NCBI GenBank assembly: GCA_905178155.1
Contig: CAJINV010000005.1
Span: forward strand, 1,108,564-1,172,563
Length of the DNA: 64,000 nucleotides
Source: Amoebophrya sp. A120
Taxonomy: Eukaryota > Protista > Dinoflagellata
Reading direction: 5' to 3'
In this document: piece by piece, positions 1 through 64,000 of the stretch
Layout: each line of letters starts with the position of its first letter
Numbering within the stretch: the first letter of the stretch is position 1
Made by a program: the position numbers and the translations under genes
The notes under the pieces: model-generated
Told to the model about the DNA's origin: nothing
Seen by the model: the letters and a program-made list of their open reading frames with translations, nothing else
The model's database searches: none

Positions 1-540
1 AGATGGCGCGATGCTGTACTGCACCCGTGGAACAAGGGAAAAAGTTGAAACGCGAGGTCAGAAAACAAGCATACAATTGCTCCGAAAGAACTCGCGAGAG
101 TCTGTGTTTCGAAACAGAGTCCAAGTATGAACTAGATCTGATCCACCCTTAAGGTCAGTGACGTGTGCGAATTTGGATATGTCTATGCGAAACTATGGGG
201 ATCACGGAAAAAACAATCATCTCATAGCAGCAGGCTTGCGTGATCCAATTATTTCTTCTGAGACGAAACAGTTGCGATCCAACACTTGGATCAAAACATT
301 CCAGTCGGAAATGGTGCTTGTTGAAAGATCTGAACTCGCTGATCTTCCAAATCGAAAGTCATACTGCATGAAGCAATTTTATTGGCGATCGAATATCTTC
401 ACTCTCACGCTCGACAGGAGTCAGATTTTACGAACGCAAGCGACAAACGATGGATTCATAGTAGCGCTACGGCAATACCTGATTTCTTGAAAGACACTTC
501 TTGTTCTCCGATTATCCCCACTCAAACGACCGACAACGAC

Positions 541-2203
541 ATGTCAATCTTTGGTGGCGGCGGCAACAGCGCACCAGCCGGTGGCGGCTCTTTGTTCGGC
601 GGCGGCGACAACAAACCAGCAGGCTCTATTTTCGGTGGTGCGGCACCTGCAGCCGGTGCCACCGCCGGTGGTTCCTCCCTTTTCGGTGGCGGTGGCGCGG
701 CGGCTGCTCCGGCGCCGGCCGCGGGCGGCTTGTTCGGCGGTGGAGCGAGTGCAACTCCCGCTGCGCCAGCGGCTGGTGGATCGAGTCTTTTCGGAGGCGG
801 CGCAGCGCAAACCCCGGCACCGGCCGCTTCAGGTTCATCGCTTTTCGGCACTGCTGCACCAGCACCCGCGGCAGCAGCGGAATCGAAGGCCGGGTCAATT
901 TTCGGCGCGGCAGCACCAGCAGCAGCTCCGGATGCGAAGGCAGCAGCACCAGCAGGCGGATCTTTGTTCGGCGCACCTGCCGCTGCTCCTGCAGCGGCGC
1001 CCGCCGCGGACAACAAAGCTAGTTCGGTATTCGGAGCCAGCGCAGCACCGGCAGGAGACCAGAGTAAACCCGCGGAAAGCAAAGCAGGATCAATTTTCGG
1101 CGGTGCAGCAGCAGCTGCACCAGCAGCGGGTGGGGATAACAAAGCAGGGGGGTTGTTCGGAGGTGGCGGTGCAACAGCAGCTCCGGCAAATGACGCGGAT
1201 AAGAACGCACTCGCAACTGTCGGCGGAGCAAAGAAGGAGCCAGACCAGAATGCGCTAAGGATGTCGGTATCTATACATAGAACGGAAGACTTTTTTCGAA
1301 AAGTGAGAGTTTGAAATTGAATTTGAGTGTAGTCGTACGACTGATTCTGCTTCTACTTGTTACTGCCTGTCAAATAGATCAAAAGCAATTCGTCAACATA
1401 GCGACTCACTGTCACTTCTTCTTCTCTCTACTCAGGTCAACGAGCACCGGAAAGTTGGCGAACTTCTGCGACAATACGAAGAACGAATTTTCAAGCAAGC
1501 CGCAACGTTCCAGCAAGCCGCCGCACAGTGCGTCGAGATGGACACGGCACTGATTTCAAACAGTCTAAAGGTCCGAGAAATAAACCTGGAGTACGAAACT
1601 TTGCGAACAAAGCAGAACACCGTTGCCGAGTGCCTGAAGCACATTGCTGAACAGCAGGTACAAATTTTTTCGCAATACGGCACCCACGCGAGTTTGTGTG
1701 TTAGTTAATCAAAGCGCTGGCGCTTTTCTTCTCTCTGTAAGAAAGTACTCTGGATCGAAAATCTGCAATGCAAAAATCAATAAACAGGAATCTCTCTCCC
1801 GCCTAATGGGTGCCCTGCAAGCGAGTCTCCAGTCCGCCCCGGCTGCGAGTACGAAGTGTCACCAAAAAGCGAACACGCTCGCTCTGCATCTCGACGATTT
1901 GGAACGACAAGTGAACGACCTGACGTCGGAAATCGACAACGTGCACGAAAAACAGTATTGAAATGATTTTTGCTATTGCTTTTGCTTGGCAACGTGTATT
2001 TGGAATGACAGCTATTCTTGTCTAGAAAATGCAGCTATACAAATCGACACACATTGAATTCATTTTTCAGGTACGCTACCCCGCTAGGCGGTATCGCGCG
2101 AGTCTTGTGCGCCCAGGCAGATACCTTGAACCACTTGGAGACGCAGACTAGCGAAGCCGCGATGAAGCTGAAGCAGATGGACGGAAATTTGTTTTCCCGA
2201 TGA
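541..2203 (+). CDS. NUP62: FG-repeat nucleoporin Nup62/Nsp1; exons 541-1266, 1436-1657, 1788-1954, 2071-2203
   Basis: SLFG/SIFG repeats followed, after three GT-AG introns, by an Nsp1-type coiled coil (YEERIFKQAATFQQAAAQCVEMDTALISNSLKV...HIAEQQ; PLGGIARVLCAQADTLNHLE). Confidence 0.88.
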
Positions 2204-2759
2204 AGGAGTTGAGGCTGTCATGCTCATGCTCCCAAAGAACTCAAGCTTGGAAAAACTAAACGCGACGACTGATATTTTTACCACCGTGTGTCAAAGGAAT
2301 TCATCGCTCATTTAGATTTACAATCACACCCATGGGAAGAACAAATACAAACAAGGCACGCCACTGTCCCGTGCGCAAGCAATGCATCTCACTTTGGAGT
2401 TCTTTCTGCGTTCGATCTCGAACTTGTTCCCCAGTACCGGATCCTGAACAGTTGCCAAAGGTGCTGACGACCCCGTCGTTTCTTTGGTCGTCGTCGTCGT
2501 CGTCGCCTTCAAGAAACCATAACCATTTTTGCCCCAGTTCGTTCCTGTTTTCTGACTCGCGATGTCTTTCTAGATTTTCGGGTTCCTTTTGGACTCAGTT
2601 GGTTGCAGATTTTTCTCGCCTGCTCTTCATGTGTTTTCTGTATGTAGGTGACGGCGAACAAGATCAATAGTCACGTCTACCGATTTCTACAAAACAAAGA
2701 CGCATAAATGAGAAGAACCAAACATCTTCTCCTCAGTAAATAAAGATCGTGCCACAGCC

Positions 2760-3495
2760 ATGGATCCCCAACAACTCGGCAACCCTGGAGGTGGCTCCCA
2801 GCAGTCCGCCCGGAGTTCCCAGTACGCGCGGTTCGGTGCGGATGTGTTGAGCCGGATGGAGAAAGTGCCCAGCGAGCTGCTCGCATTGACTTATGGCTCA
2901 CTGATCACGCAACTGATGGAGGATCTGCACAGCGACACGCAACAAATGAACGACGCCCTCGACCGGATGGGAGAGCAGATGGGAGCGAGGTTGGTGGACG
3001 AATTTTTGGCAAAAACGCAAAACATCGTGACGAGTTTTCCACTCTGCTGCCAGGACTTCCCGGACTTGTGCGAAATAATAGCGACGGTCGGGTTTAAAAT
3101 GTACCTCGGGGTGGCAGCTGAGGTAAGGCTAAGGGTAAAGAACTTTCAATCATCACAAAAACAAATTTTCTTCCGACTACCGGCTTTCTTCAAGGGCCTC
3201 ACATTGCACTTTTCGTTCCACCCTCTAACTTCAGGTTGCTAACGTGTCCGAGAAGTCCTGCGACTTCATTTTGCGAGAAAATCCGTTATCGGAGTTCGTG
3301 GAAATACCCGCAGAGCTTCAGTCTGGCGGCCTCTGGTACAGCAACATCCTGGCTGGCGCGGTGCGCGGCGCGCTCGCGGCGGTGGGTGTGAGGACGCGGG
3401 TGTACTTTGTGGAAGATGTGACACGGGATGACAACGACATCACAAGAATAGCCTGTGAACTGATTGAATACATGGTAGATGAGTTCGATGATTGA
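2760..3495 (+). CDS. BET3: TRAPP complex subunit Bet3/TRAPPC3; intron 3123-3234 (GT-AG)
   Basis: ELLALTYGSLITQL, LDRMGEQMGARLVDEFLAK, NPLSEFVEIP, LWYSNILAGAVRGAL motifs. Confidence 0.93.
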
Positions 3496-3686
3496 AAACA
3501 AAAAGAAAATTTTTCTAGAAGAGACACGGCGCGTTTTGTGCTGCCTTTGTTCAAATGTGAGCGCCGGAAGATGCATCTTCTAGCACCATCTGTTTCTGGG
3601 TTCGGGCGGTAGTGCGTTTCTTTCTGGACAGTCTGGACCGAAGAGCAGTCTTGTAAAGTGGTAGGTGTAGCTCGTAACTCGAAACG

Positions 3687-6599
3687 ATGCGGTCCCGATC
3701 GCGGGCAACCTTGTCTCGCCTCCGCACGGCGGGTTGCTTTTGCTCTCCGCTCCTCGCGTCGCTTGCGTTCCTACTTCCCGGAGTCGCGGTAGCAACGTTT
3801 GACTTTGCTCGCGAGGCCCAGTTGATTTCACGCCAGCAGGAAATTGCGGACTTGCTCTCTACCCTTTCGCGCAGCCGAAACAGCGCAGCTGACCGCCCCC
3901 TAGCGGTGACGCCGCGACTGCAAGACTGGTTTAAGAGCTCGATTGGCGTGCAAGAAACGTACGACGGACGGTATCGGAGCGGTGTAGGCAATAAGGAGAA
4001 GGAACTTTTGGGAGAATCGGCTGCAGCAGAACATAATCAAACACGCGTTGCAGAAGTAGAAAGAGAACTGAGGCCTCCAAAGATTTTGTTTAAGAAGGTC
4101 CTGACGACCTCCACCACTCGAAGTGCAAACGCGAGGAACGCGTTTGTCCAGCCGGCCTTCCGGGCGATTCACTTTCTCGGTGCCCCTGCGCATTCGTCCG
4201 AGCACGACGGCACCAGCTCCAGCTTGTTGACACGGATATGGGGAGCTATCACGGCCCTGCCTGCGGCAAAGAAAGCGAAAAACTCAGCTGGGAAAAAGGG
4301 GAATGGGAAGCAAAAAGTGGAACCACCAAGGTCGCTCAGTAAGGAGCTGCGGGTTTTGCGGGTGCCGATCGACGGGACCAATGTGGAAATTGGAACGCCC
4401 GTGTCGGCCGCGTCCGACGGCCGTGCGGCTAGCAGTACTACAGCGGCTGATACGACTCTGTCGTTCTCGCAACTGTTTCCACCCGGTATAGAGTCGATGG
4501 CGTTCTTGAAAAGCGGGCCAGTACAGCCGATTGCGCATCAGACGGTGCGGAAGCAGGGAGCCACGAACGAAACGGCTACGGAACAATCGCTTTCAACAGC
4601 AGAAACATCAACCATCCTCTCCATCCAGCCGGTAAACCGCCGGGCCGTCTGGTTGATCCGTGGCTTCCCGGCAGATCGCACCTGGCAGGCCGAGCAATGG
4701 GCGTGTACTGCAACCCCGAAATTACTGGCCTACACGACGAGAATGCCGTTTAAGAGCACAGCTACTGCTGGGCGAAATCTTCAGACGGAGAATACAAAAA
4801 GCCCCTCAAGCACCAGCAGTTTCCCAACCTCGTTGTCTACCCTTCAGATCCTCTCTGGCGGCCGGGAATTCCTCACTGCTGACGACGCAGGCCGGATTTT
4901 CCTGCTGTCCTCCGCTGTTACCACCAGCACGCTGACGTGGACACCTTCGCCAAACGGCACTGAAACAACCGGTACTAGTGGAGGATCAAATCGCGGCCGC
5001 GGGTCGAACAAAATCATGTTCCACGAGATTTCCGAGAAGCTCTCCGTTCGCGTCGCGGATACTCCTGTTCTGGGAATTATGTCTGTCGCGGGTACTAGTG
5101 TCGCGGAGCGCTCCTTGTTTTTCACGAAATCCTACTTCGGCTACTTTGCCGCGAAGCAAGCAGAGGTGATGCAGCCCCTCTGCGGCGGCTGGACGGACGC
5201 CTGGCGGATTTCGCAAGTCGTGCCTGCGCAGAACGGGCTGCGCATCTTCGTCTTGCTGACGAACGACAGAGCGAAGCGCAGCCGGATTCTCGTCTACCTA
5301 TCCGACCGCACGCCGGACCCGTTCTCTGGCGTGAAGAAGCGGCAGGGGGCGGAGAAGTTGTGCTTACTGGAAAACCGGTTCCCGGAAGTCGGAGGAAAGT
5401 TGACAAATTTGCACGTGATCGCCGACCGGTACGTATTTGCGTTGCAGGAGCTGCGGCAAGAAGGAGGCAGTGCAACTGTTGCGGGACGAAATAGTGCGCA
5501 AGAATCGCCAGGTGGTAAAAGGCTCGTTTTCTTCGGTTCTGAGTTTGAACCGGGTACGAACGACCCGATCGGGATTTACGGCGGCACGCAGTCGCACCAT
5601 CCGCAAGGGAAGGTTTTTTTCTTCGACGACTTGCTGCCGGACCTGGCAATCTCAGACTTCGCGATTTCACCTTTTCACGGGGCCACCAATCCGCAGCTGC
5701 TGGTGGTGAATGCGAGGAGCCGGGCGACTGCTTTGAAAGCTTCTTCGTCAGGTCGTGCTGGACCAAATCAAGCAAAAGTGGCTCCATCTGATGAAGAAGT
5801 CCTGTACCAATTCCAGATCTCGAAACTGGTTGCCGCTGCTACAGCCGATGAGAAGGAAAATGGAGCACTGGGGAAATCCGGAAGGAGTGGCACAGGCAGC
5901 AACAGGGCAGTTCCACCAGCAGATCTTCACGAAACGATCCTAGGCCGTCGCGGACGACCCCCTAGGGTATACCGCACAACCGAACGGGACGAGCTGATCG
6001 CAAAGAAACGAGCCGCTTCGGGCAAGAATTCGAAACAAACCACTTCTCTCTTCAGCGACGAGGATGCGGGTGGATTACGCGACGTTGCCGATGAGCACCT
6101 GGCGCGTAAGCCCTGGTGGCGCCGGGTCTGGGACAAGATCTACTTACCGAAGGGGATTATCATGTTCCTCCTCATTGCCGCACTTTGCTCCTACACCGTC
6201 ATGAAACAACGGCACAAACACAACTACGACGGGGACCGGCTGAGGGGGAAGTTTTCGCAGGAGCAGATTTTAAAAGGGTTGAAAAAGGAGGCGGAAAGGG
6301 TGCAGAAAGAGGCGGAAGAGATGGCGAAGGGAACAATAGGAGCAGACGGTGAAGAGGGAGAGGGGGAGGAAAATTTGGAAAATCAGAATGTTTTGAGACA
6401 GAGGATAAGCGGGCGCGTGCCGTTGCTTCCACCAGCCGCGGAGCAGAGGATGCTAGAAGAGGACGAAGTCGAAGATGAAGAAGGCGGCCTGGAGATTGTT
6501 GACCGGGACGAGGATGCCACTGCATTACAAGATGGCGCAGGCGAGTCTGCGGAGGAAGTTGATGAAGGGGCTGCTGAAAGTAACATGCTGCAAACATGA
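3687..6599 (+). CDS. Uncharacterised single-pass membrane protein (970 aa, single exon)
   Basis: Long ORF; N-terminal hydrophobic signal (LLASLAFLLPGVAVA), TM helix (GIIMFLLIAALCSYTVM), acidic C-tail. Confidence 0.75.
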   Translation: MRSRSRATLSRLRTAGCFCSPLLASLAFLLPGVAVATFDFAREAQLISRQQEIADLLSTLSRSRNSAADRPLAVTPRLQDWFKSSIGVQETYDGRYRSGVGNKEKELLGESAAAEHNQTRVAEVERELRPPKILFKKVLTTSTTRSANARNAFVQPAFRAIHFLGAPAHSSEHDGTSSSLLTRIWGAITALPAAKKAKNSAGKKGNGKQKVEPPRSLSKELRVLRVPIDGTNVEIGTPVSAASDGRAASSTTAADTTLSFSQLFPPGIESMAFLKSGPVQPIAHQTVRKQGATNETATEQSLSTAETSTILSIQPVNRRAVWLIRGFPADRTWQAEQWACTATPKLLAYTTRMPFKSTATAGRNLQTENTKSPSSTSSFPTSLSTLQILSGGREFLTADDAGRIFLLSSAVTTSTLTWTPSPNGTETTGTSGGSNRGRGSNKIMFHEISEKLSVRVADTPVLGIMSVAGTSVAERSLFFTKSYFGYFAAKQAEVMQPLCGGWTDAWRISQVVPAQNGLRIFVLLTNDRAKRSRILVYLSDRTPDPFSGVKKRQGAEKLCLLENRFPEVGGKLTNLHVIADRYVFALQELRQEGGSATVAGRNSAQESPGGKRLVFFGSEFEPGTNDPIGIYGGTQSHHPQGKVFFFDDLLPDLAISDFAISPFHGATNPQLLVVNARSRATALKASSSGRAGPNQAKVAPSDEEVLYQFQISKLVAAATADEKENGALGKSGRSGTGSNRAVPPADLHETILGRRGRPPRVYRTTERDELIAKKRAASGKNSKQTTSLFSDEDAGGLRDVADEHLARKPWWRRVWDKIYLPKGIIMFLLIAALCSYTVMKQRHKHNYDGDRLRGKFSQEQILKGLKKEAERVQKEAEEMAKGTIGADGEEGEGEENLENQNVLRQRISGRVPLLPPAAEQRMLEEDEVEDEEGGLEIVDRDEDATALQDGAGESAEEVDEGAAESNMLQT

Positions 6600-7244
6600 G
6601 TTTGACTTCAGTTGCGCGATTTGATGTTAGGTTAGGAGCTATGCAGCTGCAAAAATTTTTTGCGCCAACCAATAAAAACAAAAAGAAACGTGAACAAGAA
6701 AATGGCCGCTTTATCAGTCGTTTCTGCAGTGTTAGAAAACACGAGGCCTCGCACTGCATCGACAGTTCAAAATCTTAACATCACCGACCAAGTTCACATT
6801 CGTACGGTACAACGAACAGGTTGCCGCAGAAAAAGATCTACTGCCTTTGACCGCTGGTTCTGATTCTTCATAGGAGCACTACGATTTGGTTTTGGATGTC
6901 AATCGCTAGTCACACTGACCTCACTTTTTTCAGCACTAACATTCAGTCAGTCTTATCAGTCCCATGAAACCGGTAGTACCAAAACCAATCCTGTTCCTGA
7001 TATTCTGTGTGTTGAAGTTTCCGCACTAACGACCTCCCAAGATCCCCCCGAAAGAAAATCCCGAATGTCTTTGATTGCGTAATCGAGGACGTCGACCCTA
7101 TATAAACCGTAGTCAATTCTCAATGGAAGTATTCTTCTGTACAACCAAACAAGTAGGAGTACCAAAATAAATTGAAGTTCTCTGAGTCCACCATCCCCCG
7201 AGTAACTACACATCGCAAGTAACCATTACCCACACTCTTTTACC

Positions 7245-9182
7245 ATGTCCCTCGACCAGTATTCCCTGTACGGCCTCCTGGCCAAGTTGGAGCAGGAGGA
7301 GAAAGATTTCGACGAGAAGGAACTCAAAACCGAACTCCAAACCCGCTTACTGACCCAAGACGACTTGGAATTCACCGCGGTGGAGAAAAAGCTCGTCTCG
7401 CAATACGTCCAGAAGCTTCTTGCCCAGGCAAAGGCGGAGGGGAACGGGAAGAAGGAGGAGAAGCTGCAGGAGCTGCTGGCAAAGGTCAGCAAGACCAGTA
7501 CTTTGAAGGAGCCGCGGGCGATTCGGAAGCTGATTTTTGAATCGAAGAAAGTCGAAACCGAGCACGAAAAAGCAGCGGAAACGCTGCAGAAGTGGCGGGA
7601 CGGCAAGCACAAGTTGAAAAACGTTGCGGAGGCGGACGCGTTGCAGAGGAAGGAGCGGGATTTGGGGAAAGAAGTGCGGCAGTTAGGGGAAAAGTTGGAG
7701 AAATTGCGACAGGTATTCCTAACGATGATTTGTTTGTTTCGGATGCTAGATTAGCGGTGGACCTGTCTATCCGCGTATGGATAAAGCCTTTGCTTGTTCT
7801 TGTTCACCCTCACGCATGCCCATCTGAAACAGACCCGTCAGAACTTCGGTGCGACGGACAGCGACGACGATTTCGACCGTGCGCGACCAACGACCTGGAC
7901 CAGCGTGAAGCACGTCGTTCCCAACCCCGCAGCGAAGAATCCAGCGACGAGTAAAAGCAAGAGTGCGTCGGCGAATAAGGCCACTATCGCAAATCGTGGG
8001 GGAGGGAACCAGTGGCGGTCGAACGAGATGACATTAGCGCAGCAGCTGCAAATGCGGATGGTTGCTGATCTGAAGGCTCAAGAACAGCCGGCGTCGAGAG
8101 CGGAGGAGGATGGCGACACGACCGCGGGAGGAAAGACAGTTGCCACTGCTGCGCAGTCGCAAGTGTCACAACAAGCGACCACAGACAAAGAGCAGGATTG
8201 GGACGAGGGGGAGGAGGACGACTTTTGGGAGGAAATGCAGCGGGAAGAAGAAGTTTGGAAACAGGTCCCAAGTAAAGACCACACGTGCGGCAGGAAGGCC
8301 ACAGGCGTTGGAGCGGTTTTGCAAGCGGGTAAAAAGGATTCTCAATCTGACGATGACTCCGACACAGTCGACGTTCACGATGACGCCCAACAGGCACCGG
8401 AAAGCAAGACTACATCAACAGCGAAGAAATCGCGAAGTAAAAATAAGAAAGGATCTTCGGATCAAAGGGCAGATGAAGCGGAACTCGCGAGACTGCTACG
8501 AGAGCAGGCCAAAGCGAAGACAAAGAGTACTGCGAAAAAGGGACCGTCATTTTTCTACACCGCTTACCAAGCTGCGCGGAAGGAGTTTTGCGAAAATTCG
8601 ATTCTGTATCTTTTGCTGCAGAATTCACCTGTGATAGATGCAGACGCGATGCGGACGGCTGTCGGCGTGCGAAACCCTTTGGGTCTTGGACCGCAGAAGG
8701 CAACGACTACGGACGCGTACATTCAGTTCTTCACGGGTTGGAAGTTCAGCTTCCCGATCGGCTTGGCGAACGCGTCGACAAAATCGCAAGCGAGAAAAGC
8801 CGCTGAGAAAGGTGCAATTTTAGTCGATCCGGAGTTCGGATCGCGAATGAAGGAGAATGTTGGGAGATGGTACCCGGTAGTGGCGAACTTGACGCTGCTG
8901 GCGACGCTTTTCTGGCATCGGGGGACGTGGTGGGCTATGTGTGCATTTGCTCTGCTGGGAGCACAAACTCTGCTTCTGGAAGTCCCAGAGGCGGCGAGCG
9001 CCATTTGCGTAGTAGAAAAAGCGGGAAAGGAGCAGAGGGAGTTGATTCTCCTGAAATCGTTGCACGTCGGATTGTGGTTAGTTTTCATGGCAGGTGCGAT
9101 TGCAGTCTTTGCGTGGTCGTTTCTGCTCTTCGTCTCTATTGTAACTTGCGCGCTCTTTGCGTCGCTACAGTATGCGGCATGA
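7245..9182 (+). CDS. Uncharacterised protein, N-terminal coiled coil and C-terminal TM helices; intron about 7713-7832
   Basis: Two ORFs join in phase through a GT-AG intron; hydrophobic C-terminal segments. Confidence 0.72.
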
Positions 9183-10043
9183 GTAACTCGAGTCAGTTAC
9201 TTCAGATTCAGAGAAGATGAAAAAACTTTTAAATGCTCCCGAGTAAGAAAAAGAAAAATTAGAAGCGGAGTGTTGTCCCTACTCCAGTTCAAAGTTGGTT
9301 GTGGATCCACCATGAAGTGTCGCTGTCGACAACAAGAGATGTTCGCGTTTGATTGATCTTCAGTGACATCATGGTTTGAATTCAATATAGACGTCTCAAA
9401 ATGTTAGTGGAACCAAACAAAAGAGCTGTTTGAGCTGCATAATCAGCTGAGCGAGAGTGGGTGCGGACCGAATCCAAAACTACATTTTCAAGTTATGATT
9501 GTTGTGAGGCCATTACTCTTCTCAAAGTGCTGGCTTCATACACAAAGTGGCTTCAGTTACGAAGCAAAGAGGCAGCAAGATATTTTGGAAACAAAAGTCA
9601 GAGCAGCATCCTGATTCATACTCATAGCAACTTTGGTAGCCAGGCTAGCGCGCGCCTTCGCCTTGCGCCCAAAGGTTCATGTTTCTTCTGAGGAAGCTAA
9701 AGACGGGGCTGGTGACGCAGATCATGATCGATCTGCATCTCCTCAGCAAACGGGGTGTAGTTTTAGGCTAGTGGGTGCTTGCCATTCTTAGCAGAGTCGT
9801 GCACATGATTTACCAGCAGACCAATGGTACCAAAATGCCAATGAACTACTCCTTCGCTGCTCGTCTCTCCGTTCGTATCTAGTTCCGCCAAACTCTTCCT
9901 CATTTTTCGACCTCAAAAACCGATGCAAGAAGTCTGTTTTACCCTACAGTTAGCATTATTGAGTTCAATTTGTAATGCATAATCTGTTGCAATGCTATGC
10001 TGGCTCTACGAAGACTAGTCTGTTCGGAGAAATAAAACAAGCG

Positions 10044-13000
10044 ATGGCGGAGACGAAGAACGATGGCCCCTCGGCCTCGAGGTCGCCTCCGCGATCAAAC
10101 AGCGCCGCGCGGCTTCTTCCCCCGAGCAAATGGGTGGACGTCGGTGCTATAAGGAATACCAGACACCCCTGGTATGGCTACGCACGCAAGTTGGCGGACT
10201 GGGGGAAGGGGGTGGCGGAAAAGGACGGAAAAAAAATGTGGTGGAGGATGCCACCAAAAACGCTAGAGGCGGCAGAAAAAAAAGGGAGCTATACGTGTAG
10301 AGGCGTCGTTTCCATCGATTCGCGGCATGCAGTGCCGCTCGCTGTGCCGAAATCTGCGGAAAGAGGAAAACTACTTCGGAACCACCTCCTTGCCGAAAAC
10401 AATCGGGAGCGGAGAGAACTAGCCGCGAAGGCAGAAAACTACCAATACCAGCTACAGCTGCAGAATTGCAGGGCTTCCGCATCATCATCGGCGTCGTCTT
10501 CATCTTCCTCTTCGTCGACGAGTAGGCGCCGCCTGCAAGTCCCTGCCCATTTCTACACCCGTGAAGACGCAGCCGAACCGTCGACGTGTTCTTCTTCGGC
10601 CTTCACAGCAAAAGCACCAAGCGGCGAAAAGCCACCGTTGTGGACGATCGAGGACGGGTTGAAGTCATCTGCTACGTACGCCCAACGCACAGCAAATACG
10701 ATATCGCGGGCGGCAGCGGAAGCGGCTCTATCGGTGGAAGATCTCGTGCTGCCGGCGAATGTGCCAGCACCGACGAGCAACGACATCCCGGATGACGTTC
10801 ATTGCATCGAGCTCATCGAAATAGTATGCCGTGTCAAGAAGTTTCTTTCCTTGCCATAGTTTCTGCCACCATATAACCGGAATGAAAATGGCAGGCACTA
10901 TGTGTAGTTTTATGGGCCCATAATCCAAGGTTGGACTAGGGTGGCCGTTCCGTTTAGACTGACTTGTATTGCTTTCAGCGCTCTTTTTTTGTAAGTGTAG
11001 ATCGTTGAATTTGAATATAAGGGATAAAAGAGGTGTAAAAGATAAAGAGCAGGTACAAGTGAGGTATAAAAGTAGAACAAGCCGACGGAAAGAAAACAAC
11101 TGCACAGGGATAAGTGAGTCAAGACATCGATATAGAAACCCACCTCTTGCCTCCTAAATTCGTCGCGAAACTTCACAAGCCGCACCGGTCCCACAAGGGA
11201 TTGCTAAAATCGTTGAAATGGTACAGAGGGAGTCACAGTGCGACACAGACATTCGCGAACATCTGCAATCCATCCGGTATCACTTTCGTGTGTTTTGCTT
11301 TTTGAGATTTTTTTTGATCGTTGATGGTGCTGTTGTAGCATTTTCAAGCGAACACCCGAATATTCAAAGATGTATGAATTTCTTGGAGCCTATCTACGAG
11401 CACGAAAAACATTCTCACCTACGATACCGATATCTATTCTAATGTTCTTTGAAAACAGCAACGCAAACGGTCCTTTTTCATAAAACAGCACACAACCAGT
11501 CAGAATCGCCTTGGTTGTGCAGAAGTTTTTCCGAGGTACGAAATTACTTCGACCGAGAACGAGACCTACTTGCCGCATATGCCCTCCGGGATTCGGGAGA
11601 GAGCGAACTATCGCGCGAAGACATTTTGTTCAACGAGATTTTTACCTATTTCAAAGAGCGCGCCGTCTTGGTGTGGTTGTTACGACGAATTCGAGATGCA
11701 GAGCAGGGCAGCACCAGAAACAGTACCGCTGCTGCGGATAACGCGAATGGGAACCAGTGGACAAGCTCTAGTGCAAGGACTCTGCTCGAGAACGGCTACG
11801 CCATGCGTTTGCTGAGTGAAAAAGGAGCAGAACGATTGGAGAATCAACGCGCAGCTCGTTTGACGATAGTCGAACCGCATCTTGATTCGGGAATCAAGAC
11901 TGGAAGCACCAGAAGCGACCATCACAACGATGCACAAGTTACCTGCGCTGCCGAATCAGAAGCAGCAGCGGCAGCATGTGTTTCCCGAGTCAAGGAACGA
12001 CACGAGCTGGACTCGCCACGACTAGCAGACGACCGCTCAAGGATCAAGAGAGAACAAAAGCAAAAGCCTGATGACGACGGTGCATCGGCGTCCCTGTCCA
12101 GGCAGGCTGCGTTAAGCCAGCATTATTCAGCAGCGTCTTCTCTTCCTGATTTTTACAAAAACGGAAAAACCAGCATCAAGCAAGAGGAAACCTTGTCAGT
12201 GTCAACCAGCATCGCTGGCGAAGCTCGTGATGTGTTGAAAGCTAAATCTTCGAGTTCTCCGGACGTTCGATTCAAGGCAGAGGCATCTCCCTTTGAATAC
12301 GTGAAGAGTGAAAGATCCATCAAGCGGGACCCAGACCTGATCGCCACGAGTTCGGCCGAAGAGCGAGATAACTCCGCTCACACGATCCGAATCAAGTGCG
12401 AGCCCACTTCACCCGGGGCCGCTGATCGCCGCCGCAGCCCCACGAAGTGCGAGCCTGAGTACACGAGCAGATGCGGATGCGGTCCTGTGCGCATTAAGAA
12501 AGAACTCACTTCACCAACACCGCCGGAGTCGCCACGCTTTCGGGCCAACGAAAATCTCATGTTCCACAACACTCCCGAGAAAGCAGGAGCAGTACGCATC
12601 AAGAAGGAGCAGCAATCGCCTGCTTTGTTGAGTCATTTACCAGCCGCCTCAACTAACACGCAGGCAGAAAGTATCGGCTTTTTTGGTCGTCCACTGCGAC
12701 GAGTGAAGGAGGAGAGTGCAGCGCCCGTTCCCGTCAGTAGGTCTGCAAACAAAGCGACAGGTGAAACACAACAAAACGGAGGCGGGCATTTGGTTGTTGA
12801 CGAGAAAAGCGAAAAAAAGCAATCAGATTCGTCGCTTCCCTTCTGCGCGACCGCAGCTAAGCGTGAACGTCCACTGGAAACCGAGCACGAAGATACCAGC
12901 AGCGATCAAGGCGCTTCAACTTTTCATCTTCCAGCGAAAGTACTAGAAGAGAGAAAGATCATAGCTTGCCGCCAGCTGAGCAACATAGCTGAGCCACGAC

Positions 13001-15543
13001 CCCGCAACTCTTCCGCGGTAACAGATAAGGCCCAAGAAAAACAAGCTGATCAGCGGCTTACCTCCTGCATCCACGACACCAAGCACCCACCCGCGAAGGT
13101 TTTTCTGCAAAGCGACAACTACCCGGAGGTGAGCGGATGGTATTTCCTGACGCATACCGTGACGCAGGTCGGGGGTCAGATCTACCCGATGTACAAATCG
13201 GATCTTGCCAGCAGTGGCAAGCCGGTTTTTACGCTTGGCGCAACGCAAACGGGGCGGGACGACGCAGCCGGCGTGGACCTGGTTCAATGGGGGATTTGTG
13301 GGCCACTCGGCACGAAAACGCTGTATCCAAAGAGACAGGACCTCTTGTCCAAGAAGTTGAAAGATCATCAGAGCAAGCATGCAGACGAGCACAAAAAACG
13401 TCAGCGCCGTCGCCGAGAGTCGCACGCCCCCGCCGACAACAATTTTTTTTCGGCGGAGGTGGCCGAAAAAAAGCCATGCAGGGTTTTAAACTGTTGTATC
13501 GTATCATTATGGCTTTTGGATAAGTCGGTTTGTCTCCTGGATAAGCTAGAGGGCCGCTGTAATGCGCGTGCCGGGTCCGTGTCGCCTGCTCACCTTGTCA
13601 ACGCGGCGTGGACTTGGTCGACCGGCAGCGAGATAGTGACCGAAAGCTACGCGTGTGTCGTGGGCGTTTCGTCGCCCACTGCACTCGAGATTTCCACGTT
13701 TCCCGTTTTTGGTCACACTCCGGGGCAGCAAGGAAAAGTGGAAATTCCTCCGGCGACTGCGGATCAACAGATTGGCATGCCGAAGGGACTCTTGTCCGCG
13801 TTTCTGAAGAAACAAAGTATGTGGCTTTGTAGTGGTTTACTTTGGAGCTTGTGATTTCTTGATGATGGTAGTTACTTTGGAGCTTGCGCATCGTTCACTA
13901 CAAATTCAAACGGACGAAACGGTATATCACCAGGTATCTGCTGCCGCAGATTTTTCGAAGACGCGTACCAGGAACGTTTTCATCGCGCTAAGCCGGCAGT
14001 AACCACAGGCGCTTCCTGCTGCCTCTGCTGCGCATTCTTTCGACGCACGGATACGAAAACTGCGGCCCATGGCGATCTGCACCGTGCCTGCTTCGGAAAT
14101 TCCGGAAAGTTGCCCCAGGGTATGCACTGCTACAATTTCCTGGATCTGGAGGAGGTGGAGGCTGCGGAGAACTTTCTGGACGCCGAGTACAGGAGAATGC
14201 GACTGCAGATTGGCGTTGAAGTCGGTGAACAGGACAAGCAGTCCGCCAGTCCAAAATTCCAAAATTGCGGTATCAAGCTGTCCATGTACCAGGAGTTTTT
14301 GGCGAGATTGGAGTACGAGCAGCATTGGAGTAGCGAAGTGCAGGAGAACGGCTTGCATTCAGTGGACCCCAACTCAAATCACTGCTCAACAACAACTAGC
14401 AAATGGTTTCCAGTGCCTTTCAAGCTCGAGCCAGCCTTCTTGCCATATCCAGACGGAAAATGATCGTTTGCCATTGCCAGCGTTGACAACTGTTCCACAA
14501 GAGAACTACTTGCATTGTCAGTGCGCCATCATGTGAAAAAATAGAAGATGCATTTGGAAGGATCGCTGCCCTCTCATTCCTGTTTGAGCTGCTGTTGTAA
14601 TGCCTAGTGAGAAGATGAAGACAGACTCTTACTACTTCACAAGTTGCGACGCGATGGCAAGCGCGTTAGGATATTTTCCAAGTTCCATACTATTGGTTGC
14701 GGATCTGGAGCGGCCTTCCCGCCAACGCTTGGCGCTCTCCGGAGAGCGTTCGAGAAGGACTTGGGAAAACGGTTCGCGCGAAGCAGGGAGTGCTCATCCG
14801 GTAAATGAGGTGCTGTTCATGTATGGGAACAAGCACCAGGAATACATATTGATTCAATACATAGATCGGACTTTCAATGTCCACGAATTTTTCAAATCAC
14901 CAGATTCTTCGCCGGCCTCCAGTGTGGACAGTACCAATGATTCTTCTCCATCCTCCAAGAGCGATGTCGTGTGGTCGCCCAGCGTACCGCTGCCGCGACC
15001 CCTGCCCCATGCTATTCCGAATCTTCGCAGTCGCGGCAAGCCCATCCGTCCAGATATGCGGGTATTCTGTGCGCTTTGGTGTACTTTCATTTGTTGACGG
15101 AGGTTGTGTCATACTTACTTCATCAGGTTTGATCAACTATTATGCTCTTTGTCGATTTTTTCGATATTTATAATACCTTTTTGGATTTGCATTTGGATTT
15201 GTCGTGTTCGTCGTTGCATGCTGAAAATAAATCCGGAAACAAACTGTTAATTACTACCGCACATCAGGGAATTACTTATGTTCCCGGCTGGAAGTATATG
15301 AAGTTGTTCTTGCTCGAGAAGGCGAGTTCGAAGGATAAGCTTGACGATGAACACGCACGAAGAGGGTTGGTGAGCTACGAAGACCAAGATAATGTCTACG
15401 TGATGAAGAAGAAAGTGTTCGGCACGCGTAAGGTCCCAGTACCATCAAAGGACCCAGCGGAATACGATTGCTGGCGTGTGCAGTTTAAGCACAGGGAAGT
15501 GGGAAAGAAGACAACGCGGAGGATGAAGCGGTATAAAAGATGA
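10044..15543 (+). CDS. Large multi-exon hypothetical protein with a low-complexity, SUMO-motif-rich middle; model approximate
   Basis: Exons 10044-10823, 11114-11276, 11504-~13816, 13934-~14455, ~14600-15061, ~15269-15543 can be linked; several junctions are uncertain. Confidence 0.5.
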
Positions 15544-15888
15544 CTCGAACAAACAAAAGGAGTTTGATTTACGCCGCATATTTGCATGCGCTTCCTTGGG
15601 TGCAAGGGACATGCACATGATCGAAGTGTGCATTTGATGAATGTTTAGGCCTTTTTCCCAAGAATACATGCTCATGAAGCAAGCTAGCGCTAGAGGACAT
15701 AAAAACAAAAGGTTTTTTTTCGTCGCGCCGAAGTTCCGCAAGCTTCGTGCTGCAGCCTCGGAAAAGGGACTTCCAGCACCGACCCGATGCGACGCAAAAG
15801 CAGCTGCATTAGAAGACGCAAAGCGTATTATATTAATTTGCTCTGCAGTCGAAGGAGCGGATAGTTGAGCCTGTCATGCATTGATGAG

Positions 15889-16907
15889 ATGAGAAACAAA
15901 TGGTCCCTGTGCTCCGGAAACAGAGTTCTACAAGGTGATCACTCCATCTACACAAATACACCCGCTCGGCTAGACGGCGCCAGAACTAAGTCCTATGGTT
16001 AGCTTAAGACAGGAGTATCTTAGTAGAAGATACAAGCTGACCATAGAGGTTTCCTCCTCCTCCTCTACTTACACAAATACTAATACACCACAGTGTTTCG
16101 ACGGCTTGCGTTGAACGTGTCGGGAGCAGCGCAGCCAGGGAAATCGAAACACGCGCATACCAAGTCCAACACCGGCGTGTCCGGGGTAACCCAGTTTTCG
16201 ATGAAGCAAAAAAGAAAACGTAATCGAGGAGCAATCGTAGGAGCGTTCAAACGAATGAAAAAGGCGATCCTCAGAAGGTACAAGGTGAACATGAACACCA
16301 AACAGCCAATGAAAAATTGGCAAAAGCAGCGAAAGTGTAGAACGAAGGCTCAGAAGGCAGGCATAATTCAGGTAAGCTATTGTTCGCAACGATATATAAA
16401 TTTTGTATGTCTGTGCAAGACTATGACTACATATTGCCGCGTGTTGTCTTCTAGATAAATTGACTCACTCAACAGCAGTAAAGGCCAAAAACGTTTAATG
16501 AAATTTGGAAAAAAAAAAACTTACAGCTCATGGCGCGATGGAGACAGGCGAAAATGGAGCGCGTGGATCACCCTGGCCGCTCGGGACGAATGCAACGTCA
16601 CATCAAGAAGACCACCATCGACCCGCTCCGCAAGAAAATTGTGGCCCAGGGGAAAACGCTCTTCGATTTCCGGAAAGTGGCGAAGAAGCTGTTGAAGCCC
16701 CGGCGCGCAGCAGTGGCTACCAAGAAGTCGGAGCTGTTCGTGCCGAGTTCTTCCACCCGGAGAAAAGCGGAGGTTGCTGCCGGGTCTGTGCCGCATGTCC
16801 GACCAGCACACCAGCCTACCATGGATCCACGTGAGTTTCGATTCGTCGGACCAACAACCAAACTGCCGAAGACGCGGGACATGTCGAAGGGGTTCCGACG
16901 CTCCTGA
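15889..16907 (+). CDS. Lys/Arg-rich basic hypothetical protein; exons 15889-15934, 16094-16371, 16527-16907
   Basis: Two GT-AG introns join three frames in phase; very basic composition. Confidence 0.55.
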
Positions 16908-19900
16908 AGCCAGATGAAAGAAGTGGTTTCATTTTCCGATCTTCCTCGTTACATTTCCCCCAAGCACTCTCTTACGATTCAGATAAACGTTGCTGCATGC
17001 ACAAAGTTCACGTTGCGCAACTTGTACAACTTGCAGGGGAGTGCGGAAGTGTTTATGCAGTTTTTGAACAGACTCAGACATGCCTGGAGCTCGACGCGCC
17101 GAGTTATTTTTTAAGGAAAGTAGAGTGCTAAAGATAGAAAGATCTGCTACACGATGTTTCTGTATTCAACCGGGCTCAGAAGTAGTAGACTCTCGGTCAG
17201 CAAGACGTCCACTCAACTTGCGAGAACGAAGAGGGATTGAAGGGTTTGCACAGTACTATTAGATATTTTTATTTCTTGATGCTGTCGGTGTCGCTTTCCC
17301 CGGCCTCGTAGCAAGATTGGATGAAAGTTGCGCGAGATTCGTGTCAAACAAAACCACGACTGTCTTCTTTCAGAACTAGCACACTATAGTGCCAGTCGAA
17401 GCAATTTTTTTTCCAATTTACGTATTACTGAGCCCTTGTATCTGCTGCCTGGTGCAATACTCGCTGCGTTTTTTCCTACTTGAACGTAAGTACACCGACT
17501 GGTCCTTCTCACTTTCAATGGGAAGAAGGCTCCTGCAGCTGAACTTACAAGCGTTTATTATTTAAGTTTTCTCGGACAAAAGGCCCTAGGCTGTGTGGTT
17601 TCAAAGCCTATTGTCGAGAGATATTGCCCTGTCAAATATTGAGTTGCAGAGGATCACAGCGGCAGCAATATTTCATATGAGGAGCTAACTGTTCAACCGG
17701 GCCATGGTTTTGCGATATTCTGGCCGAACTGGATCTTCACACATCCTTTTTTCTATCAATTCTTTCGGAATTTAGCTTTTTACTGTTTCACTTTTCAGTT
17801 TCCCTTCTGTTTGATCCGATTCGAGTCCAGTTTAGCTTTATAGTATGTCGCCTTTGATTTACCGTCCTTCGTGCAGTCTTTCTATAAGTTTAATGATTGA
17901 ACTTAATCATAGAATAGGAAGATTGGCCAACGAGGAACGTATATCACACCACAATTGCCCTCGCTAGTATGCATGCTCGCGCGTGGTAACCCGCTCCATG
18001 TGAAAAGAAAGTTGTTGTAGCAAATGCTGCTCCTTTTGTATTATTTCTACTTCCCAAAGCCAAACCCAGTCCCACTGCCAGAGGGATTTCCCGAAGCAAT
18101 ACATTGGCTGTGCCCCACGCACCTTCAGTTCACACACCGATGTTGGTATTGACAACAGGGCTATCTGCGATTGTACTTGAGGAGCCAGGGCCAGCTCAAG
18201 TCTCAGCAACTCGTAAATTAAGATCTTCGAACGACGACGCCGAGCATGTGCCACAGGTAGACCAAGGAAATCTGCGTGAAGCTGATGTTTCCAAAAAGCT
18301 TTTGATCGATTCAGAATATTTTTGCTCCCGGGCAACAAAGATATCATGAAGAAATATGAATATTATAAATAAAGTATATTTTTGACCATCGCACTTCTTT
18401 TTACGCATGGGTTGTAAGTGTACAGATTCCGACCACAATGTCATAGGTTTTTGAGTTTTGCTTCCCAATTTAACAAGTTTCAACTAACACCAGCTTTAAG
18501 ATGCATTTCTGATTCTGTCACTGTCGTCACAAGTTTCCTACTCGTACTTTGTCCGCACGCGTATACACTGGAGGAAAATTTGGAGCGATGGCTCGACACG
18601 CTTGTAATTTCGCTCTTGGGAAAATCGATTCGCCTATAATTCTTTTTGTTGAATTCCTCGCTACCGCCGCACCACTGCGAGCATACCATGACTGTAAAAC
18701 TTCGATTTGATTCGATTTCGATCCTATTCGTACTTGGCGCGAAATCTGTGGTCCTGCTCGATAAATTTGGGCTACTGCAGTACGCGACCAGCACGAGGAT
18801 CTTCTGAATGTGGTGCGCATGCGCATAGCCATGGTTAGCTCAAGAAAGACAAAGGTGTTGAGTAGTTTGCATAGAAGCTGAGTACAGTTGCAGAGATGTC
18901 CTCCCCCACAATGCATGGTCATTTAAGAGAAGAGACCGAATAATCCAGTGATTTTTCATCCCGGTTTCGAAGTGAAGATTTGCAGCCGGTCAATGCTGTG
19001 ACTAACAGTCAATCGCTCCGCTTGGAAGACCAAGCGAGCCTAAAGTACGTAGGGTACTGCAGCTTGTGCTTATTGGTCTGCGGACTTCGAACGGAAAAAC
19101 TAAATATCTTTTCGCCGCATCCGCAACGCGACGGTATTGCATAGCGTAGTTCACATTTCCATAGCAGCCACCAAAGTTAGATTCTCGATGGCGTTGTTTC
19201 GTCCCCTTTACATCTTGTTCCCACATACTTTGAATGCCGGGAATATTGGGATACGATGTCCCGTCGGATTTTTAAATCAATTTATAATTTCCTCTTTCCA
19301 TAAATAAGTAGGTTGAAACGTTTCCGCTACTCATGGTCTGCTTGCATCGCCAGCTGCTGCTTGACCCTGAGCAAGCGGTGTACTCAAGCAACAACAGTGC
19401 ACTGTGGCAGCACCGTTCTCAATTTTTACGATTTGACGCATGATTTTTTTTTTGGCTACATGCGCACATTTCGGCCTAGTTTGGGACATTTGCGCCCTGA
19501 AACTAGAGAATATATTATTTTTTGCATAGCCGCATCTTATTTATTAGCCCGATTCACTGTAAAAAAATGCGACTTCCTATTCATTGATCCACCACTGCTT
19601 CTACCTATTTATATTTTCGTTTGCTTCTCAAGTCAGTGAAACAATTTTATAGTAATTTCAATAGATGAAGACTTGCCAACATTGGTTACGATATTTAGGA
19701 TGAATTTCCAAGAAGCATGCAGAGAAAAACGAAAGTGAATGCTTTGCCAAAGAGCGAAGCAATCCACACGGCATCCAACTTATATTTTTGCTTTTCGAAA
19801 CGAATCAACAGCACCAAGAAGAACAAGAAGCATACATAGGGCTTGCTTCTATGTCCGTGAAAATGTTGTTGCGAATCAGAAACAAAACGTCAAAGCTCCA

Positions 19901-21119
19901 TGGTTGGCAACATTTTTTTCTTGCTCCGTCTCTGTCCACCTTTACATAATAATACTAGTTGGAACGAGAGCTGTAGTCTTGCTCGATAAATTTGGGCTGC
20001 TGCAGTTGCATGACGTTCCATCACCAAATTTTCACCAGGGCTTTACGTTTCGCTCAGGTACCCATGTTTCGCTCAGGTACCCTATGGGATTTTACACAGC
20101 AATATTTATAGAGTGAAATGTCGCATAGAGTAATATTGCGACAAGGAAGCGTCGTCATTTGAAAAGTGGAATCCAAATGCATAGCTACGTTCGGTATGTG
20201 AATTCAGATTTGTTCGAGGGGTTTAGAAAAAAATTAAAGAGATTGGGGTATTTTACGAAATGAATTTGTAGTTCAGAAGAAGTAATCAAAGAATTCGCCT
20301 CCCTTCGAAAAGGAGCAAAGACACCAGGAGAGTGGTTTCATGAACAAGAATGAGATTATGGTACCTAGTATACTATACACAGTTTCCAAGAAGCTGGGGT
20401 TTCATTTTTATACTCATCTTTTTATCAGAATTGTCGGAAACAGCACACAGAGTGCAGGATGGGCCTGTGGTTTTTTGGCCTGCTTCTTGATGCTTGTTCG
20501 AGTCGAATATCATTATTTTTTTGTCGGCACATGCAAATCGCGGTTTGTTGCCTGTTCGCGGTCGGTTGCAGGTTTTACAAAAGGATGAAAAAATTGTATC
20601 GGTTGTACCTTCATGTTCCTGTCGGTCTCGCGATTTCTCTGCGACTCAGAATACTTACTTTTTCTGCCGGGATGGCTCTCTGTGCGAGTGCTTTCGACTG
20701 ATTTCAGTATCGGTCAAGAATGTCCTCGCCCGCCGGTGCCTGTCATCCAAGGTTCGAATGCATTATTCATCTGCTGGCGTCCTAAGTTTTCGCTCGGTCA
20801 AGAACTTCCTACTGGCGTGCTTGATTTTCGGTGCAAATAAAACGATAATTTCTGTAGATCTTGTGTATTTCGTGATATGGTCGCTCGTGGTCATGCTCTA
20901 CTACGGCGTCTTTTTTCATCTCCTGTCTTCGAAACGTACAGAAATATTGTGCTGACTTTCGCTGTTGCTGGTGATGCTATCCCATAACTACCCATTTTTT
21001 TTGAGGTTGCATGACACCGAAGTGATTGCAACATTCAATAACCTATCCTTTGGTTATCTCCGCTGCGTGAAGTAATTAGTTGCTTGAAGACCAAACTTCG
21101 CAGCGTTTTCACTCAAAAC

Positions 21120-24100
21120 ATGTTCCGTGGTGGTCCGGTCGCTGCGAAGCCCGCGGGCAAGGCCGCCGCGAGCGCCGGCGTGCCGAGCAAAGGACCGATA
21201 AAGGCCACGGCAAAAAGCGTTCCGGGGTTGAAGCAAGCGGTCACTGCGGTCCGAGGTGTGAACGCGGTGGCGGCAAAGCCGGCTACTACTCCGCGCGCAC
21301 CGCTAGCGACGCCTCGGATGCCTGGAGGACCAACATCGAGTCCTAGTACCACCACCGGACTAAGGGGAGAGACTCCGAGGGCCAAAGCGAAAGCTGGAGG
21401 AAGTATAGCTGGCAAAGCCGCTGGTCCTCCTGGCGCAAAGGCTTCCGCAAGCCCACGTCGGTCAGCTTCGTTTCAGACGAGCACAACTGCACGTGCAACC
21501 GGTGATCCTTCTACAGCCGTTCAAGAAAACGAAAACGACTCTCAGCTCACGGGGACCCGCCCAGGCGGCCGGAAATCCGCGACGCCGCGGACCAGCGTCC
21601 GCGCGAATTCGAAGCTTGAGGAGGGTATGGTCACACTGAATGTGAGCGAACTGGAAACCCGAATCAGCGACATCATCGCCAGAAAGAGCGGAGCGGCTGT
21701 CATACCAGCCGTAGGTGGAGGAAATGCGGCGATCCGGAAGAGCCTAGCGGCGCCCGGTATCGCCGCCGCTGCGAAAGTGCTTGAAGCCGCAAGAGCGGGC
21801 AATGTGGACGTCTTGACCGAGCTGTGTGGGTAAAGATTTAAGCTTTGGCTCTGCTCCTGTGTCATTTTCGCTAGTGTTTGAAAACTGAAGATCGTCGGTG
21901 TAAAAGTAAATGCGTGATCAGTAGCAACATTCTGATTTTATCAATCTTCACTAAAAACGATTTTCAGCACTCCGGAGCAGTTCTCCAATTTGGACCAAAT
22001 TGAGGACGAGGTCGCCCGTGCCCGCGAGTTCATTACCCCGAATGTCCAGGACGTGCGCTGGCGGACGCCATTGATGTACGCCTCAGCGTTTGTACGAAAA
22101 AGTAAAAGAAAGAAGTGTTTCTTTCAGTATCATGCGGCTGATGTTACGTATTTCTTTTCCAACACAGAGCACGCATTGTCTGCAGGCTCGCTTTTGGCTT
22201 TTCCATGTACACTAAAAGTACCTACCCGCAAATTCGTTGACGGAGGAATTGGAAAACTGGTGTGGAATTCTGTGCTGTAGCTGAGAAGGCATATTGTTGT
22301 TCGTGTTGGAATATTGTCTCAGCCGCACGCCGCTGCCAGGCATTTTTTCGTTTCCATGACCTGCACGCTTCGACGCAGTAATGTTCTTGATCGACGACCC
22401 GTTGTTGCAAGTTAATCTCCGCGACGACACCAACAAAACAGCGTTGATGTACGCTTGTCGCAAGGTCTTCGCACCCGAGGCCCGAACGTCAACTACAAGT
22501 CATACCGCGACCGACAAAACTACGATCAAGCAGCGGCAGCACGACAGCAAGCGCGCCGACATCGTGGAAATGTTGTTGGGCGAGGACGCAGACGTCGGGG
22601 CCGTGGACCAGTACGGCGAAACGGCGCTGCACATCGCGGTCGACGTATGGAAGGGAAAGGATTTGAGCCAAGTCTGGGGTTTGAAAAGTGCAAGTTTCCC
22701 GTATGATATGAAGCATAACGTGAAAGAGTACTCTGGTTTTCTGAGTATCAGCAAGCATGACAAACTCTGTCGACTTCACTCAAGCTTTTCTCTCGATAAA
22801 ACGAGGGAGACCGCAACGTGGTGGACGTGTTACTTACCTACTGCCTCAGCGAGGGCTACGAGGATGTGCTGCTGAAGAAGGACTACGACGGGGTCAGCCT
22901 CCTCGACATTGCCGCCATGAACGAGGACATTAAGATGGGGGTTTTGCTGCTCCGCGCCGGTTTAGAATTTCAGGAGGACGAGCAATCGGAGTTCGCAAAA
23001 GCGGTGAAGCGGTACGACTTTGAGTTTCCGGAGGACATTGAGAACACCACGGATCTGGAACCCGAAATGTACGCAGATGACGGAGAGCAAGACCAGGACA
23101 ACGATGTTAAGAAGACCCGACGTTTGTTGACGACGAAAACCGGGATCGCAGGACCGGACAAGGATAAAAAACTTACGCCCGAATTCCTGGCTTTGGAAAT
23201 GCAGTTGAAGACCCTTGCAGGTAGTCTGTACCGTGCGTCAAGGACCAGTCAGGAGGGCCACATGCAGGTGGATTTGAGTCCGGACTTCGAAAGGAGCGGG
23301 TCTGGTATGGGGATTGGAGCAAATCAACCCGATGTCTTCACTATCACGCCACTAGATCCTCTGCAGGACCAGGAGGACGCATTTCTCTTCGCCAGCCACC
23401 AGTCCGGGCAGATGATGCGGAAAATGTACGAGCGGAGGCAGCGGTCGGTTCTGTCCATGGCGGACATTTTGTCCCCGTCTCTGAGCAACCTCTACTTGAT
23501 GAAGCTCTACCAGGCGAACGAGCCGATTGACGCGGCGCTCGAAGCGCAGATGATCGGCGCGCAAATGATCCAAGTGCAGGAGACGCCGGAGCAGGCGCTG
23601 GACGCATTGCAAAACGCGATGGGGTTGAAGTCGCTGGAGAACCTCCGGATCGCGCTGACGCACTGCGGCCGCCTGGCGGACGAGGTTTCGGACGCGGAGA
23701 AAGCGATGCTGCACTGGGACGAGATGATCCTGAAGGCGGAGAAAGCTGTTGAGGCACTCCACCTAAAAGCGGGGGTGCTGAACCGGTTGGGTATCCAGAT
23801 CGCGAGTTTCTCCGCGAAATACAAGTCGGGCGACGAGCTGACGGAGGAGATTCTGGCGTTAGAGCGGGTGTTGAAGGAAGCCGAGGCGTACGGGTGCTCG
23901 AAGGAGCAAGACGAGGTGGTTTCTGGTTGTTACACGGTGTTGGAAAAAGCGAAACGGCGGCGTGACGCAAGAGCAGAGCTGCGGAAACTGGCGGAAGCAG
24001 GGGATTTCGAATCTTTCGAAATGATCTTGAACCGGTATCGCCAGGTGCGGCTCAGCGGCCACGCGACACCCAACCGCGCACTCTCGACCTTCGAGCGAGT

Positions 24101-25925
24101 GACGGAGATGCGCGCGACCTTCCGGGCGAAGGTGACGGGCGGCGCGAGCGGGCGGCTGGCATCGATTCGCGACGAGAAGGACCGGGTGACCACGACCGTG
24201 AAGAAATCGGTGAGTCGGCAGTTCACCAGCCGCGTGACCCCGGGGTTCGCGCCGGAGTGCGAGGTGGTGCTGACCGCGAACGACTTGCGGATGTTCGCGG
24301 AAATGCTGTCGGCCTTCAAATCGAAAGCGAAGGCGGAAGCGAACTTACTGCGGTTAGTGGATCAGAAGCCGGTGGATGTGGAAGCGTTGCAAGCGGCGGT
24401 GGCCACCGCCCGGGTCTTGCAGATCGACGTGGCTTTCGCGGAGTCGATTCTCCAAGCGGAGGTCCCCAGGAGGGAGGCGGTGTCCGCGTTGAAGCAGGCG
24501 ATGGCGAAGGGCGTGATTGAGGAAATCGAACTGGCGTTAATGCGCTGCAAGCAGGTCTTCGAGGACATGACAGCGTCCGCGAAGCAGTACCCGGTGTTGC
24601 TCGAAGCCCCAGCGTATCTGGAGCGGGAACGGCAGCGCATGCGTTTGAAGGGCGAGGTGGAAGAGTTGTTGCAACTAACCGAAAATTTCCTGGAGTTCAA
24701 CGATTACGAGGAACACGGTGACATGCTGAAGCAGTGGCGCGAACGAATCCAAAAGTGCTTCACGGAGTGCAAACAAGCGGGAATCGCCGAGTCGTTTCTG
24801 ACGGGCTTTGAGCTGCGGAAGAAGAAACTGCACAACTTCATCGAGGATTTGAAGGGGTCGATCCGGGTGTTCGTCCGTGTCCGGCCGTTGACGGGGAAAG
24901 AGAAGTCGAACAACGAAACGGAAGTGACGACGCAACTGGATCTTTGTACCTTGACGGTCGGGGATCCTGCGGGTTCTGCCGCCGAACGGCAATTTACGTT
25001 CGACTCTTGCTTCTTCCCGTCCAGCACGCAAGCGGACGTGTTTGAAGACTCGCAGGATTTAATCCAGTCTGCTTTCGACGGGTACAACGTGACCATTTTC
25101 GCCTATGGGCAAACCGGCGCGGGGAAGACGTTCACGATGTCGGGGACCAACGAGCACCCGGGGGTTGTCCCCAGGACCTGCAATGAAATTTTCCGCATCA
25201 AGGAGCGCGACGCGAGCAGGTTCCGAACGACGGTGTCCATCAGCATGATCGAACTGTACTGTGCGAAATTCACGGATTTGTTCCGGAAGATGGAAAGCGC
25301 GCTCGGCGGGGGGAAGAAACCCGCCGCGGCAGTAAAGCCGGCGAAAGACAAGGATGCGCAGAAGGAGCCGGAGATCAACGTGCGGATCGAGAAAGACGGG
25401 GCGGTGCGGGTGGAAAACGCCCGGGAACAACAGATCGAGACGGCGGCGCAGATGCTGTCGATCATCGACCAGGGATTCTCGAACCGGGCGGTCGCTGCCA
25501 CAAAGATGAACAGCGAGTCGAGTCGTTCCCACTTGATCACGATCGTGCAGCTCGTTTCGGTCAATCTGGAAACCAAGGTCCGCACGGTCGGGAAACTGTT
25601 GCTCTGCGATCTCGCCGGGAGCGAGCGGTTGGCCAAGTCGGGCGCGGAGGGGCAGGCGCAGAAGGAAGCGATTGAGATCAACAAGTCGTTAACCGCTCTC
25701 GGTGACGTGATCGAGGCGTTGACCAAGGTGGGAACGAAGAAGGGGGCCCAGTCGGTGATCCCCTACAGAAATCACAAGCTGACGCAGCTGATGCAGGACT
25801 CGTTGGGCGGGACGGCGAAAACCCTGATGTTCGTGAACTGCTCCCCCGCGGCGTCAAATCAGGACGAAACGGTCAACGCGCTGAAGTGGGCGAAACGGGC
25901 AAAAAATATCATCAACAAAAGGTAG
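21120..25925 (+). CDS. Ankyrin-repeat protein with C-terminal kinesin-14-type motor; introns 21830-21967 (GT-AG), 22092-22362 (GT-CT), 22645-22802 (GT-AC)
   Basis: Ankyrin motifs (TPLMYAS, TALMYAC, TALHIAV); neck RKKLHNFIEDLKGSIRVFVRVRP; P-loop GQTGAGKT; NSESSRSH; DLAGSE; IPYRNHKLTQLMQDSLGG. Confidence 0.92.
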
Positions 25926-27166
25926 TGTTGAGTGGGACATTGTTGTTGGGGAAGCACACGCTGGTCGTGTGTGTACCTGAAATTATGAACATTTTTTTTT
26001 CCATTTTGGATAGATTGGTTTAGGTTTATCGGTTTATTTTTGCTACAGGGATGTCAGTCTCAAGATGAGCCAATATCTACAGCCTGAATCATCTGGATGC
26101 GCAATCGCCTCACCAGGATTTGTTAATTGAATTTTGGCGGACCTAAGTAACTGCTCACGTTTTACAAATGCTTTATCATGTACTCTAGTATCTCATTTTT
26201 CTCTATTTTTGCATTTTGTCACTTTTCTTCGTGTATTCTGCTTTTACCATCCTCGAGAGATCGGTTTGAGTATCTTTCATTTTTCTATATCGGTCCATGT
26301 CGCCTTACATAATACTGTAATCACAGCAACCCGACACAGTGACTTAGTGTGCAACATGAAGTTTGGTTCTCGGAAAAACAAATCTGCGCTTTTCTTTCTC
26401 CAAAAACTTCGATTTGCCAGCGGTTACATACAGTGAGTTCATCAAGCTTCTGATAGATAAAGACGAATACGAAGTCACCTGGAAATAATCGGTCTGTTTT
26501 TCCGTGCCTGGAGCGATATTTCTTCGAGCGAACGTTTCTTTTTGATAGTGGATGTGAAGAATGGCGCGTCTGAGAGAGAATATGGGATAGTGGAGCACTT
26601 TGAGTATGCGATTATTGGCGAATTAAGGGGTAGAGTAAATCTAAATTTCTACTTGCACAGAGTTAGCAGTTTCTCATCCGAATTTTTTCCCAGGGCGATA
26701 ATTGTGGTGATTAAGTAGCAAATTTTTTAAGTGCGGTAACTTCTAAGCTAGTAGCTGTACTTGCATGCTGTAAAGCCAACTTATTTTTTGACATCACTGC
26801 ATACCAATATCTATACCACCGATTCGTCCGGCCTTTCGTTTTTTCGATTGCTGACTGGGAGTCCCAAGAAAGAGTGATTCTGATTTTTTCGATTGACCAT
26901 AACTAAGATTGTCCTCATCTTCCCGATTTTGATTTCTCACCTCTGTAGGCCCCCATCGCTACACCGAGATTCACAGTCATAAGTAACTAAAACCTACCAG
27001 TTGTATTGACACTGACTCTGCAAATAAACGCCTAGCTTTTTTCTTCAGTGAAGGGAAGTTTCTCTTCACAAAAAACAAGAAACCCAACGAGGTTCGACAT
27101 CTTCTACCCACTCCGAGTGAAAAACCTTTGAAACCCGTGAAAAAGCACCCCCAATAAAGGAAAACT

Positions 27167-29191
27167 ATGGATCAAATCATTGTGGTTGGCGGCGGTCTCG
27201 CCGGTCTCTCGGCCGCACACACGGCCATGGAGCGTGGCAGCCGCGTGTTGCTGATCGACAAGAACCCGTTCATGGGCGGAAACTCCACCAAGGCTACATC
27301 CGGTATCAACGGGGCGGGTACCCGCACCCAGCGCGCTAAGGGCGTCCAGGACGCTCCTGAAACTTTTGAGGAGGACACGATCCGTGGCGGGGCGAAGTCC
27401 AAGGAGCACGCGAAGGTACTTTTAAAAAGAGAGAGGAATCTTCAACATTTGTGATGCATGTAAAACTGCACCAGCTCCAGCGATACTGCTTGCAGCTCAA
27501 AGCACATGAACTCAAAAAATCAAATACTTTATCACAAGGTCCTCACCTGGGAATCTGGTCCGGGCGTCGAGTGGTTGATCGACAACTTTGGTCTGGACCT
27601 GTCCCTCGTCTCCCGGCTCGGTGGTCACTCCCAGCCCCGAACCCACCGCGGCGGACAGAAGTTTCCGGGTATGACCATCACTTTTGCCCTGATGGAGAAA
27701 TTGGAGGAAATCGCGGAAAAGCAGCCGGAAAAGGCTCGCATCATGCTCAAGGCGAAGATGACCAAGTTGCTGAAAGGTAAATGTGAATAATAAGGAAAGG
27801 ATTTGTGTTGCACGAAAGCGCATCGTGTGGGAGTTTGTGATGCAGATAAAGGAATAGGGATAGCCTTAGTAGTAAGTACTCGCAATACTGACATACAACC
27901 CTCTTCTCTCAGATGCCAAGGGCAACGTGTCCGGCGTGGAGGTCGAGGTCGGTGGCAAGCGCGTCAACGAGCTCGGCCCGGTCATCCTCGCGACCGGCGG
28001 GTACGGCGCGGACCACGATCAGGACAGCATTCTGCACCAGTACCGCCCCGACCTGAAGAACATGCCCACCACGTGTGGCGACCACTGCACCGGGGACGGG
28101 ATCAAGTTTGCCATGCGCGACGCGGGCGCGGATGCCGTGGATTTGAACTGGGTGCAGGTCCACCCCACCGGGTTAGTCAACCCGAAGGAGGGCATGGACG
28201 TCTCCGGGAAGACCCTGTTCCTCGCTGCCGAGGCCCTCCGCGGCTGCGGCGGGCTCCTGTTGGACGCCAACGGGCAACGGTTCGCGAACGAGCTCGGCCG
28301 ACGCGACTACGTCTCTGGGAAAATGTTCGAGAATAAGGGTATAGGAGTTTGGAGTTTGCGTTTTTTTTTTTTCTGAAATGGGATTTCTCGAGCGTTTCAC
28401 ATGTGCAAGAGACCCGACTGTGTAGGGTAAATATCAACGGGTTGAAGATAAAGTGTGTTGACCAAATACTTAAGTACATGAAGAAGTGGCTACCTCATAA
28501 TTTCTCCAGGTCCCTTCCGCCTCTGCCTGAACACGAAGGCCAGCAAGGAGATCGCATGGCATTGCAAGCACTACATGGGCCGGGGATTGATGAAGCACTA
28601 CAAAAACATGCACGATCTCGCCAAGGAAATGAATATTGACGTGAAAACCATTCAGCAGACCTTCGACGAACACAACGAGTACAATAGGAAATGTTTGTTT
28701 CAGTATTTTGCTTCTCGATTGTATTTGCTTTTGCATTTTTGCATTTTTATTTTGAACTACAACAATCAAAACAATACAAGAAACACCCGAATTTTCTACA
28801 CAGTGTCGAGGCCAAGCAGCTGAAGGACCCGGAGAACGGACCGTACGATGCCTACGGCGGCGGCAAGTCGTGGGACAAGTGGGGCAAGAAGTTCTACCAC
28901 AACGGTCCGAACTCCGTGGAGGATGGCTACCACGTCGCCATCGTCTGCCCCGTGGTCCACTACACTATGGGTGGTATGAAGGTGACCCCGGCGGCCGAGG
29001 CCCAGGCCAAGGACGACAAGGTGATCCCCGGTCTGTTCGGCGCGGGCGAGGTCAACGGCGGCATCCACGGGGAGAACCGGCTCGGTGGGTCCTCGCTGCT
29101 GGACTGCGTGGTGTACGGCCGGGTGGCGGGCCGGTCCGCCTGCAAGTACCTCATGGAATCGAACATCGAGGCGATTCGCGCGAAGATGTGA
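27167..29191 (+). CDS. Soluble FAD-dependent fumarate reductase (Osm1/Frd1-like flavoprotein); GT-AG introns 27416-27538, 27777-27912, 28339-28509, 28679-28803
   Basis: VVGGGLAGL, GGNSTKATSGING, RLGGHSQPRTH, VQVHPTG, EALRG, HYTMGG, GIHGENRLGGSSLLDCVVYGR; strongly C/G-ending codons. Confidence 0.93.
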
Positions 29192-30773
29192 GCAGATTCT
29201 AGAGCAAAGAGGACACAGGAGGGATATCAGAATCAGGTATTTTTACGAATCGAAACAGACGATTGACAATCAGAAAAATCAGAATCAGGAAAACTAACAG
29301 CAGAATCAGAAGAACCTATGAATCAATCCGTGCAAGAACACCAGGGAATCTTATTTAGAATCAGGAATAGCAACAGTCATTAGCAAAAGCTGCAGGTGCA
29401 AGCAGCTTATGTTTGGAATCAGACGAATTACGAAGGAATCGTATATCTAAGAAGTAAAAAAAGCATCTCCGACTTCTAAAGTCGCAGAAGCACTAAACTC
29501 GTAGTGCGGTAAATAAAGTCACCCCTTCCCGAAATTGCAACCATTTTCCTATTCCCGCTTCAGTTTTATTCGTTGTTGCCATACCAAATTGCAAGGGGAA
29601 GAAGGCGGGAGTGGCATATTTACCTGTAGGAAAAGGTATGAAAACTAACAAAGGAATTGCAGTCATTTCCATTTGAGTATGAAAAAACCTGTAAATTTGG
29701 AGAACAAAAATTTCTTTCAATACTTTGTTTAGACTTGTGCATTTTGAAGATATATTCTCAGGATGAAATTACTACAAAATCCTACATTAATCGCTTTTTT
29801 TCCTTTTCCGTATCTACTCTATATTCGATTGTGTTTTTTTCCGTTTTCCTTTCCAATTTACCAAAATCACAATCTGCAGTACTGCTACCACTAAGGGTAA
29901 GACTGCAAAGTCTGTCTTATGAAGTTCTTGAAGATCATCAAAGCCTCCTACCCTATCGCCTATACCTAAGATGGAAATCAATACCAAATCTCGTGTAATT
30001 AAACCAAGCGAAATTTGAAGGAGGGTAGAGTTGGGAAAGTAAGTATCTATTTGTAGCTCATCTCGAATATGGACCTCAAACTCAATGTCATAGTGAACAG
30101 GACAATAAATTTATTCGTTGAAACTTGATTGGTGCTGTGCGCTGCCCTGCTTTTCGGCTCGGCAGTGGTGCGGCACTTTCTTCAGCTCAGAGAAAATCTA
30201 CACGCGGTCCTGTGTTGGATGAACAAGAAAACAATACCAGCATCAACAGTGCCTCTACGGTGTAGACAAGACTTCGAGAATGCGACCCACTGATCCTACT
30301 GAAGAGGTGTAGTAGGAGCTACAAATTCTACGTAACAAAAAATGAAACCAGTAACATACATGAATTGGGAAGAAAGTAAAAATCTGAACGAATCTCAAAG
30401 TATAAGGAAAAGGCCCTCTCGCAAGAAGGACGAGTTGTTTAGAAGGAGGTTTGTATCTGTTCGTGGTTGACGATCTAGCGTGGCTCTGCGCCGCTACAAA
30501 CCAAGATCACGTGCTAAAGATCCGCGTTGAAGACGCTTCTCGTGCCTCATTCAAATCTTCGTTTCATCGTCGCGATATAGACAGGTTTAAATTTGATTCA
30601 GTCGTTTATCGGCTACTACTTCTCTTTTTATAGTAACCTTCTTTTCGGAAATGCAAATGGCTTGTGGATCGTATTGAGCACTCGCCGTTGCGCATGCGAA
30701 TACTTCATTTCCTTCTGGAACGTTGAATTACAGTCGAAGATTAACTTCCATCTCCATCAGCTTCACAAACACC

Positions 30774-31869
30774 ATGGCCTACCGTGCAGCTCTGAACGGT
30801 GTCAGCGACGACCGCGACCGCAGACGCGGCGGCACCAACTACCCCGACACAAGAGGACAGCGCGACGGCGCTCGCGGGAGGAGTCGATCCCGGTCACGAC
30901 CCAGAGGCGGGGAACAACCAGCAAATAACAGAGCGGCACGCGCAAACGGCGACCTCGACCGACCGAACAAACCTATCGCGAATGGAACCGTAACCAACGC
31001 GTTAGGGGGGCAGCAAGGAGGCAAGACTGGAGATCAGCCTGCTGGTGGTCCGTTATCCGAGATCAACCGCGACACCACGCCGCCGTTTCTGCTAAGGATA
31101 TGGCACCAGCACGGCAAGCACCACAGGCTCAACACCAGGGAGGTGATGAAAGAAGACGACGAGCTGCAGGTGTACACCTGGTTGGACGTGACGTTGCGGG
31201 AGTTGTCCGACTTGATCAAAGATGTGGTGCCCGAAACGAGAAAAAGCAACTGCATGCTCGACGTCAGGTTGATCTATCCAGGTATAACAGAACGAATGTG
31301 AGAGTGAGGTTTGTTTCAACATCTAGTGAAGTACAAAGCTGTGTCAAGGATTTGTGTTATCCGAGTCGACCATGGTCGGGAATACGCAAAAACGAACTGT
31401 CAGCACATCTAGTGTAGGCCGAACCAACGAAAAAGAAAAGTATCATCATTAAAACAGGTCCCGATGGTCGCAGCAACTCCCTGAATCTCGGCGAGGTTCA
31501 TTCCGTCTTCAAAAAGAGCGAGGACTACCGACCGATCTTGCTCAGGCAGGGTAGAATTTTCGAAATCGGCGACATGCTGTCAGTCGCGATTTTGGAACAG
31601 GACGGGAAATCATGGAGTACAAATTATTTTTGTGTTGCTGCTTTTCCGAATGTATTCACGTGTACGTGTTCACAGCTCTCTTTCTGGTGTGAAACGCATA
31701 CAAAGATGTTCATGCTGATGGTTTCAAAACCCTTACAATTACAGCCGAGAGGTGGAACCCGCGTGCGCTTCGCCTGCAACGGGATCCCAATTACAATGCC
31801 CGAGCTGGGCAATATAACGGCTACGGAGGGGGCGCTGGTGGCAGAAGGAACGGCCACAGAGGCGACTGA
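30774..31869 (+). CDS. SAP18: SAP18 (Sin3/ASAP complex subunit) with RS/RG-rich extensions; intron 31282-31457 and a second ending at 31744
   Basis: INRDTTPPFLLRIW, ELQVYTWLDVTLRELSDLIK, FEIGDMLSVAI. Confidence 0.88.
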
Positions 31870-32343
31870 TGGGATCTGACTTGTTCCATAGTTTCTCTTT
31901 TCAGAAGCGCTGTTTGGTGTGTTGAAGAAACGTGCTTTTGAGGATAACGCTCTGAAAAATTCACGACTGTCGGAAAACGCAATGCTAAGAACGACAAGCG
32001 ACATACTAATAATCACAAAGATCTCCCTCGACGCCCGGACTCAAAGAAGTACCTGCGTGCTCATTCTTGTAGTGCGATTCACTGCCTCTACCATTGTGTT
32101 CATACAACTATTTTCGACGCCGACAGGCTGTGAAGGTATTTCTTACTAGAGTGAGAATTCGTACGGGGGTAATGAAAGTAGATTTGCTATACTATTTTGA
32201 TAGCTTTATTCCCCAAGTGCAGCGATAGCGCATCTCCATCTTCGACTTTGTCTTGAGCACCTTACCGTCTCCGAAGTTTACGTTGCTTTTGAACCACCAC
32301 TAAACCCTATGCCACACGACACGATTTCTCATCTACCACCACC

Positions 32344-35136
32344 ATGGGCACCGACGAGGAAAAGCGCAACGTGATTCCCTTCGACCCCTTCTCCTACACG
32401 GAGCACTTTTACCCCGTCGATGAGGTCCTCTCTTGCCTCCAAAAGGCCGTCCGCCGCGGCCAGGCGGACGCCGCGGCGTTCTGGGCGGGTGAGTTACACG
32501 TATCCCGGCTTGGCGCAACGGCGATGCACCGGATGCAAATCATGGCGGTCGAGGACGTCGGGATCGCCGCGCCGGAGTCGGTGGAAGTGGTGGCGACTGT
32601 GCGAAACCAGTACTTGAAGGCAGTGGTGACGAGTAAAACCGCGGACGACGAGCAGGCGGCAGATGACGACGCGTGCCGGATCTGCATGGCTTGCGCCGTG
32701 TTTCTGGCGAAAAAGCCGAAGACGAGGACGAGCTGCATTTTAATCAGCTGGATGCAGGCCACGTTTCACTGCCTGTACGATCGATTTTGTGACAACAAAG
32801 ACGCGGGGTATCGGCAGAGGGCGGAGGTGATGAACAGCGGAAAAAATATGAAAGATGGTAAGCCGCAGCAGCCTGTAATTTCCGAAGACGCGGAGGTGAT
32901 GAACCGCATGACGGTAAATGCCAACGTGGACGAGCAGGTGGAAAACGAAAAAACGGACGAGCAACTCGCGTTTGAGCACACCGAGCAGTTCCGCAAAAAC
33001 TACGACGCGCTGGTGAAAGCGGCTTGTCACAGCCCCGACCCCTTGCAGCCACTGACGACGAGACTGGCCAATTTTCAGAAGTGGCTCCGTGACAACGTCC
33101 CGCGGAACGCGATGCTGAGCTCCGGGCTGAGCGGCACACCCACGCCGGAAGAATTGCACATCGAAAGGGAGTTTCTGCAACGGGAACAAGTGATTTTTCT
33201 CTCCGTCTACACGTGCTTGGCGAGGAATGGAGCGTCGGAAAATGATACGGAGCACCGCGACCAGCTGATGTCCGTTCTGATCCGGAGCATCCCGAAAGCG
33301 AAGGTGCGGAACTACGCGCAAACCTTGCAGAGACTCTCCCGGCGCGAGATGCAGACGTGCGCAAAGATGAGCTTGAACCAAATACTGCTGTTTACGACCA
33401 GGTGGCCGTGGGTATTACCGTCGGACGGGGGGAAGACCAACGTGGAGGAAGCGAAGGGCGCGGGGAGGACCATGCTGCAGGAGTTGCTGCACGCGGATGG
33501 AGAAATGCAATTGAACTTGAATGTATGACAGTGAACACAGAGTTAATGCGTTCTGGTGTTGAAAAGTTTGCAGGTTTTCATGTTGTAGTTCCCGGATTAC
33601 AGTAGTCCGTCGGTGCATGTGACTCAGTAGTTGTGGTATCGAACAATTAAAACGACGACATGGATTGAAAATCAAGCAAACAGCGCTGCACGTCACCAGA
33701 CCACTTTTCCTCCCGTCAAAACGCACCAGCGATCCGTCCAAAATGCAATCCGCGGACGGCCAAGCTCCGTCGAGAAAACAAGACACGAGTATCGAGCACT
33801 TCGTGGCGAAAAATGCGCCCTCGGAAAGGTTGAAAATCCTCGACGCACTGAAGCTCAAACGCGTCGACGCCGACGCGCGGCTGATGAAGGTCCCGCTCTA
33901 CTGCCTGGACCAGCACACGCGACGCGGGTCCGGCTACCCGCTGCACCTGGAAAAGGGCGAGATGCTGCTGCGCTTCAAGCCGCTGATCAATTGGTCAACA
34001 AAAGAATGGGAGAACACCCACGCCGACATTTCCAAGATTCTCCGCGAGGATCGGAAAAACGTCGCGGCCTTCTTTTTCGAGAACGGCGCCATCGTCGCGA
34101 GAGAGACCTTCCCCGGGCCGCCCTTCAGTCGCGGGGGCACGAGTGTGATTCTTTCCCGGGGCGGGGAAAAGCAGGCAAGTGGTGACAAGAACTCCGGCAG
34201 TGGGGCCCCGCAGCTGTCCTGGATCGACGAGGTGGTGTGGCGGAGTCCGTGCCTAATATCCCGCTATTACGTCACCGCGACCACGACCAGCAAAGCGGCC
34301 AACGCGGCCACGAGCCAGCGGGAGTTGAACAAGCTGATTGCCGGCGTCGAAGTGGACCCGACGGAAAATTTCTTGAAGAACACGCTCCGCGTGCAGACGA
34401 GTTTGAACACGGCAAAGGAGGACGACGCGGGCGTGGTGGACGAGGATTCGCTCGTGAAGCCGCCCTATGAAATGCAAAAATGTCTGGGTCTGGGAGGATG
34501 GAACTTGTGATGCGTCCGGTGGGTCACACAAAAATCTGTGTTGCGTGATCACCAAAAGTTGTCCGTTTTTGACCAACATGAGCGGGAGTGTCTCATGCAG
34601 GATAGGCATGATAGAGAATTCGCAGAATCTGTCATGCTAGGTCCTGCATTCCAGACCTCACGAGGCATGGAAAATATGCATGACAAGTGTGCATTCTTCC
34701 AGACCCAGACATTTTTGCATTTGATACGCCCCCGGCGGTCCCCGTGGATCCCTTCTACCACTTGGCGAGGCTGTTCGCGGTCTGGAAATCCGAGAACAAA
34801 ATCGTGTTCAAGAAAGAGGAGGAAATCATCTTAAAAGCGGTTTTGGCCCAGCAGGAAAAGCAGAACAAGAGGAGGTCCAAGGAAGAACAGACGTTGCAGG
34901 AGTCGATCTCTCTGTCGAATTCAGCGTTTTCCGGCGCGGCGAAAGGACCGATCGACGCGCGGCCCAGTGCGGTGTTCGAGAAACACCGGCAGTACTTGTC
35001 GAAGTTGCCGGCGAATCGGAGTGCTGGCGGTACAACTACTGGTTCGCCGAACAAGGACGGCGGGGGTGAGGCGGTGGGGGAGGATCTGTCCATTGCGAAG
35101 AAATTGAGGTGGAATAAGGGGGGAAAAACAACGTAA
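32344..35136 (+). CDS. Protein with RarA/MgsA C-terminal-like helical domain and no visible AAA+ module; intron about 33523-33676 plus introner 34466-34726
   Basis: SCLQKAVRRG...AAAFWAGEL...RMQIMAVEDVGIA and VPLYCLDQHTRRG motifs; frame restored across the element (VKPP|PAVPVDPF). Confidence 0.7.
34466..34726. mobile_element. Introner, TIR type 1, TSD cgccc
   Basis: tatgaaatgcaaaaatgtctgggtctgg...ccagacccagacatttttgcatttgata; cgccc at 34461-34465 and 34727-34731. Confidence 0.93.
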
Positions 35137-35659
35137 AAGCGAAGGATTTCGGATTTGCGACGGGAAGGAATTTTAGCTATGATCCAAGAAAGATACAGCT
35201 AGTAAAAAAAGTAGACGAATCAATTATCATGTAGGCGGATGCGCAAGAGCAACTTTTGCTTTGCGCTTCTGTTGTTCTCTGCGCCCGTGTATTTCCAGAT
35301 TTGTTCGCACATTGGTCTTTTTTTCAAACACATTGGAGGGACAGGAAAGCGAGGGAATTATGCTGTTGAAGACAGGAACACGGAGCGGTAAGAAGAGCGG
35401 AGCGAGTGTTTTTCCTGGTGTATAGTACGTCGTCCTGCTTTGTTGTCTATCTCCCTTTTCGTTTCCTTCGTTATCGTTTCCGAAACAACAAGTTGTTTTC
35501 AGCAAAAAATGTTGGGTCTTTTCCTGTGACCAAGCTTCCGGGTTCTTCATCGCCGCCTGTCGTCGTGTCGCTCTGACATCAGCGGCCGGAGTCTGTTGCA
35601 TTTTCAAATTCGGTTTCGGCGGGCATCAAATACCTTACCCACCCGCACCACGCAACACG

Positions 35660-38600
35660 ATGAAGACGGCCGCCTGCAGTGGTTTGAAGATTCAGCGGCA
35701 TTCCGCGCCGTCCTCTGCTCTGGCGATACAGCAGCAGCTACATCGTCATTGGCCCCGAAGAGCACATTCTGCTGGACGACCGCAGGAGGTACTAGAACAC
35801 CGTCCGTTTTCTACAGCCACCATCGATTCCACGACGAGTGGGGCAGCCTCTAGTTCCTCAAGTAGCTGCTCTCCTGCCTCCTCTTCCACTTCCAGTCCGC
35901 AACACCAGCGCACCAACACTGCCGCCTATGACGCCATCCAAACCGGGTACCTGCCCGGCCAAGGCACGCCGGAGAAACTCCTGCCGCCCTCCGGCACGTT
36001 ACCCGGGTCCAGTGGCGAAGCCTTTCCGCGGTACAGCGGTTATGTGGTCCGTCAAAGTAGCTTCCGTGAAACTTTTAATCGAAGAGCAGAGTTTAGAGGT
36101 TTAAGCGTGAGAAGGCTTAATTTGAGAAATCGGATGCTTTGAGATTTTAGCGTTTAAGCATTTGAGTGCTTAATTTAAGAACTCGGATATTTTTGAGTTT
36201 AAGCGTTCGAGTGCTTAAAATAAGAAAACAGCAGATTGAAATTTGCGCGAGCAAATTTGAATTTGCTCGCAGGTTTTTGAAATTTGCTCCGGAGCTTCTG
36301 CAAGAAGTCTAGAAATAGCGACTCGAACGCTTAAAGTCACCGAAAAAGAAGGAGTCGTTTAGCCATTCGGATGCTTAAATGAAGAGAATTTTTGCAACCG
36401 CCCGAGCAAATTTAAAAAATCGCAGAGCAAATTCCAATTTGCTCACGCAAATTTCAATCTGCTGCTTCCCTATTTTAACCCTGCGAGCCGTTATTTGCCA
36501 ACTTTGTGAAGCTGCTTTGAGTCATTCGAATGTTTTATCGGGGGCGACGAAGCAAAGGGAAAGAGCACAGACAGAGCCAAGACGCTCCGGGGCGCTTTTG
36601 TTAAGTGCCTGCAAGCTCCGCGCAAAACTGTCGCTAGCGTCGTGATCTCAGCAGATCGCGACGCCGGGCTCGCAGGCACTTAACATACACTTTTGCGGGC
36701 AAATTGCCCCAGGCGTCGCGATCTGGAGGGATCACGACGCCCACGGCGGTTTTGCGCGGGGTGGGCACTTAACAAAAGCGCCGCGGGACGCTTTGGCTCT
36801 GTGCTCTTGCACCGGCGGAGCTTTTGTTTCCCAGGGTGCGAAAGCTCTTTGTCTCTCGAGCAACACCAACAACACTCGCGCTCGGTCGCGGTAGATATAG
36901 CGTTTAGGCCTTCGAGTGCTTAAATTCACGGAAACGCAGACTGCAATCTGCGTGAGCAAATTTGAAATTTGCTCTGGGCAAATTCAAATTTGCTCACGCA
37001 GCTGCACAGACAAGCAATCAGTTTAGCCATTCGAATGCTTAACTGCTTGAAAATAAACAATCATTTTAAGCATTCGAATGGCTAATTGACTGGTTATCTT
37101 TGAAGCTGTGTGAGCAAATTTGAAATTTGCTAAAGCAAATTGCAATCTGCGTTTCCGTGAATTTAAGCACTCGAATGCTTAAATTGCGACTTCTTAGTTT
37201 AGGCATTTTAATGCTTAAACCTTATGAACGCGATTTCCTAGATTAAGCATTCGAAGGCTTAAAACAAAGAATGTGTTGCGCGATTAAAAGTTTCACAGAA
37301 GCTGCGGGCCTTTCCGCGGTACAGTGGCGCCGCACTGGCGGACGTGATCCAGCAGTTTCAGTTCGTGAAAAAGCGGGGGCACGACCGGTATTTCAAGCAG
37401 GAGGAGCCGAAAAGCGCGTGCCAAGACCAGAACCACCGGGTGCCGTTAAGCCCCTGGCTACCGGAAACCGGGGCGTCGGTTTTGAGCAGTCCCTGCTACA
37501 ACAAGGAGGTGGACAAGCCGATCGAGGAAATTTTGCCGCCAGGTTTTGATTTTCTGGATTGAGGGACGTGCTACATTTTTTTTGGTTGTATTGCAGGATC
37601 AACATGACAAGATCACTCTTTTTTGGGGGTTCAGCATGAGAGAGAATAAAAACACATTGATCATTCTTTACTTTCCAAGGTGTGAACGAGAATTCCGGCC
37701 GCTTCCTGAAGGACGATGTGAAAGACGCCTACCACGAGTGCTGGACGGTGCACGGCGGCATGGTGATTGGTGCGGACCAATTCACAAAAAACGACCACGA
37801 CCCGCTGCCGGCGTACAAGGGCAAGTTGATTGAGGAAGACTTCGAAGTTTCGGGTGTGACGGGCTCGATCGTCGCACGGAAGTTCAAGGGCATCGACCGA
37901 CCCGGCGGCGGGGTCGCGGACGGACATCCAGAGGTAGGAAGGGTTAGTTTGTTGAAAATAATGAGTTGTGCTTGGTATAGTTGTAGGTCTGTGTGAGCTC
38001 GAGCACGACAAAGTGAATACCAGTAATTCGTCCTGCATGAGTAGAAAACTATGCTCGAAGGTCGCTCCGGGCTGGTTCCAGTTTGAAAACCGAGAAGGGC
38101 GGAAGTGGTATCTGCACCCTTGCTATGGAGAGGGAAGACAAGGGGAAGTTCTGTACAACTTGTGATGTTGCTGACAAAGGGACAAGTTAAACAGTTTGGT
38201 TTATTCTAAATCTTAAGTGGTTTCTTTGCGTTTGCACATGCAAGATTGATCCGCATCACAAGCTGCACCAGAAGTCTTTGATTTTTCAACCTGACACCTC
38301 GTCGGGCCGTTCGCAGTGGAAGCACCCGGTGAGTGGCGAAGTGGACAACTCACCGATCAGCTGGTATTACAAACGCCCCGCCGACAACGGCCTACCCGGC
38401 CGCCCCTGGTTCGCCTACATCCCGAGGTTACCCTGGCACATCAAGACGCTGAACCAGGACCGGATTGTATCGCCCTTGCGCGCGAAGGCGCGGTGGTGGG
38501 TATTCAAATTGGTTGGTGTTGTCCACAGGATTATCTTTTTGTGCAGCATAACGGAAGTAGAGCATCAACTACGTCAACAAGCAAACCGCAACTACATTAT

Positions 38601-38957
38601 TTTTATCAGATCTACTCCCACCAAGCGTGGTTTTTCTACGCGCTGATGTTCCTCGGCCCCTTCCGCGCCATGCAGCCCGAGACCTTCGGCAACGGCTACG
38701 AGTACGTGAAGGCGCCCACGCAAAGAGAACTGGACTGGGGCCGCGGATCCGCGCTGGTCCCCAGCGAGAAGTTCGAGAACTGGATCTACTCGCTGTTCGG
38801 CTACGAAACGGAAACGGACGAGATGAAGTTGAGAAAGTACAGCTTCGACTGCATGGAAGAGTCGTTTTGGTACAAGCACCATGTGGCTTTCGAGACGGGG
38901 CAGGTGGAGGAACCGAGAAAACGGATCTTCAACTTTATCCGTCTGGAAGATGACTAA
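35660..38957 (+). CDS. WW-domain-containing protein; introns about 36057-37299, 37543-37679, 37934-38060, 38122-38299, 38500-38609
   Basis: Spliced WW domain VAPGWFQFENREGRKWYLHPSSGRSQWKHP; flanking exons in phase. Confidence 0.72.
36059..37303. mobile_element. Foldback-like intronic element with 23-bp TIR and three internal hairpin arms
   Basis: agcttccgtgaaacttttaatcg / cgattaaaagtttcacagaagct; repeated palindromes resembling ttaagcattcgaatgcttaa and gagcaaatttgaaatttgctc. Confidence 0.8.
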
Positions 38958-40155
38958 AATGGATGGAAGAGTGGTAATGCTGTACTGTTGAAGAAGATGG
39001 GATGACCACTTCTGTGTCAGGTATGCTTTGAGAGGAAGTGGCATCACGAAGTGCGATACATTTTGTTTTATCTGTAAAAAAAATGCAACAAAAAGCCGCG
39101 TGCTGTTTGAAGAGGTGGCATTGCAATGTGCAGTATGGAGATGAATCTCCGTATACATACAAGAAAGTACGTAGCCGTGCCTCCTGCGAAGAGGAGTCGA
39201 TCGGTTTTTTGTCACAGGAAAATAAACGCGCCAGTGTTCTTCGCATCCACAAAATGAGCTCAAAGATCTGGCAATCGGTATCGGTTCCGTAGTAGTTCTG
39301 CCACACAGAGGACAATAACCCTGGTGAGAGGAAAAGTTCCGTGCCACCGGAAGAAAGAAACTAAAAAGTAGAAACTCAAACTTTTGGGGTGTTGGACAAG
39401 GATCATGTTAACCGCTCTATGTCAATGTTTCTGCAAAAACAGTCATTGGGATTCGACAGGAGCTTTGAGCTAACGCTCCGAGTGCAAAAATTGGTACAAG
39501 TTTTGGCTCGAAGTGTTTTGTACAGAGAAGATCAACACCTTTATTTCATCTGAAGATCGTGTCGCTACTACGCCGGTCTTTGTGGATCTTTCGTGGTTCT
39601 TTACTTGAGCCGGAAAAGTGTGCTGACGAAGAATCTTTTTTTCACCTCGGCTGGTAAAAGAAAGGTCTTCGTGATTATTTTGATTTTTAACACTTGAAAA
39701 TTGTCTTTTCTAAGATAAGGTAGGCACTACGATTTTGGTGTCGAATGTGAAACAAGTTGTAAACAAGAAGTCCTGAACAAAGCCTCACCCCCTCATCAAC
39801 CGGTGTTATTGTCAAGCCCCACGCTGATTTGTACCCTCCTCGAAGAAAAGAGAGAACATCATGAACGCTTTTTGAAGTCCCCGCTTCTGCACCTTGTGTT
39901 TGTGCGAAGATGCTGTCTTTCTCTTCCCACCGATCTACCACTTCCCTACGACCAAGGAGCAGTCGGTGACTACGGACCTTCCGACCGCTTGCCTATCCTT
40001 GTATCCCCTTGAAGAATCAAAACCTAGTACATACCGTGTGGACTTGCGAGGACCAGTGATAGCTACCTTGGACCACCTTTGGATCACGATTTTCTTTTCC
40101 TGGCGCACTTTTTGAAATTTTCCCGGCTTCCTCACTTGTTTGACGGCTTGTCACT

Positions 40156-43100
40156 ATGCCGCCAAAAAAGAAGGGTAAGAAGAACAAAAACAAAACCGGT
40201 GGTGGTGGGAGCGGCACCAGCAGCGAAAATGTCACGCCGAGGCACGTTCAAGGGGAGGGGAGCAGGGTATAGTATCTTTGGCATGCATGATGATCATGAT
40301 GATCTTCACACACAGGATTTGCATGTCAAGAAGTGTTTGTGTAGTACGCTAGGAATAGGCTGTGGAACAGTCCAAAGTCTTTTGAGGAGCAGGAAGATTT
40401 TTATCGAACCTCGCCTGTCACACTACAGGTTGCCAGCTCGAACAGCAACTCGGCGCAGAACGGCACTCCCGCTGCAATCAACCTGGTGAACCCACCGAGT
40501 CCACCACCACCAGCTGTAATGCAGCTCTCACAGGGTGGTCGTGATGATGCCAGCGCGGACGGGGATCTGTCCAGCAGCTACTTCCAATTCAAGGCACAAA
40601 TGGACAAGTTCAAGGCGGGTATTGCTTGTTGACAAAGAACATGGGTTAAAATGCTTTTTTCCTGTCAGTGGATCTGGATCCTCCAATATGGAGCTTCACT
40701 TCGACAAGCATCATCGAGGTGATCAAAGCGATCAGCTGCCTATGATGAAGCAAGTAGCCATATTAATGAAGCAGGAAACAGGATCAGACCATCTAAACGA
40801 CACAAAAAAAATATCAAGGTATGCCCCCGGGCAGTTTGGCCGAGATGGGCGGCGCGCCGAAATCCTCATCTGCGGACTTATCTGCGAACCCAAAGTACAG
40901 CGAGGTTAACACCTTGAAGGAGCAAGGCAATCAGATGTGGAAGATCGGCGTCCAGGAAATTGCCTGCACGGCGTACTCCACAGCGATAGAAAAATTGCAG
41001 ACGATTGTCAGGAAGGAGAGCCCGGTAATAATAATCGATGAGTGTTGTGAATGGGCTTGTGAATGATACGCATGTGGTCGGGGGGCCATGAAGTTCCTGG
41101 TGGTTCTCCCATTCTTACCATCAGAGATGTCGGTCGAACGACAATGATGCGCATTCGCAAGGCAACATCAAAAAATATTTTTTTCAGGATGGCGAGACCT
41201 ACGACCCAACCCAGATGGACCAGGAGGCCAAGACCCTGATGTCCCGTCTCTTCTCGAACCGATCGAATTGCTTTTACCTCTTGGACCGCTTCGAGGACAG
41301 TCTGTCCGACGCCCAGGAGTCCTTCGCGATCGATCCGCTCTTCGCCAAAGCCTGGCTCCGTGCGGCGCAGGCGTGCGTCAAGCTAGTGAACTTCGACAAG
41401 TTCTTGCAGGGAGAAAAATTAGCGGAAGGAGCCGTAGATGCCGCCGACAAAATGGCGCTTGCAACACCATCCACTCTACTACCCACGAACGCGCTGAGTA
41501 GTTGTTCCATGGACTCCGAAATCGAGAAGATAAAAACGCACGCGGACCTCGCCGCGCAGTACCTGCGCGAAGGCCTGCGGGTGGAGCCGGCAAACGGTAC
41601 GTTGAAAAACGTGCTGGCCAATTTGGAGGGCAAAGAGGTGCAGTTTAAACTGGCCAAGGGGTTCGGGATAGCGGATTTGAGTGTGGAGAACTACGCGGAG
41701 TGTGTAACGTGGCAGCAAGACCCCATCGGCTACGTGTTCGCTCTGGATGGAACCATGCACATGGTGGTGCCAGGGTAAGCCATTAAGATAGGCTTTTGCT
41801 CTTTCGTTCAGGCGCCTACGCCTTGAAACTCGCTTACAAGAACGTCTGTTTTGTGTCAATGAAAAAAGCTCTTTGGACCATGATAAGCATGAATTATGAT
41901 GCAACTACCCGAAGTGTGAAAATCAAGAGTTTATTCAGCAGAATGAATCCCATGTACCACAGCATAAAAACCCCCACGCCGGGCAAGTATGAAGTGACGC
42001 CGAGCACGAGCAAAATCATCCTGCACGCCCCAGATCCGCGAATGCCAAAAGCAGAGTTTAAGTACGCCTTTCTGGACAAGGATACTAATATACCATCACC
42101 ACTCGTCGGAACAAGCAGTACAACGGGCAGTAGTGCAACTATTTTCAAGTTCAATTTAAAGCTGGAAGCCCCCGGCAAGCCCGCGCTCCTGATGAAACCC
42201 GTGTCCGCTACGTTCAAGGAGGCGAACTTCGCCGACACTAAGGAGTAACGTTTATTTTGTGGGTTGTTCTACTGCCTTACAAACTGGTTTGACAAGCCCA
42301 TTTATTTGTCATGCTGTCTGGGATCAAAATAAATGAAAATCAATTGCATTGTTGATGTCCGCCTTCCATTCCGCATTCTCGAACGAGCCTGTGACTTTTT
42401 CTCCAACTACCACTTGGCAAACATGATTAGGTTTTTCGCTGCGGTCGATGCCTTCCTCCCATCCGTCGAAAGGTTGAAAACGCTCAAGCCAGCAGAGGCG
42501 AATGCCACGGAACTCAGCACATACCTTTACCTGGTCACGAAGTGGGGACACGTAAGCTTTGGGTTGTTTTTGCGAACATCGATTCAAGCATATTGAACGG
42601 GATTCGATTGTTTTGCTTGCGAAATATTATGCGGCCTCCAGTGGAGGATCGATTGATCCATGGAAATTGCGCAACGCGTAGCGTTTCTGAATTCATAGAT
42701 GCATCAACATATTACGAAACCAAAGTTCATTAAGATTGTAGAAGCTTTGCAAACAAAAAAAACAGCTCCGCGAGCGGTGTGGGGAAAACTACGAAAAGTT
42801 TCTCTCCGCGATACGGCAAGATAAAACTCGGGTGGGCGAAAAGTGGAAGATTTTCGAGAGCATAAAAGACAGCGGGCCGGGTCTCGACGACTTGAAGAGC
42901 GCGGCGCGGAAGCAGGAAGGAACATCAGCGCCACAGCAGCTTTCTACTTCCACCTCCACTACGACCGCCAAATTAGCTGGTGCTGCCGCACCTCCAATAG
43001 AAAACACGTGCACGATCGAAGAAGTCCTATCATCAGCTGCTCCGGAAGACGGAACCGCGAGCGCGGACACGTGCTGCGGGTCGAGTTCCTCCAAAACCGC

Positions 43101-43647
43101 CACCGCGCCTGGGTCCTCCCCAGAGGATAGCTTGCCAGAGGATACGACCGGCAACTCTTCCTCACTCGACGCGAAGAAATTCCGCGCCAGCGATTTAATC
43201 AGCCGGTTTGCAGCGGAATTGGAGCACGGGCGGGACGTCGTATCGGCGACGCCGTCGACCGCGGCAGTGACCGCAACGGATTCCCTGGTGACCAACACCT
43301 CCTCCCTGGCAAAGGAAGACGAACTAGGAACAACGGCAGCTGCGCAGAATAACATCAAGGACACGACTTGCGCAGCGGGAGCCTCTTGTTGCGCTGGAGG
43401 ACCAGGACCCTCGACTACCACGTCGCAGATGGGTGTCGTGCAAGAAGATGGTGCTGTTGGCAAGAAGGTTGGGCTGTTGAAGAAACCGGCGCAGCTTGTA
43501 GTTCCTGAGGGAGAACAAACAAGTGATGTAAAAGTGACACCGACCAGCTTTCAGAGTACTAGTCCAGCCGCCGCGATCCGTCCAGCCTCGCAGGAACAAA
43601 TGGGCTGCTTGGCGAAGTTCACCCAGATGCTGTGCGGTGGGCAGTGA
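40156..43647 (+). CDS. TPR protein (Hsp70/Hsp90 co-chaperone-type carboxylate clamp), about 7 exons
   Basis: LKEQGNQMWK...AYSTAI, LFSNRSNCF...DAQESFAIDPLFAKAWLRAA; mostly GT-AG introns (e.g. 41775-41938). Confidence 0.8.
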
Positions 43648-44560
43648 GAAGGACGGCTGGTGGGGAACTTGTTCGAGACCTTGCTGACAACGAAATCTGA
43701 CGACAGACGTGAGGAAATGATAGATTGATGAAATATATATATCACGACGCTACTACATCCAAATGACGAATAAAACTACATATGGCGATCAGATGTTGAC
43801 TGCGAGTATGCAGGCATTGAAAAAGTAAAAGTATGCTCGGTGTACGTCCAAAGCGTAACCAGCACCAGCAGAAGAATAAATGATGAAATTTTCGAATGTT
43901 GACTCTGAAGCGCACGAGTCTTCGTGAATTTTTGCAGCTCTTGTTCTAGTACTCTGCCGTTGAGATTTGGATGTTGCATGGCCACGAAATCTGACACTGT
44001 ATTCATTCTTGTGAGTGTTCTTTTTTTGCGTTCTTTTCCTTTGCGTTCTTCAAGATAAAACTAAGTATAGTAGCACGCTGCATAATTAAAATTAAAGCAA
44101 CGAACTTCGTCGGGAAAAAAAAAGAGGTTATTTCTGCGTTTGTTGCAGTTGCAAACTCTGGTGGAGATCCGTAACGGAGTACTGGACAAATCGTCGGGGT
44201 TTCTTGTCGTTGTGCGGAAAAGAAACAAAATCGATGATAGTGATTCTACACTCGTCTCGCCCTCTCGTAAAAGCAGTCGCGATGAAAGACCGCAAGGTAA
44301 ATATTTGGTACATTCTATCAGTTTAGCACACGGACGAAAACAGCACAGCCGCAAACACGCAACAAATTCGAAAACAATCAATGCAAATGAGGATAGAAAA
44401 AGGAAAAAGAAAATTTTTTTTTGTGGAACAATCATCCTCCAATCGATCACCGATATTGATCTAGCTCGTAATTCTTGAATCGAAGTCATGATAAGTAAAC
44501 TTCGCTCACGACCCTGCTCACGGTGGTATATCTAGTTTTTGGCTAGACAAATCTACCAAC

Positions 44561-47500
44561 ATGTCGACGTCCATCGGGCCGGGCGTGATCGAGGACGAGC
44601 AGGCGGCGCTGCTGTTCGGAGGGGGCTCCACCTCCGTTGGCGGTTCTCGGGGATTCCGGCCGCCGAAATGGGGCCGGCGGACTTCGCTCTGCGGGGTGTT
44701 CGTCGCGGTCGTTCTCGCCTTCCTATCCGGGGTACTCGTCACGAAACACTTCTTGACCGCATCCACATCTGAGGATCACGACAAGCCGAGCTTTTGCGCG
44801 AGTTCTACTGCTCCGTCATCTTCCCCTGCAGATGCTGCTGCAATTTCGTCCAAGCATTCCACGTCTGGCACAACTGCCGAAACTTCTCAAAAAGAAGCCG
44901 TGAAGATCGGTCCGGTGGAGGAGGTCGCAGTCGGTGAAAAACAAACGACCCGGCTGGTGGAGAGCGCGGAAAAGGTAAAAGTCCCCGCCCGGAAACCGCT
45001 GATCGTGAAAACGCTGAGCAAAGCCAACGCGCAGAAGAAGAAAATGGAAGACACACGGAAAAAGCTGCTTGCCGCGGCGCCGGGCTCGTCCTTTTTGCAG
45101 GACAACTTCCTGTATGCATTGCAAAAGTATCGTACCCGTATAAATGCATATACAAATTTTCTCAGCATGGAAAATGTAATTTGTAAAAGCGGATTTGTAG
45201 CGCTAATGCATGCCTCCAATTACTTTTACTAGTACTACGAGTGCGATACTTTTGCACAGGATATCCTGGAACCCGGCGGCTTTGACCCCGATGCGGTGTT
45301 TATCCTATGTAAAAACGTTCCCACCACATAGCCAAGAACAAGATGGGGAACCGGCTAGATAAATCCACAAGGTTTGGCTGTTTTGCATGACAAACTTGGA
45401 CTCGTAGTGTAGTACTGTTTTAAATAGCTGAGCAGCATCACGCATCTAGTATACCGCTCCGATTGGAGCATGACAAATTCCAAAACACGACTAGAAAATG
45501 CTTCTCATGAGGCTCCGCATGGGAAACATGCTCAGCATGCAGATTTGCGTATTATACAGCTATGGTGTGCGAACGTTTTTAAATACGATAGCGTTCGGCT
45601 CCCTGGTGGCCAAGTACCTGGACGGCCCCGCGGTGGAGCAGACGAGGAGCAATCTGCCGCAGGCGCATATGGAAGCGTCAGGTTTGAAATCGCCCAAGTT
45701 GAAATTAGTTTGTAATGCATAAAATGCAAGGCATGAACATGAAGTGCCTGTCTTGCCGGGATGGCAAGTGAGGCAGATTGTGAGCCGGAGCAGGGTTTGG
45801 GATAGAACTGCTAAAGGAGCATGACAAAAGCAGTCTTCTGTGCCCAAACAGCATGACAAATTGGATTCCGGTGCTTCGAAAATTTGTCATGCGCCGCTTG
45901 GTTATTGGGCTTCCAACTGGTATCCATTCTATGCATGACAAATCGTTTCAACTTTGTTGATTTTAAACCTGACGCTTCCATAGCGCACGCGGACGTGGTG
46001 AAGTTTTTGCAAAATACCTTATCCTGTGCAAAAGTATCGTATTCGTACTAATCGCAGTCATGCATTACAAATTCTGTTCTCAATGTAAATCCGCATTACA
46101 AATTTTATTTCTCATGCTGAGGGAATTTGTCATGCATTTATACGAGTGCGATACTTTTGCATTCCATATACCTTTTCGGGGAACGCCCTCGGGCGGGCCA
46201 TCCTCGAGCTATGCATTGCAAAAATGTCTGGGTCTGGAAGATTGCAACTTGTCAAGCTGTCTTTGAATTTCAAAACAATCTGTATTGCGTGACCAGCAAC
46301 AGAACTCCCGTTTGTGTTACGCGCCGGAGAGGGCATTTCTCATGCGGAATAGGCATCAGGAAGCCCTCTAAAAATCTGTGATGCTAGACCATACATTGCA
46401 TGCGTCATGGATCATACAAAATATGCATCACAAATCCCAGAATCGTCCAGACCCAGACATTTTTACAGTTGATACGAGCAAATGCATGACAAGTTTGAAG
46501 CTGGGTCGACCGAAACCGATGTTGCCGCACTTCCGTGTGCGTACGGCCAGTCGCTCGAAGTGTATTCCACCAACTTCGGAGTGCGCAAAGACGTGGAAGT
46601 GCATTGCGACATCGCCGAATTTCACTTTACCAGTGACGCGGCAAAAGTGTATTTCGGGACCCAGCTCAGGAAGGAAGTCGCAGCCATGGACACGGATCAC
46701 GATGGGTTTCTGTCCGCGGCAGAAATCAATGATGAACAGTGCGAACTGCTGCAAGCCGACCATCTATATGGCGACGATGACGGGAAACTTACGGTCGAGG
46801 AAATGGAGAGGGCCTGTCGCGACATTTGTATGCCGGACTCGCCTGTTTGGAAAGGCGAAGAGGAGGAGTTCGTTCGGCATGTCTGCCACTGCTGCCCGCC
46901 CCACATCCAAGACACTTTTTTTCCGTACTTCGACGCCTGGCTGAGCACGACCACAACTTCTACAACCACCGCTGCGCCAGTCGTGCTATCCGACGAAGAC
47001 GAGCTTGCCGCCATGGACACGGATCACGATGGGTTTCTGTCCGCGGAAGAAATCCATGACGATCAGTGCGACCTCCTAAAAGCCGATGGCGACGACGATG
47101 GGAGGATTACACTCAAGGAGATGTCTGAAGCCTGTCACAAAATTTGTGTGCCGGGCTCGGAGGCTTCGCAGATGGAACCCGAGCTCGTGATCCTGCACAT
47201 CTGCCACTGTTGCCCGCCGAGCATGCAAGAAGAGTTTTTTGCTGACTATTACGCTAAGCGGAACAACAAGAAAGAGGATACCACCGACGACGACGATGAA
47301 CTCGCAGCCATGGACACGGATCACGATGGGTTTCTGTCCGCAGACGAAATCCATGACGAGCAGTGCGACCTGCTGAAAGCCGACCACCAGTATGGCAACG
47401 ATGATGGGAGAATTACTCTCCAGGAAATACACGACGCCTGTCACGACATCTGTGTCCCGGACTCGTCTATTTCGAAAACCGAGGATCCGCAGATCGTTCG

Positions 47501-50500
47501 GGCTATCTGCCACTGCTGCTCGCCGCACACAAAGGAAGCGTTTTTTCCGTACTTCGACGCCTGGCTGAGCACGACCACAACTTCTACAACCACCGCTGCG
47601 CCAGTTGTGCTATCAGACGAAGACGAGCTTGCCGCCATGGACACGGATCACGATGGGTTTCTGTCCGCGGAAGAAATCCATGACGATCAGTGCGACCTCC
47701 TAAAAGCCGATGGCGACGACGATGGGAGGATTACACTCAAGGAGATGTCTGAAGCCTGTCACAAAATTTGTGTGCCGGGCTCGGAGGCTTCGCAGATGGA
47801 ACCCGAGCTCGTGATCCTGCACATCTGCCACTGTTGCCCGCCGAGCATGCAAGAAGAGTTTTTTGCTGACTATTACGCTAAGCGGAACAACAAGAAAGAG
47901 GATACCACCGACGACGACGATGAACTCGCAGCCATGGACACGGATCACGATGGGTTTCTGTCCGCAGACGAAATCCATGACGAGCAGTGCGACCTGCTGA
48001 AAGCCGACCACCAGTATGGCAACGATGATGGGAGAATTACTCTCCAGGAAATACACGACGCCTGTCACGACATCTGTGTCCCGGACTCGTCTATTTCGAA
48101 AACCGAGGATCCGCAGATCGTTCGGGCTATCTGCCACTGCTGCTCGCCGCACACAAAGGAAGCGTTTTTTCCGTACTTCGACGCCTGGCTGAGCACGACC
48201 ACAACTTCTACAACCACCGCTGCGCCAGTTGTGCTATCAGACGAAGACGAGCTTGCCGCCATGGACACGGATCACGATGGGTTTCTGTCCGCGGAAGAAA
48301 TCCATGACGATCAGTGCGACCTCCTAAAAGCCGATGGCGACGACGATGGGAGGATTACACTCAAGGAGATGTCTGAAGCCTGTCACAAAATTTGTGTGCC
48401 GGGCTCGGAGGCTTCGCAGATGGAACCCGAGCTCGTGATCCTGCACATCTGCCACTGTTGCCCGCCGAGCATGCAAGAAGAGTTTTTTGCTGACTATTAC
48501 GCTAAGCGGAACAACAAGAAAGAGGATACCACCGACGACGACGATGAACTCGCAGCCATGGACACGGATCACGATGGGTTTCTGTCCGCAGACGAAATCC
48601 ATGACGAGCAGTGCGACCTGCTGAAAGCCGACCACCAGTATGGCAACGATGATGGGAGAATTACTCTCCAGGAAATACACGACGCCTGTCACGACATCTG
48701 TGTCCCGGACTCGTCTATTTCGAAAACCGAGGATCCGCAGATCGTTCGGGCTATCTGCCACTGCTGCTCGCCGCACACAAAGGAAGCGTTTTTTCCGTAC
48801 TTCGACGCCTGGCTGAGCACGACCACAACTTCTACAACCACCGCTGTGCCAGTCGTGCTATCAGACGAAGACGAGCCTGCAGCACCATCAAGCTTTCTGA
48901 ACAAACAGCACGGGGGCTTTCCGAAACACACTGTCAGAGCGCCAGGTGTGCAATCAGACAACCACGAAGATCTTGTAGCCATTATGGACACGAACCATGA
49001 TGGCTTTCTGTCCGCAGAAGAAATAAATGACGACCAGTGCAACGTGCTAAAACTCGATCAACAGTCTGGCGACGGTGAGAGGAAAATTTCACTCAAGAAG
49101 TTGGATTACGCCTGTAGCGATTACTGTACCCCGGGTGCGGCTGGTGTGGAGGATCTTGACGAGGACGTGCTCTTGGAAATCTGCCACTGCTGCCCGCCGG
49201 AAATGCAAGAAGCATTTTTCCCTTGGTACTATGCGAACCGTGAGTACTTGAAGGCGCAGGAGGACCTCGATTTTGCGAAAATGGATGCTGACGATGACGG
49301 GCGGCTCATCGCAGACGAGATCCATGACGGAATGTGCGACGCGGGAAAAGTCGACCACGAATGGGGCGACGGCGATGGGCAACTTACGGTGAAGGAAGTG
49401 CACACTATGTGCGATGCGGTGTGCGTGCCGGAATCCGCCCTCGAAACGCTTCCCGAGGAGGAACTGATGGCCCTGTGCCACTGCTGTCCGAAAGGTATGC
49501 AGGGGCGTTTTTTTGCGCACTATTACGGAAGAAAAAGCGGCGCTTTTGCGGGGAATCAGGCCGCAGAGGCCAGAATGGCGCTGGACTACTTGGTCTATCG
49601 CAACCCGGGAGATGTTGACCACGAAGATCTGCAAGTCGCTTCGAGCACCACGACCTCGAACGACAGCGAAGGGGCTGCAGCCCCGTCGGCCTACCAATTT
49701 TGCAGCGTAGTGCACATGAACGAGGCGCCGGTGCGGGTTTGTGGCCGTTTCGACAAGGATGCAAACGCAATCTCCGTGACTATCGCGCGCTGTGTATCCT
49801 GTGCAAAAACGTCGTCCCCACACCATAGTCAAGTTGGGAAATCTGCTAGAGAAAGCAGCCAGCTTTGTTGTTGCGCATGACAAGTTTGGCCTCGATTATA
49901 GCTAGCTCAGCAGCGTCACAGGTCTAGCGCATCGCTCTAATTGGAGCGTCACAAATTCCGAAAAACGAGTACGAAAATTCCTAGCATCATGGGGCTCCGC
50001 ATGAGAAATATTCTCAGCATGCAGATCCATCTGCATATACAACTATGGGGTGGGGACGTTTTTACATAGCATACTACGTGGAGAAGGTAGTCGCGTGGGA
50101 CCTGACCGACTGCCCGCAGCAGAAAGCCACCTGGCAGAACCTGTTTCGGCAGACGTCTGAGAAAACCTACGACAGTTTTTATGGACTGCAAAAATGTCTG
50201 GGTCTGGAAGATTCTGACACTTGTCATGCACGTTTTGCATGAGCCATGATGTCTGTGATGCATCCCCTAGCAATACAGTTTTTTTGAGGGCTTCTTGATG
50301 CGTATTCCGCATGACAAATGCCTTCTCAGCGTAGCAAAAATTGCCTTCCTTTTGGTACTCATGCAATACAATTTTTTTTGGAATCCAAATGCAGCACCAT
50401 CACAAGTTGCATTCTTCCAGACCCAGACATTTTTACATTTGATAGTTTTTACGATCACGCGTTCGAGCCGCAGTGCAACCTGGTGTCCACGTATGCAAGA

Positions 50501-53096
50501 AAGGAACTGTGTAAGTGTAACTCCGTAAAAATGCAGAACATGCAACAGTAGAGTTACACCTGTCATGCCACACGACAAGCATGAAGTCCTCGTTTCATGT
50601 GTGTTTTATCCCCTCATAAGGCACCCATGACAGGTTATTTTCTCTGTCATGTAGAACAAATTTGTGATGCTGTCAGGGAAAGAAAGTTACACTAACACAG
50701 TTTTTTTATTGGATACCACGGACCGATCCGCCCTGCTGGAGAACGGCAGGCCCGACGTGTATCCTGAGTAAAAATGTCCCCACCCCAGAGTTGTCATGCA
50801 GATTTGCGATGACAGGAAGACTTGTAATGCGCATCTCCATGAGAGGCAATACCAGTCGTGTTTTGGAATTTGTGATGCTGTGAACAGGATGAGGAGGTGG
50901 ATTTGTTATGCGGCTTCCCTTGCTAAACTGCACTACAATACAGCCTGCAACTTGTCATGCGTGACTCACAAAACTCCTAGGTTTGTGGTGCTAAGTCCCC
51001 AACTTGACTCTAGTGTGGGGACGTTTTTACTCAGGATAACGTGCAGAAGAGCTTCAACCTGGTCCTGGTGCCGTTCGGCTGGAAGAGCCGCGCGCTGTGG
51101 AAGCAGCACACGGAGAGGCTGGTCGAGCAGCTGGAGCACGACTACCCGCCGCTGAACGCGCGCGAGATGGGCGGCCGGTTGAATTGGCACCGGATCGACG
51201 CCTGGCCGAGGTTTGTGGGTTCGGGGGTCTCCGACTACGAATGCAACGACGTCTATCCAGGAAAAAACACCCATCCCCATCCAATTTGTCATGCAAAACA
51301 TGCATAAAATACACTATTTGTCATGCAAAAAATGGATGGGGATGGGTGTTTTTTCCTGGATAACGTCACGGGATGGGACTTCGTCAACTGCTTCTTCGAC
51401 GCGGACCGCGACTGGTACCGGATCGCACGCTTCGCGAACGACCAGTGCAATCGCGAGTACCAGGCCCAGGGTGGATTGGCGCACATGACGGTGCTCGTCC
51501 AGGCACGCATGGATCACCGTTCCGAGAGCGACAACGCGTACGGATTCGCCATGATGTCCTGGAACACCCTATCCTAAGGAAAAACGTCCCCGCCCCAGAG
51601 TCAAGATGGGGACTTTGCAACACAAACCTCGAAGTTTTGGGAGTCATGCATTACAAATTGCAGGCTCTAGTGTAGTAGTTCAGTTTAGCAAGGGAAGTCG
51701 CATTACAAATCCATCTGCTTAATATCCTGTTTACAGCATTACAAGTTCCAAAACATGATCGGAAATCCCTATCATGTGGATGCGCATTACAAATGCTTTT
51801 GTGCTTGCAGATCTGCATGGCAACTCTGGGGCGGGGATGTTTTCACACAGGATACACCCTGCTGACCCCGGCGGTTCCGGGGTGGAGCTACAAGACCGCG
51901 GCCTTATCAAATGTGAAAATGTCTGGGTCTGGAACGATGTAACTTGTGATGCGCATTTCAGAACACACAAAAATCTCTGATGCATAGGCAGCAAAAGCTG
52001 CTCACTTTCTGTCACCAAAGTGGGGGACTTGCCATGCGGATTCGGCATTGCGGACGCTTCTCGAAACCTGTGATGCAGCTTCCACGCCAGACCTTCTGTG
52101 TCATGCAGAAACAGCATGACTCTTCCAGACCCAGACATTTTTACATTTGATAGGCCTCCACGGTCGCCCACGAGCTGGGCCACGCCCTATTCGGCCTGGA
52201 AGACGAGTACCATTGGACGACAACCAGCACTTTCTTCCCGAATTGCGGCAACGAAAAGTCGCAGTGCAACCGCTGGCTCGACCTGATCGACGCGGGGCTT
52301 TCCGGCTGCTACAAAGGCAGCTGCCAGGAGGAGCAAGGCTACATCGACGGGCCGGAGGTGGACAGCGTCATGGCCTGGTACGGCCGCCAAATGTCGCACA
52401 GCCAGAAGCGGATCTCCTGTTGCAAGTACTTCAAAGTGCACAAGTTCACGCCTGCCTACTGCGACGTGTACAACCGGACGTATCGCAACAGGACCCTGCA
52501 GCGCCCCGTGAACGTCACGGTTCAGCAGGACGGCTGGGTGGTGGACGAAAGTAAGCACAATCTGGCCGGCTACTACAAGGGCCCGGTGCCCTTGCCGCTG
52601 CAGCAGAAGCTGATGGAAACCAGACTGGCGCCGAGGGTGGTATGGCGTTCTCAAATGTTACATTCTCAACTGTTACATGATTTGTCATGCAAAATTTAAA
52701 TTGCAAGCAGAATCGATGTGATTAAGCTGCTGCGCTGCATGATAAATTCTAGAGGAGCCAAACAGGCTGAGAATCTCTCTGTGCCAAATCTGTGATGCGA
52801 GACGTGCAAGGTCATCCCTTTTACTTTTGTCATTCGCGCATCACAGATTCATGTAACAATTGAGAATGTAACAGTTGAGAGCGCCATACATGGACTGGGC
52901 CACGGTTTCCGCCGACGGCGTGGTTCAGCTGGACATCACCTTGAATCCCAAGTCCGAGTTTTATCCGGGCCAGGATGTGGTGCTCGACCTGGCCGGCTTC
53001 TGCGACGACCCGGGGCACTGGCGCAACCAGGAGCTGGACGTGAAAGCCAGTCATCCGCTCTTGGGAAAAGTCGAGTACCCGGACGTGAAAAACTAA
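44561..53096 (+). CDS. 1787-aa membrane-anchored protein: N-terminal TM, nine EF-hand/Cys modules, C-terminal HExxH zinc metallopeptidase (M64-like); 13 introner introns
   Basis: Removing 13 elements plus one TSD each leaves 5364 nt in one open frame; TM LCGVFVAVVLAFLSGVLV; DTDHDGFLSAEE loops; TVAHELGHALFGLEDEY...PNC...DSVM. Confidence 0.88.
45113..45263. mobile_element. Introner, TIR type 3, TSD tcctg
   Basis: tatgcattgcaaaagtatcgtacccgta...tacgagtgcgatacttttgcacaggata. Confidence 0.92.
45301..45590. mobile_element. Introner, TIR type 2, TSD gtgtt/gcgtt
   Basis: tatcctatgtaaaaacgttcccaccacatag...ctatggtgtgcgaacgtttttaaatacgata. Confidence 0.9.
45668..45982. mobile_element. Introner, TIR type 4, TSD gcgca
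   Basis: tatggaagcgtcaggttt...aaacctgacgcttccata. Confidence 0.93.
46020..46168. mobile_element. Introner, TIR type 3 (inverted relative to 45113), TSD tacct
   Basis: tatcctgtgcaaaagtatcgtattcgta...tacgagtgcgatacttttgcattccata. Confidence 0.92.
46210..46474. mobile_element. Introner, TIR type 1, TSD cgagc
   Basis: tatgcattgcaaaaatgtctgggtctgga...tccagacccagacatttttacagttgata. Confidence 0.93.
46916..48876 (+). repeat. Coding tandem repeat, 624-bp unit, about 3.1 near-identical copies (two EF-hand/Cys modules per unit)
   Basis: Identical shadow ORFs at 47076/47700/48324; very few substitutions between units. Confidence 0.95.
49795..50073. mobile_element. Introner, TIR type 2, degenerate TSD ctgtg/ctacg
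   Basis: tatcctgtgcaaaaacgtcgtccccacaccatag...ctatggggtggggacgtttttacatagcata. Confidence 0.88.
50180..50444. mobile_element. Introner, TIR type 1 (inverted relative to 46210), TSD gtttt
   Basis: tatggactgcaaaaatgtctgggtctggaaga...tcttccagacccagacatttttacatttgata. Confidence 0.93.
50492..50715. mobile_element. Introner, TIR type 5, TSD ccacg
   Basis: tatgcaagaaaggaactgtgtaagtgtaact...agttacactaacacagtttttttattggata. Confidence 0.9.
50760..51038. mobile_element. Introner, TIR type 2, TSD acgtg
   Basis: tatcctgagtaaaaatgtccccac...gtggggacgtttttactcaggata. Confidence 0.93.
51254..51362. mobile_element. Minimal introner (109 bp), TIR type 6, TSD acgtc
   Basis: 30-bp perfect TIR tatccaggaaaaaacacccatccccatcca. 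Confidence 0.94.
51570..51854. mobile_element. Introner, TIR type 2 (inverted relative to 50760), TSD caccc
   Basis: tatcctaaggaaaaacgtccccgccccagag...ctctggggcggggatgttttcacacaggata. Confidence 0.92.
51905..52152. mobile_element. Introner, TIR type 1, TSD ggcct
   Basis: tatcaaatgtgaaaatgtctgggtctggaa...ttccagacccagacatttttacatttgata. Confidence 0.93.
52641..52888. mobile_element. Introner, TIR type 7, degenerate TSD ggtgg/catgg
   Basis: tatggcgttctcaaatgttacattctcaactgttacatga...tcatgtaacaattgagaatgtaacagttgagagcgccata. Confidence 0.9.
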
Positions 53097-54731
53097 AACT
53101 CGGTTGATGCAGCAGTCTCACCGGTGATTTCTAGTGCTTAAGTCGAAGAACAATTGCAGTAGCTTGAATTATAGCAACCAATACAATTTGAATTTCAATA
53201 CCATGATTATGCTCTCTCTCGAGTTTTCAAAAAAGCGAAACGAAAGTAAGTATCATCACGACAATTTATCGTTGCGCATCAACAAAATGAATGTACTAGA
53301 GATTCCAATAGAAGGAGATGACTCTCTAAGCTTTCCTGTTTATTAAATTTGTCTTTATGTTCGAGCATATGGATTTTGTGCCACTGACTTTCATCAATTT
53401 AACGTTTCACTCCGATCGTTTCAGATTTTTCTCGGGCTGAGACTCATTCTGCAAGCCGAGAGAACGTAATTCAGACTTGATTCACTAGCAAAGTGTATCC
53501 AAACATCAAAATGATAATTGCATACTGTAAAGATATGGAATTTAAAATTGTAACAACCTTGTGCTGTGGATATGGTGGGCCGTCATCAAAAATCTCTTAT
53601 GTTTACTAGCACGATGAGCACGACCACACAGAGGACAGGAAGTAGCATCAAACTAAATGTATCCCACAACTATGGTGCATCTGAATTTCAACTTTCCTGC
53701 AGTTAGGCATGACAAATTGATATCTACTTACTGCAAATTAATAAGAATTGGAACGAAGCTCCGAAATAAAGAACAGGCAAGGCTATTAATGCCGGGACGG
53801 GACAGACAACTGCTAGCTTAATGTACAATGCAGAAGTGAAAAAATCATAATAGGTAGCCCTCTTCGCTTCTGGAGGTCGTCAATAGCGACCCGCAAGACA
53901 CGGACCCCTGGAGAGTGCTTGCTAGAGGGCTCGCCAAATAAACCGCTTGCTAAAGTAGTTTTATCCACGCGCTTTCTCGTTCAAAAAAACAGCGCGGTTT
54001 TTTCGTATCGCGTGAAAGTAGACGAAGAAAGGTCGGTCTCGTACTTCATCTGTACCGTTTCGGTATATACGAATCAATAAACTTCGGTCTCGTGGTGCGT
54101 CCCCTTCCCTGGTTGTCGTCAGAGGCGGAGCTGCCCTGTTCTTGTGGTAGTCGAAACTTGATTATGCATATCTTGGTTGTGCAGCTTTAGCTTAAGGTCG
54201 GTAATATCAGTTCGAAGTTTTTCGTCCACTCCTTCGTGTTTGCATACGTTCCGCTTAGTTGACGTTCGTTCACTCGTTCTTTTTTTCGTGGATGTTTCTT
54301 CCGTTCATGCTAACAAATGTGCGAACAGATTTTTTTCCACACGATTTCAGGCAGAACTATCTTGAGACGACGTTTTTTCCCCTTAATTCATCTGCCACCA
54401 CCCAATTTTTTTTCTGTTTCGTTTTTCGCAAAAATCGGGATAGAATTAAAGAAGACGGTTTTTTCTCTCAAAAAGCTCATTTACGGTCTCTTGGACTACG
54501 AGGCATATCCTGCCTCGTAGTTTTTTTTTGAAAAAGAATATCAAAAAATACAAATTGCAAGAAAGGCCCGCACTAAATTGCAAAGCCCGAAGATCATCTC
54601 AAAAGAGCAGTAGCAGCTTTCCGGCATATCCTGTTCGCTTAAAATTCCCCCAGACAAGTCAAAGTTTAAACAGTCAAAGTTTAAACCATCACACCTCCAC
54701 TCCTCTTCGTGCGCAAGAAAGACACACGAAA

Positions 54732-56991
54732 ATGGCTTCCTTCAAGTCTATACCGGTGATTACGCCCTACACCTACAGTTCGAACATGGGTCCGGGCAGC
54801 GAGCACGGGGGTCCCTTTTACCCGCTCGGGCAGCAGTACCACCAGCCTGACATGCTGGCCGACCAGCTGAAGAAGGAGCGAAATCCCCCGCGAGCGGTGA
54901 TCACGGGCGTGAACACGGACTTCAAGCTGGACTCCTCTCGCCGGCTGCGGTGGAACGACCCAAAGTCCGGGGTCGTCGACCAGTGTACCATGTACACCTA
55001 CGGGCAGCCGGACTCTCACCGCTCCTGCCTATGCATTGCAAATATCGATCTGGGTCTGGAAGGTCGTTGCAAATTGTCATGCTAGTACGGTTGGATCGTG
55101 CAAAATAAAAATTTCAATTTGTGTTGCATGGCTACCAAAAGTAGTTCGTTGTCCACTTTTATTAAACAAGTTTAGAGGCAGCTTATTCATCTCATGCAGG
55201 GGAGGCATGATAGAGATCTCACAGAATCTTCTGTCATGCTCATGGGCCATGAAATAAAACCAGCATGACCACAAGTCTCGCTATTCTCCAGAAGATCCAG
55301 ACATATATTTGCAGTTGATACTGCGTCACCAGCTACAACAAGGACGGCCTCACGATGAACTCCTTGTCCCACTACAACAAGGTCGGCGCCAAACACCTGC
55401 AAGCCCAGTCGCGGTCCAGTCTATCAAAAGTAAAAATGTCTGGGTCCTCTGGGAACTTGTGATGCTGGGTAGCGTCTCATGATGAGGCTACAAATGCTGG
55501 CTCAGCATGACAAGTTTCTGAGCTCCTCGGTGTTGCCTATTCTGCATGACAAACTGCGTAGTTTCTGCATCACGGAAAAGCGGAGCTGCTCTTGGGTAAC
55601 GTGCATGACAGATCATTTAAGAGTCATGCCAGACAAGCATGACAAACATGAACAATTCTTCCAGACCCACACATTTTTACTTTTGATACCGTCCCATCCA
55701 CTCCTACTTCAGCGAACCGAGAAGAAAGGTGCCGGACATCGGAACCAAGGTGTGGGATAACTTCGGCATCGACGGCCACATGAAGGCAACGTCAGAGGAG
55801 ATCGGCAACTGGTCGCCGTTGTGGTACTTGATAGTGTGAATGAAATTCTCAACTTCTTATTTCGGCGTGCTTTAAATTTGATATTGTTTCCTCTGCGCTT
55901 GCTTTCTCTTCCAAACGAAAAACGTTGTTGATCCGCAACTTGATAGTTGCCCTCGGTATTAGTGCACTTGAAGAAGTTGTCGCAAAATCGTTTATTGAGA
56001 CGGCGATCCTCGGCCTCGGGCTAAAGCTAATCCTGAAGAAGTTCTTACAGGGTTCTCATGCGAGAATCTGTTGAAAAAAAATAACCACCAGGTACCGCGC
56101 CGTGAACGACATGAACGTGTATGCCAACCTGCGACCGGACACCATGAAAGCCCTCGGTCTCGAATACGAGGAGCCGGGCGTCAGATACGGCATGATCAAC
56201 GGGGAGTTTCTTCCCAAGGTCGAAAAAGTGAACGATTCCGCGCGAAGTTCGGCGTGGAGCGAGAACCACAAGTACGTGGGGTATCCCAAAGAACCCTCCA
56301 TGCAGGCCCGGGCCTACTACGGCAACGACGCGCGGACCAGCTTCGCCTTGGCCGACGTCCAGAAGTACATGTCACCGCTATGCCACTGCAAACCAATTTG
56401 TCAGTCGTGTTTGGGTCGGGATTATTTCTGGTCATGCGAGTTTATGTAAAAGTACTACAGAAACTTCAACAGGATCTTTATCTTTTGTGATGGTACGAAC
56501 ATAGATAGGACAAGGAGCATTTTTGAGGGTTATTTCTTCTTGTTTTCTCATGCTGGGCGTTGTACCAATTGCAATAATTTTCCAGACGACATAAAGATAC
56601 CCCTGAAGTTGTAGTTGTCAAAACAATCGCAAACTTGTCATGCGGTCGTGGACCACAGAAAGCCTTTGAATATTTCCACTCTGAATAGCTTGTGCACAGC
56701 AACACAACTAGAACTACGCTGCATCCTTTACCCAGACCCAGCAGACAACATGTTTGCAGTGAATAACCGGTCTCCATCGCGAACTCGGACCCCACGTCTC
56801 TCCTGCGCGCACAGAAGAACCGGGTTCGGGAGGAGGTTTTGGCGCAGGTGCGCCGGGCACCGCAGTACGGGAGCCACCGGGGGAGCGGGGGCGGGAGGGC
56901 ACTGTCCAGCGGAAGGACCGCGTCGACAACGCACTCCACACCGAGGGCCGGCGACTTCATGCGGAAGTCCGCCTCCACACCGAGAATGTGA
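54732..56991 (+). CDS. Hypothetical protein with three introners and one GT-AG intron (55824-56091)
   Basis: Frame restored across elements: HRSC|VTSYNK, SRSS|PIHSY, YMSP|VSIANSD; stop at 56989-56991. Confidence 0.8.
55030..55320. mobile_element. Introner, diverged TIR type 1, TSD ctgcc/ctgcg
   Basis: tatgcattgcaaatatcgatctgggtctgga...tccagacatatatttgcagttgata. Confidence 0.87.
55422..55688. mobile_element. Introner, TIR type 1, TSD cagtc/ccgtc
   Basis: tatcaaaagtaaaaatgtctgggtc...gacccacacatttttacttttgata. Confidence 0.9.
56379..56765. mobile_element. Introner, strongly diverged type 1-like, TSD accgc/accgg
   Basis: tatgccactgcaaac...gtttgcagtgaata with a residual cagacccag motif. Confidence 0.8.
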
Positions 56992-57541
56992 AGATGTTGA
57001 TTTATGTATTATTTTCAACACAAAAGTCTAAGTCTTCACAGGCATACTTCGTTCTGACTCAGTGGTGGAAAACCGCGAAACTCAAACTCTGTTAAGTACC
57101 CCTCCTGGAAGATGAAATAAACAAGAAGTCGGAAAGAACTGATGAACCTACCACTCTACTCCCGTTCTGCAACTTTTCCCCAAAGCAAAGTTTATCGACA
57201 AAAAAGCTTTTTTTTTCTTTTTAGCAATTTGAAACTACTTCCTTGAGACAAAATAAAGGACAACCGATATTGTGGTTATTCTGTAGAAATAAATCATTCA
57301 CGTTATTTGACAAGTTCTGTCTCTACTACTTTCGGCCTGCTTTCGCACTTGAATTTCATAACCTTGTACTTTTTATTTTTGGCTAGAGGCTCGTGTCATG
57401 ATCATTTTCGGGAAGAGATGTTGACTTCTGGAAGTAAACGAACTCGCGCCAGAACTACGCCCTCCTGGAAAAAGGAAAAGGTGTAGAGACCTCCAGAATC
57501 AATGCATGTCATGGAACTTTTTAGACACAAACGTCATGTAC

Positions 57542-58400
57542 ATCATTTCAGTTGGATCAAGTAGAGGATGATTGTGACAGAACTCCTTACATGGTAGGGA
57601 GAATGATCGACACTGTAGCCTCGCTACAGTTGTGTCGTCAACATGTATTTTACATAAATCGCAAAGGTTCAAGTTCTCGCTCTTCTTCCAAGAATCAAGA
57701 TCATGAAGGATCTCATGAAGTCCCCAGATCTCAACCTCAAGGTCAAAAATCTTTACACAGAAGAATCTTCTGCTGTATTCCTGGACTGTCGGCACACGAA
57801 CGATCCAGCGATCGCCGCGAGCTGAACCCTGTGGTCCTCGCCAAAGTTGATCTATTTACGGACGAGCTCACGAACACATCGATGCTTTTGCTGGTGGGGG
57901 TTTCCAGAAAAGTCCCGCTTTCCTGATCTGCTCGTCATGTTGATCACTTCTTGGCCAACATGTGCTAAATGCAGAAATAATCAATTAATATTCAGAATAA
58001 ACTAAACCACTCCAGCACAGCTACACAAATTATCACCCTACTTAGAGGCTGAAATAGTCTTCTTGTTTGCAGACATAAGCTTCACTGTAGTACTATACCA
58101 AAGTAGGTGTAGGATTTTGATTTTGTTCCATTTGTTTTGTGAAAAACCAAAAAGCTTCTTCACTAGGAGAGTAGACTCCACTCTTCAAGTCGTACCACAT
58201 AAATACCAAAAACCACCAACAATAATCTCTTGAGAAAAAAATTGAGTTGCCACCCGACTCTCTCCATCAATCCGCTGTAAGATTTGGGAATCAATCGTAA
58301 TTTTTCCTACACCGCTGTAAGATTTACCTTCTACTTTTGCAATAGTAGACGAAAAAGGAATAAAACCAGAATACGTATTGATCATTGTGTTTACCTGAAA
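57542..58400 (+). repeat. ~850-bp direct repeat, copy 1 (upstream of the lipase gene)
   Basis: Colinear with 63181-63993 from atcatttcagttggatcaagtag to atcattgtgtttacctgaaa. Confidence 0.93.
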
Positions 58401-58449
58401 TAACTTGTTGCGAGCCGTTTTCTTCTATTTACAAAAAGAAAAAAAAGAC

Positions 58450-61400
58450 ATGAGCAAAGAACAAAGAATGTGTCTCCGGGCGCAGGCAATGAAAAGGAAA
58501 AGCTCAACGACGACCTGTCAAGCCATGATTGTCTGGGCATTAGCGTTTTCTTCTCCTCTTGCAGGCGTGCGTGCTTTCCGGTTTCAGCTAGAAGAAGCGA
58601 AGCTCCAGCCCTTCGGCACTACCGCTCACCGTCATTATTTCGATCGCAAGAACGGAAACAACAAGGACACCAACCTGACCGGTGATGAAGGTTTTGCTGA
58701 GAAACGCGAGATGACAAAGCAGCTCGAGCAGTGTCCTCGTCCCATTGATTGGGACCCTGCGTACGAGATATTTTCCGTCAGGGACATTGCGGAAATGTTA
58801 GCGCTATGGATTGCAAAAGTGTCTAGCTCTGGAACAAGGTTGAAACCTGTGATGCGCATTTCAGAATGCAGAAAAATCTCTCATGCATAGGCAGCAAAAG
58901 TCGCCCACTTTCTGTCACAAAAATCAGGGATTTGTCGTGCGGATTCGGCATTGCGAACGCTTCTCGAAACCTGTGATGCTAGAGCTTCCATGCTAGACCT
59001 TCTGTGTCATGCACAAGCAGCATGATTCTTCCAGACCCAGACATTTTTACATTTGATAAGCGCGACAGCTAAAAATGGGCGGGGTCGACGCAATGATGCA
59101 GGCCTTGGCGAAGAGGCTCCAGAAGTTCTCGACCAAGTCCATGAATGTGGAGTACCATGACCGAGCCGTGTTCGAAGCCATGGTGGGAAAAGCTGCAGAC
59201 GATGATAAAGCGAACGGCAAAACGGACCTTGGCAACCTCGGGGCCTACGTGACGAAACTGGCGGCCAAGTGCGCGTGGGTGAAGTTGGTGCGGGGAAGTT
59301 CGGGGTGGCAGGAGTGCTTCATATCCTGAGTAAAAACGTCCCCATACGAGAGTCAAGATGGGAAATGTGCTAGACAAAGGAGCCAGCTTTGGTTGTTTCG
59401 CATGACACGTTTGTACTCGTAGTGTAGTGCTGTTTAGCTAGTTCAGAAGCATCACTTACCTAGCACATCATGCTGATTCTAGCATCACAAATACCAGAAC
59501 ACGACGAGAAAACGCGTCTCATACAGCTCCGCATGAGAAACTTTTTGGCACGCAGATTTGCGGGACAACTCTGGCGTGGGGACGTTTTTACACAGGATAC
59601 TTCACGAAGGAGATTTACAAGGTGTACCAGGAAGCCACTTGGCAAGACGCGAAATGCTACGCGGAAGCGGCGGAACGATGGATCTCTAAGGGAGGACTGT
59701 CGGCTGGTGGTGAGGACGAACTACGCAACATTACCAGCGTGGACCAGATTCTCGCGTCCGGCGTGGCAGGTGTTGCCAGCAGCAGTGGCACAACTACAAC
59801 TTCTGGCGCAACAACTGCAAGCTCAAGCACGGTGTTGAACAACAAGCCGAGTACAACTGTTGAAACGAAGAAAGCGGAACTGCTTCGCTCGTTCAAAAAT
59901 GCAGGGTTGGTGCACGACAGTGCTGCTCTGCCGCCGGAGGACCTAGCGAGGAAGATTTGCGAGATGGAGCTTGTAGCACCGGAAATTTGCCAGAGTGATC
60001 ATCAAAAAATGGACGACGACGAGGATGTTAAGGAAGAAGCAGAAGCGCTCGATTCTAACGTTGGCAGGAGGACTTCTTGTTCAGCGGACGTTGAAACAGC
60101 CGGCTCTGAAGAAGAGTCCGACAGTGATGTTGACAACTGCTCGACGGACTCCGTCGAGGCGGAAGGTGAAGAAGGTCGGGTTCTACAGGATGGACCACGT
60201 GGTCCTGGGTCTCCTGCACGAGGATCAGCTGCCACTCCTCTTGCAGATGCCCTCAACCTTGTGAAAGGTCCGCAGAAACGGGCGTCTGCGAAAGCTAAAG
60301 GCTGCATCGAATTCCGATCCGACATGATGAGCCCGCAGTGGATGTTTTTTCTGGACAGTGAAAACAAGCAGGGGTTTCTGACCATCCGGGGTACGGTTTA
60401 CCTTGACGACTGGAATACGAATTTCAACAGCTCGGGGGATCGGGCCAGCCCGGTGTACGCGGAATACAAGCATTCTATGCCCGCCGCAAAGTCCGCGTTG
60501 TCGATGGGTACGAACCCAGAGGAGGAGAAGGAGTTGGGACCCTTTTTGATGCTGCACAAAGGTTTTTACGACCGCGCGGCCACGGCAATCATGGAACTGG
60601 AGGTGGAGTTGTGGAAGCAGAGCAAGAAGATTGCGCAACAAGAACAGCGCGTGGCCGAGGAGAAGATGAGCAAAGACGAAGGAGGTCGTGATGAGGATGA
60701 TGGAGCAGGTACTAGTGGTAGTGAACGTGAACAAACGGTGGAAACCGAAACGGCTCCTGTGATGATCCGCGATTCCACGAGCAACTGCGATCCAGCCGAC
60801 GAGGAAGTACTCGCTTTCGAAAAGCAAGCGGGGACAGAGAGTCACAAAAGCGACGTGTTCCGGAATTTCGCGGAAGAAAAAACTTACCTGGAAAAGCGCC
60901 AAACCAAATTGCCGACCTGCTTTGTCGAATATCTGAAAAAAAACATCGCAACTAAAATCTCCGACAAGCTGTTCCTCCAGGGCCACTCGTTGGGCGGCGC
61001 CGCGGCATTGGTGATTCACCGTCTGAGGGAAAAGTCCGACCTATTGCAAGCGATGACGAACAACTCTGCCGGGAAAAAGATCCACACGAACGCGTTCTCC
61101 GCGCCCCCAATGTTCACGTCCGGGTCGCCGGAGCAGGCAAAGCTGGCTTTTGTGTACCTCGCCACCGGGAAACTCGCCAACTGGGCGCTGGATGTAAACC
61201 GCGTGCTTGCGGGCGACTACCGCTGCTCCTGGCTTGAGGAGCTCGCGACGGAGTTTCCGGACGGTGACTTGAATAAACAGGAGACTATATTGTGGAAGAA
61301 CTCCACGAACCTGTTTTTCAATTTCGACTTTGTGCCCCGGCTCGCGTTCATGAACGTGCAGAAGGAGCAAATTGTCCTCCCGCCCGTAGAGAAAGTTTTC

Positions 61401-62015
61401 TGGCTTCGCGACACCGCGCCCGCGGGGCTGCAAGAAAAGTTGGACAAGTGCGGGAAAAGCTGCAGCAAAACTCTTACCCGCGTCGCTACCGTATTCCGGG
61501 TTCCGCTTTACGCGCAAGCGACGGTCTTGTCGAGTCTAGACCAGATGCTCTCGCCGTATCCAAAGGAATTCTTGCTGGACGCAGTACAGGAACACCAGAT
61601 GCCTACTTACGAACCGCTGTTGGTGGCCTTGTTAGGAGGAAAGAACAGCAAGAAAGATAGCCTGTCTGCTGGTGTAGCAAGTCTTGAAGTGGGGATGAAG
61701 GGTGAAGAGAAAAGCGTCCCTGCTTCTGAGACGCAGAACGTACAAGAATTTGAGCTGGAGCGACCGCGCGGTGAGGACAACGTCGAGAACCTTCTCGCCA
61801 ATAGCAAAAGGAACAGCACTTCTGGAAACAAGAAGGGCTTTCTTGATGAGGTTAAAGAATCTACTGCGGAGGTGGATGATGATGTTGATGACGTTGACGA
61901 GGATAAAAACAGCGAAGAAGAAGACCAAGAACCTGTTGCTTCCATGCCGCTCCCGCCGATCGTTACTCCGGCAGAGTACATGGAAATGACATATGGGGAC
62001 ATGACTATACACTAG
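58450..62015 (+). CDS. Class-3 lipase (alpha/beta hydrolase), probable signal peptide, two introners
   Basis: IRGT...DW, HKGF, LQGHSLGGAAA, FSAPP, DFVPRL, EHQMPTY; frame restored across the elements (MLA|RQLKM, ECF|TKEIY). Confidence 0.9.
58805..59058. mobile_element. Introner, TIR type 1, TSD agcgc
   Basis: tatggattgcaaaagtgtctagctctggaa...ttccagacccagacatttttacatttgata; interior closely matches 51905-52152. Confidence 0.92.
59322..59599. mobile_element. Introner, TIR type 2, TSD cttca
   Basis: tatcctgagtaaaaacgtcccca...tggggacgtttttacacaggata. Confidence 0.93.
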
Positions 62016-63180
62016 AAAAGTTTACAAATATATATCTGAAAGAATAAATTTTTGAGATCTTCATCTCCCGCTTTATTTTTTGCGATGGGCTCTACCTTTG
62101 ACTTTGTGTTTATGGAAGCTCGGCGTGTGGCACATTCGCACTCTTTTAGCAACCGTAAACAAGGTCGAAGTCCAGCAGACGAAGAAGCTGAGCCTGAAGC
62201 TGCATCGAGCTGATGCACTTTGGCAAGACAAAAGAATCAAAATTCAATAAATTTTGAATTTTATTATAATGAAATTCAATGTGAGAAATGCAGGGCGTTG
62301 AAATGAAGATGCAAAATACGTGTGATGATGTCTGCAACAAAGCACTTTGATTTTTGTTTTTGTTTTTGCAGACAGTTACTCGCAGGCCATAAGAGGCGAG
62401 CAAAGGCTTGTTTTTGTTTTTGCACAATTTTGGGATGTAACATTTTGTTTTACGAACCTCGCAGGATGACCAAGGCCTGTGGCCGACGTTTGCTGCACAT
62501 GAAATTGAAAAAAGCTGTATCGATGAGATTTTTACATGACCGCCTGTGGATATGAAAAGCAAATTGTGCCTCTATCCGCAGTGTTGTCGTGCGAAAAATG
62601 TAAGATGTGAACTGGCAACACCCGTGTATGATGAGGCGAAAAGAAGTATGAAGCCTAAGAAGCTTCCGAAAGCAAAAGCATTGAATACAATAAATGTACC
62701 ATCCATCCGACCGACAAATGAAGCGCTAAAGGAAAAAGGTGAGTAATCGCGTTTCCACCCTGCCGCATAACTACAAACAAACAACAAACAAGATAAAGGC
62801 AGTAGGTAGAACATGAACATGGCAAAAGAACCTAAAACCCACCCTAGGAAGAAGTCGATCATGGAACTCAAGTACTTCAGAGCTAGTCTGGCATGTTGAC
62901 CGTAGTGGTCTTTTGATTTTGCACAGTAACTCCGACGTCTACGGTAACATGCCGAGAAGCGAATACGAAATGTATGGATGAAATGAAACTGTGATGAACA
63001 AGAAGTACTGAAAGTACGTGACGAATCTGAAGAAGAAAAAGTTGGAGCCTAGGAAGAAGAGCACTATTATAAACGAGTTTACGGCGTGGGCGTCGAGGGG
63101 TGTCCTCTGGTGATGCTTCCGCGACAGGATATTTTCTACCCTGGCAGACTCATGTTCGTTGTGTCTTTATTGCACACTAG

Positions 63181-63993
63181 ATCATTTCAGTTGGATCAAG
63201 TAGAAGATGACTGTGACAGAACTCCCTTCTGACACTGTAGCACCGCTACAGTTGTGTCGTCAACATGTATTTACATAAATCGCAAAAGTTAAAGTTCTCG
63301 CTCTTCTTCCAAGAATCAAGATCATGAAGGATCTCATCAAGTCCCCAGATCTCAAGGTCAAAAATCTCTACACAGAAGAATCTTCTGCTGTATTCCTGGA
63401 CTGTCGGCACACGAACGATCCAGCGATCGCCGCGAGCTGAACCCTGTGGTCCTCGCCGAAGTTGATCTATTGATGCTTTTGCCGGTGGGACGTTCCAGAA
63501 AAGTCCCGCCTTCCTGATCTGCTCGTCATGTTGATTATTTCTCGGCCATGTGCTAATCGAAAACGCAGAAATAATCAATTAGTATTAAGAAAACATCAAA
63601 CCACTCCGCAGCTACACAAATTATCACCCTACTTAGAGGCTGAAATAGTCTTCTTGTGTGCAGACATAAGCTTCACTGTAGTACTATACCAAAGTAGGAT
63701 TTTGCTTCATCCGTTTTGTGAAAAACCAAAAAGCTTCACTAGGAGAGTGGAAAACTCTCTTCAAGTTGTACCACATATTAAGAACCAGAAATCACCAACA
63801 ATAATTTCTTGAGAAAAAATTTTAATTGACACCCGACCCTCAATCCGCTGTAAGATTTGGGAATCAATCGTAATTTGTACTACGCTGTAAGATTGTATAC
63901 TTAGTACTTGTGCAAGAATAGTTGCTATAATAGACGAAAAAGTAAAGGTAAAGGAAACGCAAAATACGTATTAATCATTGTGTTTACCTGAAA
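63181..63993 (+). repeat. ~850-bp direct repeat, copy 2 (runs to the window end)
   Basis: Colinear with 57542-58400. Confidence 0.93.
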
Positions 63994-64000
63994 CTTGTTA

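Follow-up and report, generated by a model that had tools for sequence, protein, structure and literature searches.

The introners of the dinoflagellate Amoebophrya sp. A120 (Farhat et al. 2021, PMC7789003) have been described as repeated families with inverted repeats that start with TAT, followed by seven variable bases and an A-run; they are flanked by direct repeats of 3-5 nt, have non-canonical borders and have been explained by a hairpin model. That paper leaves their mode of splicing open: it states that the position of the border is unknown and reports U2, U4, U5, U6 and nearly all spliceosomal proteins for A120, with U1 undetected. In its main and supplementary text, the term "orientation" refers to genes only, and its figures S19-S23, which concern repeat positions, may bear on the register of the cuts. 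The elements analysed here, in a window of 64,000 nucleotides of the A120 genome (the whole stretch of DNA that was studied), fit these published introners, a class that is already known: all of the above features are shared, host genes are co-oriented in both cases, and nothing in the published description that we could compare marks a difference in kind.

Three other systems are relevant. Introners of Polarella glacialis and Aureococcus (Roy et al., bioRxiv 10.1101/2020.10.14.339549) are likewise derived from transposons, flanked by target duplications and present in either orientation. However, as described there, they recruit GT/GC/GA and AG from the element or the duplication, whereas none of these is needed here and no splice dinucleotides were found to be recruited from an element end or duplication; moreover, their either-orientation classes are biased towards one orientation, whereas the A120 elements are unbiased. 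The nonconventional introns of Euglena (Nomura et al. 2025, PMC12501133) also lack GT-AG and have paired terminal motifs, a proposed MITE origin and fixed cut spacers, of which the 3' one is longer, as in the A120 elements. This likeness concerns only the way of working, as the lineage is unrelated, and the details differ: the reported Euglena signature (N3CDG...CH'GN5-6|R) comprises CAG/CTG, spacers of 3 and 5-6 nt and exons that preferably begin with a purine, whereas the A120 elements (N-TAT...ATA-N4) have TAT/ATA, spacers of 1 and 4 nt and no such preference. In Fritillaria borealis (bioRxiv 10.1101/2025.08.15.670264, PMC11282704), non-canonical introns likewise stem from non-autonomous inverted-repeat transposons and are described as substrates of a modified major spliceosome; their preferred AG-AC/AG-AT borders lie in the repeats themselves, whereas the cuts here lie outside the repeats, in arbitrary sequence. 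The method of the 2022 introner survey allowed opposite-orientation insertion. A search of the openly accessible literature, which took in 12 of the 14 supplementary files of PMC12130899 but neither paywalled articles nor theses nor supplements on bioRxiv, found neither an unbiased orientation nor a cut register of -1/+4 for A120 introners.

Thirteen elements in one gene

AT-richer inserts bounded by TAT..ATA inverted repeats punctuate the GC-richer coding sequence of the window, whose GC content of 50.1% is compatible with the published A120 composition (48.8% AT). Coding signal lies nearly all on the plus strand (307 versus 34 scored 90-nt pieces under a window-trained model), as in co-oriented gene blocks. 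A single plus-strand gene at 44561-53096 carries 13 of these elements with 5-bp target duplications, ten perfect and three imperfect (45301, 49795 and 52641), and consists of 14 exons and 1,787 codons once they are removed. Eleven of them lie within 45113-51854, the span to which a sequence-only reading had drawn attention and whose types 1, 2 and 3 correspond to families 0, 2 and 1 below. The first five elements are 45113-45263 (family 1, forward; duplication TCCTG/TCCTG), 45301-45590 (family 2, forward; GTGTT/GCGTT), 45668-45982 (family 4, plus strand), 46020-46168 (family 1, reverse) and 46210-46474 (family 0, forward), the last three with perfect duplications. Downstream of a long exon follow 49795-50073 (family 2, forward; CTGTG/CTACG), 50180-50444 (family 0, reverse), 50492-50715 (family 3, plus), 50760-51038 (family 2, reverse), 51254-51362 (family 10, plus; 109 nt with a near-perfect predicted hairpin), 51570-51854 (family 2, forward), 51905-52152 (family 0, forward) and 52641-52888 (family 6, plus; GGTGG/CATGG).

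Cutting out the element together with 5 nt at each of the 13 sites yields the open reading frame of 1,787 codons. Retaining any single element introduces a premature stop (13 of 13), and taking out 3, 4, 6 or 7 extra nucleotides instead of 5 truncates the frame at the first 12 sites. The insertions occupy all three codon phases. As to the host protein, Pfam was run on five exon pieces and matched EF-hand families in the large repeat exon, together with a weak Peptidase_M64-like HELGH stretch (E 0.001, below the cut-off). Besides the EF-hand repeats and this zinc-protease-like motif, a hydrophobic stretch is visible by eye near residues 45-60. The large exon (46480-49794, 3.3 kb) is built of EF-hand/cysteine repeats in a tandem unit of 624 bp and contains no element; flanking exons measure 32-480 nt.

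In contigs of run X3, each of the 13 elements is skipped: one contig lacks the first five and another the remaining eight, which are consecutive, and every skip equals the element plus 5 nt. Opposite orientations are skipped on one contig in the case of 45113 and 46020 (family 1), of 50760 versus 49795 and 51570 (family 2) and of 50180 and 51905 (family 0); 46210 and 50180 fall on separate contigs, which break in the tandem-repeat exon. That runs X1-X4 are RNA was a guess from the run listing and is not on record, and the next gene was therefore used as a control. There, one 2.0-kb contig each in X1 and X2 (one sample) skips a canonical plus-strand GT-AG intron (55824-56091) together with three elements and ends at intergenic DNA. 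Two of these elements belong to family 0 in opposite orientations (55030-55320, forward, CTGCC/CTGCG; 55422-55688, reverse, CAGTC/CCGTC), and the third is divergent and carries no strand call (56379-56765, ACCGC/ACCGG). Run X5, in contrast, is unbroken through the GT-AG intron and the intergenic DNA and has zero depth among the joints listed. Because X1 and X2 also skip the GT-AG intron, while X5 keeps the elements, X1 and X2 are spliced RNA and X5 is DNA. X3 has two next-gene joints in common with X1 and X2 and does not cover the intergenic DNA.

With 13 joints in the host gene and three in the next, 16 RNA joints over elements are available, all from cDNA-derived contigs that carry no per-junction efficiency. 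They show that elements in both orientations are removed from RNA scar-free, as element plus 5 nt, and the claim of the sequence-only reading that both orientations restore the frame identically is borne out. No RNA joint was found for 58805 or 59322 among the matches listed, and the raw-read RNA runs X8-X10 gave 0 reads on the host-gene exons, with only 90-95% matches to related copies. At 46210-46258, 50398-50444 and 45364-45507 the latter reads run from such copies into different flanking sequence and thus represent unspliced copies from other loci or another strain. Two low-depth, unspliced X1 contigs lie inside the 56379 element (depth 4 and 2.2, compared with 95.9).

Orientation and cut register

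The sequence-only reading had proposed that three pairs of elements within this gene are reverse complements internally. For each pair, 30 nt were trimmed per end, which removes the terminal repeats, and global alignments were compared with 300 dinucleotide shuffles each. All three pairs proved to be internal reverse complements, at exactly the coordinates proposed: 45113/46020 (type 3) scored 48 in reverse complement versus 4 forward (z 6.3 versus 1.5; 61 of 103 columns identical), 46210/50180 (type 1) 194 versus 22 (z 19.7 versus 4.5; 153 of 208) and 50760/51570 (type 2) 268 versus -32 (z 29.0 versus 0.3; 180 of 225).

Copies beyond the gene were collected by a pattern scan for the family 0 end, which led to at least 152 loci (about 408 kb) on contigs of one assembly prefix; family sizes in this set therefore differ from genome proportions, the loci may come from another strain than the window, and splicing there is inferred from the reading frame only. 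Window and outside loci together contain 292 unique elements, 225 with a perfect 5-bp duplication; the scan gave 6 matches in shuffled versus 326 in real sequence, and duplication lengths of 3, 4, 6, 7, 8 and 9 fit only 5, 1, 0, 0, 1 and 0 of the 292. A relaxed scan gave 328 elements, 298 of them in 13 families with median lengths of 109-324 nt and no inconsistent orientation edge. At such lengths the elements would be too short to encode a transposase. TAT, seven variable bases and at least three A are present at the termini, except that families 4, 6, 7 and 12 lack the A-run there and keep TAT..ATA. A candidate divergent TAT..ATA element with CGACG/AAACG (22646-22798), which no family profile matches, lies just before a long open reading frame.

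Host strand was called with a periodic Markov model trained on the open reading frames of the window, which assigned strand and frame correctly to 126 of 152 pieces of 120 nt that had been held out from training; where a local and a locus-level call were both available, they agreed in 144 of 150 cases. A profile-based set with no TAT/ATA requirement comprised 361 full-length copies, 296 with a strand call and 289 of these with at least three of five duplication positions matching. Relative to the transcript, these 289 copies (window and at least 152 outside loci) are oriented 144:145, and the genome-wide bias that the sequence-only reading proposed to look for is absent from them. Families 0, 1 and 2 individually give 71:64, 21:22 and 11:18, or 64:63, 13:17 and 8:14 in the relaxed scan of the same loci, and a check independent of strand calls counted 23 same and 33 opposite orientations among neighbouring same-family pairs. 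The reading frame behaves alike in both directions: among 271 outside copies, 101 had assessable flanks, and these fit removal of the element plus 5 nt in 50 of 53 and 47 of 48 copies of the one and the other orientation. Insertion is thus random in direction, and the elements have the structure of non-autonomous inverted-repeat transposons with a 5-bp staggered target.

At a perfect duplication, six or more cut registers are equivalent, so that only mismatched copies, available at six of the 16 RNA joints, can choose between them. At 45301, 52641 and 55422, the upstream bases at positions 1-2 are kept (at 45301 position 2 is the informative one; 52641 is read in X1, X2 and X3), which allows registers -3 to 0; at 49795, upstream positions 1-4 are kept, which allows -1 to +1; and at 55030 and 56379 the RNA carries the downstream base at position 5, which allows -5 to -1. 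The sole register compatible with all 16 joints is -1. If one register is shared, the intron therefore appears to be N-TAT...ATA-NNNN, with 1 nt between the upstream cut and the 5' repeat and 4 nt between the 3' repeat and the downstream cut; the lower bound of the register comes from one junction (49795, in X3 only) and the upper from two junctions in X1/X2 (one also in X3). This shared -1/+4 cut, obtained from six imperfect duplications, goes beyond what the sequence-only reading had noticed. At this register the mRNA takes the first four bases from the upstream copy of the duplication and the fifth from the downstream copy. When likeness to coding sequence was used to decide which copy supplies the exonic base, none of the duplication positions gave a signal. 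The 56379 element had been missed by both element scans; its inner stem is displaced by 1 nt relative to TAT/ATA, and yet it too is cut at the shared register.

Because the stagger of 5 nt equals the duplication, removal is scar-free in all codon phases and no target-site preference is needed. Duplication composition equals the exon background, and there is no base preference at position 5. Since the element is symmetric while the cut is polar, polarity is presumably set by the direction of the transcript.

Recognition of the intron ends

The elements do not have U2-type GT/GC-AG borders. Among 203 copies with a perfect duplication (window and outside loci), 11 would allow GT-AG in some register and 14 GY-AG; of the 13 host-gene elements, none allows GT-AG in any equivalent register. 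At register -1, G stands at +1 in 98 of 289 copies (background 478 of 1,445) and AG at the end in 20 of 289, both in agreement with the exon background. The composition of the 5' end is nearly identical to that of the reverse-complemented 3' end, and pyrimidines make up 56% of the last 40 nt in either orientation, owing to the U-run of the repeat. Private changes do not differ significantly between 5' and 3' blocks (smallest p 0.056), nor do their rates between 5' and 3' ends and between sense and antisense motifs (139/3364 versus 116/3416). Internal strand-specific branch-point or pyrimidine signals are therefore unlikely, as removal is identical in both directions, orientation is unbiased, strand-specific conservation was not found and few copies (11 of 203) could offer GT-AG. 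To this extent the sequence-only reading, which had argued against any such signals, is partly supported: the argument holds for the interiors of the elements and fails to extend to their ends, where the terminal repeat could hold spliceosome-like signals in both orientations. Symmetric and canonical-like signals are not mutually exclusive, as the repeat could offer U at +2, A at +3 and a U-run near the 3' end.

The same reading had put forward a bidirectional motif as a candidate signal. GCATNACA is 66-fold enriched in the elements (12.4 versus 0.19 per kb), its sense and antisense copies are equally conserved, and just 186 of 289 copies carry it on both strands; for example, 50760-51038 has five antisense and no exact sense copies, while 51570-51854 has four sense and no antisense ones. 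Its use as a branch point is ruled out: 7 of the 16 spliced copies contain no exact sense copy, and in the rest it lies 49 to 198 nt from the 3' cut. GCATNACA is thus unlikely to be a splicing signal, and may instead be a site for mobilisation at the DNA level.

As recognition is orientation-blind, the signal must lie in the ends. TAT and ATA are the best-kept positions of the elements, and a few copies have changed terminal bases and yet intact duplications. Such changes number 4 versus 10 between the two ends, which is not significant (p 0.18); the 1 versus 8 that remained after rows with unclear boundaries were dropped by eye and post hoc was not relied upon. In one family 0 copy (L070:945-1211), GAT..ATC ends may represent a compensatory change of the terminal pair, although its duplication matches at three of five positions and its boundaries are uncertain. 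The hairpin, the other symmetric candidate of the sequence-only reading, is predicted in both orientations: for the first 120 of 246 copies (63 in one orientation and 57 in the other), the mean pairing over positions 11-25 exceeds 0.5 in 97% and 88%, respectively, and predicted folding is more stable than that of shuffles in 15 of the 16 spliced copies (z -4.3 to -14.3). However, neither of two strand-asymmetry tests detected selection at the RNA level. G-U and A-C juxtapositions number 207:213, and the sense strand is the more stably folded in 123 of 246 copies, although the power of both tests is limited, as single mismatches may be tolerated in a 20-bp stem and many were inherited from master copies. 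These null tests, together with the splicing of 56379, whose predicted fold is no better than that of shuffles (z -1.0), speak against guidance by the stem. Nonetheless, the predicted hairpin is a plausible splicing determinant.

With these observations, roughly an even chance can be given to the following account. The elements would be short introns that probably descend from non-autonomous DNA transposons and are removed in either orientation by a likely modified major spliceosome that reads only the TAT..ATA ends and cuts at -1/+4. The two ends, predicted to pair into a stem, would read alike on either strand and so present an identical substrate in each orientation, with the transcript direction giving polarity. 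The stem may replace end definition of the U1/U2AF type, and the leading TAT may provide U at +2 and A at +3 of the intron, as in canonical GUA donors. The 5-nt total stagger would delete exactly one duplication copy, and the GCATNACA repeats would bind the mobilising enzyme on DNA. A modified major spliceosome is favoured because, among the six registers of a perfect duplication, only -1 gives U at +2 and A at +3 (the sole confirmed canonical intron begins GTAC), because element and canonical introns leave the same transcripts, and because U2, U4, U5 and U6 are reported. Nevertheless, a spliceosome is hard to reconcile with introns in which neither a fixed G at +1 nor a terminal AG nor a branch site at a set position was found.

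The same end-defined, orientation-blind rule might instead be executed by a structure-guided endonuclease and a ligase, much as has been proposed for Euglena, where excision would yield circles; this is a tentative alternative. A dinucleotide requirement is absent at both cuts, as is an internal branch motif at a fixed distance; fixed cut spacers and a terminal stem recall the Euglena N3CDG...CH'GN5-6 arrangement (PMC12501133), and U1 has gone undetected in A120 (PMC7789003). However, register -1 sets U and A at +2/+3 like canonical donors, canonical and element introns leave one transcript together, 15% of canonical A120 introns are reported to bear the same repeats (Farhat et al., PMC7789003), and the tests for selection on the stem were null. 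It is conceivable, although doubtful, that the lineage possesses a second, non-spliceosomal way of intron removal, convergent with that of Euglena, in which ruler-type machinery would accept any TAT..ATA-capped stem regardless of strand and interior, and in which the -1/+4 cut removing one duplication would make insertions harmless at any site and in any direction.

Recognition by a spliceosome through sequence alone, the hairpin being incidental, is unlikely. Here the repeat would serve as a donor-like NUAU(C/G) at the 5' end; at the 3' end it would contribute a U-run and, in its AUA, a branch adenosine at a fixed distance (5 or 7 nt) from an acceptor that does not depend on AG. The conservation of TAT/ATA and the pyrimidine content of the last 40 nt in either orientation accord with this, as do the lack of strand asymmetry in pairing and the cutting of the weakly folding 56379 relative to TAT/ATA despite its inner-stem offset. 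However, TAT and ATA are probably too frequent to mark ends without pairing or a protein bridge, and some copies have altered terminal bases with intact duplications, although splicing of those copies is only presumed. A branch-to-acceptor distance of 5 or 7 nt is also at or below the spliceosomal range, which counts against this reading.

Two further explanations would remove the phenomenon itself. That the skips, or at least their register, are template switches of reverse transcriptase is very improbable: a hairpin flanked by short direct repeats is a described signature of this artefact, short-read data included (PMC8240250), and all RNA support is cDNA-derived, but the 1,787-codon frame requires 13 removals in vivo, eight consecutive skips lie on one contig, and the 49795 joint matches just 2 nt and retains the upstream copy, whereas a switch at the hairpin base would be expected to retain the downstream one. 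DNA-level excision, or skipping contigs from element-free DNA, can be practically dismissed: the elements are built like a DNA transposon and the RNA status of X1-X3 was only guessed from the run listing, but X1 and X2 also skip the GT-AG intron and stop at intergenic DNA, and X5 continues through introns and the intergenic region and has no depth at any of the element joints listed.

Orientation-blindness and an apparently fixed register of end-defined removal make the question of how A120 introners are spliced directly testable, and a substrate as precise as N-TAT...ATA-NNNN would permit rule-based annotation of many ambiguous borders in genomes of this type. The window also contains a different insert of 1.29 kb in a coding region (36020-37327), which is not of the TAT..ATA type. 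It has near-perfect direct repeats of 20 nt at 36020-36039 and 37308-37327 and, inside these, inverted arms of 23 nt at 36059-36081 and 37281-37303, together with many palindromic internal repeats.

Follow-up and report, generated by a model that had tools for sequence, protein, structure and literature searches.

A protein-coding gene of Amoebophrya sp. A120 with thirteen introner elements as its introns

We are highly confident that positions 44561-53096 of the analysed DNA (a stretch of 64,000 nt from Amoebophrya sp. A120, here called the 64-kb window) form one protein-coding gene, encoding a membrane anchor, an EF-hand/CHCC array and an M64 peptidase domain and carrying 13 inserted, spliced-out terminal inverted repeat (TIR) elements. 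When the region was scanned for inverted repeats bounded by TA at both ends and flanked by direct repeats, 13 TIR elements of 109-315 nt were found at 45113-52888. All 13 begin with TA and end with TA, and a 5-nt target-site duplication (TSD) lies on the flanks. The element lengths sum to 3107 nt, or to 3172 nt together with 13 x 5 nt of TSD. Excision of these 3172 nt left 5364 nt, corresponding to 1787 codons and one terminal stop with no internal stops, in a frame that spans 44561 to 53096 on the + strand; in this respect the numbers of the original prediction were exact. That prediction had also described the unexcised locus as fragments only. Many + strand frames of 44561-53096 are indeed broken, but an ORF of 1132 aa (46482-49880) is visible without any excision. 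Exons and introners are listed in Table 1.

Table 1. Exons and introners of the gene, with positions in the 64-kb window. P0001, public A120 protein; X2 contig, transcript contig described in the text.
Feature	Position	Strand	Length (nt)	TIR type	TSD	Remarks
Exon 1	44561..45112	+				ATG at 44561; N-terminus is that of P0001
Introner 1	45113..45263		151	A	TCCTG	P0001 junction; paired ends, z -4.7
Exon 2	45269..45300	+	32			Frame check, P0001
Introner 2	45301..45590		290	B	GTGTT/GCGTT	Upstream copy stays in protein
Exon 3	45596..45667	+	72			Frame check, P0001
Introner 3	45668..45982		315	C	GCGCA	
Exon 4	45988..46019	+	32			Frame check, P0001
Introner 4	46020..46168		149	A	TACCT	
Exon 5	46174..46209	+	36			Frame check, P0001
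Introner 5	46210..46474		265	D	CGAGC	
Exon 6	46480..49794	+	3315			Nine EF-hand/CHCC modules, ~46664-49530
Introner 6	49795..50073		279	B	CTGTG/CTACG	Upstream copy stays in RNA (contig 49793 to 50078)
Exon 7	50079..50179	+	101			Frame check, X2 contig
Introner 7	50180..50444		265	D	GTTTT	Orientation opposite to introner 5
Exon 8	50450..50491	+	42			P0001; 82-letter gap of X2 contig fits end of exon 7, exons 8 and 9
Introner 8	50492..50715		224	E	CCACG	
Exon 9	50721..50759	+	39			M64-like domain begins
Introner 9	50760..51038		279	B	ACGTG	Orientation opposite to introner 11
Exon 10	51044..51253	+	210			Frame check, X2 contig
Introner 10	51254..51362		109	F	ACGTC	Near-perfect hairpin, z -14.1
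Exon 11	51368..51569	+	202			Frame check, X2 contig
Introner 11	51570..51854		285	B	CACCC	X2 contig
Exon 12	51860..51904	+	45			P0001; 46-letter gap of X2 contig fits
Introner 12	51905..52152		248	D	GGCCT	X2 contig
Exon 13	52158..52640	+	483			Zinc-site motif AHELGHALFGLEDEY at 52166-52210, then Cys-rich region
Introner 13	52641..52888		248	G	GGTGG/CATGG	Upstream copy stays in RNA
Exon 14	52894..53096	+				Stop codon 53094-53096; P0001, X2 contig

A protein search with exon 6 led to P0001, an 'unnamed protein product' of 1163 aa from Amoebophrya sp. A120 at NCBI, the record of which is placed on a 9.2-Mb contig. The gene had been thought hidden; it is present in the NCBI A120 annotation and is therefore not. 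P0001 and the excised model are identical in start, stop and the amino acids over 13 of 13 junctions. Thus, the expectation that every intron is an element and that ordinary introns are absent was borne out, since all 13 have TIRs and TSDs and P0001 shares the 13 junctions. The joined 1787-aa model served to check the frame and was compared by local BLAST with P0001 and with translated paralogs, and the queries in homology and fold searches were single exons or P0001. When proteins of similar length were searched with exon 6 and with residues 690-1163 of P0001, in a restricted length window around the query, P0001 alone was returned.

Relative to the excised model, exactly 624 aa are missing from P0001, a length that corresponds to three 624-nt tandem units (1872 nt). 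These units lie in exon 6 at ~46992-48846. The three units compared are identical at 622-624 of 624 positions, and the self-match at lag 624 is perfect over 46992-48222. Probably, three identical repeat units were taken for an intron in the public P0001, which would leave it short by 624 aa, and collapse of a transcript contig over the repeats is the likelier cause of its 1872-nt gap. The true product could instead be the public 1163-aa model with fewer EF-hand modules, the three units being skipped in RNA or over-counted in the assembly. The exact match between the missing 624 aa and 3 x 624 nt favors this, and with units so nearly identical both long-read and transcript assembly are prone to error. 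However, the 1872-nt 'intron' has neither a TIR nor a TSD, it exceeds the range of 40-1000 nt of validated A120 introns (Farhat et al. 2021, PMC7789003), and it is confined to identical repeats, over which a collapsed transcript contig looks like a gap. We consider the shorter product unlikely, though it deserves serious weight. As short contigs are unable to count 624-nt units, 1787 aa is a predicted length and 1163 aa the annotated one.

Seven types of element can be told apart from the inner part of the TIRs (A, two copies; B, four; D, three; C, E, F and G, one each). The terminal inverted match comprises 18-26 of 26 bases in all 13 elements, in keeping with the inverted repeats of at least 8-20 nt and the direct repeats of 3-5 nt that characterise A120 introner elements. 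Upon folding, 21-30 of the first 30 bases were paired to the last 40 in 13 of 13, with z-scores of -4.7 to -14.1 against dinucleotide shuffles. The TSDs are perfect in 10 cases and degenerate in three (GTGTT/GCGTT, CTGTG/CTACG and GGTGG/CATGG, with 1-2 mismatches in our test). In most ends the published A120 IR motif is recognisable, with TAT followed by seven variable bases and three or more A, e.g. TATGCATTGCAAAA and TATCCTGAGTAAAAA; types C and G have TAT at the start and lack a clear A-run. The elements are non-autonomous TIR transposons that belong to the published A120 'introner elements'. Genome-wide candidates were counted for types C, E and G. In a first look at the 115.5-Mb genome, type C (introner 3) had at least 2386 candidates with nearest copies 90% identical, type E (introner 8) at least 966 with nearest copies 87-88% identical, and type G (introner 13) at least 1589 with the nearest copy 85% identical. 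The introners of types C, E and G are rather old members of large families and not fresh insertions. Types A, B and D were seen again at other loci. The claim that all seven TIR types are present in the gene holds for the window; paralog loci harbor further types, and 1,954 families are known genome-wide (Farhat et al. 2021, PMC7789003).

The predicted protein has a sole strong hydrophobic segment at aa 43-64 (~44687-44752 in exon 1, peak at aa 41-46), a predicted membrane anchor. Exon 6 encodes 12 EF loops of the DxDxDG type and nine CHCC motifs in nine predicted calcium-binding modules, and Pfam searches with this exon gave EF-hand_7 (121 bits) and EF-hand_6 (109 bits) above their cut-offs. 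The C-terminal ~300 aa form an M64-like domain, encoded in pieces at ~50721-52577. Against Pfam Peptidase_M64 (PF09471), exon 13 scored 19.1 bits and P0001 15.1 bits, below the gathering score of 26, compared with 35-48 bits for paralogs and 33-51 bits for homologs. Exon 13 had 104 matches among 1.84 billion representatives, none above 44% identity, and several of these pass the M64 cut-off. Look-alikes in the ESM Atlas are M64 clusters. Searching PDB sequences by phmmer with P0001 alone gave no match. A profile of 32 family sequences matched 3p1v (2.3e-15), 4df9 (2.3e-14) and Thomasclavelia ramosa IgA proteases (down to 5.7e-8). In the AlphaFold model of P0001, pLDDT values of 70-94 are confined to the peptidase domain (whole-protein mean 49). 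All 17 Foldseek matches with E <= 0.001 were M64 entries, followed by ADAM/adamalysin metzincins.

The zinc site AHELGHALFGLEDEY consists of HExxH followed by DEY, and H940, E941, H944, D951 and E952 are invariant in the 32-sequence alignment. The family-invariant residues are all kept (HExxH, DE, six Cys, W, M and R). By sequence and predicted fold, the C-terminal domain is assigned to the M64 (IgA-peptidase-type) zinc metalloproteases, and an active enzyme is plausible. This agrees with the metallopeptidase predicted at the C-terminal end, its motif being encoded at 52166-52210. The HExxH...DEY motif is shared with known M64 peptidases such as the T. ramosa IgA peptidase and the Bacteroides proteins BF3526 and BACOVA_00663. 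In contrast to these, the protein described here is eukaryotic and combines an anchor and nine EF-hand/CHCC modules with a Cys-rich insert after the zinc site and a Pfam score below the cut-off.

The A120 genome contains at least 12 loci with the motif HExxHxxFxLxDEY, some in tandem on C2 and C12. Two paralog loci have open frames of ~1500 aa, one of them with weak TSP1 and PAN matches. In a tree of 111 rows, which is unrooted (midpoint only) and in which most relatives have no taxon label, all 13 A120 rows and four unlabelled rows formed one clade (SH-aLRT 95). Of these four, two have the same sequence as A120 loci and a third, P0072, could be mapped to one. The gene is sister to the paralogs at C2:11.54-11.60 Mb with a support of 99. 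Since the peptidase domain lies inside the A120 paralog clade, the gene stems from a duplication within the lineage, with no support for a transfer specific to it. The closest paralogs have single open frames across the sites of introns 9-13. Uninterrupted paralogs at these five sites, together with the TSDs, identify introns 9-13 as gains. An originally intronless state, as had been suggested, fits the part of the gene with introns 9-13, where comparison with the paralogs is consistent with it.

The original prediction had gone further and proposed possible horizontal acquisition. An intronless bacterial gene, acquired and then colonised, would agree with the bacterial nature of the named M64 relatives and Atlas clusters and with introns that are all insertions of young type; the named outgroup proteins are two, both Bdellovibrionota MAG entries. 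The peptidase-domain phylogeny speaks against this, as the domain is nested among at least 12 A120 paralog loci with its nearest relatives on C2, in the well supported groupings given above. In addition, the best identity among the 1.84 billion representatives does not exceed 44%, and the EF-hand and Cys-rich modules and the membrane anchor are of eukaryote style. Horizontal acquisition of this gene is thus very improbable; the M64 family as a whole may have had an early bacterial source.

Removal of the elements was followed in public sequencing runs. Runs X1-X4 contain a fraction of 0.45-0.47 of the sampled words of 49500-53200, and the exonic share of this region is 0.466. A contig of 3263 nt from run X2 (record 1) comprises the pieces 49500-49793, 50078-50173, 51039-51248, 51363-51563, 52153-52637 and 52891-53200, with the junctions 49793|50078, 51248|51363 and 52637|52891, and its own coordinates are contiguous over all pieces. 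Two gaps between listed pieces measure 82 letters, equal to exons 8 and 9, and 46 letters, equal to exon 12, TSD offsets counted. The contiguous pieces and the fitting gaps indicate that for each of introns 6-13 the element was removed along with one copy of its duplication, and that a single molecule links the EF-hand exon with the peptidase exons. Run X2 is presumably RNA, and the spliced contig speaks for cDNA. For introns 1-5 the evidence of removal is the public annotation (P0001); for introns 6-13 it is both P0001 and the X2 contig. Almost nothing of the raw-read RNA runs X8 and X9 mapped on the stretch.

The element and one copy of its duplication are missing from the transcript. Removal of element plus one TSD restores the reading frame whatever the length or orientation of the element. 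Introners 9 and 11, both removed, share 81% identity when one of them is reversed; introners 5 and 7 have an internal identity of 0.74 in reverse compared to 0.64 in direct orientation. As introners 7, 9 and 11 are all missing from the X2 contig, removal is independent of orientation, and members of the same element family are excised in both orientations from one transcript. The same contig bears on the view that the locus consists of two separate genes, one for an EF-hand protein and one for a peptidase, or of a dead pseudogene. Without excision the frames do lie in many pieces. However, one contig spans exon 6 to the stop codon and joins exons 6-14, one annotated protein covers the entire locus, and 1787 codons are open with catalytic and invariant residues intact. 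Such a split or decayed locus is highly unlikely; the claim of one intact gene stands.

TA termini and exact removal also recall the TA-bounded internal eliminated sequences of Paramecium, which are of transposon origin and are excised from DNA in an exact, frame-restoring manner. Contigs of the DNA-like run X5 span intron-exon borders, e.g. 49500-50026 and 52129-52668, at a depth of 38-56, about that of unique exons, and none of the modelled junctions is among the listed X5 joints. The DNA therefore keeps the elements and, unlike in Paramecium, it is the RNA that is without them; as the genome assembly holds the elements as well, a ciliate-like removal from DNA is hardly credible.

Where a duplication is degenerate, the copy left in the mRNA can be told. 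In the gene, the upstream copy was kept in three of three cases (introners 2, 6 and 13), those of introners 6 and 13 being confirmed by the contig. Mapping of the A120 proteins P0089, P0021 and P0072 onto their loci gave three more informative degenerate duplications, again with the upstream copy kept in all three. For two further degenerate duplications of P0072, mapped at the amino-acid level, the upstream and downstream readings yield the same protein. The upstream TSD copy was thus kept in six of six informative cases, of which this gene and its paralogs contribute three each. The shift is restricted to 0 or 1 by three cases, two of them from paralogs; since no scored duplication has a mismatch at TSD position 5, shifts of 0 and 1 fit equally well. 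When every duplication-equivalent register that yields the observed mRNA was listed, none of the 13 introns had a GT-AG boundary, and for introner 6 the possible ends were limited to TA-CG or GT-AC. GT...AG sites within the TIRs were considered as well (e.g. GTAAGT...CACAG in introner 8, which would add 13 codons). This reading was rejected because P0001 and the X2 contig show exact removal of element plus one TSD and no register yields GT-AG.

Thirteen elements have inserted into the coding sequence of this gene, each with a 5-bp target-site duplication, and these insertions are probably gains in a once-uninterrupted paralog of a lineage-specific M64 family. In the pre-mRNA, the TIRs would pair into a long terminal stem and so draw the exon ends close to one another, after which a non-canonical splicing activity would cut. 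We tentatively propose that the cuts keep a constant register relative to the ends of the element, in either orientation, a reading to which we give somewhat less than even weight. The first cut would then lie at the first T of the element or one nucleotide upstream, and the second 5 or 4 nt beyond the last base; the six informative duplications agree with such a register.

The insertions are unevenly distributed. Of ~18 such elements in the 64-kb window, 13 fall in the gene (binomial P = 2e-8 under uniform insertion), in line with the heavy colonisation originally claimed. Five of them lie within 172 nt of coding sequence. Exon 6, with 3315 nt, contains none (P = 4e-6, or 1e-3 when three young repeat units are discounted). 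One paralog locus has eight elements in 4.4 kb. Local insertion preference, chromatin and purging from homogenised repeats are candidate causes of the clustering. Insertion may be locally clustered, and concerted evolution may keep the homogenised tandem-repeat exon free of elements.

Introners of Micromonas, Aureococcus, Polarella and Symbiodinium are likewise MITE-like TIR and TSD insertions turned introns. Canonical splicing motifs are found in those of Micromonas, Polarella and Symbiodinium. The same holds for Aureococcus (Farhat et al. 2021, PMC7789003). In contrast to these canonical introners, none of the 13 introns described here can be GT-AG. The introner elements reported for A120 itself agree in organism, motif, 5-nt direct repeats, non-canonical ends, predicted hairpins, multicopy families and RNA-supported removal (PMC7789003). 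In that genome, the IR families have the motif TAT, seven less-conserved bases and at least three A, 29,850 repeated introns account for 68% of the non-canonical introns, and 1,954 families are reported (Farhat et al. 2021, PMC7789003). A120 introners yield 'tens of introns in a single gene' (Gozashti et al. 2025, PMC12130899). Compared to the published elements there is no fundamental difference; in this gene, no introns are present other than 13 such copies, which represent seven TIR types and lie in both orientations, and three degenerate duplications reveal which copy stays in the mRNA. Multi-introner A120 genes are already published, and nothing here departs from published A120 biology.

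Degenerate duplications reveal the exonic copy and thereby offer a simple genome-wide approach to locating the cut sites. The gene mainly confirms the published picture, in which non-GT-AG introns of transposon origin abound in A120 genes. The 'unnamed protein product' can be named an EF-hand-array/M64 metalloprotease. It is one of at least 12 paralogs in a parasite, in which proteases that are secreted or exposed at the surface could act on its host.

Tandem units of 624 nt (208 aa) each occupy window positions 46992-48846 within the gene, with an identity of 622-624/624. P0001, the public protein of this gene, lacks exactly three such units. The annotated length of 1163 aa is therefore probably a collapsed-repeat artefact.

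Related peptidases were found elsewhere in the A120 genome. At least five M64 paralogs lie in tandem on contig C2 (9.726-9.760 Mb; loci L017, L018, L025 and L026). Two of these have unbroken frames of about 1500 aa each, one of them with weak TSP1 and PAN matches. A further M64 paralog on contig C12 adjoins a cluster of eight TA-TIR elements in 4.4 kb (L021, C12:2504000-2513999, locus positions 2101-6453). Therefore, the gene studied here is not the sole site of dense introner clusters.

In L022 (C12:2130000-2139999, about 4890-6771) an intron of ~1.9 kb separates residues 198 and 199 of the annotated protein P0089. Its ends are TA, the TIR is weak (19/26) and the TSD is TCCTC; this could be an element that is long or nested. 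Of the C12 loci of P0072 and P0021, that of P0072 has two degenerate duplications in which either copy would yield identical amino acids.

Elements of differing TIR types have short recurring boxes inside them, for example TTGTCATGCA and GCATTACAAAT (families D5 and D6). A GCATNACA box has been linked to retroelement homing. Further features of the window are listed below. Positions 36057-37303 hold 1.25 kb dense with nested inverted repeats of another kind.

Example box sites and additional elements in the window
Feature	Window positions	TSD	Location
Box site	51284-51305		inside element
Box site	46043-46073		inside element
Type D/B element	55030-55320		downstream gene
Type D/B element	55422-55688		downstream gene
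Type D/B element	58805-59058		downstream gene
Type D/B element	59322-59599		downstream gene
Lone type D element	34466-34726	CGCCC	

Once the last two type D/B elements are removed, positions 58399-62012 form an open frame of 1024 aa. The TSD copies of the element at 55030 (CTGCC/CTGCG) are mismatched at position 5. With RNA mapped to this element, the mismatch could show whether the cut falls on its first base or 1 nt upstream.
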